Shown in pieces: positions 1 through 64,000 of a stretch of 64,000 nt of DNA. The stretch covers positions 12,784 through 76,783 of the forward strand of contig JBHLPF010000004.1 of assembly GCA_048939765.1 (NCBI GenBank). The letters run 5' to 3'. The position numbers and the translations under genes are program-made. The notes below the pieces were generated by a model, which saw nothing but the letters and a program-made list of their open reading frames with translations, was not told where the DNA came from and did no database searches. The stretch is from Promethearchaeota archaeon (lineage in GTDB: Archaea; Asgardarchaeota; Thorarchaeia; Thorarchaeales; Thorarchaeaceae). Every line of letters begins with the position of its first letter. The stretch's first letter is position 1.

Positions 1-3000
1 GTTGTCTGAGTCAGGATCACCAGGGTTAGTCCCGAGAGTTCTCAACTCTTCCAAGTTCCCAAGAGTATCATTGTCGCTGTCATAGAGTGAATCGAGGACT
101 CCATGTGTCATGTTAGTCGTCGGGTCCGTCAAAGTCAAGACAACCTCTTCCCAATCACTCAATAGATCGAGATCCGTATCATTCGATAGCGGATCAGTTC
201 CGTAGTCCTCTACCTCTTCTGCATCTTCGAGGAGATCCAGATCTGTGTCTTTGCTCAGAGGATCTGTGAAATAATCCTCCACCTCCTCTCTGTCATCAAG
301 GGAGTCCCGATCCGTATCGGCCTTTAGTGGATCAGTGCCCAGCAGAATCTCCTCACCATTTGTGAGACCTTCATCGTCCTCATCGTCATTGTAGTCCGAT
401 ATGCCATCTCCATCGGAGTCTCTATTCCTTGGGTCTGTCTTTGTAATGGTGCACTCTTGGTAATTGGTGAGAATGTCTCTGTCTTCGTCATCATCCCCGT
501 CAATCTTACCATCGCTGTCTGAGTCCTGAACATTTGGATTCGTTAGAGTTAGTGTTAGTTCCTGCTTGTTTGTGAGCTTGTCATTGTCCATGTCCCAGAG
601 GGCATCAGAGACCCCATTTCCTTGAGTGCTGAACAATAGAGGGTCGGTGAGCGTCTTGTTGTTCTCTTGAAAGTCTGTGAGTGAATCGCCGTCTGAATCT
701 TTCTTCAGAGGATTGGTGCCAATCACCACTTCTTGTGCGTCTAGGAGAAGATCAGAGTCACTGTCTTCCTTCAGGGGATCTGTAATGTAGACAAACAGCT
801 CCTGTCCGTCGCTGAGCGAGTCGTCGTCTGTATCATTGTCAAGGGGATTGGTTTCATACACTTTGATCTCATCGTAGTCATTTGCCATGTCGTTATCCGT
901 ATCTGTGTCATTGAGCAAGGTATGCCAGGTGAGAGCTTCCTCCCCGTCTTGCAAGAGATCTCCGTCTGTATCTTTTCTGTTCGGATTGCTTGAGTATCTG
1001 AATATCTCATCCCAATCGCTGAGCTGATCTTCGTCTGAGTCTATCTCAAAGGGATTCGTTTTGCTGATGAGAACTTCATATCCGTCACCGAGCATATCTC
1101 CGTCTGTATCAAAGATCGTGCAGTTCGTTTCGTACTGGTATATCTCGTCAAAGTTGTTTAGCCCATCTGCGTCTCTGTCATCTAGGTCATCTGGAATCGA
1201 ATCTCCGTCCGAGTCGCTGTTATTCGGGTCAGTATAGCTGTTGAAGAGCTCGTCACTGTCAGCGATACGATCTCCGTCGGAGTCTGGATTCAGCGGGTCT
1301 GTTTCATAGACGTAGACTTCATCGTAATCTGTGAGGGTGTCAAAGTCTGAATCTTCGTTATCAGGCTCAGTCCCATTCTCAATCTCTTCCTTGTCATTGA
1401 GCCCATCCCCATCGGCATCAGCCACAAGCGGGTCTGTATCATATAGGACCCATTCCTCCCAATCTGTAAGGCCATCCCCGTCTGTATCATTCAGCAGGGG
1501 GTCTGTGCCCACAATCTCGATTTCTCTCTTGTCATCGAGTAGGTCTCTGTCTGAATCTGCTGAATTCGGGTCAGTGCCATAGTCGTTCACTTCAGTGCCG
1601 TCGCCTAGCAAATCGCCGTCGCTGTCCCAATTCATGGGCGAAGTAAGTGACACGTATATCTCATAGTAATCAGATAGTGCATCAGAATCGCTATCGCTGC
1701 CCGTTGTGTCTGTCCCATAGACCATGTATTCAAGGTAATCGGAAACGCCGTCGTTGTCAGTGTCCTGATCTGTCGGTGATGAGCCTGCAAGATACACCTC
1801 AATTCCGTCAGGGAGTTCATCTCCGTCTGAATCTGGATCTGTTGCGTTTGAATGATAGCCGTTGAGCTCCAGTCCATTGCTCAAGCCGTCTCCATCATTA
1901 TCTAGGTCATAGTCTGACGTTCCATTCATGTTTGTGCTCCAAAGCGTAGCATCGGTTCCAAGAAGTTCTATCTCAGTATAGTCATCCAATTGATCTCCAT
2001 CTGAGTCCTGAGCAGTAGCATTTGTCCCATATCTCACAATCTCATCATAGTCACTGAGGAGATCGCCATCTGAGTCGCTGTCCAGTGGGTCTGACCCATA
2101 CGTGAGAATCTCCAAGCCATCACTGATGTTGTCATCATCAGAGTCGAGGTCTCCGGGACTTGTGTCGTAGATATAGACCTCATCACCATTTGATAGCCCG
2201 TCCCCATCGGAGTCCACAACATAATCGCTGTGTGTGCCATTTGTCATGACTAGGGTGGGATCTGTGAGTGTGACATTGACCTCTATGAAGTCGTCAAGCA
2301 GGTCTCCATCTGTGTCATTTGAGAGCGGTGAGCTTCCAAAGTCAAACACCTCCTGACCATCAAGTAGCTTGTCATCATCGGTGTCTGCTTTCAGTGGATT
2401 TGTGCCATAGTCATATTCTTCTCCATCCTCGAGTTCGTCCTCATCGGAGTCTGCATTCAACGGGTCGGTTTCCCAGGGATCAACAACGCCGTCTGCATCC
2501 ACATCTTCGCCCCTCTCGCCAAGTAGCGGCTCATAGATGCCATTTGGATTGCTGTCATTCCAGCCGTCGTAGAGGCCGTCCTCATCCGAGTCAGGATTCG
2601 TTGCATTGAGACCCACCTGAATCTCGAGGCCATCTCGAATCATATCTCCATCAGTATCCCATAGGGTGACGTTCGTGTCGTACGTCCGGAGCTCCTGCAA
2701 GTTGGTCAATCCGTCATTGTCCTGGTCATCTTGGCCATCGAGAGTCCCATCATCATCGTCATCATTGTCGTTGGGGTCTGTGTGAGTGTAATTGACCTCT
2801 TCGCCATCGGTCAGCTGGTCATCATCAGTATCTGCATCTAGAGGGTCGCATTTGTACCTGGTGTTGGGATCCGTGGCATTGTACTGGTACTCCAGCAAGT
2901 TGATGAGGTCATCACCGTCAGGGTCTTCCTCCCAGTCATAGATGCCATCGTCATTTGTGTCGTTAGACAGCGGGTCAGTTTGGCTCAGGAACACCTCGAA

Positions 3001-4555
3001 GTAGTTTGGCAGGGAATCTGCGTCACCGTCATAGTCATCATCGCGGATACCGCCATACGTGAAGGCATTAGTTGCACTTGTGTTTGTGACGTACAGCTCT
3101 ATTCCATTTGGCAGATTATCCCCATCAAAGTCCTCGTCATAATCAGATATCGAGTCGTCATCGGTGTCATCATCATTCGGGTCTGTACCTAGTTTAAAGA
3201 CTTCATCTCCATCCTTGACTTTGTCATCGTCAGAATCTGGGTCTCTTGGATGTGTAAAGGTGACATAGAGTTCGTTGTAGTTGTTTATTCCATCGAGGTC
3301 GGAGTCCTCCAAGTCGTCGGTGGTGAGATCTCCATCAGAATCGTTGTTGTTCGGGTTGGTTCTTGTGAAGTAGATTTCCTGTCCATTGGACAGATTGTCA
3401 CTGTCAAGATCCCAGTCATAGTCGTTAACTCCAGGGTTGAACGAGTTGGGGTCAGTGGGGTCAAAGCCCGCACTTAGGTACTTGATCTCATCTGGATCCT
3501 TAACACCATCAAAATCAGTATCAACTAGGGTTGCATTCGTGCCATACTGCAGGATTTCTTTCCCGTCGTCAATCGTATCTCCATCAGTGTCTCGATTATT
3601 TGGATCTGTATTGTATGCTATCTCTGCAGCATCATCAAGCGAGTCAAGATCAGAATCTGCGGAGTTGGGGTCAGTATCATAGATTAGAACTTCATCGCCG
3701 TCGGAAAGAGTATCCGCGTCAGAATCTGGATTCAACGGATCTGTGTTATAGGTATTGATTTCCTCCGCATCATCAAGATCATCAGAGTCTGAGTCTGCCA
3801 GATTGACATTTGTCCCATAGACAACGTACTCTTCGTAGTCGTTCAGCGTATCATCGTCGGAATCTGCGTCATTGGGCTTCGAACCAACGACTTTGACCTC
3901 GTCCCAATCGCTGAGATTGTCGTTGTCAGTATCTGTATCGGTTGGCGATGATTTGTATATCTTGACCTCAGCCCCGTCAAGAAGGCCGTCATCGTCGGAA
4001 TCGGGATCGAGTGGATCTGCCCCGACTTGAATCTCCTTCCAGTTTGTGAGGTTGTCCGCATCTTGGTCGTCATAGTAGTCAGAGGTGCCATCATTGTCAG
4101 AATCGACGTCATTGGGATCGGTTTCGGTCAGCCGTACTTCCTGTAGATTGGTGAGGCCATCCCCATCGTTGTCGTCCTGCGCGTCGTTAATGCCATTGTC
4201 ATTCGAGTCTGCCTCGTTGGGATCGGTCAGGGTGATGTTGTTCTCCTCATAATCGTCCAATTGATCTAGGTCGCTGTCTGCGGCATTGGGATCGGTCCCG
4301 AGATAGATCTCTTGCCAGTCTGTCAACAGATCGGAGTCGGAGTCTGGATCATTGGGGTCTGTCCCATAGGTGATGACCTCAGCAAAGTCGCTAAGTTTGT
4401 CAAAATCAGAGTCCGGCGCAAGCGGATTCGTTCCATAGTCTAGAACCTCTTCGCCATCATCTAGCTTGTCGAGATCAGAGTCTGGATTGTTGAACTGTGT
4501 GCCCTCAATGAGGGTCTCTCGAGCGTCCGCTAGGCGATCCTTGTCCTGGTCTTGA
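1..4555 (-). repeat. Protein-level tandem repeats (about 22 aa; TDP-x2-D-[ST]-D-x-D-x-L-x-D-x2-E), bacterial TSP3-like
   Basis: About 1500 codons of degenerate repeats; my rough estimate is 60-70 units. DNA copies are diverged, not identical. Confidence 0.88.
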
Positions 4556-5748
4556 CCATAGCATGCTACCTGACCCACGTTGTTGCCAGCGGCAAATTCA
4601 TCTTTGCCATTATTGTCAAGGTCACCGTAGTCCATGGCTCCAGAGAATGCAGGCACTGCGGTGCTAGAGATGAGCTTTCCAGTGGCATTGTACAATGTGA
4701 GGGTGCCATTATTACTTCCCGCAAGGACTTGTTCATTGGCCAGACCACCGACATTCAAGAAATCGATGGCAGAAACCTGTCCGCCAAGGCTCTTGTTCCA
4801 CAGGAGTGTGCCTGTATTGTCTAGGACGCGCAGCTCATTATTTGAGGTGCCAATTGCTATCTCGGCCGTTGCTGCACCAATGATGTCTGCTGCCTCAAGA
4901 GCAGTTATCCCACCGGAGACCTCCTGTGAGTACTGGAATACCCCAGCTGTGGTATAGACCCAGAGAGTTCCGTTTGCAGCACCAAAAAGGACCTCGTCTT
5001 CGCCAGCACCGTCGATGTTTCCTGTGCCGACGACTCTAATTGGTGATTGTCCGGTAACCTCAAACATGACTCCTCCGCCGTTGTCTAATAGTGAGAATCT
5101 GCCCAGCTCCGAACCCGCGAGGACCTCATCGTTCACGTCAGCGTCGATGTCAGCCGCAGCAACTACGCGTACTTGTCCATTGCTCGAGTAGCTCCAGAGT
5201 TCAGTGCCAGACACGTCATATGCGTATACTCTATTGTTGTCACAGCCAACCACAATCTCATCCAGAGAGTCGCCGTCCACATCAGCGCCCACGACTGTGC
5301 GTGCCGCATTGGGCAAGGCGACATCAGTGAGAACGTTCTGGCCTGAATCGACGACAAGAATGCCCTTGCTGGTACCAATGAGCAACTCCATCACGCTGCC
5401 GGCATTTATGGCGAGAGAGACCATGGCGTATGGCGTGTCAGTGATGTTCAACCGCCAGAGCAGCGTACTGTCGGAATCATAGAGGTATAGCGTTGCATTC
5501 TGTGTGACCACCGCAACCTCATCAAGAGGATCCGCATCGAAGTTGTCAACCACGACATCGACTAGTTGGGAACCTGTTGCTTCTGTCCATACCTCCGCGA
5601 CGTCAAACGGCGTAAGGTCTGAGAGTGCAGCCGAGCCTCCTCGTTGTAATATCGCTGTAGGTTGCATCGACGGGTTTCCTGCTACCGTCGATAGCCCAGC
5701 CAGAATCAACACAAATGCTAGTGCCAAGAGAATATGTCTGTGTCTCAT
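1..5748 (-). CDS. Giant secreted/surface protein, 3'-partial (>1916 aa): signal peptide, FG-GAP/VCBS-like beta-propeller, then a long array of TSP3-like Asp-rich Ca-binding repeats
   Basis: Not in the ORF track because there is no stop codon inside the window. Manual translation from ATG 5748 (ATGA overlap with the upstream stop) gives MRHRHILLALAFVLILAGLSTVAG, then blades such as ADVDGDSLDEIVVGCD and GDLDNNGKDEFAAG, then from about 4555 repeats such as GTDPNDPDSDSDLLTDWQEI. Frame checked at 4560, 3000, 1680 and 60; it stays open to base 1. Confidence 0.92.
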   Translation of the reverse strand, partial: MRHRHILLALAFVLILAGLSTVAGNPSMQPTAILQRGGSAALSDLTPFDVAEVWTEATGSQLVDVVVDNFDADPLDEVAVVTQNATLYLYDSDSTLLWRLNITDTPYAMVSLAINAGSVMELLIGTSKGILVVDSGQNVLTDVALPNAARTVVGADVDGDSLDEIVVGCDNNRVYAYDVSGTELWSYSSNGQVRVVAAADIDADVNDEVLAGSELGRFSLLDNGGGVMFEVTGQSPIRVVGTGNIDGAGEDEVLFGAANGTLWVYTTAGVFQYSQEVSGGITALEAADIIGAATAEIAIGTSNNELRVLDNTGTLLWNKSLGGQVSAIDFLNVGGLANEQVLAGSNNGTLTLYNATGKLISSTAVPAFSGAMDYGDLDNNGKDEFAAGNNVGQVACYGQDQDKDRLADARETLIEGTQFNNPDSDLDKLDDGEEVLDYGTNPLAPDSDFDKLSDFAEVITYGTDPNDPDSDSDLLTDWQEIYLGTDPNAADSDLDQLDDYEENNITLTDPNEADSNDNGINDAQDDNDGDGLTNLQEVRLTETDPNDVDSDNDGTSDYYDDQDADNLTNWKEIQVGADPLDPDSDDDGLLDGAEVKIYKSSPTDTDTDNDNLSDWDEVKVVGSKPNDADSDDDTLNDYEEYVVYGTNVNLADSDSDDLDDAEEINTYNTDPLNPDSDADTLSDGDEVLIYDTDPNSADSDLDSLDDAAEIAYNTDPNNRDTDGDTIDDGKEILQYGTNATLVDTDFDGVKDPDEIKYLSAGFDPTDPNSFNPGVNDYDWDLDSDNLSNGQEIYFTRTNPNNNDSDGDLTTDDLEDSDLDGINNYNELYVTFTHPRDPDSDDDKVKDGDEVFKLGTDPNDDDTDDDSISDYDEDFDGDNLPNGIELYVTNTSATNAFTYGGIRDDDYDGDADSLPNYFEVFLSQTDPLSNDTNDDGIYDWEEDPDGDDLINLLEYQYNATDPNTRYKCDPLDADTDDDQLTDGEEVNYTHTDPNDNDDDDDGTLDGQDDQDNDGLTNLQELRTYDTNVTLWDTDGDMIRDGLEIQVGLNATNPDSDEDGLYDGWNDSNPNGIYEPLLGERGEDVDADGVVDPWETDPLNADSDEDELEDGEEYDYGTNPLKADTDDDKLLDGQEVFDFGSSPLSNDTDGDLLDDFIEVNVTLTDPTLVMTNGTHSDYVVDSDGDGLSNGDEVYIYDTSPGDLDSDDDNISDGLEILTYGSDPLDSDSDGDLLSDYDEIVRYGTNATAQDSDGDQLDDYTEIELLGTDATLWSTNMNGTSDYDLDNDGDGLSNGLELNGYHSNATDPDSDGDELPDGIEVYLAGSSPTDQDTDNDGVSDYLEYMVYGTDTTGSDSDSDALSDYYEIYVSLTSPMNWDSDGDLLGDGTEVNDYGTDPNSADSDRDLLDDKREIEIVGTDPLLNDTDGDGLTDWEEWVLYDTDPLVADADGDGLNDKEEIENGTEPDNEDSDFDTLTDYDEVYVYETDPLNPDSDGDRIADSDELFNSYTDPNNSDSDGDSIPDDLDDRDADGLNNFDEIYQYETNCTIFDTDGDMLGDGYEVLISKTNPFEIDSDEDQLSDWDEIFRYSSNPNRKDTDGDLLQDGEEALTWHTLLNDTDTDNDMANDYDEIKVYETNPLDNDTDDDSLSDGQELFVYITDPLKEDSDSDLLLDAQEVVIGTNPLKKDSDGDSLTDFQENNKTLTDPLLFSTQGNGVSDALWDMDNDKLTNKQELTLTLTNPNVQDSDSDGKIDGDDDEDRDILTNYQECTITKTDPRNRDSDGDGISDYNDDEDDEGLTNGEEILLGTDPLKADTDRDSLDDREEVEDYFTDPLSKDTDLDLLEDAEEVEDYGTDPLSNDTDLDLLSDWEEVVLTLTDPTTNMTHGVLDSLYDSDNDTLGNLEELRTLGTNPGDPDSDN

Positions 5749-6740
5749 GTTACACTCTCTCCTGTCTTTGTCTTCCAAGGTTTGACCTGGAAATAATCGA
5801 AGAAGTCCGCCTCTACGACAGATATCTCTTCGAAGGGAACCTTCCTCTGATTCATCACTTTGATCAGCGGAAGTATCTGGTCACTCGGATTGTCGATGAA
5901 CAGCTTCATGGCGTTTCTACCAGCCATGGCTGTGTATTGTACACCCGGTGCAGTCGCCAACCGATCTACAACTGTCGGCGAAAGCGAGGGCAATACAACT
6001 CTGATGCTCTCTCCCTTTCCTGGGAGGGTAGAAATGAGCTCCTCGGGCGTGCCAAACTGGCTTACAAGTCCATCTTCAAGCAGACACACTCGAGTGCAGT
6101 AGTCGACAATCTCAAGGTCGTGTGAGATAATCACCATAGTTGTACCCAGCTCGAAGTTGAGCTGCTTCAGGTAGTTCAGGGTTTCATGTCTTAGGTGTGC
6201 GTCGAGACCTGTTGTGGGCTCGTCGAGCAACAGCACTGGAGGTGCATGAATCATGCCAAGGCATATCGAAACCCGTTTTCTCTCGCCACCTGATAGACGT
6301 TTTACAGCCTTGGTCATCAATTCCTCGTCAAATCCGAGGATCTCCAGAATATTGCGTGCACGTGCCTCAATCTCCTTAGGCCTCATGCCAAAGCATCTAC
6401 CAAAGAACTCCGCATTCTGTAATGCGTTGAAATCATAATATAGGCTCAGATGCTCCAACTGTGGCACATATCCTACTAGGAGGCTGATGAGTTTCTCCTG
6501 TCTTGTGACATCATATCCTCCCACGTATGCCATTCCATCTGTCGGGCTGATCTGGCCAGTCAGCACCCGAAGGACTGTCGTCTTCCCTGCTCCCGAGGCT
6601 CCAATGATGCCGAGAAACTCCTTCTTGTTAGCAAAGAATGATACGCCCTTAAGTGCGTAGAAATCTCCAAAGGCTACTTTGAGGTCCTGGATGTCAATTT
6701 CCTTCTCCGGAAGTGGCGATTCTTCTGACATCTCAGACAC
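5745..6740 (-). CDS. ABC-2/DrrA-type exporter ATP-binding protein
   Basis: Walker A GASGAGKT, signature LSGGE, Walker B LLLDEPT, H-loop ISHD, C-terminal extension. Confidence 0.93.
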   Translation of the reverse strand: MSEMSEESPLPEKEIDIQDLKVAFGDFYALKGVSFFANKKEFLGIIGASGAGKTTVLRVLTGQISPTDGMAYVGGYDVTRQEKLISLLVGYVPQLEHLSLYYDFNALQNAEFFGRCFGMRPKEIEARARNILEILGFDEELMTKAVKRLSGGERKRVSICLGMIHAPPVLLLDEPTTGLDAHLRHETLNYLKQLNFELGTTMVIISHDLEIVDYCTRVCLLEDGLVSQFGTPEELISTLPGKGESIRVVLPSLSPTVVDRLATAPGVQYTAMAGRNAMKLFIDNPSDQILPLIKVMNQRKVPFEEISVVEADFFDYFQVKPWKTKTGESVT

Positions 6741-9700
6741 CTCCCACCTTGTCGCTGACTTTTTCGAACAGTCTGCGTCCCTCTTCTACAGTGACCATCA
6801 GGCCTCTTAATGCCTCTATCTTTTGGAGGCGGTCTAAGTCCTCTCTCTGAATCAAAAGTTGGATTTGAGTAAATGCCGCCAGAAGAGTGTTCAAAGCGTT
6901 GTCTATCTCCCGGACAAGCTCCATGTCAATCTCAACAATACGCATCCTCTTGCCCCGTCGTCGTCGATTGTAGATGAGGCCTACAATCAATGCAAAGAAG
7001 ATGCTGACTGATGCTATCGCAGCCACTTGCGCCAGCGTCAGTAGCCCTCCCGGGCCTGGCGGGGGTGTAGTCACATCAGGTTCATACAATTCAAAGGTTA
7101 TTCCAGCATAGGTGTTGGCATATTCCTCCTCACCGATTATGATGAAAATCCCGTGGACAACGCCTGTTCCATTCCAGTATGTTGGGATGAATTGCGATGA
7201 ATACAGACCGTTTCCAACAAAGCCCGCGATGAAGAAAGCAAGAGTGCCATTGGGAAGCTCAAATACAATGGCAACAAATAGGTCATTCACTGGATTTCCA
7301 TAATAGTCCATGACATCGAGATTGAGATACACACTCTGCCCTGCCGGATATCGCGTCGTGTCTTCTGAGAGGCTGGCTACTCCTGTAAGTGTGTTGAGAA
7401 GCAAGTAATCATTGAGGTTGTCTAATAGGATGCTATTATTGTTCTTGACCAAGTTCTTGTTCATGAAGATTTTTGATGAGCCAAAGAGTACTAGTTCCGG
7501 TCTAGTTCTATCAAGCAGCACCACCGATTTATCCAACACTCTTGCACAGGCCAATGATTGATTCTGCATGATGAAGGTTCCTTCTCCGAGCCAAATGGAG
7601 TCCACCCCCGCACCAAGGAATGAGCTCTGGACAATATCCGTGGTGTTCTCATGCGAATGCTCTCCTTCCATTGAATAGCCAAATGGTTCAAGGAGTTTGT
7701 TTATGGCGGTCAGATTGGCGTTACCGTCCACATCTCCAAAAACGATTAGCTTGCCTCCGTCAGCAGTATAGTTCCGAAGCACGCTGACTTCCGTTCTGTT
7801 GAAATCCTCAGTAGGACTGAACATGAAGACAGCCGAGAACTGAGTCAAGAGTGCGTCGTCGAGAGGCATCCCTGGGGTTTCAACTAAATCAAGTCCTCTG
7901 GCACCCATTTCCTTCTTGAGATTCGATAGACCGGAGAATGTCGTCATTCGGAAAGAGTCCAGCAAACCTGTAAGGGACCCGAGATCGCTGAGGTCTCCAA
8001 GGCTAAAGCCGCCACTCAATAAATCGTCATTACTGGAATCATCATCCTGCATAGAAGCTGGGAAGCCTCCGATACCTCCACCAACATCACCTCCCAGGTC
8101 CAATCCGTCAGCGAGCCCTCCAAAGGACAAGCCACCCCCATGAGATGTGTCGAGCAGCATCATAGCTCTTGGGTACTCAAGTTCTCTTTCAAGAGTGATA
8201 TTGGTGGTCCAACCTTGGTCGGTCTCAATCACATAGTCGCATCGGTGATAGCCGTCTATTGTAATTGGTGGAGCAAGAAGAAATAACGAGAAGTTGTAGT
8301 ATCCTACGACATCGTCCATGCTGTTCAAGGTAGTGTTGCCCCAGTCACTTGCATTGCCATGCTTCTGCACTGTGAGGTTGCCCAAAGGTACATTGGTGGA
8401 AAGAACGAATGTGTAGAGTCCGAAGTCAGCTGGGAAATGAACGTCAAAGGGTGCAAATGGGATATCTTTCGGAAAGACCGATGTAGAGGCAATTGGGGTG
8501 ACAACAAACAGATCACGCATAATGAAATTGTCGAGGAGTCCAATTATTGCTGTTAGATCAAGACCTCCAGCAAGTAGTGAACCGGTGGATAATGAGAGCG
8601 CGTCATTGATGTTACCAGCTGTGACCCAGTATGCCGTGTTCATTCCTTTCTTTTCTGGGCTCCACTCAGCTGTCATCGTCACAGCCTGGAAGGGCTCTAC
8701 TCCGACGAATGAGAAAATGCGCCCATACAATGATGACCCATCATCCTCAGGATGTAGAATGACCAAACCAGCAGTCACATCACTGACATTCCATCCAATG
8801 TTCATCACAACAGCTCTTGACTCGTAGGTTTCTCCCAACTGCGCGATTCTGGGTATTTCTGCTTCTACAACGATGAGGTCATCTTCTGGGGCTCCTGTCG
8901 TAATAGGGTCAAGGTCCCACATCGCTCCTATGGAGGCATCCATTACAGTCCTGTTCTCTCCGAAACCCATTGCGATTGTCACATTGGCCGGTTCATTAAT
9001 TGGCAAGACACCGAAGTCCCATTTCCCTGCAAGTCCGACTGAGCCATCGAAAGTGGTCGAGCTTGTTAGATTATCATTCGACACGTGAGAAGAGATATCT
9101 GAGGAGTTTCCCACTTCGAATCCAGCTAATGGGATGCTGGAGTTCAATCCAAAGTAGAAATTGTCAAGGTTTTCATTGACACTATAGACAAAGAGCTCTT
9201 CACTGTTCAGGTCATATTTGCCATGGTCGTCTTCACTATCACCGAATATGTCAAGACTGTATGAGAGATACAGACTGACATTATCGACCGGAGCTGGCCC
9301 TAGATTGAGAATATATGGCGTGACTCTGAACGCAGTGAGTGGCTGGTTTGAATAATCAGTTAGATTATAGGACTCGACGACCAAAGCAGTGTAGATCTCA
9401 TCGTCATATGATAGTACGCCAACATAACGCGAGTAGCCATAGTTCCCTGAGCCAAGTGCCACTTGATGCATCTCGCTCTTTACTGCAAACTCCATGAGAT
9501 TAGTTGGACTTCTGTTTCCCCATCTTAGCGCGAACATGCCCATCATAATGTGTATGCTGGAGTCTTGTCCGGCTCGTGTGTCTAAGCCTGCAACTGTGGT
9601 GCCAAAGCTGCTCATCAAAAGAATAGTCGAGGCATCTGTTCCTGCTGCCGTGACAATTCCCAAAGCCAGCAATGGAGTTCCTGTGGTCCTGTTATGAGGC

Positions 9701-18270: not shown

Positions 18271-18756
18271 ATGCTACCCTTTGCAGTGACAATACTGGTG
18301 CCTATTGTTGTTCTGTTTTTCACCAGTTGGCTTCCAAGCTGGCTATTGCTATTCCCAATTAACTTCCTTACAATTTCCCTCTCCATTGTTCTGATAATTG
18401 GAGGTTTCTATCTTCTTGCCTACACTATCAAGATGTTTGCTATAATTGGACAGGGAACACTCGCACCATGGAGTCCCCCTCAGACACTTGTCGTTCAAGG
18501 AATCTATCTTCATATGAGGAACCCTATGATAGTAGGGGTCCTCTTGATTCTCCTAGGGGAGTCAATCCTCTTTGGATCAATCTGGCTATACTTGTGGTTC
18601 CTTTTTTGCCTCATTGTGAACCATTTCTATTTCATCAAGTCTGAGGAGCCAGGGCTGGTGAAGCGATTCGGTGATGAGTATCTGCGATATGCTGAGAACG
18701 TTCCGCGTTGGATTCCGCGCAGGACTCCTTGGGACAGCTCTTCGGAGAACGTCTGA
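18271..18756 (+). CDS. ICMT/phospholipid methyltransferase family membrane protein
   Basis: GTLAPW, LVVQGIYLHMRNPM, EEPGLVKRFGDEYLRY...VPRWIP. Confidence 0.88.
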   Translation: MLPFAVTILVPIVVLFFTSWLPSWLLLFPINFLTISLSIVLIIGGFYLLAYTIKMFAIIGQGTLAPWSPPQTLVVQGIYLHMRNPMIVGVLLILLGESILFGSIWLYLWFLFCLIVNHFYFIKSEEPGLVKRFGDEYLRYAENVPRWIPRRTPWDSSSENV

Positions 18757-18828
18757 ATCTGGTGTTCAAAACCTGATGCTTTTATCGCAGAAATACACGC
18801 CATCGTCTATCATATCCAGGGCGGTTCC

Positions 18829-19929
18829 ATGATGAGTGAGAGGCTGATACATTGGGAAAATCTGTACAGCTTTGTCAAGAGGGCTATGATGAAATGTGGT
18901 GTGCCCGAAGATAGTGCACATCACGTCGCTGACAATCTTGTTGCTTCAAATCTGAGGGGCATCGATTCCCATGGAGTGGGTCGAGTGAAACGATATGTTG
19001 GCGGAATCAATGATGGATACATCATCCCTGACATTGTTCCAGAGATAGTGAGGGAGAATAGCGTTCTCGCCAATGTCGATGCTCGAAATGGCGTAGGGCA
19101 GAACGCCGGCATGTTCGGGATCAATCTCGCTATCACCAAGGGGAAAAAGGAGGGTATCGGGCTCGTCACAGTCTTCAACTCTAACCACTATGGCTTCGCC
19201 GGCTATTATGCCATGAAGGCTCTCGAACACGACCTCATTGGAATATCACTCACGAACTCAGAGCCCCTCGTTGTGCCAACATTTGCCAAGGATGCCATTC
19301 TAGGTACAAATCCAATCTCCATTGCTGTGCCGGGGTCTCGAAATCGTCCCTGGGTGATGGACCTTGCTACTAGCGTAGTGCCTCGCGGAAAGCTCGAGGT
19401 CTATGATCGTCTTGGGCAGAAGACGCCTCTTGGATGGGCCACAGATGAGAATGGTGTCAGCACCGATGATCCAGCACGAGTACTAGATAATGTTCTGCAT
19501 GGGTATGGGGGCGGCATCCTTCCTCTAGGCGGCGAGGGCGAGCTGCACGGAGGCCACAAGGGCTATGGTCTCTCGATGATGGTGGATGTGTTGAGTGGAG
19601 TCCTGTCTGGTTCCAACTACGGACCAGATGTCGTATTCCGAAAGGATGGGGCTGTGAATCATCCCCGGGTTGGCCATTTCTTCATGGTTCTCGACCCTGC
19701 GTTTTTCATGGACGTTGAAGCATTCAAGAAGAGGATGGATGATTACGTTGACCTCCTCCACAATTCAAGTAAAGCTGAGAACTGCCCGAGAATCTATGTT
19801 CATGGAGAGAAGGAGTTCGAAATCCATGATCAACGTGAGAGGAATGGAATTCCTCTCGATGCAAGGACTGTAGAGAGCCTCTCCGGCTTTGCTGAAGAGT
19901 TCGGGGAGAAGATTGAGTTCATGGATTGA
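18829..19929 (+). CDS. Ldh_2 family (malate/L-lactate/sulfolactate) dehydrogenase
   Basis: LRGIDSHG, NHYG, GTNPISIA, DLATS, HKGYGL. Confidence 0.92.
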   Translation: MMSERLIHWENLYSFVKRAMMKCGVPEDSAHHVADNLVASNLRGIDSHGVGRVKRYVGGINDGYIIPDIVPEIVRENSVLANVDARNGVGQNAGMFGINLAITKGKKEGIGLVTVFNSNHYGFAGYYAMKALEHDLIGISLTNSEPLVVPTFAKDAILGTNPISIAVPGSRNRPWVMDLATSVVPRGKLEVYDRLGQKTPLGWATDENGVSTDDPARVLDNVLHGYGGGILPLGGEGELHGGHKGYGLSMMVDVLSGVLSGSNYGPDVVFRKDGAVNHPRVGHFFMVLDPAFFMDVEAFKKRMDDYVDLLHNSSKAENCPRIYVHGEKEFEIHDQRERNGIPLDARTVESLSGFAEEFGEKIEFMD

Positions 19930-20650
19930 CGGGAATTGGCTTGGCTAGTGGGGCATTCCTGGTTCTATTATTGTAGGGGCTCCTTGGTCCTACAGGCGAC
20001 TTGCCGTCCCCCCACCTTCCCTCATAGTCCGCAAAGTTCGTGTCTTCGATGGACTTCAGAACCGGCTCCGTATACCAGACCTCTCCTCCATCATCAGTGG
20101 TGTCCTTCCAAAATAGGGCTATTCTCCTCTTTCGTCCGTGGGGTGCGGGAAAGTTCGCATGAGACCCCAGGGCCACCCACACATGGACATGGTTGCCAGT
20201 GAGGGTGATAGGTTCCGGAATGAACTCTGGAAGAGTATAGGATGAAGGAGGCGACGCAAGTATCGCCTCATGATGGTATGAGAGGAGCCAGATAGTACAT
20301 GGTGCCCTTGACGATGGCAGATAGTGTCTGACCTCCACATGTTCCCAGTCTCCCTTGTGCTTGCCTCGATTGAAGGGGGCTCTCGGAAAGTCGTTGTATC
20401 GATACCAGAACCAGTACCTGATCTGGAACATGTCCTCATCCAGCCAGTACTCATAGTAACATGGTGCATCCGGCTGGAGCGTCTTTGGACTTGGGTCAAC
20501 CATGAACGGTGTCCAGTCGGAGCCATACTTGGAGAAAATCTCCTCAGCATCAGATGGATAGCAGCAGTGCTCGCCCTCTCTCGGGTGGAAATGGAGTATC
20601 GGTGCATAATCTCTGACGATAGCTTTGGGGTCTAGAGTTGGGTCGAGCAT
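19919..20650 (-). CDS. Vps62-like domain protein
   Basis: YAPILHFHPRE, YWFWYRYND, HKGDWEHV, VWVALGSHANF, YEGRWG..PVGP. Confidence 0.75.
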   Translation of the reverse strand: MLDPTLDPKAIVRDYAPILHFHPREGEHCCYPSDAEEIFSKYGSDWTPFMVDPSPKTLQPDAPCYYEYWLDEDMFQIRYWFWYRYNDFPRAPFNRGKHKGDWEHVEVRHYLPSSRAPCTIWLLSYHHEAILASPPSSYTLPEFIPEPITLTGNHVHVWVALGSHANFPAPHGRKRRIALFWKDTTDDGGEVWYTEPVLKSIEDTNFADYEGRWGDGKSPVGPRSPYNNRTRNAPLAKPIPVNP

Positions 20651-20694
20651 GATGCACTATACGACTCAGAGGTTCCTTATGGTTGTGTCGTCAT

Positions 20695-21765
20695 TCAATC
20701 AAGATCACTGACATAACGGTCCATGAACAATTTGATCCATCGGTAGAAGTCACCAAACATTTCCCTGACCTTTGGCAGCCCAATCCGGTCCCTCAGTATC
20801 ATGTCGACTACAGCCTTCCTCAGGAATGGGTAATAGTGCGGTAGGGGGAATACGTTCTTAGGGAACACTCTGTGATTTGTGAGGAAGATGTTGATTCGTT
20901 CCACCCACCGGGCGTTGATCATGTCCTCAGAGTAGTTGCTTGGGTCTTCTACTGACAACGAGTCAAGCTCGGACAAGATTGGCGAGAACACCTCTCTCTG
21001 AACTTGGTCAAAGGAAAAGCCCTGGACCTTGGAGGTCTTGTCCTCTGCTATCCTACGATAGAGGTCTGCAAGGTCATCAGAGCCAGGGACAGAGTAGATT
21101 GCTCGCTGAAACTTGAGGAGTCTGGACATCTCTGAGGTAAGCCTTCGCTCCTTCTCAAGAACAGTGAATACATGAATGAAGTTCGTGCTATCCCATGACT
21201 CTGCCTCAAACCAATCCTTGTAGTTCATGATTGTTGCACGGTAATCCTTAGGCATTCGCAGCTCATGGGGACTTGTGATGCTCCAGATATTGAAGAACAC
21301 AAAAGGCGGATAGTCTACAGCCATCTTCTGTCTTATGCGATAGCTTGGGAAGCAGTAGTTCCCATCCAAGACTATCAAGTCAGGATTGAAGACTCCCTGT
21401 CCTTTCTGTGAGGCAAACTGGGTAGTAGACTCTGTTATCATCTCAACAGTCTGAGATGGCGTCAGAGGTTGGAATGCCCGTGAACGTACGAGATGCAGCT
21501 CCTCGGAGAGTGGAAGATAGTATGCAGTTCCTGTTTTCTCAAGGGAAAAAGCGGTTTCAAAGCCGCCCCCATTACCTAGAGTGAGATGCTGCATCGCCTG
21601 GAAAAGGTCCTGATTGGTGTGATTAATGTCAATGACAAGGACCTTCAATCGAGGGTTTTGTGATAGTCCCCAAACAGCAAGATTCAACGAGATTGGAGTC
21701 TTTCCACTACCGCCCTTGTTACTGGTGACGATTGCTGTCAATGGTTTCTTCATGATAATATCCAC
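20695..21765 (-). CDS. Divergent ParA/MinD (SIMIBI) family ATPase
   Basis: Deviant Walker A SNKGGSGKT, VLVIDIN, DLIVLDG; C-terminal half unrecognised. Confidence 0.75.
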   Translation of the reverse strand: MDIIMKKPLTAIVTSNKGGSGKTPISLNLAVWGLSQNPRLKVLVIDINHTNQDLFQAMQHLTLGNGGGFETAFSLEKTGTAYYLPLSEELHLVRSRAFQPLTPSQTVEMITESTTQFASQKGQGVFNPDLIVLDGNYCFPSYRIRQKMAVDYPPFVFFNIWSITSPHELRMPKDYRATIMNYKDWFEAESWDSTNFIHVFTVLEKERRLTSEMSRLLKFQRAIYSVPGSDDLADLYRRIAEDKTSKVQGFSFDQVQREVFSPILSELDSLSVEDPSNYSEDMINARWVERINIFLTNHRVFPKNVFPLPHYYPFLRKAVVDMILRDRIGLPKVREMFGDFYRWIKLFMDRYVSDLD

Positions 21766-22679
21766 CCCAGTATGTACTCAAGTACGGTGCCCCATCCTAT
21801 GTACAGAATGACATCTGTAATAATTTGAATCACAACAACGCCAAGAAATGCTGCTAGTAGTTTCTTGATAATCCCCCTGGGTGATGCGATTCGTGCGAGG
21901 TCGCTCTTTGACCTCTCAAGCAAACGAATGTCTGATTTCATGTCCCTTGTGGCGTCCTCAAGCTTCGCCCTCACATATCCAGCGTTTCTTGACAGGAGAG
22001 CCTCCTCGACCAGGATCATCTCATTTCTCCATCTAGTCATGTATTCTGTCAGCGAGCCGGCGATTCGGATTCTATTGGCCTCCACCATTGTTTCATAACG
22101 ACCAACTTCATAGACTACTACTTTGATCACGCTGGCAAGGACAACAAATGTCCCGAAACTCAACGCGCTGCTTATGAAGAAGCCAATATTGAGGACCGGG
22201 CTGTCAGGAAAGAACTCTTGAAGGATTGAGAAACCTGCCAGTCCACTCAGCTTGTAGAGGGCGATAAAAATCAGCAATCTCACCGTTAGAGATAGTCTTG
22301 AGAGGCTCAACCTCCACCATGAAACCGTTGGAGTTCCTCCAGCACTGAATGACTTGTGGATGAACACTGAGAAGATGATCCCACCAGTGTTCAGGATGAA
22401 CATGATGGCCATGAGAAGCAGGCCAAGGCCAAAAGCCACTCGGACCCAACCTGTCACTCCCATGACGCCATCTGCAACAGCTTCCAGTGCTCCCTGAAGG
22501 GCGATGAAGTCCCAGTCAATGAATGACTGTTCTATCTGCTGCATGAGACTATTATGAGTGAGAAGATATCCAAAGAAGAACACTCCGTAGAGTGCGATCG
22601 CAACAATAGACCCAACATTGACTGACATGAACAGATTTTCAATGCGGCTATCATGCGCGGTCCTATGGGTCGTAACCAT
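21750..22679 (-). CDS. Hypothetical membrane protein (about 5 TM with a helical/coiled-coil segment)
   Basis: Hydrophobic segments; overlaps the ParA-like gene by 16 nt. Confidence 0.75.
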   Translation of the reverse strand: MVTTHRTAHDSRIENLFMSVNVGSIVAIALYGVFFFGYLLTHNSLMQQIEQSFIDWDFIALQGALEAVADGVMGVTGWVRVAFGLGLLLMAIMFILNTGGIIFSVFIHKSFSAGGTPTVSWWRLSLSRLSLTVRLLIFIALYKLSGLAGFSILQEFFPDSPVLNIGFFISSALSFGTFVVLASVIKVVVYEVGRYETMVEANRIRIAGSLTEYMTRWRNEMILVEEALLSRNAGYVRAKLEDATRDMKSDIRLLERSKSDLARIASPRGIIKKLLAAFLGVVVIQIITDVILYIGWGTVLEYILGWILS

Positions 22680-22800
22680 TCCCTATACCCCGTGGCGTGC
22701 GGATGGTAAAAGAGTGCTATTAACAGCTATCTGAGTATATTTAAGGGTATGATGTAGAGACTTTGATTTGTATATAAACTGCTGGTGAATTCCTTCGCCC

Positions 22801-25725
22801 TCAGACATCGAGAAGTAGAGTCAAGAGGCCACGAGGTCTGATTTTGGCGGTGATGACCCTGCTCTTTTCCAACTTGACATCCACCTCAAGCGGTGTTTCA
22901 TCAGCTCTTGCTGGTGTCGCTTTCCTGATGTCAAATCCAAGGTTGAGCTTGCATTCCTGCTCTTCATCGGATGAGTTCCACAGTCTGACTGCCAGCTGTT
23001 CTCCCTCTTCACACTGCTTGAATGCTGACAACTCAATGCACTCTGGTTCTATGGCCAGGTAGCTAGCACTGCGAACTCCTTTTGCACCTTCTCTCCCGGG
23101 AGTGAGTACGGCGGTCATAGGAAGAAGGAACGCGTCAGAACTGGAAAGGATTTCCTCGTGCTGACCTCCAATATGTGGAGTGATGGCATACTCGAATATC
23201 TGAAGGCCCAGACATTGTCCTCCGGGGGTTTCCAATATTGGCCCTGCAGCATCCCTTCGAGTGGTCAGATTCCCCTTTGATAGCCATCCAACGGCCCTCA
23301 GAGTGGTGAGGGCAATCGTGCCCCCCTGTTCCTCTAGAATCTCGAATTCAAGCAATCCTCTAGTCGTGATCGCGAGCCCTCGAACATCAGAGTTCATAGA
23401 CACGAATCTTCGCAATGGATAGGTTGGCGCCACAGGCTGCTTCCAATCAGAGTCGTCATCTAGTGGTCGGACTGGTCTATCTATGAGGTCAAAGGCGCTG
23501 TCGGCGAGCACAGTCTTCGCGTTCGTGCCACTGGGAAAGAGAACCCTTAGTCTATGGTCTTCAGCCTGATTCATGAACTCAGTGACTATTTGCAGAGTAG
23601 GGCTATTTGCGTGCACTGTGACCTCCGTGGCAAAATCGCAGAGGACTGTTTCCTCAGCACGTCCACCGCGTCCCTTTATCGCAGCTATCGGTAGCTCGAG
23701 AGCGCCTGATATTAACAAGGAGCCCACCAATGGACCAGTCTGAACAACCTCAACGTCGAACTTCATGTTGCTGGAACGGATGGATGAGTCTGACTTCATG
23801 GGATTATAGTCGTATTCATCTCCAACATCTCCAGAGTCTTCCCATTCTAAGAGACCCTCATACTCCTCTCCATTCCTCTTGTCAGTCAGCTTGATTGTGC
23901 CATTTGATGAAGCTGTCACCTTGATGAGATTGTTTTGCAAAGTGTTACCGGAGCTGCTCACCGCTCCCTCAACATTTGAAGCAGCCTCTTCAAGATCGTT
24001 CGTCAAATCAAGACGAAGTGTACCTAGACCATCAACTACCGGAACCTGCATGGCAACAGTCAGGAACTCTTCTCTATCTACAATGAGTCTTGCATCCTCA
24101 TCCTTTCGAGTCTCATGGCTGAGGAGCTGAATCGGAATTGCCTCTCCTTTTTCTGTCCTGAGTACAGGAATTCCTTTCATTTCATTCCCTGCATATGCCT
24201 TCCTAGCCCAGACCTCAACTATCTTGTTCGCAGAATTCACTCTGATTCGAAAGGCTGTGGAAATATGTGTTAGGAACTCAAGAAACTGAGGGAACATGAA
24301 AGCCAATGCACTGAAGTCGAACTCGAACTCGGTGATTACTTCTTCTCCGATCTTGATCTCCCTTGTTTCAGTTGGTGATGGATCAAAACCATATTGCTTC
24401 ACGATTTTGATGTGAGATTCGTTCTTTGCTGCTTCCAGTGCAGTTTCAGGCTCAAGATCATTGTCGATAAGCTGAATGTCAGCCAATCGAGTGTATCTAA
24501 AGTCTGATGCTGGCAGCTCCATTATGACAATGTCATTTCGTACTCTTGGCGAAGGATTGACCACCACTATTCCTGCAGACTCTGTTTCATGCACCTTCAC
24601 GATAGTATCGTATGCATCATCTACCAATGCCCCCGCAATCTCATCTGCCCATCTGAATCTCTGTACCATATCATCATGTACCTCGTCGATACTACACCCA
24701 CAGATATCGTCGTGTGGATGATTTCTCAGAAGATATTTCCAGGCCAATATGATTTGGTCTCTGGGATATGGTGAACCCAGTGCATTAGCAACTGAACACC
24801 AGGGTTCAACAGTCCTCTCAAGCAACCTCTGAACGTACTCGTTCATCTGCTTGAGGTATATTCTGGTGGAATACACCCCAGAAAGCAGATTCTCATATTT
24901 GGATCTTCGAAACTCGCCGCGAAACCGCTTGAGGCCATCTTTCTTCTTCTCTATTCTCTCGATAAACATAGGAAGCGAGCCGAAGATAATCTTGTCTTCG
25001 TACTTCTCGTTGTAGATTCGAATTACTTCCGGCACCTGGGGTTGGGGCAAAACGTGATCTGAGCCATTCATCAAGAGAACGGTGCCTATTCGTGACCAAG
25101 GTTTGAGCTTCTGAACCACATCATCAAGCGTGCCTAGTGCGTCGTCAATATCCTCTGGTAGTCTGGCTGCATTTCCATATGAATAGGGCAGCCAGTGTGT
25201 CAGGACTTCGCTGCCATCTGAAGCCTCCCAGATGAACTCCGCACCGAGATCATCTATCTCATTGCCTGTTCCGCGGGCGAAAATCGCAGAATTATAGTTG
25301 AACTGCGACAATATCATAGGAATCTGACTTACGTGACCAAATGGGTCTGGGATATACCCGACATCTATGACTTCACCGAACTCTTTGCCGATTCTACGTC
25401 CCATCAGAAGATTCCGGATAAGGGCTTCTCCTGAAACAAGAAACACGTCAGGCAGGACATACCATGGTCCAATATCGATGCGTCCATCTTTCACATGTCT
25501 TTTGAATCTCTCCCGCTGATGAGGCACCATTTCTAGATAGTCTTCTATCACGACAGTCTGGCCGTCAAATGTGAATGTCTTAAACTCAGGGTCTCTATCC
25601 AGAATGTCCAGGAGTTCGTTGACAAGATTCACAAGTCTAAGTCTGAATTGCTGAAAAGTCCTGTACCAGGCTCGATCCCAGTGGGTTTCGCTGATTAGAA
25701 TTGCCTCAACGTTATCCGGTTCCAT
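22801..25725 (-). CDS. GH38 alpha-mannosidase
   Basis: THWDRAW, FDGQT, GPWYVLPD, PDPFGH nucleophile motif, HDDICGCS, GDVGDEY. Confidence 0.94.
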   Translation of the reverse strand: MEPDNVEAILISETHWDRAWYRTFQQFRLRLVNLVNELLDILDRDPEFKTFTFDGQTVVIEDYLEMVPHQRERFKRHVKDGRIDIGPWYVLPDVFLVSGEALIRNLLMGRRIGKEFGEVIDVGYIPDPFGHVSQIPMILSQFNYNSAIFARGTGNEIDDLGAEFIWEASDGSEVLTHWLPYSYGNAARLPEDIDDALGTLDDVVQKLKPWSRIGTVLLMNGSDHVLPQPQVPEVIRIYNEKYEDKIIFGSLPMFIERIEKKKDGLKRFRGEFRRSKYENLLSGVYSTRIYLKQMNEYVQRLLERTVEPWCSVANALGSPYPRDQIILAWKYLLRNHPHDDICGCSIDEVHDDMVQRFRWADEIAGALVDDAYDTIVKVHETESAGIVVVNPSPRVRNDIVIMELPASDFRYTRLADIQLIDNDLEPETALEAAKNESHIKIVKQYGFDPSPTETREIKIGEEVITEFEFDFSALAFMFPQFLEFLTHISTAFRIRVNSANKIVEVWARKAYAGNEMKGIPVLRTEKGEAIPIQLLSHETRKDEDARLIVDREEFLTVAMQVPVVDGLGTLRLDLTNDLEEAASNVEGAVSSSGNTLQNNLIKVTASSNGTIKLTDKRNGEEYEGLLEWEDSGDVGDEYDYNPMKSDSSIRSSNMKFDVEVVQTGPLVGSLLISGALELPIAAIKGRGGRAEETVLCDFATEVTVHANSPTLQIVTEFMNQAEDHRLRVLFPSGTNAKTVLADSAFDLIDRPVRPLDDDSDWKQPVAPTYPLRRFVSMNSDVRGLAITTRGLLEFEILEEQGGTIALTTLRAVGWLSKGNLTTRRDAAGPILETPGGQCLGLQIFEYAITPHIGGQHEEILSSSDAFLLPMTAVLTPGREGAKGVRSASYLAIEPECIELSAFKQCEEGEQLAVRLWNSSDEEQECKLNLGFDIRKATPARADETPLEVDVKLEKSRVITAKIRPRGLLTLLLDV

Positions 25726-25797
25726 GATGAATCACCGTTAGTCGACTGCTCCGACTCATCTTCATCCCCAATATGAATGGCTCGTATGGGTGCTGTC

Positions 25798-26955
25798 TCA
25801 GTCCAATCTTTCTACGAGGACTCCGCCTGGAATTTCCGGAACATAGACATCTGGGGTTTCACCTGTCTGAGATTCATATGCTTCAGTGATTTCCTCTATG
25901 AACCCCTCTACATATTCATCAGCCACAACACTCAGAGTGGCTCCTCCAAGTCCCGCTCCAGTCAGCCTGCTTCCATACACACCCTTATGACTCCGAGCTA
26001 TGTCGACCAAGAGGTCGAGTCTGGGATGTGAGACCTCATAGAGCTCCTTCGAGCTAACATGCGACTCATAGAGGAGAGATCCGAATCGACGCAGGTCGGC
26101 CTTCTCGAGTGCATCGATCCCCTCTCTGACGCGTGCATTCTCAGATACAACATGTCGAACGCGGCGAGCCAATTTCTCCTCTAGAATGTCATCTACAGTA
26201 TCTAGCTGATCTAGTCCTATATCGCTTAGACTCTGTAGTTTCATGTCGCTCTCATTGAGATGCTTCAATGCAGACAAACACTCGGCCCGTCTATCGTTCA
26301 GCACATCTCCTGCCAGTCTTGACACTCTAGAGTCGATGATGACCATCTTGAGCTTTAAACTCATCTGTATACTCGTCGTCTGAAGATTGCCACAATTGAT
26401 GACCAATACAGAATTGGGCAGTCCGAGTTGTGAGGTGAATTGGTCCATCACACCGCATGAAATGCCACAAAAGAGTCTCTCAGCCTCAAAGGCAATCATG
26501 GCTGCAGCCTTAGGGTCCAAATGCACTTCACTGGCAGCAGCGATTACGTTCACCAGGGCGACCTCCAGTGCAGCTGAGGAGCTAAGTCCTGCTCCTATTG
26601 GAACGTTTCCGTGAATTATGCCAGTCAAACCCTTCACAGCATGCCTTCTTCTCTCAAAAGCCCAATAAACCCCTCTTGCATAGCTATCCCATTGAATCTC
26701 ATTGTTCGATTGAAGGCCTTTGGATGAAAAGGAAGTCCTCTCCTCATAGTCCAAAGAATAGATGTCAACCTCCTCAGATGCAATCCCCGCCGCCCAAACG
26801 AACCTGTCGATTGTGGAGGCTATCACCAAGCCACTGTTGTAGTCAGTGTGATTGCCCAACACCTCGACTCTTCCAGGAGCTCTAGCGAACCAGACTTCAT
26901 TATCATTCTCTTTGAGATTCTGCACTCTCTCATGCATCTTCTCTGGAATATCCAT
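25798..26955 (-). CDS. galK: Galactokinase
   Basis: APGRVEVLGNHTDYN, PIGAGLSSSAA, CGVMDQ, GSRLTGAGLGG. Confidence 0.92.
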   Translation of the reverse strand: MDIPEKMHERVQNLKENDNEVWFARAPGRVEVLGNHTDYNSGLVIASTIDRFVWAAGIASEEVDIYSLDYEERTSFSSKGLQSNNEIQWDSYARGVYWAFERRRHAVKGLTGIIHGNVPIGAGLSSSAALEVALVNVIAAASEVHLDPKAAAMIAFEAERLFCGISCGVMDQFTSQLGLPNSVLVINCGNLQTTSIQMSLKLKMVIIDSRVSRLAGDVLNDRRAECLSALKHLNESDMKLQSLSDIGLDQLDTVDDILEEKLARRVRHVVSENARVREGIDALEKADLRRFGSLLYESHVSSKELYEVSHPRLDLLVDIARSHKGVYGSRLTGAGLGGATLSVVADEYVEGFIEEITEAYESQTGETPDVYVPEIPGGVLVERLD

Positions 26956-27897
26956 CTAAAGAGCCTCTCTCAGTTCCTCTGCAATCTCTTCTGGAATTGA
27001 GTCATTTGTATAGGTGCCTGCTCCTAGCTCAATCCCTGCCAAATACTTCAGCCTTGTTCGATCCCTCCAGGGAGGATAGAACTCTACATGGAAATGCCAA
27101 TGTGTGTGTTCTCCAGCATTTGGGCGAGGATGAAACACCATCACATACGCTAACTCCTCAAAGACCTTGGAATATCTTCGCACAACGTCTTGGATGACTT
27201 GGCCAAACTCAAGCAGGTTGTTCTCCAGTTCCTTCAGACTTGGCACATGCTTTCTTGGAAAGACATGAACCTCATATGGAAGTCTGGCTGAAAATGGAAC
27301 CAGTGAAACAAAGTTCTCTGTTTCATTTATCACACGTGACTCCAAGGACTTCAGTTCGTTCTCAAGCATTTTGCACACGAGGCAAGTGTCTTCCTTCTCC
27401 CAGAACTTCCTCGACTGTTCTAGTTCCTTGGCCAATCTTGGAGGTATGAATGGCAGTGCGTAGACCTGGGCATGCGGGTGGTCCAGGCTCACTCCGATTG
27501 CCCTTCCTCTATTCTCAAACTGCACCACGTATTCAATACCTTTCTTATTACTGAGTTCTTTGAAGGCATCTAGGTACTCCTTGAAGACTAGCTCGAGCTG
27601 CTCATCATTCATCTCCTCGATCTGCTCATTGTGATTCCTAGAGAGGAGAATTATCTTGCAGTAACCATACGCAGGGGCGTCCATCACGATATTCTCATCA
27701 ATAGGAATTGGTCCAGAGTCAGGGCTAAGAGAAGGATATAGATTATCAAGCGTAAGAACTTGCCAATCCCCTTTTGTTTCAGTACCCCCTGGACAGAATG
27801 GGCAAACCTGGTTTTCTTCCTGAAATGGTCTTCTAGCTCTCTTGGGTGTGACTATGACCCATTCTCCCAGAAATGGATTCCACCTCAGTCTTCCCAT
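26956..27897 (-). CDS. galT: Galactose-1-phosphate uridylyltransferase
   Basis: CPFCPG, FENRG, HPHAQ active site; abuts galK. Confidence 0.94.
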   Translation of the reverse strand: MGRLRWNPFLGEWVIVTPKRARRPFQEENQVCPFCPGGTETKGDWQVLTLDNLYPSLSPDSGPIPIDENIVMDAPAYGYCKIILLSRNHNEQIEEMNDEQLELVFKEYLDAFKELSNKKGIEYVVQFENRGRAIGVSLDHPHAQVYALPFIPPRLAKELEQSRKFWEKEDTCLVCKMLENELKSLESRVINETENFVSLVPFSARLPYEVHVFPRKHVPSLKELENNLLEFGQVIQDVVRRYSKVFEELAYVMVFHPRPNAGEHTHWHFHVEFYPPWRDRTRLKYLAGIELGAGTYTNDSIPEEIAEELREAL

Positions 27898-27997
27898 TAT
27901 TTTATCAACAACCCTTACGATACGTTCGTTGGTAAGCCATTAAATCAATGTAGTGGACGGGCGCTTTACATCAGGTGCGCACGGAGTGTGGTTGATA

Positions 27998-28762
27998 TTG
28001 ACCGTTTCTGAACAACTCGAAGAAATCAGGAAACTCGAAGTGATTGCATTTCACTCATGGCCAGCCCGGGAGATTGTACCTCTTGGGGACTGGATATTGC
28101 GCGCAGATGCTGGTGTGACTAGAAGAGCCAATAGTGTCTTTCCCTATGGTGACCCTGGTTTGCCCTTGGATGAGGCTATAGGGAAAGTAGTAAGCTTCTA
28201 CAGAAATCGAAATTTAATCCCGAGATTCCAGGTGACAAAAGCCAGCGTGCCAGGCGGATTGGATGACGCTCTTGCGAAGTATGGATTTGCCTATGAGATG
28301 AAGACTTATTTCCACACCTGCAAGATTGAGGACATTCTGCGAGTGAGTGGCGGATACAACGTGGAGATGTCCTCGGAGCCGGATGATGAGTGGTTCTCCT
28401 CTTACTCCCGTATTAGCGGACATTCAGCAGAAGTCTTGAGAGTCCGGAAAGGAATCTTTGAGCGAATGCCAGTCGAGAAGAGGTTCGCTTCCGTTCGAGA
28501 AAGGGGTGCAGTGATAGGTATCTCCATTGGTGTTATCCATCGAGGGTATCTTGGTATCTTTGGTGTACGTACAGATGAAGAGCATATGCGAAAAGGAGTG
28601 GCCAAATCAATCAATCGTGGCTTGATTTCATGGGCTGAGGAGAAGGGAGCGCAAATAGCCTATCTTCAAGTTGAAGCGGACAACAAATCAGCAATACAGC
28701 TCTATGAGGGCCTGGGTTTCAGAAAGAAGTATGAATACTGGTATCGTCAGCTTATAGAATGA
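27998..28762 (+). CDS. GNAT family N-acetyltransferase
   Basis: RRANSV N-terminal domain; RKGVA, AYLQV..DNKSAIQLYEGLGF. TTG start at 27998 preferred over 27953. Confidence 0.88.
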   Translation: MTVSEQLEEIRKLEVIAFHSWPAREIVPLGDWILRADAGVTRRANSVFPYGDPGLPLDEAIGKVVSFYRNRNLIPRFQVTKASVPGGLDDALAKYGFAYEMKTYFHTCKIEDILRVSGGYNVEMSSEPDDEWFSSYSRISGHSAEVLRVRKGIFERMPVEKRFASVRERGAVIGISIGVIHRGYLGIFGVRTDEEHMRKGVAKSINRGLISWAEEKGAQIAYLQVEADNKSAIQLYEGLGFRKKYEYWYRQLIE

Positions 28763-28782
28763 GACAGACATACCTTGTAGGA

Positions 28783-28802
28783 GGGACCTCCAAAGAGGTC
28801 CC
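28783..28802. terminator. Perfect hairpin between convergent genes
   Basis: GGGACCTC-CAAA-GAGGTCCC (8-bp stem, 4-nt loop). Confidence 0.5.
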
Positions 28803-28849
28803 GCCGAATCTTTTATCCTACCAGGTCTGCCGCTGGAGAATGGGCGAGC

Positions 28850-29677
28850 CTAAAGGTCGCCGACCCATGATTCATAGTCGGCTTTGATTTGAGATGCTTC
28901 GTCTGAGTCGCCAAAGTCTGCTGGATCGATGTGCAGGTCGTCCCCATCTTGGACTGCTTCGATCACCATAATGCCTGGGGCCTCGATCTTGACACCCATC
29001 TTTCCATCACGCTCAAAGCGCTCTGTGTAGACTAGGTCTGCGTTTCGGACTGCTGAGTATATTAGGTATGCAGTTTTTTGCTCAGCCGCCCCTGCAGGGG
29101 GGGCAACGACTGGCTCAGGCTCGGGCTCAGGTTCCGGCTCCTCAGTGATGGTTGTAGCAGTGATAGTGGGTGTTTCGGGAACAGTTGGCGCAGGCTCAGG
29201 CTCGGGCATAGGCGCTGGCTTGGCTGGCCTTGCCTCACTTGCTATCGGGGGGCCCGGTCCAGGATCAAATGCCAAGAATTTGTCTTCAAATTGCCATCTC
29301 CTTGTGATAGCTTCTCTGAATCTTTCAATGGCTCCGGCAACCTCAGGGTCGCCAGCATCTTTCTCTAGCATCTCGACATAGTGCGTGGATGCCATTCCAA
29401 TGTTGGTGATCCCTATACTGTGTCCTGACTTCGCAACACTCTTCCCAATTCGAAGTGCGTGCATTCGTGTGGGCATGTTTACATTGCGCCCTACAAATAC
29501 CCAGCATGTATCATTAATCTCATCAAGCACTATGATGGCAGAATCGCTATTGACTAGTGATGCATCTAGCTTGACAGGCGTTACTTCACCAGAATCATCC
29601 TGAAGCATCAACATGAATGGTTTTCTTGAAAGGGGTTTCTTCGGAATCCCGGTAACCTCCTGTAATGTTGGTCCCAA
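28850..29677 (-). CDS. Gelsolin-like domain protein: one gelsolin domain, Pro/Glu-rich linker, unknown C-terminal domain
   Basis: SLVNSDSAIIVLDEINDTCWVFVGRNVNMPTRMHALRIG fits the gelsolin L.S.D.FILD...I.VW.G pattern; PEPEP linker. Confidence 0.7.
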   Translation of the reverse strand: MGPTLQEVTGIPKKPLSRKPFMLMLQDDSGEVTPVKLDASLVNSDSAIIVLDEINDTCWVFVGRNVNMPTRMHALRIGKSVAKSGHSIGITNIGMASTHYVEMLEKDAGDPEVAGAIERFREAITRRWQFEDKFLAFDPGPGPPIASEARPAKPAPMPEPEPAPTVPETPTITATTITEEPEPEPEPEPVVAPPAGAAEQKTAYLIYSAVRNADLVYTERFERDGKMGVKIEAPGIMVIEAVQDGDDLHIDPADFGDSDEASQIKADYESWVGDL

Positions 29678-29836
29678 ACAGCCCTTCCTATACTCGCTTT
29701 TAACAAATCCTCGGACAGACTCTCAGCCCACTGTCTTGATTCTTCTTCCAGAATTTCCGCGACTCACCGAATCTCCCGCACCAAGACAGTTCTAGTATAT
29801 TATCATATCTCCTATTAACAATACATTCGAGACTAG

Positions 29837-29888
29837 TTTATATAGAGCTCCCATTATGGGAAACTTGCCCATTCTTCCCATTATGGGA
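29837..29888 (+). promoter_or_regulatory. TATA box followed by two identical palindromic operator-like sites
   Basis: TTTATATA at 29837-29844; TCCCATTATGGGA at 29849-29861 and at 29876-29888. Confidence 0.72.
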
Positions 29889-29939
29889 GTCGAATGGCCG
29901 GGACCAAAACATAGCGAACGCAATGGGTGGGTGCAAGAC

Positions 29940-30197
29940 GTGACCAGAAGCACACTAACACCCGTTCCCTGTCCAGTATGTGGAGCAGTTGTGGACGGTG
30001 TCACTGTAGATGAGGATTCTATCAAGAATGCCGAACGAGTGCCAGTGATCGTTCCCACAAAGTGTAGCAAGGGCCATGCAGTTGTGCTGTTTGTGGACAG
30101 GACCCTTACAGTAAGAGACGTTGAGGCCGCTGCTGAGGCAGTACAGGATGAAAAAGATGCTGTAGAAAAAGCACAGGGCTGGATGGACAACTTCTAG
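29940..30197 (+). CDS. Small Zn-ribbon protein (CxxC...CxxxH)
   Basis: CPVC and CSKGH followed by VVLFVD...VRDVE. GTG 29940 chosen because the longer ORF runs into the promoter. Confidence 0.75.
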   Translation: MTRSTLTPVPCPVCGAVVDGVTVDEDSIKNAERVPVIVPTKCSKGHAVVLFVDRTLTVRDVEAAAEAVQDEKDAVEKAQGWMDNF

Positions 30198-30209
30198 GTG
30201 AGAGATGCA

Positions 30210-30599
30210 ATGTTACAGGGAGTCTACATAGTGAACCATGCCGGGGAGACCCAGGCTGCAATAAACATGGGAGAATTCACGGTGGATGAAGTCCTCTTCG
30301 GAGGATTCCTCTCAGCGATTCAGATGTACACCCAACAGATGTCAGGAACTGACCTTGAGGAGCTCTCTCTGGACAAGTTTCGTATGCTAATGTCACGAAC
30401 GGAGAATTCCTTCGTAGTTAGCGTTCATGACCGAGATGACGAAGATGCAGCTGATCTGAATCGAAAGGTCAAGGCCATTCTCGATAATGGCATGGACGGT
30501 ATAATCACGGAGGACACTATAGAGATGATTCGTGAAGTTGCCCGCAGGGCCGCAGGTGCTGGCGAGCGCGCAGGAGAATGGGCTTCGAAGATGTTATAG
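30210..30599 (+). CDS. Longin-like domain protein
   Basis: MLQGVYIVNHAG...LFGGFLSAIQMY followed by three beta strands and a helix, the longin fold pattern seen in Asgard proteins. Confidence 0.78.
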   Translation: MLQGVYIVNHAGETQAAINMGEFTVDEVLFGGFLSAIQMYTQQMSGTDLEELSLDKFRMLMSRTENSFVVSVHDRDDEDAADLNRKVKAILDNGMDGIITEDTIEMIREVARRAAGAGERAGEWASKML

Positions 30600-30610
30600 G
30601 GGTGAAAGAA

Positions 30611-31996
30611 ATGCAACTACTCGTACAGGATGCATCAGAACTTCTGATGGCAGTGACATTGATTCTTGCAGCCATCATTCTAACTCGATATACAAGGCTT
30701 CGGACCGCCGACCTTCCTCCTGAAGAGAGAGGGGCGGGTCAGCCGCTATATCTGTCAGCGTTAGGAATCTTGACGCTGGCAGTGGCTTCGTTCTTGAACT
30801 ATCAGCTTCCACTTGATGCTGCTGCTTCAGTGTTGACTGCAACATATTATGTTACAACAATGCTAGCAGCCGCACTATTCGCTATTGCAGCTCTCATGAT
30901 ATTGGAGTGGAGGCGAGCTATAGTCGTTCCAGTAGTGATGCTAGTCCTCGGAACTGTCTATACATACGCGATCGTATTCATGGAAATGACTGTGAGCTTT
31001 GGCATGGTGGTAGGGCCAATATCCCTGATTCTCAACCTTGTACCGATTGGGCTATTTGCCTATTTGGCACATAAGACCAAGAGAATCACAGCAATTGCTC
31101 TACTATTCCTTATCGTTTCTTACATCATATATCCAATGGCAAGCACGTCGATTGATCCTTCAATGATTGCGGCACTACTTGGAATTCGGCTTTTGGGTCC
31201 AGCTCTGGCGATTTGGGCTTTTCTCAAGCCTGATCTCGGCGTTTCCATTGAGCTCTTTGGCTATGCTCTGTCCATCAACATAGTCGCGTTCTTTCTCTCC
31301 TATGTTGTAGCGATTGGCTTTGGAGATGCAATACTTTCAATCTCGGTGAGTCTTCTTGCCCTGTTGGCTGTTGTAGGATTTGCGACGAGTACATTCACAT
31401 TTTCTAGATTCCGTGAGCGACGAAATCCTGCAACTGGTCTGTTGGCGGTCTATTTCATTGTAGGGTCTGTGAGCTACATCATCGTTGCTCTCACCTATCT
31501 CGGTGCATTGACTGGCGCCATGAATGACTACACTAGCTCAATACTTGGCCTTATGGCCATGATGTTCCTCAACCTCAGTGCCTTTGTTGCTCTTGATTGG
31601 CGACGAATACTACTGCTTCCAATTGTGATTGCCGCACCAGCCATTGTCTTCATGATGATGAACTATCCGACCCCGATTGACGACATTGCTGGTTATGGGG
31701 CTTTCTTTGGAATGACAAACATGATTCAGAACATGGTTCCACTTGGACTGTATTTCTTGCTCTGGTACAGGATGAGGAAAGCAGATGCTATGGGAAGAAG
31801 CAGGCCCCTGTTTCTTGGTCTTGGACTTATCCTCCTAGCCGTTGGTAGCGTGATTGGTATGTTCACTCAAGGTGAGTTCACATCCGTTGGACTCGTTCCA
31901 AGCTCAACGTTGCTTCTTGCATACGTTGTGTTCTGGCTGGGTGTCACTGGCCGAGCCGACCAGCTCCTAGGCACATTTCGTCCGGAGGCACTATGA
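30611..31996 (+). CDS. Polytopic membrane protein, about 15 TM, with an internal 7TM duplication
   Basis: 15 hydrophobic segments counted by eye; paired motifs EWRRAIVVP/DWRRILLLP and NLVPIGLF/NMVPLGLY. Confidence 0.8.
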   Translation: MQLLVQDASELLMAVTLILAAIILTRYTRLRTADLPPEERGAGQPLYLSALGILTLAVASFLNYQLPLDAAASVLTATYYVTTMLAAALFAIAALMILEWRRAIVVPVVMLVLGTVYTYAIVFMEMTVSFGMVVGPISLILNLVPIGLFAYLAHKTKRITAIALLFLIVSYIIYPMASTSIDPSMIAALLGIRLLGPALAIWAFLKPDLGVSIELFGYALSINIVAFFLSYVVAIGFGDAILSISVSLLALLAVVGFATSTFTFSRFRERRNPATGLLAVYFIVGSVSYIIVALTYLGALTGAMNDYTSSILGLMAMMFLNLSAFVALDWRRILLLPIVIAAPAIVFMMMNYPTPIDDIAGYGAFFGMTNMIQNMVPLGLYFLLWYRMRKADAMGRSRPLFLGLGLILLAVGSVIGMFTQGEFTSVGLVPSSTLLLAYVVFWLGVTGRADQLLGTFRPEAL

Positions 31997-31997
31997 A

Positions 31998-32516
31998 ATG
32001 GCACTTCGAAGCCCAATCTACAAGATGGTTCTAATTGGCGAAGGCGGCGTTGGCAAGACCAGCATCACTGTTCGCTACACTGAGGACCGATTCGATGAAC
32101 AAATGAAGATGACAATAGGAGTCAACTTCGCATCAAAGGAGGTTGTTCTCGACGATGGGAGTGTCCGGCTTATGCTCTGGGATCTTGGGGGTCAGCCCAG
32201 ATTCAGGGATGTAGTCTCCGGATACTTCAAGGGGGCAAGAGTAGCTCTTGCTGTCTATGATGCAAACAGGTACTTCTCTCTTGAACGTCTCACTGATTGG
32301 ATAAGTCGTGTGAGAGAGAATGCTCCTGACTGTCAACTCATCTTTGTTGGAAACAAAATCGATGAAAGGCAGAATGGCCAAGGCGTGCCTCTAGAAGAGG
32401 GGCGAGAGTTCGCCGTGAAATACGGAGCCGCCTGTGTAGAAGTATCTGCAAAAACAGGAGAGGGTATCTCAGAGCTGTTTGAGGTCGTCGCTCGTTCTCT
32501 AGCGAGCGAAAATTGA
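31998..32516 (+). CDS. Rab-like small GTPase (Ras superfamily)
   Basis: G1 GEGGVGKT, G2 TIGVNF, G3 WDLGGQ, G4 NKID, G5 SAK; no C-terminal Cys. Confidence 0.95.
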   Translation: MALRSPIYKMVLIGEGGVGKTSITVRYTEDRFDEQMKMTIGVNFASKEVVLDDGSVRLMLWDLGGQPRFRDVVSGYFKGARVALAVYDANRYFSLERLTDWISRVRENAPDCQLIFVGNKIDERQNGQGVPLEEGREFAVKYGAACVEVSAKTGEGISELFEVVARSLASEN

Positions 32517-32706
32517 ATTGCAGGCTCTGGGGGCCCTCTCACCTTTCACCCCTCCTCCCTCCTCTCATTTCTACTCCACAGAGAATACTCCATTAGATAG
32601 GGATGTCCCTCCAGACTCAGATAGAAACTATAGAAATAGAATGATAGGACTGGCGCCTGACTCCCATGTCGGGCTCAGCCCTGATGGGGTTTAAAGATGT
32701 GTTCGG

Positions 32707-32871
32707 CTAGGTCATCGCGAATCTAGGACACTTTTCCTTGTTGATTCCCGGTGTTTCACAGGGCTTTTGCATACCTGTGTAGAATTTGAAGCCATCTACC
32801 CCGCATTTGCCTTCTGCAGCATTGTATTCTGGACAAGTCATCAGTAGATTCACCAACACGGTCTTAGTCAC
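32707..32871 (-). CDS. Small four-Cys protein (54 aa)
   Basis: GTG start after purine-rich GAAAGGGGAC; TCPEY...KC...PC...KCPRF. Confidence 0.55.
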   Translation of the reverse strand: MTKTVLVNLLMTCPEYNAAEGKCGVDGFKFYTGMQKPCETPGINKEKCPRFAMT

Positions 32872-33019
32872 GACTCGGTCCCCTTTCTGAGATCCGAGTG
32901 ACTTCGAGGAGTATTCCCTCTGAGGGCACATATTAAGCTATTTTGGCTCTCCCTATACCTAGTGTTTTCCACCGCGAATCAGCGTTTAGCGCATGCTATC
33001 TGTTTAGTATGCCCTTCTA

Positions 33020-33829
33020 CTAAAATAGTCCTCGTTCATTGAGTACAGTACGCATCAATGAAGGCTCGTCCGTGAAGATGCCATCCACCTCCATATCCGT
33101 TAGCCACTCCATTGTGTGCCTGTCATTTATTGTCCACACGTGGACAGCTATGTTCCGTTTATGGGCCTCCTGTACGAATTTAGGAGAAACGACTTGTATT
33201 GCTCCGTACTTAATCGGAACCTGAAATGCACGAAACCTGAGATGGGAGCTAAAGACCCTGATAGCATGAAGTCTCAATCCAATGACAAATCTCCGAACCT
33301 CTTTTGGGTGTGCACACGTCGCCACGTCTGGAAGGATCCTTCGGAATCTCTCTAGCTGTTTTGGTATGAACGATGCTATCACGACAGATTCATGTCTGTT
33401 ATATTCCTCAATGGCCTTGGCCAGCTTCTCTGATGCTGCGGTATTTGTGTCCTTCATGTCTATGTTGATTCTTGTATCCGGAAACGTTTCAAACGCTTCC
33501 TCAATAGTTACTATTTGGAATCCTTTTCCTCTGAAAGGAAAGGTCTGTCCATCCAAGGAGTATGAGTGGCCAAGATCCAACTTCCGTAGTTCAGCGAGTG
33601 TCCGTTGGCTGACGCTGCCTGAAATTCCTGTGGTCCGCTTGAGATCCTCATCATGAAACAAGACCAACTGGTTGTCCTTAGTCAGTCTGACATCTGTTTC
33701 CAGTGAGTCTGCTCCTATCTGCAGTGCAGCTCTCATCGCTTCTAGGCTGTTCTCAGGCGCCTGATTGGGGTCACCCCGATGAGCCATTATCAAAGGACGC
33801 TTCTGTCCGAAGAACCATTCATCTGTCAT
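33020..33829 (-). CDS. Glycerophosphodiester phosphodiesterase
   Basis: AHRG, PENS, ETDVRLTKD, FHD, WTIN, DGIFTD; ATG 33829 preferred. Confidence 0.93.
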   Translation of the reverse strand: MTDEWFFGQKRPLIMAHRGDPNQAPENSLEAMRAALQIGADSLETDVRLTKDNQLVLFHDEDLKRTTGISGSVSQRTLAELRKLDLGHSYSLDGQTFPFRGKGFQIVTIEEAFETFPDTRINIDMKDTNTAASEKLAKAIEEYNRHESVVIASFIPKQLERFRRILPDVATCAHPKEVRRFVIGLRLHAIRVFSSHLRFRAFQVPIKYGAIQVVSPKFVQEAHKRNIAVHVWTINDRHTMEWLTDMEVDGIFTDEPSLMRTVLNERGLF

Positions 33830-33943
33830 TGTACATCTCTGTTGCAGACTGATGCTTAAGTGATGTGCTATGTTGAGTGCCATGCTGAGGAATCTGACAA
33901 AGTAAAAATGGACAGATGTAGATAATGGTTTCAGTGGAGTATT

Positions 33944-35164
33944 GTGACTGAAGGTCGAAAGAAGCTAGTCACGCTAGTGTTTGTACTAATCGCCATCTTT
34001 AGCAACTACTTGATTATCACCCTCCTTCCAGCGGAACAGTACCAGGGATGGGTTGCACGTGAGGGAGATGAGGTTGAGTACTATGTTGAGGCAGAACTCA
34101 ATTCGGGATCAACATATGTGGCGAGTCTATTGGATGACTATGGGCTATCTTCTGGTTCCACCTTATCTGTCCGTGCAACCAAAGTCCCTACAGATGTCAA
34201 TGTTTCTGCAATAGCAGGATATCTCTTGACCTTGAATGGCATCGTGCAGATAGAACAACGGACTGGTCAGGAATGGGTTCACAGGAACTCAAGTCTGCCG
34301 TTCTTCCTTCCTGTGGGTTATTGGGAGTCAATTGAAACGACCCTGGGCGAACAAATGGATGTGACTATAGAACAGGAGTGGTGGGGAGAGATGAGTCTCA
34401 CCGCATCACATAGCTCTTCAGAACTGGGAAATGTTGGCCTATTTCTAGCTTGGGGGATTACAGACGGTGTGCTCCAAGGTATGGCCATTAACGCATCAGC
34501 TCCGGATGGATGGGACTTCGTGCGATTGGCACTCTCAGGTCAACGTCTTGCGTACGAAACGGATTTGAATTGGCTCAGCCGTTCTATCGGTCGAACTCTG
34601 ATCAGCTTGCTTCTAATAGCTGGTGCTTTCGGGCCAGTCATTCTCATAGGACTGCTATGGAAATTGGAAATCAGGGCACGACTGACCAAACCACTGACTG
34701 GGACCTTGGCAGAGCGTCTTGAAATATATGGCAGAGAATACCTATTTGTCTGGAGTCTAGGTGTCTTAATCTCTGCATTGTCGGGCATTATATCCATCCA
34801 ATTCATCGAGGAGTCGATTTCACCGGTCATTCAGTCATATCTTCTCTCAATCTTGCTGGGCACACTAGTTTCCCTGTACAGAGCACGAAGGATAGATAGT
34901 CCTGCTGCTCCACTCGAAGTCATTCAGTATTGTGTCACATGTGTGGCTGTTTCAATATCCGGCCTCTTCATAGTCAATCCAAGCGAGGTAGCTGACCCAG
35001 TCGCATATGCTCTGCCTCTAGTACTGATGGTGATCATGATGGCTATGCTTTTCCTTATGCATCCTCTGAGAGCCCTCAGGTCTAGAATAGAACTGGAGTC
35101 GGATGAACTGGTGTATGCTTCACCTAATGAGAATGATGACTATCCAAACGAGTATTCCTTGTAA
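33944..35164 (+). CDS. Hypothetical membrane protein (N-terminal TM, extracellular domain, about 5 C-terminal TMs)
   Basis: Hydropathy pattern; WVAREGDEVEY start of the ectodomain. Confidence 0.7.
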   Translation: MTEGRKKLVTLVFVLIAIFSNYLIITLLPAEQYQGWVAREGDEVEYYVEAELNSGSTYVASLLDDYGLSSGSTLSVRATKVPTDVNVSAIAGYLLTLNGIVQIEQRTGQEWVHRNSSLPFFLPVGYWESIETTLGEQMDVTIEQEWWGEMSLTASHSSSELGNVGLFLAWGITDGVLQGMAINASAPDGWDFVRLALSGQRLAYETDLNWLSRSIGRTLISLLLIAGAFGPVILIGLLWKLEIRARLTKPLTGTLAERLEIYGREYLFVWSLGVLISALSGIISIQFIEESISPVIQSYLLSILLGTLVSLYRARRIDSPAAPLEVIQYCVTCVAVSISGLFIVNPSEVADPVAYALPLVLMVIMMAMLFLMHPLRALRSRIELESDELVYASPNENDDYPNEYSL

Positions 35165-35574
35165 TCGCCATGGAATTCCGTTGGCATTTCACGAAGGATT
35201 GCTACAAGACGATCTGTTGCCTTTGCTGTCTTCAATAACCTGGGCATATTGCCTTTGATCTTGAGCTTGCGAGTGATGAACGCCCTGTTGGCACTGATTT
35301 TACCAAGCAGAATGTCCACCCACACACGATAGGGTGCGCTCAAGATGAAAGAGGTTTCACGCTCACCTGTCCAGATATCCGTCATCTTGCCTTCTGCTAT
35401 CTCAAATCCCACTACTCTTGTGTCCTCAACCCCCTTGTCGGGCTCCGCCTGCAATACGAGAGTGTAGGAGTCATTGACAGCTGATGCGAGATTCATGTAC
35501 TCCTCGTCTTTGTTGAGATTCTCCTTGAATAGCTCCAGATACCTGTCATTACCGAGCTCCATTCTATCCGCCAT
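35140..35574 (-). CDS. SCP2 sterol/lipid-binding domain protein
   Basis: WVDILLGKISANRAFITRKLKIKGNM SCP2 signature. Confidence 0.85.
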   Translation of the reverse strand: MADRMELGNDRYLELFKENLNKDEEYMNLASAVNDSYTLVLQAEPDKGVEDTRVVGFEIAEGKMTDIWTGERETSFILSAPYRVWVDILLGKISANRAFITRKLKIKGNMPRLLKTAKATDRLVAILREMPTEFHGDYKEYSFG

Positions 35575-35588
35575 TTCATTTCCTCCTT

Positions 35589-36602
35589 TCATATCTCCAC
35601 AAGCACTTTCACTTCATTACTCTCAGGCTGGGTCAGTGCTTTGAACCCTTCCTCGACAATATCATCCAGAGGGATAACCTTCGTGATATAAGGCGTCGGG
35701 TCAATTGTCCTGTTGCCCAACAAGTCAATCGCTTCTTGGAACTCTGCGTATCCCAAATAACTGAACTGTACAGTCAGTTCGTTCAGAACGCCCGTCATGA
35801 AGTCTGCTTCCACAGGCTCTTCGCTTATTCCTATAATCAGTATTGTCCCTCCTCTCTTTACCAACTGAAAGGCGTCTGCAGTTGGTCCGGGCGCACCTGT
35901 ACATTCCACCACTAGGTCTACTCCCATGCCTGCTGTGAGAGCCTCTATCCTCAGAGACACTGACTCATTCTTCGCATTGATGACTGACTCTATTCCCGCC
36001 TCTCTTGCCATTTCTAATCTCCCTTGTTTGATTTCAGAAGCATAGATTGCAGACGCTCCTTTGAATCTAGCATACTGTAGACTCAGTAGTCCTATTGGGC
36101 CTGTCCCTTGGACAAGAACCGTTTCTCCAGACTTGAAGGCTGTTCTTCTGAAGCCTCTGACTACTATAGAGAGTGGCTCGACAAAGGCCCCGGTCTTGTA
36201 GTCGATTGAATCGGGCAGGTGGTATAGGACGACTTCAGGCAGAGCAACAAGCTCAGCTAATCCTCCATTCATGGATATCCCTACCATCTGCATATCTTCG
36301 CAAATCGAATGCCTATTCTTCGTACAGAAGGTGCATCTGCCACAAGGAATCAAGGGATTTGGAACCACTCTATCTCCCCTCTTCCATTTGCTCACCCTCT
36401 CTCCCACATCCACGACTTCTCCTGTGAACTCGTGACCCATGATAAGGCCGCCCTCGTACATCCCATATTCCCATGCACTCAGGTCTGTGCCACAGATGCC
36501 TACATACTTCGGTTTCACTAACACATCAGCGGATCCCACCTCAGGCTCTGGAACATCTTTTACTTGGATGTCGTCTGCCCCCTCGTAGACTGCCGCCTTC
36601 AA
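35589..36602 (-). CDS. Zn-dependent MDR alcohol dehydrogenase (butanediol/threonine dehydrogenase-like)
   Basis: GICGTD, GHEFTG, CGRCTFC...C, GTGPIG. Confidence 0.92.
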   Translation of the reverse strand: MKAAVYEGADDIQVKDVPEPEVGSADVLVKPKYVGICGTDLSAWEYGMYEGGLIMGHEFTGEVVDVGERVSKWKRGDRVVPNPLIPCGRCTFCTKNRHSICEDMQMVGISMNGGLAELVALPEVVLYHLPDSIDYKTGAFVEPLSIVVRGFRRTAFKSGETVLVQGTGPIGLLSLQYARFKGASAIYASEIKQGRLEMAREAGIESVINAKNESVSLRIEALTAGMGVDLVVECTGAPGPTADAFQLVKRGGTILIIGISEEPVEADFMTGVLNELTVQFSYLGYAEFQEAIDLLGNRTIDPTPYITKVIPLDDIVEEGFKALTQPESNEVKVLVEI

Positions 36603-38327
36603 TTACTCATCACCTGGTAGCTGGCAGCCCTCGAGCCACAGAGATGCCACGGAGTCAAAGTCAGGTGGCTTAAGATTGATGTCAGGATCAATGACAACAT
36701 CAATGACTGAAGGCAGTCCTGATTCCTTTGCTTTCTCAAGAGCCTCTGTAATGTCTTCGGGCTTTTCCACTCTTATTCCAAAACAGCCCATTGACTCTGC
36801 AATCTTATCATATCTGACATCAACGAAGTCGACTCCTACATATCTTTCATCGTAGAGACCTCTCTGACCTGCCTTAATCATGCCGTATGCTCTATCATTC
36901 GCCACTATGACTGTGAACGCGACTCTCGCACGGCGAGCGGTTTCGAGCTCCTGTACATTGAACATGAATGCTCCGTCACCGGAGATAACGTACACATCCT
37001 TATCGGGATGGGCAAGTTTCGACCCAATTGCATATCCAGTACCTACTCCGAGATGCCCTGAGTCTGAAGGCCAAAGAAAGGTCCTAGGTTCATAGATTCT
37101 GTTTAGGTAGTTGGCCCACACAACAATGTTGCCGCCATCAGCAATTGATATTGCATCTCGCGGGTAGAACTCACGAACTGCCTGTACTAGCTTGAGCGGA
37201 TGGATTGGTACATCGTTTGATTTGCCCTGTTCCATGAAGTCCTCAAGCCAATTCTCTTGAGCCTCGCTGCAATCCGCCATCTCCGGTCTCGGTTTAGCTT
37301 TTGGATTCTTCTTTAGTATCTTAAGCAGCTCTGCGAGAGTGGTTTTCGCATCTCCTACAATGGCCAGATCAACGACTCGGTTTAGAGCGATCATCTCGGG
37401 AGCGATATCAATCTGAATCAATTTCTGGTCTGCGCATTCACCCCATGCAGGCGTTCTTCCCCAGAAATCCAGATCGCCCAGTTTTCCTCCCACAAGGAGC
37501 ACAAGATCTGACTGACATTGAGCCCCAATAGCGCCGAAACTGGCTGGATAGAGTGAGAGTGGATGATCCTCAGGAATTGAGCCTCTGGCTCCTACTGAAG
37601 TTGTGACAGGAGCTTGTAGATGTTCTGCAACTGCAATCAGCTCTTGTGAGGCTTCAGACGCCAAGACCCCACCACCAGCATGAATCAAAGGAAACTGCGC
37701 TTTGACTAACATATCTGCGGCCTTTGCTATCAGGTCGAGGTTTCCCACAGGCCTGTGAGTTGCTCTGTATTGCTCTTTAGGCACAATTCCGTCTTCCAAA
37801 GTGCTATCATCGCACTTGAGATAGAGGATATCAGCGGGAATATCGATAAAGACAGGGCCTGGCTTTCCTGCGACGGCCTCTCTGAATGCCCAGTGAACAA
37901 GATGTGGAATCCTCTGCCAATGTGAAACTGTAGCACCCCATTTAGTAATTGGTTTGAATAGATTGAGCTGGTCAAGACCCTGCGAACTACCATGGTCTGG
38001 ATGGATTCTCCACGATTGGTTTTGAGCGCAAATCACGATCATTGGGATGCTGTCCGCAAATGCAGGGTAGACGCCCGGCACAAGATCGGCTGCTCCAGGT
38101 CCAACCGTACCTAGACATACGCCTGGATTTCCAGTTGTTCTAGCCCATGCATCTGCAGCATGAGCCGCAGCCTGTTCGTGTCTAAATGTTATGAACTCAA
38201 TCCCATCTGAGGTGTGCAACGAGTCAAGTAATGGGTACAGCTGATCGCCGGGTACACCGAAGACGTACTTGACACCTTCCTCAATGAGACACCTGGCGAG
38301 AACCTCGCCGCCTGTCGACATAGTCAT
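36603..38327 (-). CDS. ThDP-dependent enzyme of the acetolactate synthase / 2-hydroxyacyl-CoA lyase superfamily
   Basis: FGVPG, RHEQAA, GPG, GKPGPV, GDGAFMF...ND. Confidence 0.9.
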   Translation of the reverse strand: MTMSTGGEVLARCLIEEGVKYVFGVPGDQLYPLLDSLHTSDGIEFITFRHEQAAAHAADAWARTTGNPGVCLGTVGPGAADLVPGVYPAFADSIPMIVICAQNQSWRIHPDHGSSQGLDQLNLFKPITKWGATVSHWQRIPHLVHWAFREAVAGKPGPVFIDIPADILYLKCDDSTLEDGIVPKEQYRATHRPVGNLDLIAKAADMLVKAQFPLIHAGGGVLASEASQELIAVAEHLQAPVTTSVGARGSIPEDHPLSLYPASFGAIGAQCQSDLVLLVGGKLGDLDFWGRTPAWGECADQKLIQIDIAPEMIALNRVVDLAIVGDAKTTLAELLKILKKNPKAKPRPEMADCSEAQENWLEDFMEQGKSNDVPIHPLKLVQAVREFYPRDAISIADGGNIVVWANYLNRIYEPRTFLWPSDSGHLGVGTGYAIGSKLAHPDKDVYVISGDGAFMFNVQELETARRARVAFTVIVANDRAYGMIKAGQRGLYDERYVGVDFVDVRYDKIAESMGCFGIRVEKPEDITEALEKAKESGLPSVIDVVIDPDINLKPPDFDSVASLWLEGCQLPGDE

Positions 38328-38466
38328 TTTCTCTCTCCTCTCCGGATGGAGTCCTCTCCTGTCTAATTGGAACGGCTGGATTTATCCATTCCGAGTCTGC
38401 CTGGTTGATGAAACGGCAATTTGCAGAATATATCGATTGTGAGTCGGCGAATCTAATATATTGGAA

Positions 38467-38485
38467 GTTTGATATGATATCGAAC
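38467..38485. promoter_or_regulatory. Imperfect palindrome in a divergent promoter region
   Basis: GTTTGATAT-G-ATATCGAAC (8 of 9 arm positions pair). Confidence 0.4.
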
Positions 38486-38521
38486 TGCAATTGAGCAAGC
38501 AAGGAAAGGAAAGAGTCTCGT

Positions 38522-39607
38522 ATGTCAAAGGATCCCTATGAGCAACTTGCAGAGACGCTAGATAAAATCCCTAATAGCTTCACTCCAACCGAAGATGGTA
38601 GTCATCTTAGGTTGTTAGAATGGATCTTTACTCCAGAGGAAGCCATCCTGGCTAGCCACATGAAGATACGCGGTGAAACAGCCGATGAGATTGCTGATCG
38701 GCTTGGCATCTATGTAGAGGGTTTGGAGAGTCGACTTGAAGAGATGGCTAATAAGGGTCAGATTCGGGCATGGAGTTCAAGCACAGGCCGAAGATACGCC
38801 CTCCTGCCTTTTGTTGTAGGTATTCATGACGAACAGATAGACCGTATGGACGGTGAATATGCCCAGCTCATAGAAGATTACTTGGACAGTAGCAGGTTCG
38901 AGGGACTGTGGGGCAATGCGCCTGCATTGTTTAAGGTGATTCCGATTCATCGGACAATTAGTACTGATTTGGAAATCCACCCATATGAGATGGCTGAACA
39001 GATTATTGAGAATTCAAAGTCATGGGGAGTTCGCGAGTGCATCTGTAAGAAGCAACAGAAGCTGCTAGGAAATCCCTGCAAACATGGCATGTCGAAATGT
39101 ATCCAACTTCATCCCCGAAAAGAAAACGCGTTTGATGAGACTGATTTGACCGAGGCGATAACAAAGGAGGAAGCTCTCAAGATTCTACGTGAAGCTGAAG
39201 AGGCAGGACTTGTTCACTGCTCAATGAATACGCAGACAGATCACTTCTACATCTGCAACTGTTGCACGTGCTGCTGCTTGCCATTGAGAGGACTGACTAA
39301 GTGGGATCAGCCCTATGCATTCGTTCGGTCTAACTTTCAGGCAGCTGTCAAGACTGAGCTTTGTCCGGGGTGTGGTTCATGTTTGAGCCAATGTCCCCTT
39401 GATGCATTGAGCATACCCGAAGATGTCGTTCAAGTCAACGCAGAGCGATGCATAGGATGCGGTGTCTGTACTATTAGCTGCCCAGAGAACGCTCTGCAAT
39501 TAGTGCCTCGCGACTCCAAGGAGAAGGACACGCCTCCGGAGTCTCTGATGGAGTGGGGAATTCTCAAAGCCTTCTCACGCGGAATAGATCCGTCTGATTT
39601 GGGGTAG
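38522..39607 (+). CDS. Fe-S protein: N-terminal HTH-like region, Cys cluster, C-terminal 2x[4Fe-4S] domain
   Basis: CICK, ICNCCTCCC, CPGCGSCLSQCP, CIGCGVCTISCP. Confidence 0.88.
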   Translation: MSKDPYEQLAETLDKIPNSFTPTEDGSHLRLLEWIFTPEEAILASHMKIRGETADEIADRLGIYVEGLESRLEEMANKGQIRAWSSSTGRRYALLPFVVGIHDEQIDRMDGEYAQLIEDYLDSSRFEGLWGNAPALFKVIPIHRTISTDLEIHPYEMAEQIIENSKSWGVRECICKKQQKLLGNPCKHGMSKCIQLHPRKENAFDETDLTEAITKEEALKILREAEEAGLVHCSMNTQTDHFYICNCCTCCCLPLRGLTKWDQPYAFVRSNFQAAVKTELCPGCGSCLSQCPLDALSIPEDVVQVNAERCIGCGVCTISCPENALQLVPRDSKEKDTPPESLMEWGILKAFSRGIDPSDLG

Positions 39608-39620
39608 AATCAATGTGGTT

Positions 39621-40574
39621 TCACTCAAGACCACATCGTTTCTTCAGAAGATCCCAATCATGATTGACTTGATCCTGAATCTGCTTCTTGAAGCCGTCCC
39701 ACTTCGAGTCCTTCAAGTGTCTGAACTGGCCTTGCGTTTCCCAGTACTCTTCAAGCGGCTTTAGCTCCTTCAGGTTCTTGCTAGGGCTCGACATCACCCA
39801 CTCTTCACCATCAATCACTTCATAGAGTGGATGAATACCGGTTTCAACAGCCAATTTTGCAAGCTCGATGCTTCTTCCACTTGGAGACCTCCAACCTCGA
39901 GGACATGGAGAGAACGCATGAATGAATGCAGGACCATCGACTTCAATTGCCCTCCTGAACTTCGTAACAAAGTCGCGGTAGTGATAGGGGTCGACTGTCG
40001 CCACATAGGGAATCCTATGGGCCGCCACTATCTCAGCGATTGGTTTCTTCCGCTCTCGCTTACCCGGTTCGACCTTGCCAGCCCAAGATGTGGTGGTTTC
40101 CTGACCAGGCAGAGTGGCTCCGGAACGCTGGATACCTGTGTTCTGATAGGCACCATTGTCGTAGACCATATAGACTATGTCATGTCCACGCTCAAGCATT
40201 CCGCTGAGGCTACCAAACCCAATGTCAAAGGTCCCTCCATCTCCGCCTATAGCAATGACATCGACATGCTCATGCTCATAACGACCTTTTTCACGCATCA
40301 CATCCATGGCTTCGATGACGCCTGATGCGACTGCCGGGGCATTCTCAAAGGCCACATGAATCCACGGGATCTCCCAAGCAGTGTAGGGATAGATTGTTGT
40401 AGCGACCTCAAGACATCCAGTAGCCTCGCACACAATGGTTGGTCCTCTGAGTGCCATGCCCATCAATTTCACAACAGTAGGTGCAGCACACCCAGCGCAC
40501 ATCCTATGACCAGAGGACAGAATTGGGCTCTTCTTTAGCATGTCTTTGATGCTTACTGCTGCTGGTTCTGTCAT
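39621..40574 (-). CDS. porB: Pyruvate/2-oxoacid:ferredoxin oxidoreductase beta subunit
   Basis: GHRMCAGC, ATGCLEV, GGDGGT, YDNGAYQNTGIQRS, PCPRGW. Confidence 0.92.
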   Translation of the reverse strand: MTEPAAVSIKDMLKKSPILSSGHRMCAGCAAPTVVKLMGMALRGPTIVCEATGCLEVATTIYPYTAWEIPWIHVAFENAPAVASGVIEAMDVMREKGRYEHEHVDVIAIGGDGGTFDIGFGSLSGMLERGHDIVYMVYDNGAYQNTGIQRSGATLPGQETTTSWAGKVEPGKRERKKPIAEIVAAHRIPYVATVDPYHYRDFVTKFRRAIEVDGPAFIHAFSPCPRGWRSPSGRSIELAKLAVETGIHPLYEVIDGEEWVMSSPSKNLKELKPLEEYWETQGQFRHLKDSKWDGFKKQIQDQVNHDWDLLKKRCGLE

Positions 40575-41767
40575 TATTTGCGCACCCCCAGAGTTTCGTA
40601 CAACGGAGTTTTTCCTTTCTCGATGTACTTCTTTGTCATCTCGATGCCTTCCACGAAGGTCTGTGGGGGAACATCACGCCCTCCAAGACCAACCACGAAG
40701 TCGGTAACAAGAGGTCTTTTCTCAAGGTCGTAGAGTGCACTTCTGACCTCCATAGCCAACGGATTTGTGACCCCGCCAAACGACATAGCCTTCTCGAAGA
40801 CCATGACTGCCTTTGCACCGCTCACCACCTTTGCGATGTCCTTCGCAGGGAATGGGCGGAACATCTTGAGTCGAACTACGCCGACCTTGTCGCCTTGCTC
40901 CCGTAATACGTCTGCAACTGCCTTGGCTGTCCCTCCCATAGTGCTCATTGCGAGAATGATGATGTCCGCATCTTTGGTCTTGTGGGTTTCGAACATTCCG
41001 TAGGAGCGACCTGTCAGTTTCTTGAATTCCGCCTCCACCTTCTTGTAGCTTTTGATGACTCTCCCCATGGCCCTGTCCTGCTGTTCCTTGAACTCGAAGT
41101 AGTAGTCAGTGAGAGCCAGGGGTCCCATGGTGATTGGATTCTTTGGGTCCAGAGGTTGGACGGGTACCCTTACACCGAGAAACTCCTTGATCTCATTATC
41201 GGGAAGCATCTCTACCCTCTCGACATTGTGGCTGAGAATGAAACCGTCAATTCCGACCATCACAGGAAGTAGGATATCATGATCCTCAGCGAGTTTGAAT
41301 GCCATGATGGTTGTGTCATAGGCTTCCTGGGAGCTCTGACAGTAGAGCTGGATGAATCCGCTGTCTCTCATTCCCATACCGTCCGAGTGGTCGTTGTGGA
41401 TGTTTATGGGTGCTGAGAGCGCGCGGTTCGCCACAGTGAATACAATAGGCATTCTCATGGATGCAGCACAGTATAGGATCTCCCACATCAAGGCTAGACC
41501 AGCAGATGCAGAGGCCGTTGCCACTCTTGCACCAACCGCAGATGCTCCCACACAGGCTGACATTGCGCTGTGTTCAGACTCTACAGGAATGACTCTAGTG
41601 TGAACTTCACCATTCGCTGCAAATCTCTGGAAGTCCTCTACGATGATCGTCTGCGGAGTGATTGGATATGCAGCGAGCACATCAATATCGCATTGCTTCA
41701 GAGCATATGCGATGGCGGCGTCACCAGTCAGACCCTCAACTGTGATTTTGTCTTGCGATACTGTCAC
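40574..41767 (-). CDS. porA: Pyruvate/2-oxoacid:ferredoxin oxidoreductase alpha subunit
   Basis: AYPITPQT, ESEHSA, NRALSAP, GLGGRD. GTG 41767 avoids overlap with the delta gene. Confidence 0.92.
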   Translation of the reverse strand: MTVSQDKITVEGLTGDAAIAYALKQCDIDVLAAYPITPQTIIVEDFQRFAANGEVHTRVIPVESEHSAMSACVGASAVGARVATASASAGLALMWEILYCAASMRMPIVFTVANRALSAPINIHNDHSDGMGMRDSGFIQLYCQSSQEAYDTTIMAFKLAEDHDILLPVMVGIDGFILSHNVERVEMLPDNEIKEFLGVRVPVQPLDPKNPITMGPLALTDYYFEFKEQQDRAMGRVIKSYKKVEAEFKKLTGRSYGMFETHKTKDADIIILAMSTMGGTAKAVADVLREQGDKVGVVRLKMFRPFPAKDIAKVVSGAKAVMVFEKAMSFGGVTNPLAMEVRSALYDLEKRPLVTDFVVGLGGRDVPPQTFVEGIEMTKKYIEKGKTPLYETLGVRK

Positions 41768-41768
41768 T

Positions 41769-42068
41769 CTACTCACCTTCCATATGGATGCTGTCAGTGG
41801 GGCATTCATTGGCACAGATGCCGCAACCCTTGCAGTAGTCATAATTGTACTCGTAGGAACGAGTGCCATCTTCATTCTCAATCAGTCTGACTGCCATATC
41901 GGGGCAGAATATCCAACAGCGACCACAAGTTCCATTCTTCATCCAGAGACAGTTCGTATCATCATGTATGGGGCGCTCAGCTCTCCATCCACCTGTCAGA
42001 TACTTCTTTGAGTTCCCTGGCTCAATGATGTTTCCAGCCATTGGTATCTCGTTGAATTTCTCGCTCAT
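41769..42068 (-). CDS. porD: Pyruvate/2-oxoacid:ferredoxin oxidoreductase delta subunit
   Basis: TGGWR..RP, CGRCWIFCPD, YCKGCGICANECP. Confidence 0.92.
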   Translation of the reverse strand: MSEKFNEIPMAGNIIEPGNSKKYLTGGWRAERPIHDDTNCLWMKNGTCGRCWIFCPDMAVRLIENEDGTRSYEYNYDYCKGCGICANECPTDSIHMEGE

Positions 42069-42640
42069 CCTATCTTTGCCTCCTCTACTGCTCTCTCCAT
42101 AGCAGCCTCGTTCAGATCACCTATCTTGCCTGGGTATCTCTCCAGAACCTCGTCAATGACCGTTTCAATCTTGACGACTCCTGAGGCCTTCACAGCCGCA
42201 GCCATCGTCGGCATGTTATAGAATGGTCTGCCGAGAATCTCCATTGCAATGGATGTTGCATCAACTGTGACCACCTTGCCGCCCTTGAAGCCATACTTCT
42301 CACGCACCTCATCAGGGCTCAAAGTTGTGTTAAGAACAAGAGTTCCATCCTCCTTCAGTCCCTCTGACGGATTCACGACATCTAGCAGTGTCGGGTCAAT
42401 GCACACAACTATGTCTGGAGCATAGACCTGTGCGTAGACCTGGATGGGCTTCTTGCTGATTCTCAGAAACGCCCGCACTGGGGCTCCGGTCCGCTCCGGC
42501 CCAAACTCGGGGAACGCCTGTATATAGTTGCCTTCCGCGAGAGCTGCTTTTCCAAGCATCTGGTTTGAGGTGACTACACCCTGTCCACCTCTGCCGTGCC
42601 AGCGGAACTCGGTGATTCCTTTTGCGAAGTCAAGTGCCAT
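42065..42640 (-). CDS. porG: Pyruvate/2-oxoacid:ferredoxin oxidoreductase gamma subunit
   Basis: HGRGGQGVVT, FGPERTGAPV. Confidence 0.92.
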   Translation of the reverse strand: MALDFAKGITEFRWHGRGGQGVVTSNQMLGKAALAEGNYIQAFPEFGPERTGAPVRAFLRISKKPIQVYAQVYAPDIVVCIDPTLLDVVNPSEGLKEDGTLVLNTTLSPDEVREKYGFKGGKVVTVDATSIAMEILGRPFYNMPTMAAAVKASGVVKIETVIDEVLERYPGKIGDLNEAAMERAVEEAKIG

Positions 42641-42793
42641 TGTTCTTCTTCACCTACGTGGGGAAGGTACGAGGGAGCCTCACTTCGCCCTGCTTAAGTA
42701 TTTGATGGCCTGACCTCTGTACCTGCCCTCCACTGACTGTGTGACCCTTCACTGATGGGTCAAGATGGCGTAGCATGCCGACTTGATTCAGGA

Positions 42794-43525
42794 TTAACCT
42801 GCTTGGAGTGCCCGTCTCTGGAAGAAATTGCCTAGGAGTATGATCCACCACCCGATTGCGTGAGTGCTTACTACTGTTAGACCTATGCTGCTGAAGAACG
42901 AGTTCCAGCCTGGCATATTCAGCAGCTGACTACTGCCCAGTAGGAGCTCTCCAAAGAACCAGATCAAGACGCCGATCAAAGTTAGCCATATCCACATCAC
43001 TCGAGCAGTACCTTTGATTCTATCTTGGCCAACATATCGAATAGTGGTGTAGAGTGGAATTAAGGCCATGTATATTGTCACAAAGACGACATCTGTGACT
43101 AACCACGCATCTCGATATGGACTTGATACAATCGAAAAGGTGCCAATCATGAGCGCCTCGTAGACAATTGGCAGGATTAGGAGTACTATGACTAGCCATT
43201 TGCGTTCATTGATTAAGTCTGGCAAAGCCCAGATGAAGCAGTACACCGCCAATAGGAAAAGCCAGATGCCCCTTACCCCAAAGTCGATATATCGAGCAAG
43301 AGACCAATCCATTAGCGGCATATTCATTCGTTCCATTGTTACTACAAGCCATCCTATTGCCACGAAAAGGTATCCTAGAAAGGCTAGAAGTGAGAGAGTT
43401 CTAGTTCGACCCGAACCCCCAATGAAACCCCACAGCATGAGGAGAACCAGCAGGAAGATTGGAATCATCCCTATGATTCCCATGCTGTTTACTAGTAGTT
43501 CAAATTGCACAACAACAACCTCCAC
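42794..43525 (-). CDS. Stand-alone 7TM membrane protein
   Basis: Seven hydrophobic helices in 243 aa, no soluble domain. Confidence 0.75.
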   Translation of the reverse strand: MEVVVVQFELLVNSMGIIGMIPIFLLVLLMLWGFIGGSGRTRTLSLLAFLGYLFVAIGWLVVTMERMNMPLMDWSLARYIDFGVRGIWLFLLAVYCFIWALPDLINERKWLVIVLLILPIVYEALMIGTFSIVSSPYRDAWLVTDVVFVTIYMALIPLYTTIRYVGQDRIKGTARVMWIWLTLIGVLIWFFGELLLGSSQLLNMPGWNSFFSSIGLTVVSTHAIGWWIILLGNFFQRRALQAG

Positions 43526-43550
43526 ACTTAACCACTCGGCATTGAACTAC

Positions 43551-43575
43551 TATTTAAATAGTTTCAAAATGAAAC
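43551..43575 (-). promoter_or_regulatory. TATA box with adjacent palindrome upstream of the 7TM gene
   Basis: TATTTAAATA at 43551-43560, about 26 nt from the start codon; GTTTCA-AAA-TGAAAC at 43561-43575. Confidence 0.55.
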
Positions 43576-43805
43576 CAAGCTTCTCTCATTGACTCACATA
43601 AACTAGTCCAAGATGTCCTCCTTGAATTCTCTTGTCTTTTCATATTCCAGTTTTGCAATATAATAGCAAATAGCCGCTGCGACAGCCATCGGAATGATAA
43701 ATCCGAGGAATATCACGGGGTGCAACGAGGGAGGTGGATAAGTCATCAAACTAGTATATTGCTTCTGGGCTACTTATTCTTTGAGAACCAAGCATGAAAA
43801 GTGGT

Positions 43806-45020
43806 CTATGGTCTTCTCTTAATTATGCATAGAATGACCAAGAAGAGAGCTACGCTTAATGCCGATGCATAAGCAACTAACTCGGTAGCAATATCCTTGA
43901 GAGGCACATAGAGGACTGATACTTCCACAATGTCATTTGTACTGTTACCCGATCCATCTACGACAGAAAGGATGAGAGTGTAGTCGCCAGGTTCCAAGTA
44001 TCCCAGATTGACGCTGTATTCATCATCAATCCAAGCACGTGTCCAGATAGGGTCTGCATTTATACGGATTGCGTATTCCAGCGGAAATGCGTCTCTTGGA
44101 TACCATGTGACATTTATGTTGTCGCCTTCAAACATCTCAATATTGTCTGGAGAATTGATGGTGGGACCTTCTCGATCAATCAATAGTGTTGGAAGGAGGT
44201 CTTGGGCGTTGGAAACTCCACTGACATTGTAGGGACCAGGCGATGCATAATCGGACCATGAGTTGTCATGCCACGTATTGTTATTGCCATTGTCCTCAGC
44301 GTTGACAGAGGAAAAAGTGCGTATGTCATTCCAACCAACCTCGTTTGATAGGAACGCATTGTAAGAAGATGTATTATCCGCCATGAATCCTGCATGAGTG
44401 TTCCCATAGATTCTGTTGGCAGAGAAAAGACATCGGGAGGTATTGGTCAAGACAACTCCTAGTTCATGGTGATATATAGAATTGCCTTCAGCCGTGATAT
44501 TGAGCGAAGCGATGAATCTCAGTCCGTACTCACCTTCGCATATGGCATTTTCAAGAATCCGTAGATTTCTTGTCTGCGATCCATGAATTCCTTCGTAGCC
44601 CCCGATTATGATGTTTTCCTCAAGAGTGCCGTTCTGTACATCTGTGAGCCGAATTGCCGGGAGCGGGGTACGAGATGGGTACGATGTGATTCTGCAGTTT
44701 CTAATGACAAAACTGACGTTGACATCTGAGATCCAAATACATGTTTCTTCCGAGGTTGAGATGTTGAGCCTCTCAATGATGTAGGGATTCGACTCTGTCC
44801 CATCACCGGGAAAACCATATCTGACAAAGTCATCAGCATTCTGGATGAGTATCGGTTCCCAATCCTCATATTGCGCCGGCACGAAGTCAGTTCTTGCATC
44901 AAGGACCACGACTTCTCCTCCGAGGCAAATTGATTGGGCGGAGGAAGCCAAAACAGGGGTGAGCAAAAGCAACACAAGTGTAGGAGGGAGCCACTGTTTC
45001 TTCCTTCCAACACCTAACAC
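43806..45020 (-). CDS. Cell-surface right-handed beta-helix (NosD/CASH) protein with Ig-like domain and C-terminal TM
   Basis: Signal peptide, GDGTESNPYII, parallel beta-helix repeats, DGSGNST..V, TM followed by KRR; start estimated. Confidence 0.82.
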   Translation of the reverse strand: MLGVGRKKQWLPPTLVLLLLTPVLASSAQSICLGGEVVVLDARTDFVPAQYEDWEPILIQNADDFVRYGFPGDGTESNPYIIERLNISTSEETCIWISDVNVSFVIRNCRITSYPSRTPLPAIRLTDVQNGTLEENIIIGGYEGIHGSQTRNLRILENAICEGEYGLRFIASLNITAEGNSIYHHELGVVLTNTSRCLFSANRIYGNTHAGFMADNTSSYNAFLSNEVGWNDIRTFSSVNAEDNGNNNTWHDNSWSDYASPGPYNVSGVSNAQDLLPTLLIDREGPTINSPDNIEMFEGDNINVTWYPRDAFPLEYAIRINADPIWTRAWIDDEYSVNLGYLEPGDYTLILSVVDGSGNSTNDIVEVSVLYVPLKDIATELVAYASALSVALFLVILCIIKRRP

Positions 45021-45091
45021 CAAACCACCGCTTTTCAGTACCTCTGCAATGCAGAAAACGATTTCCCTGTAAGCCTTTTCCCTTGGTCTGT

Positions 45092-45466
45092 TCATACTGG
45101 GGGCATAACGATGATTTGAACACTGGTCAGCGGTCTATTCGTTTCAGGGTCTGCAGCCTCAAAAGTATCGAAGGTCATCTCGTACACAAACCTGCTCTCC
45201 CTCTTCTTCAGTTCATGCGCAACCCTGACAGAGAGGCCAACTCCCTTGAATCCGTATCCCCGGATTGCCACCATTCTCTTGTCATCCCTTACCAGATCTC
45301 GAATCGTGTTAGATATCTTTGGAATGTCTACTCTTCCAGCATTCGGTGAGATCTCAAGGAGGATATACTCCGCCGTTGGAAAGACTTCGACATCGTCCTT
45401 GACAGTGATGGCAACCATCTCATCTCTTAGTCTGAGTTGTTCAGGAATCCGATTTCGGAGCGACAT
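45092..45466 (-). CDS. Divergent Alba-fold nucleic-acid-binding protein
   Basis: VAIRGYGFKGVGLSVRVAHELKK...TSVQIIV resembles Alba VVIKARGRAISRAVDVA...STIEIVL. Confidence 0.6.
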   Translation of the reverse strand: MSLRNRIPEQLRLRDEMVAITVKDDVEVFPTAEYILLEISPNAGRVDIPKISNTIRDLVRDDKRMVAIRGYGFKGVGLSVRVAHELKKRESRFVYEMTFDTFEAADPETNRPLTSVQIIVMPPV

Positions 45467-45586
45467 ATTTGATTTATCTCCAGACTCTTTAATCAACATT
45501 CTGAGGACAGAGGATATAACTCAATCCTCATATGTGAACTATAGATTACCTGACACATGGCTTCTCAAGAGAGGAAACGACCCAAG

Positions 45587-46579
45587 ATGGACAGAAACAA
45601 AGCTCTAGCAGCAACTGTAGTTGTCATTGTAGTTTCTTCAGCGGCATTGATCGCTTTATGGTATCCAACCACATTGCCAGATGTGAGAATCGGGTATCTT
45701 GAGAAGGACCTTCATCAATTGGCATTTCGTGTAGCCCTTGTAAATGGATGGTATGAAGAAGCAGGCCTCACTGTTGAATTGAAATCCTACAACAATGGCG
45801 GCTTTGAGATGGATGCTTTTCTTGGAAATGAGATTGATATGGGTTATTTGGGTGCGGCGCCAGCTCTGACAAAGAGTATAAACCAAGACATATTGATCAC
45901 AATACTCGCGTCGGCGAACCTCGAAGGATCTGCGATTATGGTTCGGAAAACGGACTATGATTCTGGTACCATAACACACATAGCCAATCTTACTGGGAAA
46001 TCAGTCTATATACCTGGACTGCCAACTGTGCAAGCTTTCCTGCTTCGTCTTGCTTTGAATCAGTCGGGACTGAGTCCCTCTGATGTTTCTCTCCTCTCCA
46101 CATCTCCTGCATTCATGGCAGACTCTCTCACTGAAGATGCACCTGCCTTTGTTGCATGGGAGCCATTCAACGCGAGAGCGGAATTTGATGGTCTAGCAGT
46201 TCCTTTGGTGCTTTCAGGAGATATTTGGCCACGCCATCCTTGTTGCGTTGTAGCATCATCTAATGCTTTTCTCAGCAATCATCCAGACATAGTTCAAACA
46301 ATCGTTGACATTCATGTTCGTGCTGAAGAATGGATTGTGAACAATCCTACAGAGGCAATTTCCATTGCAGCTACATGGCTTGAGATGGAGGATGCTGTTT
46401 CTGCTGTTGAAACCGCTTTCAACCGGATAATTTACGATTACAACGTGAACCGCACTGCACTTGGGATGTATCTGGACTTTCTGATTGACCAAGACCAACT
46501 GCTTCCGTATCAGATTCCTACTGACCCAAGCGCCTTCATGGATGGATTCATCAATACAACATTCTTGGAGAACACCTAA
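45587..46579 (+). CDS. ABC transporter substrate-binding protein (nitrate/sulfonate/NMT1-like)
   Basis: N-terminal TM, VRIGYL, DMGYLGAAP, WEPF, HPCC. Confidence 0.88.
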   Translation: MDRNKALAATVVVIVVSSAALIALWYPTTLPDVRIGYLEKDLHQLAFRVALVNGWYEEAGLTVELKSYNNGGFEMDAFLGNEIDMGYLGAAPALTKSINQDILITILASANLEGSAIMVRKTDYDSGTITHIANLTGKSVYIPGLPTVQAFLLRLALNQSGLSPSDVSLLSTSPAFMADSLTEDAPAFVAWEPFNARAEFDGLAVPLVLSGDIWPRHPCCVVASSNAFLSNHPDIVQTIVDIHVRAEEWIVNNPTEAISIAATWLEMEDAVSAVETAFNRIIYDYNVNRTALGMYLDFLIDQDQLLPYQIPTDPSAFMDGFINTTFLENT

Positions 46580-46631
46580 GCCAAAAAACGGTAGAATCAA
46601 AAGAAAGTCAAGCAGCTGAAGCTCTCAGAAG

Positions 46632-47459
46632 ATGACATCAGCTACACAGACTTCAGATGAAGCGAGCCCGATACAGAGTACAGAGCCCAATCTTTCAAGG
46701 TTTGCAGAGTCGCCTATTGTCAGATTGATTGTAGCAGGAATAATACTGGTTCTGCTCTGGGTCTTCATCGCGTTCTTCTCAAGAAGCACCATTCTGGAAG
46801 TGATTGATGCTTTCATTAGGTTGTCCACGGAGGGGGACAGCCAAGGCTTTCTTCTCATAGATCATGTAGCACAGAGTGTCTTCATCGTCAGTGTGGGATT
46901 TTGTGTGGCTGCAATTACAGCGATACCCCTTGGCATTGCGCTTGGCAGGTATAAGGTAGCGGATTCTATCCTGGGACCAGTCGTCGAGGCAATGCGACCA
47001 ATTCCACCAATTGCGTGGATTCCGCTATCACTCCTTATCTTTGCTAGTCTTTTGTATTCACAGATCTTCATAATCTGGGTAGGTGCCTTCTTCCCAATTC
47101 TCATCAATACTACCACCGGAGTCAAACGTACGGAACCTGTTCATGTTGATGTGGCTAAGACCTTCGGGGCATCAGAATCAAAGATACTTAGCTCGGTTGT
47201 TATTCCATCGGCTGCGCCTGAGGTGTTTGCAGGAATGCGAATCGGTTTTGGAATTGGATGGATGTGCCTAGTAGCTGCAGAGATGATTGGCAGCAACAAG
47301 GGATTGGGCTATCTGATTTGGACCATGCAACAGGTTGGATGGACTGGAGCTGTAATCTCAAGTATGTTAGTTATTGGGGTAATTGGATTTGCAGTCAGTT
47401 TCCTTCTGCTTATGATTGAAAGAAGGCTGCTCAGATGGCGACAGGGGGTTTCTGTTTAG
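46632..47459 (+). CDS. ABC transporter permease (SsuC/TauC-like)
   Basis: RPIPPIAWIP, EAA-like VAKTFGAS, LVAAEM. Confidence 0.92.
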   Translation: MTSATQTSDEASPIQSTEPNLSRFAESPIVRLIVAGIILVLLWVFIAFFSRSTILEVIDAFIRLSTEGDSQGFLLIDHVAQSVFIVSVGFCVAAITAIPLGIALGRYKVADSILGPVVEAMRPIPPIAWIPLSLLIFASLLYSQIFIIWVGAFFPILINTTTGVKRTEPVHVDVAKTFGASESKILSSVVIPSAAPEVFAGMRIGFGIGWMCLVAAEMIGSNKGLGYLIWTMQQVGWTGAVISSMLVIGVIGFAVSFLLLMIERRLLRWRQGVSV

Positions 47460-48231
47460 ACTGGCGGCTCATGGCCTTTTCCTGTTCGACTCTCAGGACT
47501 TCCAATATTCTTGCTCGATAGTCAAGGCTCTCAGGAGATGTTCTATTACGTGGTTTTGGAAGGTCCACAACATACTGTGCGATTATACTCGAGGGTATAT
47601 TGCTCATCACCAAAATCCTATCAGACATGAAGACAGCTTCATCAACATTGTGTGACACAAATAGGACAGTTGAGCCAGTTTCCTCTGTAATCCTTAGGAA
47701 TTCAGCTTGAAGGTGATTCCTTGTCTGTGCATCTAGATTTGATAGTGCTTCATCGGCGACAAGAATATCAGGTTTGATAATCAGACTCCTTGCCATTTCC
47801 GTACGTCGAGCCTGCCCTCCTGATATTTCGTGGGGAAGGTTGTCTTCCAGTCCTTCCATTCCTACAATCCGAATTATCTCATTAGACAACGCCCGTCTAT
47901 CTGATATCTCGGAGCCAGCAATCTCTAGGCCATATTCTATATTCTGGCGGACACTCCTCCAAGGAAAAAGTGACTCCTGTTGAAAAATGAAACCTACACG
48001 ATTATGGCCGGGACCAACTGGAACCCCATCTATCGCGACTTCTCCCTCATCCGGTACGAGGAGACCTGCGATGATTTTCAGGAGTGTTGTCTTGCCGCAT
48101 CCTGAAGGGCCGAGGACGCTCAGAAATTCCCCGTCTTTCACGTCAAATGAAATCCTATCGAGAACTCTGGTTACTCCGCCCTCTCCATTTGGATAGGCCT
48201 TCACAATGTTCCGAACCGAGAGTGTAGGCAA
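47431..48231 (-). CDS. ABC transporter ATP-binding protein (SsuB/TauB-like)
   Basis: GPSGCGKT, ISGGQ, VADE, SHNVDEAV, LPKPR. Confidence 0.92.
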   Translation of the reverse strand: MPTLSVRNIVKAYPNGEGGVTRVLDRISFDVKDGEFLSVLGPSGCGKTTLLKIIAGLLVPDEGEVAIDGVPVGPGHNRVGFIFQQESLFPWRSVRQNIEYGLEIAGSEISDRRALSNEIIRIVGMEGLEDNLPHEISGGQARRTEMARSLIIKPDILVADEALSNLDAQTRNHLQAEFLRITEETGSTVLFVSHNVDEAVFMSDRILVMSNIPSSIIAQYVVDLPKPRNRTSPESLDYRARILEVLRVEQEKAMSRQSKQKPPVAI

Positions 48232-48425
48232 GGTGTCACCAATCTACATCACGACGGCTTCGTGTTAAATAATGTGCTATTTTGTGCATTCCATATATGA
48301 TACTTGAGACCGACCCAACAAAGTACAAAAAGGCCGTTCGTCCTCAAAGAACTATTAGAACAACCCACTAGACATGCAGTTGAAGGTCTGAATGGTGTTG
48401 TTTTCGAACCGGATGGTATCTCAAA

Positions 48426-50729
48426 TTGACCACGCCTAGAATTCTCTTCGAGATCGAGGATGACAAAAGCACCACCGCAATAGCCATGGGAGACGTCACT
48501 GGATCAGGAACCTCAGAACTCTGTACGGGAGACCGGGATGGTGTCCTTAGGCTATATGATGGAAGTACAGCTGAGATTAGGTTCCTCGCTCAAAAGGACC
48601 TAGAAGGCAGTATCCTGTCACTCAAAATTGCAGATGCGAATAATGATGGTCGAATGGAGATTGTTGTAGGACGCAGTCTCGATCCAGGAGATATTCCGGG
48701 TGAGTCCGGTACTCTTCAAGTCTATAGATTCGCACCAAGTGGACAGTTTCAACTTCTAGGAGAGTATCCGGTTGACAAGTTTATCACAACTGTCATGGTG
48801 ACTGATGTCACGGGGGATGAGAAGAACGAGATAATTGTTGCAGGGAGTGACTCGTCTCTTCGAGTGTTCCAGATGGATGTTGATGACAAGATTACTGAAT
48901 ATGCCAAGCATCAGCTTGAAAACATGCCAATCTCGATCGGTGTCTGTGATGTGATTGGTGATGAAATCGACGAGTTTGTCACAGGTAACATTGATGGCTC
49001 ACTCAGAGTGTTCAAGGTGAGGGACCACACCATTGATGAGATTGAAGTACTACAGCTTCCGAGTCCGATCATATCAGTCAAGGCTGGAGATATCTTGGGT
49101 GACAGGAAGATGGAGCTGGGCGTTGTCACTCGAGACGGGACTATCAGAGTCTATCGAAACGAGGAGAGCAAGCTGGACCTCTTCACCAAGCTTGAAGGAG
49201 TGAATGCACTCTCCATTGTGATGGAAGAGATCAATGCAGATCACATGGATGAGATGATAGTTGCAACTTCTGATTACAAGGTCAAATTCTACAATCTGCA
49301 TATGGCCGAGCTTCTAGAACTAGCCAGCGTGAACATTGGCGAGAAGATTCTCTCAATCAGTGTTGGAGATGCAGGAGGAGATGACCGAAAAGAAGTCCTA
49401 GTGGGTATATCGAACGGTCCATTGAGGGTTCTCCAGGGCCTCTATCAGCTGATTCCCAAGTTTGAGATTGATACACAAGCAAAGACCGGAACTAATCTCA
49501 TAGGCAAAGTCACTGTTGCGAATATCACAAGTCAGCCCATCACTGGAGTCACTGGCAAGGTATACTGGTTCCCTAAGGATAACCTCCAGGTTTCTAACAA
49601 TCACCTCAAATTCGATCTGAATCCTGGTGAAACCAAGACGATTCAATTGGACCTTGTACCTACCACTGAAGGAACTGTCATCATTCGTCCAATAGTGTTG
49701 ATGTGGACAGATGCTTCAGGCCAAGTGAAACAGATCACAACTCCTGAGACTGCGATCCTCGTGGAGAAAGGAGCTGCTGTAGCTGCGCCCGCTGCCATGC
49801 CATCAGTATCATTGCCCGAACCTTCGGCAGCCATCGTTGATGATTTGACAGACTATGCCCCAGCCGAGGGCACTGGCTTTGCTGAAGTCGAGAAAGCTAA
49901 AGCAGCAGAGATTCTCAAGATGACTGCCTCTGAGGGTTCGGATGAGTCCTTGAGAGAGGCCGAAGAGTTGCTCGACAAGCTGTTTGGAGTAGAGGAAACC
50001 GGTACAGTCATCTCTGAGGTTGAAGAGGTTTCGGCAGTGATGGAACAGGCTGCTCCCCCGGCCCCTGCTCCGGCACAAGTAGTCGTTGAAGAAGTCGTGG
50101 ATGAGAGCGCTCTAGTCACTGAGATGAGAGCACGTACTCCTAAACCGCCACGCCCAGGTACGCCCAGCGACAGTTACACTTACCTCTTCAAGGTAATGGT
50201 GACCGGGGAAGGCGCTGTAGGAAAGACGACGCTCGTAAATCGCTACGTAACTGGTGTTTTCGAGAGGGACTACAAAACGACGATTGGATCTCAGTTCGCC
50301 GTCAAGCTCACTCACATTTCGCCCCCAGAGCCGGAGTACGCTGTGGGAATCAAGCTTCAGTGTTGGGACGTTGCCGGGCAGGCCAGATTCAAGGCTGTGC
50401 GCAAGATGTACTACAGTGGTGCAGCAGGAATCATCCTCGTCTATGACGTGACCAGAAGACGCTCATTCACCGAGCTCTCCAAGTGGGTCAAGGAGGCGGA
50501 CGAGTCAATTGGCCTACGCGTGCCAATTGTTGTGGTAGGCAACAAGACCGACCTTCCAGACAGAGCAGTACCATCAGCTGAGGCGAAGCGCTGGGCGGAG
50601 GACCAAGGCTTTCTCTACATGGAGTCTTCTGCAAAGACTGGTGATGGCGTAGCAGATATGTTCACTGTCCTGGCTGAGCAGATGTGGCGAGATGCAAAGA
50701 AGGCCACTGAGGCAAAGAAAAACAGATAG
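48426..50729 (+). CDS. Fusion protein: FG-GAP/BBS2-like beta-propeller, Ig-like domain, acidic linker, Rab-like GTPase
   Basis: Seven blades with D-x-x-G-D-x-x-x-E motifs; beta-sandwich (LNPGETKTI); GEGAVGKT, TIGSQF, WDVAGQ, NKTD, SAK. Confidence 0.9.
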   Translation: MTTPRILFEIEDDKSTTAIAMGDVTGSGTSELCTGDRDGVLRLYDGSTAEIRFLAQKDLEGSILSLKIADANNDGRMEIVVGRSLDPGDIPGESGTLQVYRFAPSGQFQLLGEYPVDKFITTVMVTDVTGDEKNEIIVAGSDSSLRVFQMDVDDKITEYAKHQLENMPISIGVCDVIGDEIDEFVTGNIDGSLRVFKVRDHTIDEIEVLQLPSPIISVKAGDILGDRKMELGVVTRDGTIRVYRNEESKLDLFTKLEGVNALSIVMEEINADHMDEMIVATSDYKVKFYNLHMAELLELASVNIGEKILSISVGDAGGDDRKEVLVGISNGPLRVLQGLYQLIPKFEIDTQAKTGTNLIGKVTVANITSQPITGVTGKVYWFPKDNLQVSNNHLKFDLNPGETKTIQLDLVPTTEGTVIIRPIVLMWTDASGQVKQITTPETAILVEKGAAVAAPAAMPSVSLPEPSAAIVDDLTDYAPAEGTGFAEVEKAKAAEILKMTASEGSDESLREAEELLDKLFGVEETGTVISEVEEVSAVMEQAAPPAPAPAQVVVEEVVDESALVTEMRARTPKPPRPGTPSDSYTYLFKVMVTGEGAVGKTTLVNRYVTGVFERDYKTTIGSQFAVKLTHISPPEPEYAVGIKLQCWDVAGQARFKAVRKMYYSGAAGIILVYDVTRRRSFTELSKWVKEADESIGLRVPIVVVGNKTDLPDRAVPSAEAKRWAEDQGFLYMESSAKTGDGVADMFTVLAEQMWRDAKKATEAKKNR

Positions 50730-50731
50730 CT

Positions 50732-51334
50732 TCAGCGCCGCAGTCTGAGGATGTCGGCAACACCTGCATCATATGCTGCCCGATTCATTTCTGGATTACG
50801 AAGAGTAGTTTCTACTGCTTTCCGAATTTCATCCTTGTCCATTGGGATTCCCCTCAAAGAAGATACGGCACCGAGCATGTAGGAGTTAAGAAACAGCAGG
50901 CCTCCCGATTTCTCTAAGGCCTCCATAGGATCAAGCGCTATGGCCTCTCCGCAAAGAAACTGGAGTGATTCGACTATCTTCTCTACTGGTGGATAATCCT
51001 CAGTTTCGGCGAGGGAGCTCGGCGTCTCGACTATCGTGGTACTGACGACTGCAACGGTCTGTTGGCTCGCATACTCGATGGCCGCTCTCAAGGCTTCAAG
51101 CGGTTCCATTCCCAATAGGAGGTCAGCTTTTCCTTTGGGAATCAGAGGTCCTCTGTCCTGCTTACTGATTCGAAGATGTGTAAGGACTGTGCCACCTCTC
51201 CTTGATGCACCAAAGGTTTCTCCTACCACTGGGCGAAGCCCATTCTGAAGTGCAGCTTCAGATAGAATTCTACCACACACGAGATTACCCTGGCCTCCCA
51301 CACCAGCAATTAGAATGTTGTAGTCATCATTCAT
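50732..51334 (-). CDS. iorB: Indolepyruvate:ferredoxin oxidoreductase beta subunit
   Basis: AGVGGQG, ETFGASRRGGTV, EPLEALR. Confidence 0.9.
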   Translation of the reverse strand: MNDDYNILIAGVGGQGNLVCGRILSEAALQNGLRPVVGETFGASRRGGTVLTHLRISKQDRGPLIPKGKADLLLGMEPLEALRAAIEYASQQTVAVVSTTIVETPSSLAETEDYPPVEKIVESLQFLCGEAIALDPMEALEKSGGLLFLNSYMLGAVSSLRGIPMDKDEIRKAVETTLRNPEMNRAAYDAGVADILRLRR

Positions 51335-51337
51335 TGG

Positions 51338-53209
51338 TCATCCCTGCTTAATCGCACCATGTGGGCATACTATGACGCAGGCTCCGCATCTCACGCAGAT
51401 GTGGTCATGGATGATTGGTCTAGCTGCTTCATCTTGCCATCCAAGAGCTACACATCCAAACTGGGCAGCACAAATCTTGCAGCTCTCGCCACGGCACATA
51501 TCTGAGTCAATGTGTATTCGTTCCTTCTCAGCATAGGTCTCTCCCATCCTTTGTTCCTCGAGTCTACAGATACTCTTGAACAGTAGAACATTGAGGCCGT
51601 CTTTGCGGATGGTGTCATGAATGAGGTCCACGGTTTTAGACAGGTCCGTGGCATCGCCAACAGCATAGAAGTCTGGTTCGATAGCTTGGACTATCTTCTC
51701 AATACTCACCATCCTCTGTCCTTCAGGTTGGTCCTCCTCACCTGGATGTTTCTGGAACCCGGTCATGGCTGTGGTGGAATTGTCAAGAATCATGAATGTG
51801 ACATTCGCATTCTTGTGTTTCGCGTTAATCAGAGCAGGTATGCAGGCATGCAGAAAAGTCGAGTCTCCTGCAACTGCTGCGACTCGGGACTCGAGGCCGA
51901 ACTCGTGAAGCTGACCAAGTCCGCTAGCAATCCCGATTCCTGATCCCATTGAGAATAATGTGCCTATAGCTTCATCATAGAAGACTCCAAGAGAGTAGCA
52001 ACCAATATCCCCAGTCACTGAGAGCTTTCCGCCCAACCTCTGCTTCACCTTGCGAACAGCCCAGTACACATTTCTATGAGTACATCCAGCACAGAACGTC
52101 AAGGCTCGTCCGATCAGGAGCGAACGTGCGGACTCCCGAAGACTCATCTCCCTTTTGTCAGGCTTTTTCAATCTGAGACCTAGCGCTTTGTGCACTGCTT
52201 CGATTGCCAGATTGGTATTCATTTCTCCATATGCCGGTGCCGCACCATCCCGTTTGCCATGGAATTTGCAGTTGACAGAAGGCAGCTCAGTTGATAACGC
52301 ACGCACTGCATCTTCCACAAATGGATCTGATTCTTCTAGGAAGAGTACATTAGGTGCTTTCCTGATTGCCTTGTATATCAACTTCCTTGGCAGGGGATGC
52401 GTTGTGACAAGACCCAAGGATCCGCTGCTTTCTGCACCTGCCGATTCTATCGCTTCTTCTGCATACCTTTGACATATTCCAGATGCAATCGTAAGAAGGT
52501 CTACATTCTTCTTCGCGCGCAGCCTGTTGAATGGGCTAGTGTCAAATTCCTCTGAGATTCTCTGAATCTTGTTCTGAAGTTCATGTCTTGCTAGATGAGG
52601 ATTCGGGACATTGTAGAGCTTCTCTTTCATCTTTAGTGGTTTGGGGTATTCATAACTATCAATTGGGCAGGGATTGACCAGTCCCCGAGAGTGACCGAGT
52701 CGGGTTGTGCTTCGAATAATGACTGGTACATTGTATTTTCTTGAGATGTCAAAGGCATAGGGTACCACATCCTTTGCTTCTTGGTATCCCGAGGGCTCTA
52801 GCAGAGGCAGCAGTGCTGCCTTTGCATAGAATCGGGAGTCTTGTTCAGTACTGGTAGAGTGGCCTTCGGGATCATCACCAACAATGATTACAAGTCCCCC
52901 GTCTCCACATTCTGATAGATTCATAGTCAGAAGAGAGTCGGACGCAACATTAAGACCTAGGGACTTCATTGAGCAAAGCGCAGGTATACCTGCCCAACTC
53001 GCCGCCGCAGCCGCTTCAAGCGCGACCTTCTCATTGACACTCCATTCTGCATGGATTTGAATGCTCTCCGCTTTTCTCATGAGATATTCTGTTATCTGTG
53101 TCGCAGGTGTTCCTGGGTAGGATGTACAGAAGCCCACTCCCGCTTCAAGCGCACCTCTAGCCAATGCATCATTGCCGCTCATCAAACGAGCAGAAGTTTC
53201 GCCATCCAT
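51338..53209 (-). CDS. iorA: Indolepyruvate:ferredoxin oxidoreductase alpha subunit
   Basis: GNDALARG, YPGTP, NEKVA, EQDSR, DIGCY, GDST, TAMTG, C-terminal ferredoxin. Confidence 0.93.
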   Translation of the reverse strand: MDGETSARLMSGNDALARGALEAGVGFCTSYPGTPATQITEYLMRKAESIQIHAEWSVNEKVALEAAAAASWAGIPALCSMKSLGLNVASDSLLTMNLSECGDGGLVIIVGDDPEGHSTSTEQDSRFYAKAALLPLLEPSGYQEAKDVVPYAFDISRKYNVPVIIRSTTRLGHSRGLVNPCPIDSYEYPKPLKMKEKLYNVPNPHLARHELQNKIQRISEEFDTSPFNRLRAKKNVDLLTIASGICQRYAEEAIESAGAESSGSLGLVTTHPLPRKLIYKAIRKAPNVLFLEESDPFVEDAVRALSTELPSVNCKFHGKRDGAAPAYGEMNTNLAIEAVHKALGLRLKKPDKREMSLRESARSLLIGRALTFCAGCTHRNVYWAVRKVKQRLGGKLSVTGDIGCYSLGVFYDEAIGTLFSMGSGIGIASGLGQLHEFGLESRVAAVAGDSTFLHACIPALINAKHKNANVTFMILDNSTTAMTGFQKHPGEEDQPEGQRMVSIEKIVQAIEPDFYAVGDATDLSKTVDLIHDTIRKDGLNVLLFKSICRLEEQRMGETYAEKERIHIDSDMCRGESCKICAAQFGCVALGWQDEAARPIIHDHICVRCGACVIVCPHGAIKQG

Positions 53210-53330
53210 CTTGTGCCATCGGAGTAGACGTTAGTGGTGATAGAAAACACTTCCGACTTTAATAGCATAAGCAATTGTACATTAAAGAAAGAAAGAAAAG
53301 GGCCGCTTCAATTTTCCTTCTGAATGTACT

Positions 53331-54395
53331 ATGAGCAAGACCCCTGATGCAAAGAGTAGACTCACAGGACTGCTGTCGATTTCTCATGACAAAGACGTCG
53401 ATGGTCTGAATGCAGCAGCGATAGTATGGCGCTATGCGAAGTCAAAGGGTCTTAAGTTTGACATGATACTGACTGACTATGGATACTTCGACCAAGCCTT
53501 TTCGCAAGTCGCCAAGCGAAGACATACGCTCATAGTAATCACTGATCTTGGTATTGATGAGAACTCGATGAATTTCGCCATTGATGGTCTGTCCAGGGCT
53601 GTCGCACAGGGATGTAGAGTCGTTTGGCTTGACCATCACTCATGGAGCAAGGAAGCAATTGACGCTGTTCTTTCTCTAGAGAACAAGCCTGTCCTCAGGG
53701 TGAATACCGACTATTGTGCAGCTGAGATCGCCCATAAGAGCCTCATGCCAAGGGATGAGATCTGTGCTGAACTCGCTCGCATTGCACATGACACTGATTT
53801 CAATCTGAGGGAGATAGAGGCGGCTGTTGCTCTGGCAGACTTGGTGTCAGTCAGTCGATTTACATCGATTAACAAGAAAGAGGACATGAGTGCTGCAGTT
53901 CTACCGATAGTCACCGGTCTAGCTGAGAATGGTATAGCTGGAATATGGAACGAAAAGACGAAGAAATTCAAGGATGCAACAATGGAGCGACAGGTCCGCG
54001 AATATCGGAAAGAGCGCCTCAAAAAGATGAAGAAGTCACTAGCTGGCCATTGTGATCAGCTTATTCATGACCGGCTCGTTCGCGTTGTTGAGATACCTAC
54101 AGGGGTGACTACTACTGATCTCGGGACGTATCTCGCTGATGAGAAGAACCTTGAGATTGAAGGACAGAGATTGAAGGTGGCTGACTTGCTGATAACTGTA
54201 AGTCAAGGCGGCCTTCTCGGATTCAGAAGAGGCAATGATTCCACCTTATGCAATGTAGCTGCGGGGCTATTCAATGGAGGTGGACATCCCTATGCCGCTG
54301 GGGGTGAATATGGGATGTATGATGACTTTCAAGCTGTCTGCGATGATATATTCTTGACGCTCTCCAAGGGCCACGACTGGGTCATTCCGTCATAG
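53331..54395 (+). CDS. DHH/DHHA1 family phosphoesterase
   Basis: DVDG, TDLG, DHH, GGGHPYAAG. Confidence 0.88.
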   Translation: MSKTPDAKSRLTGLLSISHDKDVDGLNAAAIVWRYAKSKGLKFDMILTDYGYFDQAFSQVAKRRHTLIVITDLGIDENSMNFAIDGLSRAVAQGCRVVWLDHHSWSKEAIDAVLSLENKPVLRVNTDYCAAEIAHKSLMPRDEICAELARIAHDTDFNLREIEAAVALADLVSVSRFTSINKKEDMSAAVLPIVTGLAENGIAGIWNEKTKKFKDATMERQVREYRKERLKKMKKSLAGHCDQLIHDRLVRVVEIPTGVTTTDLGTYLADEKNLEIEGQRLKVADLLITVSQGGLLGFRRGNDSTLCNVAAGLFNGGGHPYAAGGEYGMYDDFQAVCDDIFLTLSKGHDWVIPS

Positions 54396-54398
54396 GTT

Positions 54399-55370
54399 CT
54401 ATGAGTCCGAATCCTCGCGCTCCTTTGATTTTGCCAGCTTTGCTACTGCTTCCAAAATATCCACTCCCTCTTCCCAGATCTTGTCGAATGTGTTCAATGC
54501 ATCATGGACCAAACCAGGATTGTCTTCCCTACGAACAAGCGCTGCCATGTCAGATGCAGGAGAGTGTGTGAGGTAGAGAAGCATCACGTCAGTGTTCAGA
54601 GCAACGATTCTATAGGTCTTAAGAGGAGTTTTAGGACTTCGAACCTCTATATTTCCAGTTTTCATGACTTCCTGCAGGAGCTTCCCCAATCCACCAATAT
54701 ATCTGGAGATTACGCTCGGGTCACGTGATGCATCTCCTGTAGGTACTAGAATGCTCCGGAGCCTGATGCCTTCTGCCGCTTTCATCAAGAGCTGCATTTC
54801 GGTGACTCCACTGGTTTCATAATCTCTGTCAATAGCTTGTATGGGAGCAATCTGTTTTATTATATCGCCAGGCCTTGCCTTCTGAAAAATCTCTCTTATG
54901 AGTGCGCTTCTTACATTTTCGACTCCTTCTATTACAGTCGACGTGTCGATAGGTACACTCCCCACAATTGTGTCATATGCCATCATTGTTAGGTCTCTTA
55001 CTGTTGTGTCTTTTAGTGTCTTCAAGTCCCCTTTTACCTCGGCTTGATCGGATTTCAATTCATTCACACGTGAGGACAGCTTTCTCTTCAGAGCCTCAGC
55101 GATGATTCCTTCAGATGTCTTATATCGACGTGGGCTTTCAATTCGTTCAGTGCTAATGAACCCCCCGTCTTCCAGACGGCCCAGGCATTTGTATATCCAG
55201 ACTTTTGAGAGCTTCATGCCCTTCTTCTTCAGATTATCAAAGAGGTCAGCAAAAGTGACTCCGTCTGAGCTCTTCTCCATGCCAATTAATACTCTAAGGA
55301 CCTGCATGTCACGAGACGACATATCCACTCCAATTCTCTCAAAGATATCCTTGCCAACCATTCCACTCAT
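54399..55370 (-). CDS. TrmB-like transcriptional regulator (wHTH, coiled coil, PLD-like domain)
   Basis: IYKCLGRLEDGGFI...PRRY, IEGVENV, FDKIWEEG. Confidence 0.8.
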   Translation of the reverse strand: MSGMVGKDIFERIGVDMSSRDMQVLRVLIGMEKSSDGVTFADLFDNLKKKGMKLSKVWIYKCLGRLEDGGFISTERIESPRRYKTSEGIIAEALKRKLSSRVNELKSDQAEVKGDLKTLKDTTVRDLTMMAYDTIVGSVPIDTSTVIEGVENVRSALIREIFQKARPGDIIKQIAPIQAIDRDYETSGVTEMQLLMKAAEGIRLRSILVPTGDASRDPSVISRYIGGLGKLLQEVMKTGNIEVRSPKTPLKTYRIVALNTDVMLLYLTHSPASDMAALVRREDNPGLVHDALNTFDKIWEEGVDILEAVAKLAKSKEREDSDS

Positions 55371-56278
55371 TCTTCTCTCGACTCCGTCAGAATCTCAGCT
55401 TTTACATAATCCTCTGAGAAGCTCTCGATTGCAGCCTCCATAAGCATAGTATTTGCATCCCTGGAAATCCAAGTGCCAGCCAGCGGTTCTTCAGCCACGA
55501 TTAAGACCATTCCCTCTCCACTCTTTGACACAAACTGGTATGTGGCATCCTGTCTGATGTGTTTCCTCAGCTCAATATTGTGACCCTGGTTTCGCAGCTT
55601 TTGGATGACTGCACCAAGCTCATCAGTGAACCCATGTTTTTCCTCTGAGCGGCACAATACTCGAGTTTCTGCGCCACTCTTTCCCAGGCAGTCGAGAATA
55701 CTAGCAATCCTGCTCCCATGACCCGCTTCTGCCCTCATCCAATCAGTTGTCAATCGAATAATGTCGCCACGATTTGCCTTCCTACATATCTCTCGCTCAA
55801 TTAGGCTAATACAAGGTCCCAAGCCCTCCACAAATATGGGCTTAGGCCTAATGCGCCGACCGGTCATTGTTGATACGAATTGGCTTGCCAGAGTTCCTGG
55901 GTCAAGATATGTCAGTTCCTCGATTTCAGATTCGAGCTGACTCACCCTTCCCTCTAGCTCCTTCACAGCGGTTTCCTTTGCTCTCTTCAGACCAACACGC
56001 ATCACCTTATGGCTCGTCCCATACCTGTGACGGTAGCCAGTCCGGTCAATAACGATGAACCCATCCTTTTCCAATGAGGTTAAGCTTCGATACAGAAGGG
56101 GGTCCGATACGCTCTTTTCTCCCTCCTCTATCATGAACGCATCCTTGATGTCTTCAAAAGTAACAAAGGTATCATGGTCCCTCTGGACTTTCATTAAGGC
56201 TCTCAAGACCACCATTCTTCTCTCATCTGGGTCAATACCAATCAACTCCAGTGCCGTTTCTTCAGTCCGGCCTGTCAA
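55367..56278 (-). CDS. TrmB-like transcriptional regulator
   Basis: LYRSLTSLEKDGFI, coiled coil, paralogous C-terminal domain. Confidence 0.78.
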   Translation of the reverse strand: MTGRTEETALELIGIDPDERRMVVLRALMKVQRDHDTFVTFEDIKDAFMIEEGEKSVSDPLLYRSLTSLEKDGFIVIDRTGYRHRYGTSHKVMRVGLKRAKETAVKELEGRVSQLESEIEELTYLDPGTLASQFVSTMTGRRIRPKPIFVEGLGPCISLIEREICRKANRGDIIRLTTDWMRAEAGHGSRIASILDCLGKSGAETRVLCRSEEKHGFTDELGAVIQKLRNQGHNIELRKHIRQDATYQFVSKSGEGMVLIVAEEPLAGTWISRDANTMLMEAAIESFSEDYVKAEILTESREE

Positions 56279-56295
56279 TGCCCCCGCCTCTATGT

Positions 56296-57339
56296 CTACT
56301 TCTCCTTGCTCCCCTTACCTAAGTCTGTCCTATCGAGTAGCATCTTTGCAAGGGGGCTGTCACTTGTTCCCATCTTTTCGAAATCCTTCGCGGTGAGTTC
56401 GAATATTGATTTTGCATTCTTCCAGTTCTCATCAAAAGATGATATTGCATTATCAATCAGATCGGGATTGAACTCTCTAGTCAGCCATGTCGCAGTGAGT
56501 GGGTTCTCAGTGATCACTAATGCTGTACTCTGGTCATTCAGACTTACTTGGCTATACGTCCTTCCTGCTGGGAACACGCGCACGTCAAACTTGATTCCAG
56601 CTTCTCGCATCTTGATTATTCCTTGAGCTATGTCGCCCATCCTTTGCGGGTCCATATCTCGTTCGACCAACTCACCCGCTGAGAGAATATCAAGCGTCAC
56701 GAGATAACGCACGTCTACTCCTCTTTGGGCTGCATTGATGAATTTCATCATTCGGTCTTCACCCCCCTTTAGAAGAGGGGTGAGCCAAAGCACTGTAGCT
56801 CGTATCACGTCGCCTTTCATCGCTACATCAGTTACGTTGTACTTCAGGACCCTGTCTAGTTCATCAACTCCGCGAACTATACGAGTCGTTGGTGCTTGAT
56901 CTTGACCGGTCAGAGCCCTCACTAGACGTTGAGCTAAAACTCCGCAATCGAGCTTCGAAATCTGATACTGGTTCACCTTCAGTGATTCCAACTCGTCCTC
57001 AATCTGGTTTATTCTGTTAGTCTTGAGTTGTTCTAATCCAGTCATTATTGTGTTAACATCGGCGACATATTTCTTACGAGACTGACCCTCAACTCGTACG
57101 AGTTGGTTCTCAACCAAGGGCTTTAACACTCTATGCACCCAAGCCTTAGAGAGATTTCCATCAGGAATTTCCTCCAAGACCGACTCATAGACTTCCGTGA
57201 ATGAGCGTGGAGCAGGAGGGTCTCCCTGGATCTTCAAGATTGCACGAAGGACTCCAATCGTTCTCGACTCCTCTTCAGCTGTACCTACATTGAGGCCAAG
57301 AATCTCCAGAGCCTCTCTAAGAGTTTCATCTTCAATCAT
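56296..57339 (-). CDS. TrmB-like transcriptional regulator
   Basis: VHRVLKPLVENQLV, IVRG, AAQRGVDVRYL, FDENWKNA. Confidence 0.8.
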   Translation of the reverse strand: MIEDETLREALEILGLNVGTAEEESRTIGVLRAILKIQGDPPAPRSFTEVYESVLEEIPDGNLSKAWVHRVLKPLVENQLVRVEGQSRKKYVADVNTIMTGLEQLKTNRINQIEDELESLKVNQYQISKLDCGVLAQRLVRALTGQDQAPTTRIVRGVDELDRVLKYNVTDVAMKGDVIRATVLWLTPLLKGGEDRMMKFINAAQRGVDVRYLVTLDILSAGELVERDMDPQRMGDIAQGIIKMREAGIKFDVRVFPAGRTYSQVSLNDQSTALVITENPLTATWLTREFNPDLIDNAISSFDENWKNAKSIFELTAKDFEKMGTSDSPLAKMLLDRTDLGKGSKEK

Positions 57340-57459
57340 GTTCCCGACCAACCCAATTTTGAGTATCTTCAAATCAATGCTTAAACTGATAACATACTTA
57401 CTTGATGAATGTTTACAACCACAATTGCCTTTAATATGCTCGTGTACTTGTCTTATTGC

Positions 57460-57593
57460 GGTATTATGCAGGAACTCCGCGTGGATGCGAACGGTTATCC
57501 ACGGGCATGTTGCAAGTGAAAACGAAGCAGGGTACGGGGGGGCGGACCCTGCTTCAACATGTTCTCTTCTCCGTACGCCCCCTCTCTCATTTC
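57460..57593. ncRNA. Candidate structured RNA element (three stems plus a pseudoknot)
   Basis: Stems 57480-57486/57497-57503, 57506-57511/57556-57561 and 57524-57533/57546-57555; loop GGGGGCG is complementary to CGCCCCC at 57576-57582. Confidence 0.4.
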
Positions 57594-58826
57594 CTACAAT
57601 CCACTAAGGGCAATCGACTTCAGATACCCTTTCCCTATTCGCATCACCATGGGCAAGAAGTCTGAGAGAAGTGTCATTATGTCAGAGACCCCAGCATGCC
57701 CCTGAATCAATGCGTTGAGTGTCTTCGCATCAAGCTGCGACAGCACTACCTCTGCGGCATCTAGTGGATCGTTGTGCATCGCGAATTTGCTCACTGCCCA
57801 CATGCCCCTTCCTGTGTTCTGGATGTTCCGGGCCAGCTTTGATTTTCTGTACTCCTTCTCATACTGGTGAATACTCTTCCTCGAGAAGTCGCTCTCGTCG
57901 ACCGCTCTCTTGGCATGCTTCGCAAGGAGTGTGCCTGCATGGAAGCAGGTTGTGACCCCGCCTCCAACGATGCTAGAGACCTGTCCTGCTGAGTTTCCGC
58001 AGAGAGCGACTCCTGCATCAGTGAATCTAGGGATAATGCCTGCGCATGGAACGACTCCCCCATTCTGCACAGCTATCTTGGAGTCCCGTAACTCAGGAAT
58101 GTGCTTTCGGTACTTCTTCAAGACATCCAACAACGAAGGTAGCTTTTCCCAGTTCTCCTTTGAGGACGGTACTCTACCAATTCCTAGATTGACCTCGGTC
58201 TCACTCCTTGGGTACAACCATAAATAACCAAGTCCGACGTCTCGAGCTACGAAGAAGTATGCGGTCTCAGGGTCAACACCTTTGCAGCCTTCCAGCTTCC
58301 ATCGGATTCCATATGAGAGGAGCCACTTGGGATGAGTGAATCCTGCCGTTTCAGAGACCCTGCTGAACGAACCATCAGCACCTACAGTGAGTCCAGCCCG
58401 TTCCTCCAATTCCTCATTATACTTCACCCCGACAACCTGATTTCCCTCTTTTACAACCGACTTCACACGAGCATTATATCTGAACTCCGCGCCATCAGCC
58501 TCAGCTCGTTCTCGCATGAGGTCCTGACATTTGTCTTCATCGAGAAGATAGGAGTTGCCGAGGAGTCCCTTCCCTACAACAATCTTGCCCCCAGTGTCTA
58601 GGCTCTCGCCGATGATCTGAGTATACTTGTTACCAACATATTCAGAGTCGGGCTTTACTCTAAGGAGCTTCAGTGCGTTGTCGGTCACTAATTCTCCCAT
58701 GAGAGAGGCTGTGACTTTCTTCCGTTTCTCAAGAGCCAGAGTTTTGAGACCCTTGGCTGCAGCTCGATCTGCGGTAATGAGTCCAGCTGGGCCGGTTCCA
58801 GCGATAATCAAATCATATGTCATCAT
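57594..58826 (-). CDS. Geranylgeranyl reductase family FAD oxidoreductase
   Basis: GTGPAG, GADG, GYLWLYP, NLGIG, GNSAGQV...GGG. Confidence 0.85.
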   Translation of the reverse strand: MMTYDLIIAGTGPAGLITADRAAAKGLKTLALEKRKKVTASLMGELVTDNALKLLRVKPDSEYVGNKYTQIIGESLDTGGKIVVGKGLLGNSYLLDEDKCQDLMRERAEADGAEFRYNARVKSVVKEGNQVVGVKYNEELEERAGLTVGADGSFSRVSETAGFTHPKWLLSYGIRWKLEGCKGVDPETAYFFVARDVGLGYLWLYPRSETEVNLGIGRVPSSKENWEKLPSLLDVLKKYRKHIPELRDSKIAVQNGGVVPCAGIIPRFTDAGVALCGNSAGQVSSIVGGGVTTCFHAGTLLAKHAKRAVDESDFSRKSIHQYEKEYRKSKLARNIQNTGRGMWAVSKFAMHNDPLDAAEVVLSQLDAKTLNALIQGHAGVSDIMTLLSDFLPMVMRIGKGYLKSIALSGL

Positions 58827-58969
58827 TTTGGTGCTCCGAAGCGCTACCCGTGACCCCTTTGTATCATCTATATCTCTTTCTGAGGGGTAGCTTCACAATT
58901 CGCGGGCATCATTTATGCCCTATTGGCAACTGCAGCTACGGGAAAGCTTCAAAAAAGAATACTTTCCAG

Positions 58970-59809
58970 ATGGAGAGAATATATCCAACGGAGCGAGCAA
59001 AACTGAAGCCAAAATACATCGCCTACGCAGTATATCTGACTTTGACCATTCTCTTTAGTCTCATCGGTGCCGCGGTCCCCATGGTATTCCTATTCTTCTT
59101 CGCATTTCAGAATCTTGATCCCCTGCTCACTAGCTTTGGGGGATTGTTTGCAGACATTAAGGAATTCTTCCTAAGTATCTTCACAGGAATTCTTCCACAA
59201 GTTTCCCTTGATAATTTCTGGTTCTTTGTGCTGATTATCCCTGTAGGTCTATTTTGCTACGGAGTATTCTTGGCAGCTTTGTATGGTTTGTTCGTTCTCT
59301 TTCGCCGGGCAATTCCTCAGCTACATGAAGGATTCTATTACAAAGTCAACGGTGAATGGCTTCTATACGAATTCTACCAGTCTTACTACACTCTATACTC
59401 GCATTTCACCTGGTTTCTTTCTGCCTTCCTAAATGCCCGATTGTTGTACATGCTATTCGGAGCCAGGATTGGAAGGGGTACGATCATTGGAGGAGGCAAG
59501 GTTCTCACACCTGACAGACTGGATGTCGGGGAGAACTGCATAATTGGGTATGGGTCTTTGCTTTGTCCACACATGTACGATGGCGACAGATTATATATCA
59601 AGACCATTAAAATCGGTGATAATGTGACAGTGGGAGGTCACGCAATGGTCTTTGCTGGAGTGGAGATAGGGGACAATTCGATCATAGCAGCCAACACTGT
59701 GGTGGGGAAGGACCGCGTGATTCCACCTAATTCAGTTTGGATGAACGGAACTGCTGTACCCAGGAAGGACATGTCTGCCGAAGAAATTCTGATTGCTGGA
59801 GGCCAATAA
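58970..59809 (+). CDS. Membrane-anchored hexapeptide-repeat (LbH) acyltransferase-like protein
   Basis: N-terminal TMs, FGARIGRGT, HMYDG, IKIGDNVTVG; ATG 58970 preferred. Confidence 0.82.
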   Translation: MERIYPTERAKLKPKYIAYAVYLTLTILFSLIGAAVPMVFLFFFAFQNLDPLLTSFGGLFADIKEFFLSIFTGILPQVSLDNFWFFVLIIPVGLFCYGVFLAALYGLFVLFRRAIPQLHEGFYYKVNGEWLLYEFYQSYYTLYSHFTWFLSAFLNARLLYMLFGARIGRGTIIGGGKVLTPDRLDVGENCIIGYGSLLCPHMYDGDRLYIKTIKIGDNVTVGGHAMVFAGVEIGDNSIIAANTVVGKDRVIPPNSVWMNGTAVPRKDMSAEEILIAGGQ

Positions 59810-59956
59810 GGCCTCTCCTAGGAATATCTAGAGTCTGGCGAAATCCCCATAGTCTGCATTGAATCATTAAGAATTGCAAATTAGCAACCATATTGCTATC
59901 CTTAAAATAGGAGAGCATATCTCTGACGCCAGTGTCAATATCAGGAAGACGGAGTA

Positions 59957-60895
59957 ATGAAGCTTAGAACCATCGCATATGGCATCTACATGGCCCTCTC
60001 CCTCTTAGTCAGCATCACGGTGGCGATTGTTCCGTCAATCGCTGCTGTATTGGTTGCATACGAGCATCTAGACCCGATAATTACCTCCTTTGGCGGAATC
60101 TTTACGGCCTATGAGCAGTGGGTCCTTGATGTCTTTGGATGGTTTCTCCCTCAGATTGTCTTCGACAAGTTCTGGTTCATATTGCTATTTCCCACTCTGA
60201 TCTTCATGTGCTATGGCCTCTTCTTGGCAATCCTCGCTGTCATGTTTCGCCTATCTCAGATGGTCATTCCCAAGCTAGAGGATGGTTTCTATGCGTTAGA
60301 AACCGACGCTTGGCTGCTCTACGAATATCGCGAGGTCTACTATCTTCTCTTCCCGTATTTTGCATGGTTCTTCTCAGTGTTCTTTGACGTGAAAGGCAGA
60401 CACATCTGGTTTGGAGCCAAGCTGGGCCGTGGGACAATTGTTGGCAATGGGCGCTTAATGACTCCCGATCGTATCATTGTCGGTAACAACAGCCTTGTTG
60501 GATTTGGCTCCATACTCACAGGTCATATGTATGAAGGCGAGGGAATCTACCTCAATACTGTGAAGATTGGCAATAATGTGACAATTGGAGGCTATGCCAT
60601 CGTCTTTCCAGGAGCAGAGATTGGGGATAATGTCATCATCGCAGCAAACTCTGTGGTGCCAAAGGATAGGAAAATCCCTTCAAACACCATATGGATCCGT
60701 GGAAAGGCAGTTCCACGGAAGGTAAGAGAAGAGGATATCAAGGATGAACCCGTATTGGGCGGTCCCGTTTCGCTACACAAGGAAGAGCTGGTCGAAAAGG
60801 TGAATGATGTCAAGAACTCAGAGAGAAAGCAGGAGCATTCGCGCAAACGCGGGAATGGTACAGAGCAAGGGCATGAGCATGAGAATGAAGAGTAG
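59957..60895 (+). CDS. Membrane-anchored hexapeptide-repeat acyltransferase-like protein (paralog of the upstream gene)
   Basis: Shared LDPxxTSFGG, WLLYE, TPDR and HMY motifs; charged C-terminal tail. Confidence 0.85.
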   Translation: MKLRTIAYGIYMALSLLVSITVAIVPSIAAVLVAYEHLDPIITSFGGIFTAYEQWVLDVFGWFLPQIVFDKFWFILLFPTLIFMCYGLFLAILAVMFRLSQMVIPKLEDGFYALETDAWLLYEYREVYYLLFPYFAWFFSVFFDVKGRHIWFGAKLGRGTIVGNGRLMTPDRIIVGNNSLVGFGSILTGHMYEGEGIYLNTVKIGNNVTIGGYAIVFPGAEIGDNVIIAANSVVPKDRKIPSNTIWIRGKAVPRKVREEDIKDEPVLGGPVSLHKEELVEKVNDVKNSERKQEHSRKRGNGTEQGHEHENEE

Positions 60896-60957
60896 CATCT
60901 CATGACTTGGTGTGAGGACTTATCACCGAACAACTCAGTACTGTGAGAGATACAACA

Positions 60958-61350
60958 ATGAGGTTGCTCATGTTTCATGTGGAGCATTTCTGGTTCAGAC
61001 CTAATGAAACCGCAGCGGAAGCATCGGATGATTACAGAGATGCACTCCTCGTCTGGATACAGTCTGAGGAAAAGGATGAAGCCGACAGGACAGCAGTCTT
61101 GCGGAAGATGGTGAAGAACATCCGATGGTTAGCACAAAAGGTTGGAACCCAAAAGGTCATTCTCCACTCTTTTGCACATCTTGGAGTGAGCAAGGCCAGA
61201 CCAGAATTCGCAGATGCACTCATTGATGAGGCTGCTTCTCGTCTAAGAGATCGAGAATATGTGGTTGACATCGTTCCCTTCGGTGCCTTTCATGAGTTCA
61301 ATATGCATGTGAAGGGGCCATCCTTAGCAAAAGTCTTCAGGAGCTTCTAG
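60958..61350 (+). CDS. Stand-alone archaeal ThrRS editing-domain protein
   Basis: MRLLMFH, LHSFAHL, PFG, KGPSLAKVFR. Confidence 0.85.
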   Translation: MRLLMFHVEHFWFRPNETAAEASDDYRDALLVWIQSEEKDEADRTAVLRKMVKNIRWLAQKVGTQKVILHSFAHLGVSKARPEFADALIDEAASRLRDREYVVDIVPFGAFHEFNMHVKGPSLAKVFRSF

Positions 61351-61604
61351 GACTTCTCCTGGACAAACGAGAGTAGGTCCGGATGCATCCTGACTTCACA
61401 GTCCGAGATATTTGGGATGAATCCTGGGAATGGGATCTTTCTCTTATAGTACCATGAACCAACACCCTCGCATCGAGAATGCTTGGCATCGTAATGCCTG
61501 CAGTCCATGCAAGGCATTGTGCTATCAGGCGGATTCTCCACCACAACCTCCACAAATTCTCCCTTGAATCTGTCCCAAGTACGAAGGACTCGAGTTGTTC
61601 TCAT
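61347..61604 (-). CDS. Small Cys-containing hypothetical protein
   Basis: CMDCRHY...RC...DC, a possible metal site. Confidence 0.6.
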   Translation of the reverse strand: MRTTRVLRTWDRFKGEFVEVVVENPPDSTMPCMDCRHYDAKHSRCEGVGSWYYKRKIPFPGFIPNISDCEVRMHPDLLSFVQEKS

Positions 61605-61703
61605 ACTACTCTGTACTTGTCAAACGTTATAAGACACCCAAAAAAGTGGTATCGCGCATAATTGAGATGAGTACTTAACCACTGAAACGGACGAGCAAGT
61701 AAG

Positions 61704-63131
61704 ATGCAAGAGAGGCCAAAATACACCCCCAGAGGCTACCAGACGTACATCCTTGACAAAATCAGTGAGCTCAGGGAATCCAATCTTCTCCTCGAGCTTG
61801 ATTGTGGGCTAGGGAAACGTTTCGTTACACACCAGCTTGTAGCAAAGCGATTCCCGGACCTCAAGTTCATCATTGTTGTGCATTCATCCTCTTCACTTGC
61901 CGAAACCATGGACTATCTGCGAGGAGAGTATGGCGGACTTGATGAGGGTCTTGGTGAACTCTCCTCTCGCGTACCTTCTCCGAAACGACCCTACGTCCTC
62001 AAAGAGAAGCGTATTGTCGTAGCAACCCCTCAGGTCTTGGCAGGAATGGCGAAGAAGGATTTGAGCCTGTTTGAAACCTTTGATGCAATACTGATTAATG
62101 AGGTTGACACACTCATCAGAAGATCAGGGGGACGGACTGCCTTAGTTTTCCCATGGCCCTCGATACTCTCACTACTAGGTGACAAGTGGCTCATTGGCAT
62201 GAGTGGAACTCTTCGCGATGATCATGCAGTCTTCAACAAAGAACAGCTTGAGATACGTGATGAACTGAACACATTGAAGGAACATATTCCCGAGGCTGAA
62301 TTAATATCGATGGAGGACCTGTATGGTACTGATGTTGAGAGTTACCTTGAACCAACATTCCTCAAAGTCGACACCGTCACGGATGCCAAAATCAGGTCAA
62401 TCTCTTCTGTATTGGATGAACTCATTCGAAACACAAGGGCTGAGATAATGGCAGAACTTGCTGAAGGGGATCACTTGGACCTGGTAGAGGGAGACGCTAG
62501 ACGAGTGCATATGCTCCTTGAAAGACTGCCAATCACAGAGGAGTTGAAGGGGCAGTACTCGACGCTCCTGATGCTGCGCAAATATGTCTATGCAATGTCT
62601 CCCAGGCAGTTTCTCAGAATGTTTCACTCTGACTTTATCAAGCAGTACTTCAATGTGAGTCAGCTTCGCAGAAATCTTCCATCCGTGCCAGCCAAAGTCA
62701 CTAGAGTGCTTCAGATCGCTCTGAACTACAGAAAGACGCTTGTCCTCACTTCCTATCTCGAGATGGTCTCTCAAATTCAAAAGGTACTTGAAAAGGCCAG
62801 GCTCAATGTTCTTGTAATCACGGGACAGACCCGCGACAAGGGTGAGGTCCTACGCGAATTCAGGGAGAATCCTGACATGCATGCCCTAGTTATGTCTCCA
62901 GTCGGTGAGCGAGACCTGGATATTCCCCAGGCTGAGGTCATGATAATCTGCGATACAATAAACACCTCAAAGACCATGTATCAGAAGATGAAGAGGACAA
63001 GGGGGGGTCTCGTGGTACTTCTTGCTTACAGCGGAACGTCTGAAGAACGAAAGGTCCGGCGACTAATGCAAAGGGTCCTCGAGAGATATCCATGGTCCAC
63101 TGCCGTTGTGGAACACGAGTCCAAGTTATGA
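61704..63131 (+). CDS. Hef/FANCM-like SF2 helicase core with degenerate motifs
   Basis: PRGYQ, LDCGLGKR, VATPQ, INEVD, GMSGT, GERDLDIP, YQKMKRTRG. Confidence 0.78.
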   Translation: MQERPKYTPRGYQTYILDKISELRESNLLLELDCGLGKRFVTHQLVAKRFPDLKFIIVVHSSSSLAETMDYLRGEYGGLDEGLGELSSRVPSPKRPYVLKEKRIVVATPQVLAGMAKKDLSLFETFDAILINEVDTLIRRSGGRTALVFPWPSILSLLGDKWLIGMSGTLRDDHAVFNKEQLEIRDELNTLKEHIPEAELISMEDLYGTDVESYLEPTFLKVDTVTDAKIRSISSVLDELIRNTRAEIMAELAEGDHLDLVEGDARRVHMLLERLPITEELKGQYSTLLMLRKYVYAMSPRQFLRMFHSDFIKQYFNVSQLRRNLPSVPAKVTRVLQIALNYRKTLVLTSYLEMVSQIQKVLEKARLNVLVITGQTRDKGEVLREFRENPDMHALVMSPVGERDLDIPQAEVMIICDTINTSKTMYQKMKRTRGGLVVLLAYSGTSEERKVRRLMQRVLERYPWSTAVVEHESKL

Positions 63132-63136
63132 TGCAA

Positions 63137-64000
63137 CTATTTGCCTGCAAAAGTCTCTGTGAGGAGGTTCAACAGTGTTTCTTGGTAGATGGGATCCACC
63201 TTTGATTGAACATAACGACACATCTCAATGAAGCGGTTAGTTCTCGCATCCGCGTCCTCGCCTGTGCCAATAATCCGCTTAGTACCCTTGCTGATTTCTC
63301 TGACCACGGACTTTGCTTTCTTATACTCTCCCAGAATCTTCGCTGACTCTTGTTCGACCCTCTGAACCTGACTTTTGACACGGATATCAGCTAAATCATC
63401 ACTTCCAAGAGCTTTGACCGTGTCCATTATGACATCAAGAATCCCATTATGCAATCCCGCAATCAAGGCCTCAACTTCATAGGCTGTGAACTTCACTGTC
63501 GTTGATTCGTCCCTAAGCTGCCACTTGAGGTCGCTGCTTCTGTTGACTGTAAGTTCTCTGTCGCCAATGACTATCTTCTCGTCGTAGAATCTGCTGTCTA
63601 GACTTCCCTGCACAGCTGTCTTCATGAGAGCAGCGTCTGCCAGCTTCAGGCTAATTGTCTGCCCTCCATTCATGACTGAAATACAGTAGCCTTGTTTTGG
63701 TGTTGTCTTCTTGACATAGTCTGATGCAGGAGCAACTTCCACAGGGGGCAAATGTTTCAGCTTCTCAGCTAGCTCCCTGATCTCAGCTTCTGTGCAAACG
63801 TAGGTCTGTCTGTCTCCTGAAACAGATATTGTACCGTCTTCTGCACGCTCGAAGTCTATCTTGTTTCCTCCCCCAACATCAGTAGTCTTATGATAGGTCT
63901 GCTTATAGCTTCTGGCTGTCTGAGCGAGCTTTTCTAGCGCGGCTGCAATCATGTGGGCCTCTCCATATCCAAGAGTAATCTCAGCAGCACCATCAGTGCC
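63137..64000 (-). CDS. Hypothetical protein with internal beta-beta-alpha repeats, probably 5'-partial
   Basis: Frame stays open from 63952 to the window edge (GTDGAAEITLGYGEAH-MIAA...). Confidence 0.7.
   Translation of the reverse strand, partial: GTDGAAEITLGYGEAHMIAAALEKLAQTARSYKQTYHKTTDVGGGNKIDFERAEDGTISVSGDRQTYVCTEAEIRELAEKLKHLPPVEVAPASDYVKKTTPKQGYCISVMNGGQTISLKLADAALMKTAVQGSLDSRFYDEKIVIGDRELTVNRSSDLKWQLRDESTTVKFTAYEVEALIAGLHNGILDVIMDTVKALGSDDLADIRVKSQVQRVEQESAKILGEYKKAKSVVREISKGTKRIIGTGEDADARTNRFIEMCRYVQSKVDPIYQETLLNLLTETFAGK

What the first reader, a model, noticed from the sequence alone, without database searches (positions are those of the whole stretch)
28850..32516. Candidate membrane-receptor / small-GTPase / actin signalling locus
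Seen: a tight operon of Zn-ribbon, longin, 15-TM protein and Rab-like GTPase (gaps of 12 nt or less), head-to-head with a gelsolin-like gene. Known: longin domains act as GEF or platform modules for Rab/Rag GTPases; Asgard gelsolins regulate actin. Inference: the unprenylated GTPase is recruited and switched by a 7TM-type membrane sensor with longin/Zn-finger regulators and may signal to actin. This would be a prokaryotic analogue of receptor-G protein coupling.
Basis: partly seen in the sequence, partly recalled or inferred. Interest (0 to 1): 0.85.

Follow-up and report, generated by a model that had tools for sequence, protein, structure and literature searches.

The report
Asgard double-7TM, longin, Rab-like GTPase operon
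A Thorarchaeota (Asgard archaeon) genome carries a tight four-gene operon, kept as a unit in three Asgard lineages and three copies per genome, that joins a lipid-less Rab-like GTPase to a longin-fold protein, a small zinc-ribbon protein and a membrane protein modelled as two receptor-shaped seven-helix bundles; the neighbouring gelsolin-like gene is not part of it.

Summary
At 29856-32516 (+) four ORFs are packed with gaps of 0-12 nt or short overlaps. They encode a Zn-ribbon protein (invariant CPxC...Cx3H), a longin-fold protein, a 15-helix membrane protein and a Rab-like GTPase without a lipid anchor.

The membrane protein is an internal duplication, 7TM + linker helix + 7TM. Its C-terminal unit superposes on GPCR bundles (Z 14-17.5).

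The four genes co-occur in every copy examined:
- about 28 modules, three per genome here, in three Asgard families;
- three gene arrangements;
- four largely congruent gene trees;
- module GTPases that group apart from this genome's other small GTPases.

The membrane family is tiny (65 clusters among 1.84 billion proteins) and unnamed.

The gelsolin-like neighbour, a divergent gelsolin-like domain at best, is absent from the paralogous modules. In three more distant Thorarchaeota it keeps its GNAT-GalT-GalK neighbours with no module beside it.

Best reading: a membrane-anchored small-GTPase switch. The tandem-7TM protein is platform or sensor, and the longin and Zn-ribbon proteins are regulators. 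All mechanism is inferred.

The closest known logic is the actinobacterial conservon (AGPS) and the Rag-Ragulator/LYCHOS systems, but no protein family is shared beyond the Ras/roadblock-longin superfamilies.

This scan has already met the same module on other DNA (at least 13 genomes). I found no paper describing it.

The parts
29837..29844 (+). TATA-like box (TTTATATA) upstream of the operon
   Evidence: Read directly from the sequence. The same box is present in the close orthologue L015. Its function as an archaeal promoter is inferred.
29849..29888 (.). Two identical 13-bp palindromes (TCCCATTATGGGA) at 29849-29861 and 29876-29888, each containing an in-frame ATG
   Evidence: These are the only two exact copies in the 3.37-Mb genome. 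A role as an operator is inferred and untested.
29856..30197 (+). Zn-ribbon protein (113 aa as the longest ORF; the conserved core is about 85 aa if it starts at GTG 29940) with a conserved C-terminal Trp tail
   Evidence: C39, P40, C42, C70, H74 and W109 are invariant in 15 homologues. There are weak Pfam Zn-ribbon hits only. It is present in about 27 of about 28 modules.
30198..30599 (+). Longin-fold protein (133 aa; 129 aa from ATG 30210) with a conserved C-terminal Trp tail
   Evidence: AF2 pLDDT 73.6, topology b-b-a-b-b-b-a-a. Foldseek: AP2 sigma 3e-5, zeta-COP, TRAPP, LAMTOR, MglB. VIA: VAMP7 longin Z 12.2 over 112 residues. G16, G36, F37, S39 and A40 are invariant and W128 is conserved in at least 90% of 36 homologues.
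30578..31996 (+). 15-helix membrane protein (472 aa; 461 aa from ATG 30611), a tandem 7TM + 1 + 7TM
   Evidence: AF2 pLDDT 80.5, pTM 0.75. Hydropathy. No Pfam or NCBIfam family. Only 65 representative clusters among 1.84 billion proteins.
30629..31225 (+). First 7TM unit (residues 18-216)
   Evidence: hhalign against the second unit gives 91-92% probability, E about 1e-7, helix by helix. Reversed and block-shuffled controls give at most 7.8%.
31247..31324 (+). Linker helix TM8 (residues 224-249), which keeps both units in the same orientation. It carries the near-invariant E225 and Y229.
   Evidence: The orientation follows from the positive-inside rule applied to (inference).
31331..31948 (+). 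Second 7TM unit (residues 252-457), modelled as a GPCR-like bundle
   Evidence: VIA-align over all PDB representatives: Z 17.5 (rmsd 3.2 A, 204 aa) to a designed GPCR-like fold, 16.6 to ADGRL3 and 15.7 to CD97. Nearly all of the top 50 are GPCRs.
31998..32516 (+). Rab-like small GTPase (172 aa) without a lipid-anchor motif
   Evidence: Pfam Ras 2.9e-42. Rab6, Rab11 and Thor-Rab 7ezb at E about 1e-33. P-loop, switch-I Thr, WDLGGQ, NKxD and SAK are conserved in 20 module GTPases, and none has a C-terminal Cys motif.

Best explanation
The four genes encode one membrane-anchored small-GTPase switch.

The tandem-7TM protein, in effect a covalently fused parallel 7TM dimer, sits in the cell membrane. 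It offers a conserved, basic cytoplasmic face. The Rab-like GTPase has no lipid anchor of its own, so it is held at the membrane through this complex. The longin-fold protein, probably together with the Zn-ribbon protein, sets the GTPase's nucleotide state as a GEF- or GAP-type platform, as longin and roadblock proteins do for Rab, Rag, Arf and MglA GTPases. The longin and Zn-ribbon proteins both end in a conserved Trp-containing tail, and these tails are candidate docking pegs.

The variable outer half of the membrane protein, and subfamily-specific buried acidic residues, suggest that the paralogous modules respond to different inputs. The output is unknown, because no effector is conserved next to the module.

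Shown here: gene linkage, co-duplication, the predicted folds, the motifs and the pattern of conservation. Inferred: every physical interaction, the direction of signalling, and which partner acts as GEF or GAP.
For: - Linkage. Zn-ribbon, longin, TM and GTPase genes co-occur at all three paralogous loci of this genome and in relatives. This includes the most divergent family members and two further Asgard families.
- Arrangements. Three are seen: ZnR-lon-TM-GTP, GTP-ZnR-lon-TM, and a convergent GTPase. Linkage therefore survives rearrangement.
- Co-duplication. The ZnR, longin and TM trees each recover the same six module lineages. The GTPase tree recovers five and intermingles two.
- Module GTPases group together. 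They score 240-375 bits against each other, and the next of 26 GTPases in the genome scores 116. Seventeen form one clade that contains no non-module GTPase, with moderate support of 81/68.
- No lipid anchor on any of 20 module GTPases, and all G motifs are intact.
- Longin fold. Two of 15 members hit Fuz_longin_1 weakly, E 0.0016.
- Cytoplasmic face conserved. 18.3% of cytoplasmic-half columns are at least 90% conserved, against 3.5% of outer-half columns. Near-universal R42, E49, R51, R169, E225, Y229, R277, T286, R409 and T457-G458 all lie on the predicted cytoplasmic side.
- GPCR-like 7TM fold and internal duplication.
- Flanks of the paralogous modules are unrelated, so the four genes are the unit.
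Against: - There is no experimental or modelled evidence for any contact between the four proteins.
- The 7TM assignment rests on an AF2 model built from 15 sequences. Foldseek found nothing significant (best E 0.07). Helical bundles often reach Z of about 13-14 by arrangement alone (note).
- Topology is inferred from the positive-inside rule only.
- The extracellular loops are short, so there is no obvious ligand-binding domain.
- The longin protein has no invariant Arg finger, and no Pfam longin or roadblock model reaches threshold. A profile search of PDB sequences found nothing.
- The three most divergent module GTPases are unresolved in the tree.
- The module is patchy, found in 50 of 400 phylum genomes, so it is not a core Asgard function.
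Confidence: 0.6

Rival explanations
1. A GPCR-style mechanism in the strict sense. The 7TM protein itself is the ligand-activated exchange factor for the Rab-like GTPase, and the longin and Zn-ribbon proteins are adaptors, a GAP or effectors.
For: - GPCR-like bundle with N-out/C-in topology for both units.
- Conserved basic loops at the cytoplasmic ends of helices 1, 5 and 7 of each unit.
- Strict pairing of each membrane paralogue with its own GTPase.
Against: - Fold similarity alone does not imply exchange activity.
- There is no sequence relation to any GPCR family.
- Small Ras-family GTPases are normally exchanged by soluble GEFs, including longin platforms. A longin protein is always present in the module.
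- No ligand-binding ectodomain is present.
Confidence: 0.15
2. The membrane protein is a transporter or 'transceptor', in the manner of SLC38A9 or the transporter half of LYCHOS. Either the GTPase module regulates it, or it reports substrate flux to the GTPase.
For: - It has 15 helices.
- Many paralogues carry a paired buried Glu/Asp in helix 3 of both units, as ion- or substrate-binding sites often do.
- The top Foldseek rows, though weak, are LYCHOS/GPR155. MATE and MurJ rows also appear.
Against: - No transporter family was detected in Pfam or NCBIfam.
- The MATE and MurJ rows have probability 0.4 or less and TM-scores of about 0.15-0.2.
- The repeat is parallel (7+1+7), not the inverted repeat typical of secondary transporters.
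- The all-PDB structural search is dominated by receptor bundles.
- The window's own clade lacks the buried acidic pair.
Confidence: 0.12
3. A trafficking or biogenesis role. The GTPase and longin protein act like SR-beta/SRX, or like a coat/adaptor pair, and target, insert or sort the membrane protein, which is then cargo rather than sensor.
For: - The longin model also matches SRX bound to SR-beta (Z 9.2), AP sigma and mu subunits, and zeta- and delta-COP.
- Rab-like GTPases are trafficking switches in eukaryotes (established knowledge).
Against: - A general targeting machine would not be expected to duplicate together with one specific cargo, yet each membrane paralogue has its own GTPase, longin and Zn-ribbon copy.
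- The cytoplasmic face of the membrane protein is its most conserved part, as expected for a partner rather than passive cargo.
- No coat or SRP genes are linked.
Confidence: 0.08
4. One reading: the module signals to the actin cytoskeleton through the divergently transcribed gelsolin-like gene.
For: - The two are adjacent head to head, 178 nt apart. This is kept in the close orthologous loci L002-L004 and L021.
- The N-terminal domain of gel275 is plausibly gelsolin-like.
Against: - The gelsolin-like gene is absent from both paralogous modules of this genome and from all other module lineages.
- In three distant Thorarchaeota its orthologue keeps GNAT-GalT-GalK but has no module nearby.
- The gelsolin identity itself is below the Pfam threshold.
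Confidence: 0.03

Closest known systems
Actinobacterial conservon / actinobacterial G protein system (CvnA-CvnD; PMC4316618, PMC13343842, PMC13621833)
   Same: - A four-gene operon of membrane sensor, roadblock/longin-superfamily protein, small accessory protein and small Ras-superfamily GTPase.
- Many paralogous copies per genome, with components that co-evolve within each copy.
- The original authors likened it to G-protein-coupled regulation (Komatsu 2006, as cited in PMC4316618).
   Different: - The membrane part here is a tandem 7TM protein with no kinase domain, not a histidine kinase.
- The GTPase is Rab-like and eukaryote-type, not an MglA group 2 GTPase.
- The regulator has longin topology and does not match Robl_LC7.
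- The accessory protein is a Zn-ribbon, not DUF742.
- No orthology was detected for any component.
- The host is an Asgard archaeon.
Eukaryotic lysosomal Rag GTPase systems (Ragulator/LAMTOR, GATOR1, FLCN) with their membrane sensors SLC38A9 and LYCHOS/GPR155
   Same: - A polytopic membrane sensor controls a small GTPase through longin/roadblock-fold regulators at a membrane.
- LYCHOS contains a GPCR-like 7TM domain and gave the top, though insignificant, Foldseek rows.
- LAMTOR and GATOR1 chains are among the longin model's matches.
   Different: - The GTPase here is Rab-like, a single domain with no C-terminal roadblock domain, not a Rag heterodimer.
- The resemblance to LYCHOS is not significant (E 0.07, TM-score about 0.3).
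- There is no mTOR pathway.
- The comparison is one of logic, not of homology.
Longin-platform Rab GEFs (Mon1-Ccz1, CPLANE Fuz-Inturned, BLOC-3, TRAPP core, DENN)
   Same: - A longin fold paired with a Rab-type GTPase.
- The model superposes on CPLANE (Z 11.2), the TRAPP longin subunits (10.5-10.8), Mon1-Ccz1 (9.6) and BLOC-3 (9.2).
- Two of 15 family members hit Pfam Fuz_longin_1 weakly.
   Different: - This is a single small longin domain, not a tri-longin heterodimer.
- All sequence hits are below threshold.
- VAMP7 longin, MP1-p14 and MglB score as well or better, so the GEF subtype cannot be assigned.
- The partner here may be a Zn-ribbon protein.
MglA-MglB polarity switch of bacteria
   Same: A small Ras-superfamily GTPase is encoded next to a roadblock/longin-superfamily regulator. 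MglB is among the best structural matches (Z 11.8).
   Different: - MglB is a roadblock homodimer and a GAP.
- MglA is a distinct family.
- The system has no dedicated membrane protein and no Zn-ribbon.
G-protein-coupled receptors with heterotrimeric G proteins
   Same: A seven-helix bundle with N-out/C-in topology, matched at Z 14-17.5, is genetically coupled to a GTPase. The tandem unit recalls obligate GPCR dimers of class C.
   Different: - There is no sequence relation to any GPCR family.
- The partner is a small monomeric GTPase, with no G-alpha helical domain and no beta-gamma subunits.
- Coupling is only inferred from gene linkage.
The Asgard operon of Liu et al. (LAMTOR1-like roadblock, Rab-like GTPase, DENN protein; bioRxiv 10.1101/2020.10.19.343400)
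   Same: An Asgard operon that links a Rab-like GTPase to a roadblock/longin-superfamily protein and is proposed as an exchange module.
   Different: That operon has a soluble DENN-domain protein and is reported in most Asgard archaea. This one has a tandem 7TM protein and a Zn-ribbon, no DENN domain, and is confined to a few lineages.

Membership tests
Ras-superfamily small GTPase, Rab-like | G1-G5 nucleotide-binding motifs with the catalytic Gln | tested here: met
   P-loop GxGGVGKTS, switch-I Thr, WDLGGQ, NKxD and SAK are conserved in 20 module GTPases. Pfam Ras 2.9e-42.
Ras-superfamily small GTPase, Rab-like | Closest similarity to Rab proteins rather than to Arf, Rag or MglA | tested here: met
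   The best solved matches are Rab6, Ypt6, Rab11 and the Thorarchaeota Rab 7ezb, at E 1e-32 to 1e-34. Arf scores 3.8e-12 and Gtr1_RagA 1.8e-7.
Ras-superfamily small GTPase, Rab-like | C-terminal Cys prenylation motif of eukaryotic Rabs | tested here: not met
   None of the 20 module GTPases ends in a CC, CXC or CAAX motif. The window's protein ends in ...SLASEN. It is therefore Rab-like, not a canonical Rab.
Longin domain | b-b-a-b-b-b-a-a topology and structural match to longin domains | tested here: met
   The AF2 model has strands at 6-12, 18-23, 53-58, 61-67 and 72-78 and helices at 31-47, 84-98 and 105-132. VAMP7 longin gives Z 12.2 over 112 residues, and Sec22b, sedlin and AP sigma also match. 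This is a predicted structure only, pLDDT 73.6.
Longin domain | Match to a curated longin sequence family | tested here: not met
   No Pfam longin model reaches threshold. Fuz_longin_1 hits 2 of 15 members at best E 0.0016. Profile searches of PDB sequences found nothing.
Roadblock/LC7 (MglB, LAMTOR) | Pfam Robl_LC7 match and a-b-b-a-b-b-b topology | tested here: not met
   Robl_LC7 hits 1 of 15 members at E 0.07. The model starts with two strands and has two C-terminal helices. Roadblock chains align over residues 3-102 only. It belongs to the same superfamily but has the longin arrangement.
GPCR-type 7TM receptor | Seven-helix bundle with the GPCR helix arrangement, N-terminus out and C-terminus in | tested here: met
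   Residues 250-465 match at Z 17.5 (rmsd 3.2 A, 204 aa) and 16.6 (4.2 A, 209 aa). Nearly all of the top 50 chains are GPCRs. Topology follows the positive-inside rule. This is a predicted model only, and Foldseek was not significant.
GPCR-type 7TM receptor | Sequence membership in a GPCR family | tested here: not met
   No Pfam or NCBIfam hit for the window's protein or for 15 homologues.
GPCR-type 7TM receptor | Ligand-dependent nucleotide exchange on a G protein | not testable with these tools
   This needs biochemistry. Gene linkage to a small GTPase is the only evidence.
Microbial rhodopsin | Retinal-binding Lys in the seventh helix | tested here: not met
   No conserved Lys in TM7 or TM15 in 15 homologues.
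Actinobacterial conservon (AGPS) | CvnA-type membrane histidine kinase | tested here: not met
   No HisKA or HATPase domain, and no Pfam hit at all in the membrane protein family.
Actinobacterial conservon (AGPS) | CvnC accessory protein (named DUF742 from my own knowledge) | tested here: not met
   The Zn-ribbon family gives only weak Zn-ribbon hits. No DUF742 hit appears among the first 25 of 31 families listed for its 15 members at E up to 1.
Actinobacterial conservon (AGPS) | MglA group 2 GTPase | tested here: inconclusive
   The GTPase is Rab-like by its best matches. No tree against MglA-family proteins was built.
Actinobacterial conservon (AGPS) | Four-gene sensor / roadblock-superfamily / accessory / GTPase operon in several co-evolving copies per genome | tested here: met
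   Three copies in this genome, about 28 modules examined, and largely congruent gene trees. This is resemblance of organisation only.
Zinc ribbon | Two pairs of metal ligands on knuckles | tested here: met
   CPxC ... Cx3H is invariant in 15 homologues. Zn_ribbon_Brz and Elf1 hits are below threshold. Metal binding was not tested.
Gelsolin/cofilin domain (the neighbouring gene gel275) | Match to the gelsolin repeat | tested here: inconclusive
   The window's protein has no Pfam Gelsolin hit. Six of 26 family members hit at best E 0.018. hhalign against 32 Asgard gelsolin domains gives 92%, E 6.6e-7, over 54 columns, with controls below 1%. It is not the 1DGelX of PMC7444086.

The most novel reading that the evidence does not exclude
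This is a true archaeal receptor-to-small-GTPase signalling system. A covalently dimerised 7TM receptor senses an external or membrane cue. Through a dedicated longin/Zn-ribbon regulator pair, it switches its own Rab-like GTPase. The paralogous modules would then act as separate input channels. That would be a prokaryotic counterpart, in the closest relatives of eukaryotes, of receptor-G protein coupling and of the lysosomal sensor-Ragulator-Rag logic.
Probability: 0.3. Interest if true: 0.9.

Novelty: new variant of a known kind. Interest (0 to 1): 0.75.

Why it matters
Asgard archaea encode dozens of eukaryote-like small GTPases and longin/roadblock proteins. Which regulator serves which GTPase, and how lipid-less GTPases reach a membrane, is largely unknown. 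Tran et al. 2024 note that MK-D1 GTPase genes generally do not sit in operons with their regulators, which makes pairing hard (PMC10933270).

This module is an exception. It names one GTPase, its likely regulator pair and its likely membrane partner, in three matched sets per genome. The pairing can therefore be tested directly with recombinant proteins.

If the membrane protein proves to be a sensor, it would show that coupling a 7TM receptor to a Ras-superfamily switch through a longin platform existed in archaea. That bears on the origin of eukaryotic membrane signalling and of Rab recruitment.

Tried and rejected
- Pfam and NCBIfam on all five proteins: only the GTPase is recognised.
- PDB sequence searches with gel275, its family profile, and two longin profiles of 15 and 36 sequences found nothing meaningful.
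- Foldseek of the membrane model against PDB gave no match at E of 0.001 or better. The LYCHOS/GPR155 rows at E 0.07 are not significant, so I use LYCHOS only as an analogy.
- ESM Atlas: only unnamed clusters for the membrane protein. The nearest named cluster is HisKA_7TM at 0.84, which is chance level. Gelsolin leads for gel275 score 0.88 and 0.81.
- Microbial rhodopsin: rejected, no Schiff-base Lys.
- 1DGelX identity for gel275: rejected. The published protein migrates near actin, is 35% identical to ProGel and has a coiled-coil domain X.
- Half-protein HMMs found no stand-alone single 7TM unit in this genome.
- No fused forms: none of the family representatives exceeds 502 aa.
- No shared effector in the flanks of the paralogous modules.
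- The sigma-70 promoter and intrinsic-terminator scan is uninformative for an archaeon, and it found no terminators.
They found mentions of Asgard '7TM proteins' and GPCR-labelled structural clusters but no description of this operon. The library lacks most subscription journals, so absence is not proof.
- Multimer modelling was not available.

Full report
**What is there.** The window belongs to a Thorarchaeota metagenome-assembled genome (names given by sources). The genome is 3.37 Mb in 108 contigs and 88.5% complete.

On the + strand, four ORFs run from 29856 to 32516:
- a 113-aa Zn-ribbon protein;
- a 133-aa longin-like protein;
- a 472-aa polytopic membrane protein;
- a 172-aa GTPase.

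They are 0, -22 and 1 nt apart with the longest ORFs. They are 12, 11 and 1 nt apart with the starts chosen for the database proteins P0279 and P0001. A 275-aa ORF, gel275, is transcribed divergently 178 nt upstream.

**The four proteins.**

*GTPase.* This is the only protein that curated libraries recognise (Pfam Ras 2.9e-42). Its best solved relatives are Rab6, Ypt6, Rab11 and the crystallised Thorarchaeota Rab 7ezb (E 1e-32 to 1e-34). Twenty module GTPases keep the P-loop, the switch-I Thr, an invariant WDLGGQ with the catalytic Gln, NKxD and SAK. None has a C-terminal prenylation motif, and the window's protein has no N-terminal Gly for myristoylation.

*Zn-ribbon.* C39, P40, C42, C70 and H74 are invariant.

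*Longin-like protein.* It has no Pfam family. Its AF2 model (pLDDT 73.6) has the longin order of elements, b-b-a-b-b-b-a-a.
- Foldseek finds AP2 sigma (3e-5), zeta-COP, TRAPP longin subunits, LAMTOR and MglB.
- VIA-align ranks VAMP7 longin first (Z 12.2, rmsd 2.4 A, 112 residues). MP1-p14, MglB, delta-COP, an MK-D1 roadblock, CPLANE and, lower down, Mon1-Ccz1, BLOC-3, SRX and DENN follow.
- Longin chains align over the whole model, while roadblock chains align over residues 3-102 only.

*Shared tails.* The Zn-ribbon and longin proteins both end in a short tail with a conserved Trp. W109 is invariant in 15 Zn-ribbon sequences, and W128 is conserved in at least 90% of 36 longin sequences.

**The membrane protein.** Hydropathy and the AF2 model (pLDDT 80.5, pTM 0.75) give 15 helices.
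- *Internal duplication.* The two halves are related. hhalign of residues 12-222 against 246-466 gives 91-92% probability and E about 1e-7, helix by helix. Reversed or block-shuffled controls give at most 7.8%. The architecture is 7TM + one linker helix + 7TM.
- *Topology.* By the positive-inside rule both units are N-out/C-in. The linker helix preserves a parallel arrangement, which is what a fused homodimer of an odd-helix protein requires (inference).
- *Fold.* An all-PDB structural search aligns residues 250-465 with GPCR bundles. Z is 17.5 to a designed GPCR-like fold, 16.6 to ADGRL3 and 15.7 to CD97, followed by class C, Frizzled, Ste2 and class A receptors. Nearly all of the top 50 are GPCRs.
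- *Caution.* Foldseek alone was not significant, the model rests on 15 sequences, and helical bundles reach Z of about 13-14 easily. I treat this as 'predicted GPCR-like fold', not homology.
- *Not a rhodopsin.* Neither seventh helix has the conserved Lys.
- *No family.* No Pfam or NCBIfam family matches any of 15 homologues.
- *Conservation.* 18.3% of columns in the cytoplasmic half are at least 90% conserved, against 3.5% in the outer half. Across 29 representatives that are at most about 50% identical to each other, the near-universal polar residues are R42, E49, R51, R169, E225, Y229, R277, T286, R409 and T457-G458. All lie on that face.

**Is the linkage more than chance?** Yes, and this is the strongest result.
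- *A small family.* The membrane protein family has 65 representative clusters among 1.84 billion proteins. None is longer than 502 aa, so no fused forms were seen.
- *Three copies here.* This genome has three copies, on contigs C54, C48 and C13. Each has its own Zn-ribbon, longin and GTPase genes.
- *Relatives.* The same holds in related genomes and in the most divergent metagenomic members P0198, P0185, P0181 and P0183.
- *Other lineages.* It also holds in two further families of the phylum. One is Atabeyarchaeia by source names. The other may be Njordarchaeia, which is my guess.
- *Count.* About 28 modules were examined. All have the GTPase where the contig allows, and about 27 have both small genes.
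- *Arrangements.* Three occur: ZnR-lon-TM-GTP (the window, and all non-Thor lineages), GTP-ZnR-lon-TM, and a convergent GTPase. Some contigs carry two modules side by side (L031, L039, L040).
- *Trees.* The Zn-ribbon, longin and TM trees each recover the same six module lineages. The short GTPase tree recovers five and mixes two.
- *Module GTPases group together.* Among the 26 small GTPases of this genome, the three module GTPases score 240-375 bits against each other and the next scores 116. In a maximum-likelihood tree, 17 module GTPases form one clade containing no non-module GTPase (support 81/68). Three distant ones are unresolved.
- *Flanks.* The flanks of the two paralogous modules share nothing with each other or with the window. 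They carry a PAS-HTH regulator and TPR on one, and ThrRS, an oxidoreductase, UvdE and DUF362 on the other.

The four genes are the unit, and they duplicate and diverge together.

**Distribution.** The membrane protein was found in 50 of 400 genomes of the phylum: 43 of 85 in the window's family, 3 of 3 in one other family and 3 of 19 in another. It was not found in the rest, including 135 genomes of the largest family sampled. The module is lineage-restricted, not a core Asgard trait.

**The gelsolin-like neighbour.**
- *Architecture.* gel275 belongs to a widespread, unnamed Thorarchaeota family. It has an N-terminal domain, a Pro/Glu-rich linker and a conserved C-terminal domain.
- *Gelsolin identity.* Pfam does not call it Gelsolin. 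Six of 26 relatives hit weakly, best E 0.018. Against a profile of 32 bona fide Asgard gelsolin domains, the N-domain gives 92% and E 6.6e-7 over 54 columns, with controls below 1%. A divergent gelsolin/cofilin-like domain is plausible but not established.
- *Not 1DGelX.* It does not match the 1DGelX described by Akil et al..
- *Not linked to the module.* It accompanies only the orthologous copies (L002-L004, L021). In three more distant Thorarchaeota genomes its orthologue keeps the GNAT, GalT and GalK neighbours that also lie on the window's left side, and no module is nearby.
- *Window order.* GalK-GalT-GNAT-gel275 | module plus a small Cys-rich ORF | GDPD. The module occupies a variable slot.

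The proposed route to actin has no support.

**How it most likely works.** The GTPase has no anchor. Each copy is locked genetically to one membrane protein whose conserved surface faces the cytoplasm. Longin and roadblock proteins are the recurrent platforms that load or unload Rab, Rag, Arf and MglA GTPases (established knowledge). I therefore read the module as a membrane-anchored GTPase switch:
- the tandem-7TM protein is the platform and probable sensor;
- the longin and Zn-ribbon proteins are the regulator pair, perhaps docking through their Trp tails;
- the Rab-like GTPase is the output.

Which partner is GEF or GAP, what is sensed and what lies downstream are all unknown. Sub-threshold Fuz_longin_1 hits lean slightly towards a GEF platform. 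A paired buried Glu/Asp in helix 3 of both units marks about 12 of 29 family representatives, including this genome's other two copies, but not the window's clade. This suggests different inputs for different paralogues. Rival readings are listed with their tests: a strict GPCR-like GEF, a transceptor, and a targeting or trafficking role.

**Comparison with what is known.**
- *Conservon (AGPS).* In organisation, the nearest described system is the actinobacterial conservon. It has a membrane histidine kinase, an MglB-type roadblock protein, an accessory protein thought to be a GEF and a small GTPase, in up to 13 paralogous operons per genome (PMC4316618, PMC13343842, PMC13621833). This lead came from earlier notes of this scan. 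I checked the papers and tested membership. No kinase domain, no DUF742 and no Robl_LC7 match above threshold were found, and the GTPase is Rab-like. It works like a conservon but is not one.
- *Lysosomal Rag systems.* The eukaryotic Rag systems with SLC38A9 or LYCHOS share the sensor, longin/roadblock and GTPase logic.
- *Liu et al. operon.* The Asgard operon of Liu et al. (roadblock, Rab-like GTPase, DENN) is a different module.
- *Prior mentions.* A 2026 preprint lists Asgard '7TM proteins' and GPCR-labelled structural clusters but gives no link to GTPases.
- I found no paper that describes this operon.

**Prior notes of this scan.** The same module has been noted and followed up on other DNA in at least 13 genomes. 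The 7+1+7 architecture, the Trp tails and the promoter palindromes were noted on this window. My tests agree with those notes. For this window they add three results: the gelsolin adjacency is incidental, the four gene trees are largely congruent, and the window's clade lacks the buried acidic pair.

**Verdict.** This is a new variant of a known kind of system, a sensor-coupled small-GTPase operon, with a previously undescribed membrane component in close relatives of eukaryotes. All mechanism is inferred.

Noticed in passing
window 29849-29861 and 29876-29888: Two identical 13-bp palindromes (TCCCATTATGGGA) lie just downstream of a TTTATATA box at 29837-29844. Each contains an in-frame ATG. 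They are the only two exact copies in the whole genome. A 71%-identity orthologue (L004) has neither the palindromes nor the N-terminal extension, so they may lie in a leader or operator and the Zn-ribbon gene may start at GTG 29940.
   Followed up: partly
window 32707-32931 (-): A 74-aa Cys-rich ORF convergent with the GTPase gene is conserved downstream of the orthologous modules (L002, L003, L021), up to 93% identity over the aligned part. It has no Pfam or NCBIfam family. It is not present at the paralogous modules.
   Followed up: partly
window 28850-29677 (-): gel275 belongs to a widespread Thorarchaeota family. It has a divergent gelsolin-like N-domain, a Pro/Glu-rich linker of variable length and a well conserved C-terminal domain of about 80 aa with unknown fold. 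Its stable neighbours are a GNAT acetyltransferase, GalT and GalK.
   Followed up: partly
G000 contigs C48 (L013:4260-5642) and C13 (L014:4472-5938), and about 12 of 29 family representatives: A paired buried Glu/Asp sits at equivalent positions of helix 3 in both 7TM units (TM3 and TM11). It is absent from the window's clade. It may be an ion or ligand site that distinguishes the paralogous modules.
   Followed up: partly
L031, L039, L040: Some genomes carry two modules side by side, head to head or in tandem. In L040 one of the two has no detectable Zn-ribbon ORF of 50 aa or more.
   Followed up: no
window 48384-50726 (+): A 781-aa ORF with a Ras/Roc-type GTPase domain (phmmer E 6.6e-25 to the module GTPase). 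It is a large multidomain GTPase elsewhere in the same window.
   Followed up: no
window 35140-35592 (-): A 150-aa protein of the SCP-2 sterol/lipid transfer family (Pfam 1.5e-9).
   Followed up: no
G000 contig C54:80086-80295 (about 3.3 kb beyond the window's end; L034:1372-1749): A 125-aa single-domain gelsolin (ProGel-like; Pfam Gelsolin 28 bits) lies on the same contig just outside the window. The genome also has a two-domain gelsolin (L032) and a 153-aa one (L035).
   Followed up: partly

Follow-up and report, generated by a model that had tools for sequence, protein, structure and literature searches.

A conserved Thorarchaeal protein that joins an FG-GAP-class propeller and an Ig-like domain to a Rab-like GTPase

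The small GTPases of Asgard archaea are central to arguments on the origin of eukaryotic membrane traffic, and to our knowledge almost nothing is known of their binding partners. In the window (the whole stretch of 64,000 nucleotides that was analysed), one gene encodes a Rab-type switch that is permanently attached to a candidate effector module, whose best matches among solved structures are the propellers of the BBSome and of KICSTOR. The initial annotation took this for a Rosetta-stone fusion of a coat- or adaptor-like module with its GTPase. Is the module a relative of these eukaryotic assemblies, and what might such a single chain do?

The gene is a single intact open reading frame with a TTG start and a stop codon at 50727-50729, and its orthologues have a methionine at the position that matches the TTG. 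Its product consists of four parts: the propeller, the Ig-like sandwich, an acidic linker, and the GTPase with a basic tail. These are laid out as follows.

48426..50729, + strand: whole gene, propeller-Ig-linker-Rab-like GTPase, 767 aa (from the list of open reading frames and the translation)
48426..49445, + strand: seven-blade FG-GAP-class beta-propeller, aa 1-340 (AlphaFold2, Pfam and structure scans)
49449..49784, + strand: Ig-like beta-sandwich, aa 342-453 (AlphaFold2 of the domain alone, pLDDT 90.4)
49785..50159, + strand: acidic Ala/Pro-rich linker, aa 454-578 (column conservation 0.39-0.59)
49869..49880, + strand: GTGF motif in the linker, aa 482-485 (T and G almost invariant)
49950..49988, + strand: amphipathic helix motif, aa 509-521 (consensus ESLKAAExLLDQLFG, block conservation 0.86)
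50139..50159, + strand: PKPPRPG segment directly before the G domain, aa 572-578 (kept in all orthologues, including P0124)
50181..50684, + strand: Rab-like small GTPase domain, aa 586-753 (Pfam Ras, E 5e-46; intact G1-G5 and RabF-like motifs)
50685..50726, + strand: short basic C-terminal tail without Cys, aa 754-767 (43 orthologues)

Every sequence feature quoted in the initial annotation was located in the 767-aa protein, and the order of parts that it gave is correct, as is a cytosolic location. Across the whole protein, no stretch of 19 residues has a mean Kyte-Doolittle hydropathy above 1.24, and hydrophilic residues make up the N-terminus; the protein therefore has neither a transmembrane segment nor a signal peptide, in agreement with the earlier claim.

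The fusion is not unique to this assembly, a possibility raised at the outset. Within its family, 72 of 76 genomes encode a full-length orthologue, as does the single genome of the sister family, and none of the 224 other Asgard genomes searched does; among the genomes searched, the fusion protein is confined to the Thorarchaeales. It is encoded by a single-copy gene, with open frames mostly of ca. 760-830 aa and no internal stops, and its full-length orthologues, at 61-97% identity, make up more than 120 clusters. These clusters, together with the presence of orthologues in 73 of the 77 genomes of the order, rule out an assembly or fusion artefact. Short relatives at 69% identity or more look like fragments, since each of them either sits on a short contig or carries a partial annotation, and the representative sequences include only full-length proteins and fragments, with no split or longer forms. 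The locus has a stable, housekeeping-like chromosomal context, with an ABC transporter, an indolepyruvate/2-oxoacid:ferredoxin oxidoreductase and a DHH protein as neighbours. Genes on the opposite strand flank the fusion gene, and operon partners were rejected because the neighbours are all encoded on the opposite strand or functionally unrelated; no linked partner gene was found in the neighbourhood. A 319-aa Arf-like protein is encoded next to the distant orthologue P0124 and has no counterpart at the window locus. The gene product is a genuine cytoplasmic protein, strongly conserved within one Asgard order.

Conservation within the protein is highest in the G domain (0.9-0.98). This domain contains GEGAVGKT (aa 594-601), the switch-I threonine in YKTTIG, WDVAGQ with the catalytic glutamine (aa 647-652), GNKTD (aa 705-709), and SSAKTG (aa 734-739). 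Measured against the canonical forms of the RabF motifs, RabF1-F5-like motifs (IGSQF, KLQCW, RFKAV, YYSGA at aa 662-666, and LVYDVT at aa 671-676) stand at the expected positions; an intact GTPase with the last two of these had been recognized from the start. The G domain carries the full residue set for GTP binding and hydrolysis. Its best sequence match in the PDB is Thor-Rab (7EZB, 1.2e-41), followed by Rab14 and Rab11. A GTPase phylogeny, proposed as a check alongside the initial annotation, was run on Thorarchaeal and other Asgard sequences only, and there the G domains of the fusion proteins group in a single clade (SH-aLRT 93), the sister (80) of a stand-alone Thor-Rab family of 182 aa. 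On this tree, the G domain appears as a lineage-specific Thorarchaeal Rab paralogue and not as an Arl6-type partner. The tail is basic, as had been noted, and a cysteine for geranylgeranylation is absent from it in 43 of 43 orthologues.

AlphaFold2 was run on aa 1-455 and on the sandwich domain alone. The longer model (pLDDT 90.7, pTM 0.87) has seven blades that end near aa 340, which matches the end near 49440 first proposed for the propeller, and then a sandwich at aa 342-453, where a beta-sandwich of ca. 105 aa had been claimed. Seven D-x-x-G-D-x-x-x-E repeats begin at aa 23, 70, 127, 175, 222, 268, and 315; one blade, at aa 126-148, reads TDVTGDEKNEIIVAGSDSSLRVF. The propeller scores 68.5 bits with the Pfam model FG-GAP_3, 55.2 with Beta-prop_BBS7, and 52.7 with BBS2_Mid, the latter two above their Pfam cut-offs, and 35.1 bits with Itfg2 (cut-off 27), where the match covers profile positions 20-136 of 330. 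All of these are multi-stretch, blade-level matches without one collinear alignment. The propeller of the fusion belongs to the same class as those of BBS1/2/7/9, ITFG2, and integrin alpha.

Class membership is less than kinship, and it is on kinship that the Rosetta-stone proposal turns. The module might be a true homologue of the BBS1/2/7/9 propeller-GAE core or of ITFG2, with the GTPase that recruits it attached in cis, so that a proto-BBSome or proto-KICSTOR subunit would record an ancestral partnership of coat or adaptor with GTPase; we consider this unlikely, although the structural searches do point toward it. When the aa 1-455 model was compared with the PDB by Foldseek, ranks 1-9 and 11 went to BBS2, BBS9, BBS7, and BBS1 over 470-535 alignment columns, with ITFG2 next, and in VIA, a Foldseek-independent scan of 48,161 solved chains, BBS2 ranked first (Z 34.6, 17% identity) and ITFG2 second (Z 33.4). 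ITFG2 superposes on the fusion propeller with an rmsd of 2.7 over 324 residues. However, the list of Z scores is flat, with rank 50 still at 29.3 and the WD40 propellers of CIAO1 and alpha-COP at 31-32. BBS2 and ITFG2 thus lead unrelated WD40 propellers by 1-3 Z units, a margin so small that it does not show shared ancestry.

Nor are the Pfam matches specific. They were compared with those of giant multi-repeat FG-GAP proteins, including the TSP3-bearing giant encoded in the window itself; the giants pass the BBS2_Mid, BBS7, and Itfg2 cut-offs equally well or better (Itfg2 up to 65 bits), and the window's own giant also passes the BBS/ITFG2 cut-offs. Such giants are also the nearest sequence relatives beyond the fusion family. 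This comparison leaves out the set that held P0140, itself a protein of an Asgard archaeon (Helarchaeales). Among the ESM Atlas neighbours, bacterial VCBS clusters stand at 0.87 and the BBS2 and BBS1 clusters at 0.83-0.84, all below 0.9 and to be read as leads only.

The sandwich gives a similar picture. Foldseek matched it to TRAP-beta (3.6e-6), to transglutaminase/protein 4.2 barrels, and to CARDB, with BBS9 at rank 50, and its top VIA matches are tied among an A2M MG domain (Z 12.2), transglutaminase (Z 11.6), and the BBS1 GAE domain (Z 11.1; rmsd 2.5 over 101 residues). The GAE-like character proposed for this domain thus survives as one of several equal or better resemblances, and neither BBS2_GAE nor GAE_BBS1 of Pfam has a match in the 767-aa protein. 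The coiled-coil, platform, and helical domains of BBS proteins are absent as well; beyond aa 453 there are only the acidic linker and the G domain. The fusion is found in one order only, with none in the other Asgard families searched, and its G domain is not Arl6-like, both of which weigh against an ancestral partnership. A passing mention in an October 2026 preprint (10.64898/2026.10.28.762692), which at that point gives no member proteins, labels one structural cluster exclusive to Asgard archaea and eukaryotes as BBS7/ITFG2, and this would favor kinship. Taken together, the BBSome and KICSTOR likeness noticed at the outset is real at the top of both structural rankings but unspecific. Because the resemblance of propeller and sandwich is unspecific, the further BBS domains are absent, and the G domain is of a non-Arl6 type, the Rosetta-stone link to a eukaryotic coat is not shown. 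Nothing shows either a coat function or BBSome ancestry of the protein.

A stand-alone propeller paralogue of 433 aa has the same genome distribution as the fusion, and the co-occurring two recall the pairs BBS2/BBS7 and KPTN/ITFG2. It is a still longer shot that this Thorarchaeal two-propeller system is a true relative of the BBS2/BBS7 or KPTN/ITFG2 cores, a GTPase-gated pre-eukaryotic adaptor that other Asgard lineages have either lost or changed beyond recognition.

Two other readings fare worse. In the first, the protein would be a sensor NTPase of a conflict or signaling system, comparable to STAND or ROCO-like proteins with repeat sensors, with the propeller as the detector of a ligand or an invader protein and the GTPase as a timer. 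A STAND NTPase is indeed present in one FG-GAP relative (P0133), and the Pfam model Roc scores 104.7 bits on the fusion protein, but the protein ends 14 residues past the G domain with no COR domain and has no effector domain. Moreover, defence genes are patchy in their distribution and evolve fast; the fusion gene shows the reverse, with one copy per genome, near-universal presence in its order, 61-97% conservation, and a fixed syntenic position among housekeeping genes, so we regard this reading as very improbable. A search for defence systems with PADLOC gave no match. The second, a surface or extracellular FG-GAP/VCBS adhesin with an incidental GTPase-like domain, is hardly credible: the FG-GAP_3 repeats (68.5 bits), the giant FG-GAP proteins as nearest non-family relatives, and the CARDB-like matches of the sandwich would suit it, but the fusion has no signal peptide or transmembrane segment, its intact G domain would find no GTP outside the cell, and the integrin-type Ca-binding pattern is incomplete in its DxxGDxxxE motifs.

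We favor, at a probability of roughly 55%, a cytoplasmic single-chain, self-tethered switch combined with a protein-binding platform. The propeller and sandwich would form the platform, and the nucleotide bound to the tethered G domain would set whether the platform, or the switch surface of the G domain itself, is free or occupied in cis. The linker, which is flexible and poorly conserved outside its short motifs, could act as a leash that provides a high local concentration, replacing the separate recruitment step of eukaryotic Rab and Arl effectors. In the protein studied here, it is ca. 125 aa long with 26 acidic and 9 basic residues, and the 43 orthologues have median values of 125 aa, 26 acidic and 8 basic residues; the initial description of an acidic linker with one amphipathic helix therefore stands, and its length of ca. 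135 aa is corrected to ca. 125. The helix sequence, LREAEELLDKLFG, occupies aa 509-521, with the A, E, L, L, L, F, and G of the motif almost invariant across orthologues. Switching in cis may involve this conserved helix (LLDxLFG) as well as the GTGF motif; both are absent from P0124, the most distant orthologue (41% identical), so the core mechanism must work without them. Prenylation is not possible for this protein, and any contact with membranes would therefore depend on partners or on the short basic tail.

As one soluble polypeptide, a switch tethered to its platform in this way offers an experimental handle on nucleotide-dependent contacts between a G domain and a propeller. Should such a contact be real, archaea would offer an instance of a Rab-type G domain that binds a propeller, comparable to ARL6, a small GTPase that in eukaryotes docks on the BBS1 propeller, going by the title of PDB 4V0M. 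If there is no contact, the fusion is still an order-specific marker. A full-text literature search found no description of a propeller-Rab fusion or of a propeller-Ig partner of a small GTPase, and the propeller-Ig-Rab architecture had no Ras-superfamily description in the literature searched.

Known systems resemble the protein part by part. BBS2, BBS7, BBS9, and BBS1 (PDB 6VBU, 6VOA, 6XT9, 4V0M, 4YD8) share with it a cytosolic seven-blade FG-GAP-class propeller followed by a beta-sandwich, but at 13-17% identity, and the GTPase of the fusion is Rab-like and covalently attached. ITFG2 (PDB 9O5A, 9V6E) is likewise a single cytosolic FG-GAP-type seven-blade propeller, but unlike the fusion protein it has no Ig domain or GTPase. 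Prokaryotic FG-GAP/VCBS proteins, the closest sequence relatives beyond the family, have blade motifs of the same class (FG-GAP_3), and the integrin alpha headpiece has the same succession of a propeller and an Ig-like (thigh) domain; these proteins are secreted or membrane-anchored, usually with many repeats, whereas the fusion protein is located in the cytosol and combines exactly seven blades with a GTPase. The G domain is 51-58% identical to the 182-aa stand-alone family of Thor-Rab (PDB 7EZB/7EZD/7EZE), whose GTPase activity has been measured (Tran et al. 2024, PMC10933270) and which shares the RabF-like motifs of the fusion and its lack of prenylation cysteines at the C-terminus (PMC10933270). 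Thor-Rab is a bare G domain, to which the fusion adds an N-terminal propeller, Ig domain, and linker, ca. 585 residues in all, and a small insert between beta2 and beta3 (ISPPEPEY). Multidomain Asgard small GTPases, which are roadblock or longin fusions (PMC10933270), and the eukaryotic large Rabs have partner domains other than propeller-Ig, but they follow the same principle of coupling a small G domain with interaction domains that are not catalytic.

The propeller-GTPase fusion occupies a single open reading frame, whose TTG start is credible because the orthologues have Met at the same aligned position (consensus MxSPKILFEI). The initial annotation had described a seven-blade propeller, a beta-sandwich, an intact Rab-type GTPase and a basic tail in a protein with neither signal peptide nor transmembrane segment, and all of these elements were recovered. 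Seven D-x-x-G-D-x-x-x-E motifs (aa 23, 70, 127, 175, 222, 268 and 315) recur at a spacing of 46-57 residues, and the blade quoted earlier, TDVTGDEKNEIIVAGSDSSLRVF, lies at aa 126-148. The AlphaFold2 model of aa 1-455 (43-sequence alignment; pLDDT 90.7, pTM 0.87) has a seven-blade propeller up to ca. aa 340; the beta-sandwich that comes after it (aa 342-453) reached pLDDT 90.4 when modelled alone. The highest Kyte-Doolittle mean over 19-residue windows is 1.24; thus, the protein has no transmembrane segment or signal peptide. Its sequence also predicts a cytosolic location.

Features of the fusion, its flanks and its paralogue (nucleotide positions refer to the window unless a contig or locus is named; aa, residues of the fusion)
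48426-50729, plus strand: fusion gene, single unbroken ORF of 767 codons, TTG start
aa 454-578, plus strand: linker, low conservation (0.39-0.59 per 10-residue block)
aa 482-485: GTGF island, from linker conservation
aa 509-521: amphipathic helix ESLKAAExLLDQLFG, block conservation 0.86
directly before the G domain: PKPPRPG island, from linker conservation
upstream of the fusion, opposite strand: ABC transporter (NMT1-like binding protein, permease, ATPase)
downstream of the fusion: indolepyruvate/2-oxoacid:ferredoxin oxidoreductase, then DHH protein
C46:76101-77399 of the window's own genome, G000 (= L001:889-2190), minus strand: stand-alone propeller paralogue, 433 aa, cytosolic

Concern that the fusion might be unique to this assembly was dispelled by its distribution. 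Its best full-length relatives are annotated 'GTP-binding protein [Candidatus Thorarchaeota archaeon]', and more than 120 clusters of relatives, nearly all of 740-830 aa, are 61-97% identical to it over 95-100% of the query. When 300 other genomes of the phylum were searched with the N-terminal 455 residues, matches were found in 72 of the 76 genomes of the same family and in the one genome that represents another family of the order, and in none of 224 genomes from 28 other families. The gene is single-copy in each genome; paired matches arise only where it is divided over two contigs, and complete copies are open frames of ca. 760-830 aa without stops. Among 1.84 billion 50%-identity representatives searched with aa 1-450, only three clusters have the fusion architecture. 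One of these, the most distant orthologue (P0124, 781 aa), is 41% identical and has the same Pfam architecture; below the three, the bit score drops from 359 to 118, where giant multi-repeat proteins come next. Thus, genome counts and representative search establish that the fusion is real, old within the order, and restricted to that order among the genomes searched. Purifying selection on it is strong across the order.

The fusion gene stands alone between genes on the opposite strand. The same gene order is found in orthologous loci at 64-68% identity, and part of it in the 41%-identical one, which fits vertical inheritance; synteny across Thorarchaeal genomes spans 45557-48231 (NMT1-type ABC transporter) and 50732-54395 (oxidoreductase and DHH). 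This conserved neighbourhood offers no clue to function, and PADLOC returned no match in the fusion context. In one genome (locus L024), the oxidoreductase and DHH genes are separated by the gene for a further small GTPase of 177 aa. Three genes in tandem at 54399-57372 (minus strand) encode proteins of 323, 303 and 358 aa, for which Pfam gives only weak hints of a winged-helix-like fold (FUR, TrmB, MCM_C); a similar trio (299, 303 and 350 aa) follows the DHH gene of the orthologous locus L025. In the 41%-identical orthologue's genome, a protein of 319 aa whose C-terminal part is an Arf-like G domain (L009:11794-12753, minus strand) is encoded three genes away from the fusion; the window lacks an equivalent at this position.

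The fusion is a multidomain Asgard Rab-like GTPase. Its G domain matches Pfam Ras (E 5e-46) with G1-G5 and RabF-like motifs intact, and YYSGA and LVYDVT are at aa 662-666 and 671-676, as first quoted. The top PDB sequence match is the stand-alone Thor-Rab (7EZB, 1.2e-41), with Rab14 and Rab11 ranking below; Thor-Rab folds like a Rab and hydrolyses GTP intrinsically at a level comparable to Rab11B (Tran et al. 2024, PMC10933270). Among proteins of at most 420 aa, all matches at 69% identity or more look like fusion fragments, because they are on short contigs or annotated as partial, and the next tier (51-58%) is a 182-aa Thorarchaeal Rab family. The window's genome has 28 small-GTPase-like ORFs, one of which, a 181-codon stop-to-stop ORF at 31971-32513 (plus strand), scores 89 bits against the fusion G domain. 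The GTPase phylogeny proposed in the initial annotation was built by maximum likelihood from Thorarchaeal and other Asgard sequences only; in it, fusion G domains form a single clade (SH-aLRT 93) whose sister (SH-aLRT 80) is the 182-aa family, including this genome's own copy (C83:36663-37232). The G domain thus stems from the duplication of a Rab-like gene specific to the lineage. The tail is short and basic, with Cys in none of 43 orthologues.

The proposed BBSome/coat-like identity of the N-terminal module fared less well: the BBS matches rank first, but they are not specific. Foldseek of the aa 1-455 model against the PDB, the check suggested at the outset, filled ranks 1-9 and 11 with BBS2, BBS9, BBS7 and BBS1 (E 4e-18 to 3e-13, 470-535 columns aligned), followed by ITFG2, integrin alpha headpieces and CRTAC1. 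VIA-align, which does not depend on Foldseek, likewise ranked BBS2 first among 48,161 representative chains (Z 34.6, rmsd 2.3 over 296 residues at 17% identity), with ITFG2 next (Z 33.4), but the list is flat (LGI1 EPTP 32.3, CIAO1 31.8, alpha-COP ca. 31, rank 50 at 29.3). Pfam Beta-prop_BBS7 (55.2 bits), BBS2_Mid (52.7) and Itfg2 (35.1) all exceed the cut-off of 27, as several blade-level stretches rather than a single collinear match. Because the control P0140 is an Asgard archaeon protein, giants were added to the Pfam specificity controls, including the one at window 1-5778 (minus strand). That protein, with bacterial TSP3 repeats, also passes (BBS2_Mid 40.9, BBS7 28.4); it extends past the window start as a 2301-aa open frame with FG-GAP-type propeller stretches and is probably a surface protein. 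The FG-GAP protein P0151 (BBS7 60.9, BBS2_Mid 67.1) scores as high as the fusion or higher, an FG-GAP protein fused to a STAND NTPase (P0133) reaches BBS7 77.4 and Itfg2 65.3, and further FG-GAP proteins (P0134, P0128) likewise equal or exceed the fusion on these models. ESM Atlas neighbours, all below 0.9 and so leads only, are bacterial FG-GAP/VCBS clusters (0.87) and BBS2 and BBS1 clusters (0.83-0.84). The sandwich does match the BBS1 GAE domain, as claimed (Z 11.1, rmsd 2.5, 101 residues), but the MG domains of A2M and complement (Z 12.2 and 11.8) and transglutaminase barrels (Z 11.6) score above it; with CARDB (Z 10.1) and TRAP-beta (Foldseek 3.6e-6), these folds resemble the modelled sandwich as much as GAE does, or more. 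We read the module as a member of the FG-GAP propeller class, represented in eukaryotes by BBS1/2/7/9, ITFG2 and integrin alpha. That it is truly kin to the BBSome or KICSTOR is improbable.

The propeller paralogue scores above the Pfam cut-offs for BBS7 and BBS2_Mid; its residues 98-423 are collinear with all seven blades of the fusion (22% identity, E 1e-18). It has a variable N-terminal extension of ca. 95 aa, no Ig domain or GTPase, and no GTPase gene among its neighbours. Its distribution is that of the fusion (72/76, 1/1 and 0/224), a co-occurrence that does not establish a functional link, because related genomes are not independent samples. An actin-family gene ca. 4 kb away on the same contig (L023:11259-12398, plus strand; Pfam Actin E 1e-132) is probably unrelated.

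The linker, first put at ca. 135 aa, has a median of 125 aa across orthologues; it has 26 acidic against 8 basic residues and is rich in Pro, as claimed, and also in Ala; the single amphipathic helix, LREAEELLDKLFG, is at aa 509-521. Three conserved islands stand out. The GTGF and helix islands, which look like short linear motifs in sequence, are missing from P0124.

Full-text literature searches found no description of a propeller-Ig-Rab architecture, which is also absent from the account of Asgard GTPases in Tran et al. 2024 (PMC10933270). A preprint of October 2026 (10.64898/2026.10.28.762692) lists in passing, and without detail, one Asgard-eukaryote-exclusive structural cluster, 'cilium-associated (BBS7/ITFG2)', which has a match in the ESP catalogue compiled by Kostlbacher et al. 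(2026). The observation of the fusion is confirmed, and its original interpretation is supported in part.

We favor, at a probability of roughly 55%, a general model in which the tethered G domain, through its nucleotide state, controls use of the propeller-sandwich. It builds on the intact Rab-type G domain, the flexible acidic tether with its islands, and the confidently folded propeller and sandwich. The propeller-sandwich would be a putative protein-binding platform, gated in cis or toward partners, and tethering would take the place of a separate recruitment step; anchoring by prenylation would be ruled out. Thor-Rab likewise has no C-terminal cysteines for prenylation (Tran et al. 2024, PMC10933270). 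BBS2/7/9 have coiled-coil, platform and helical domains, all three of which the fusion lacks; BBS proteins and ITFG2 share with its module a cytosolic, single-propeller format.
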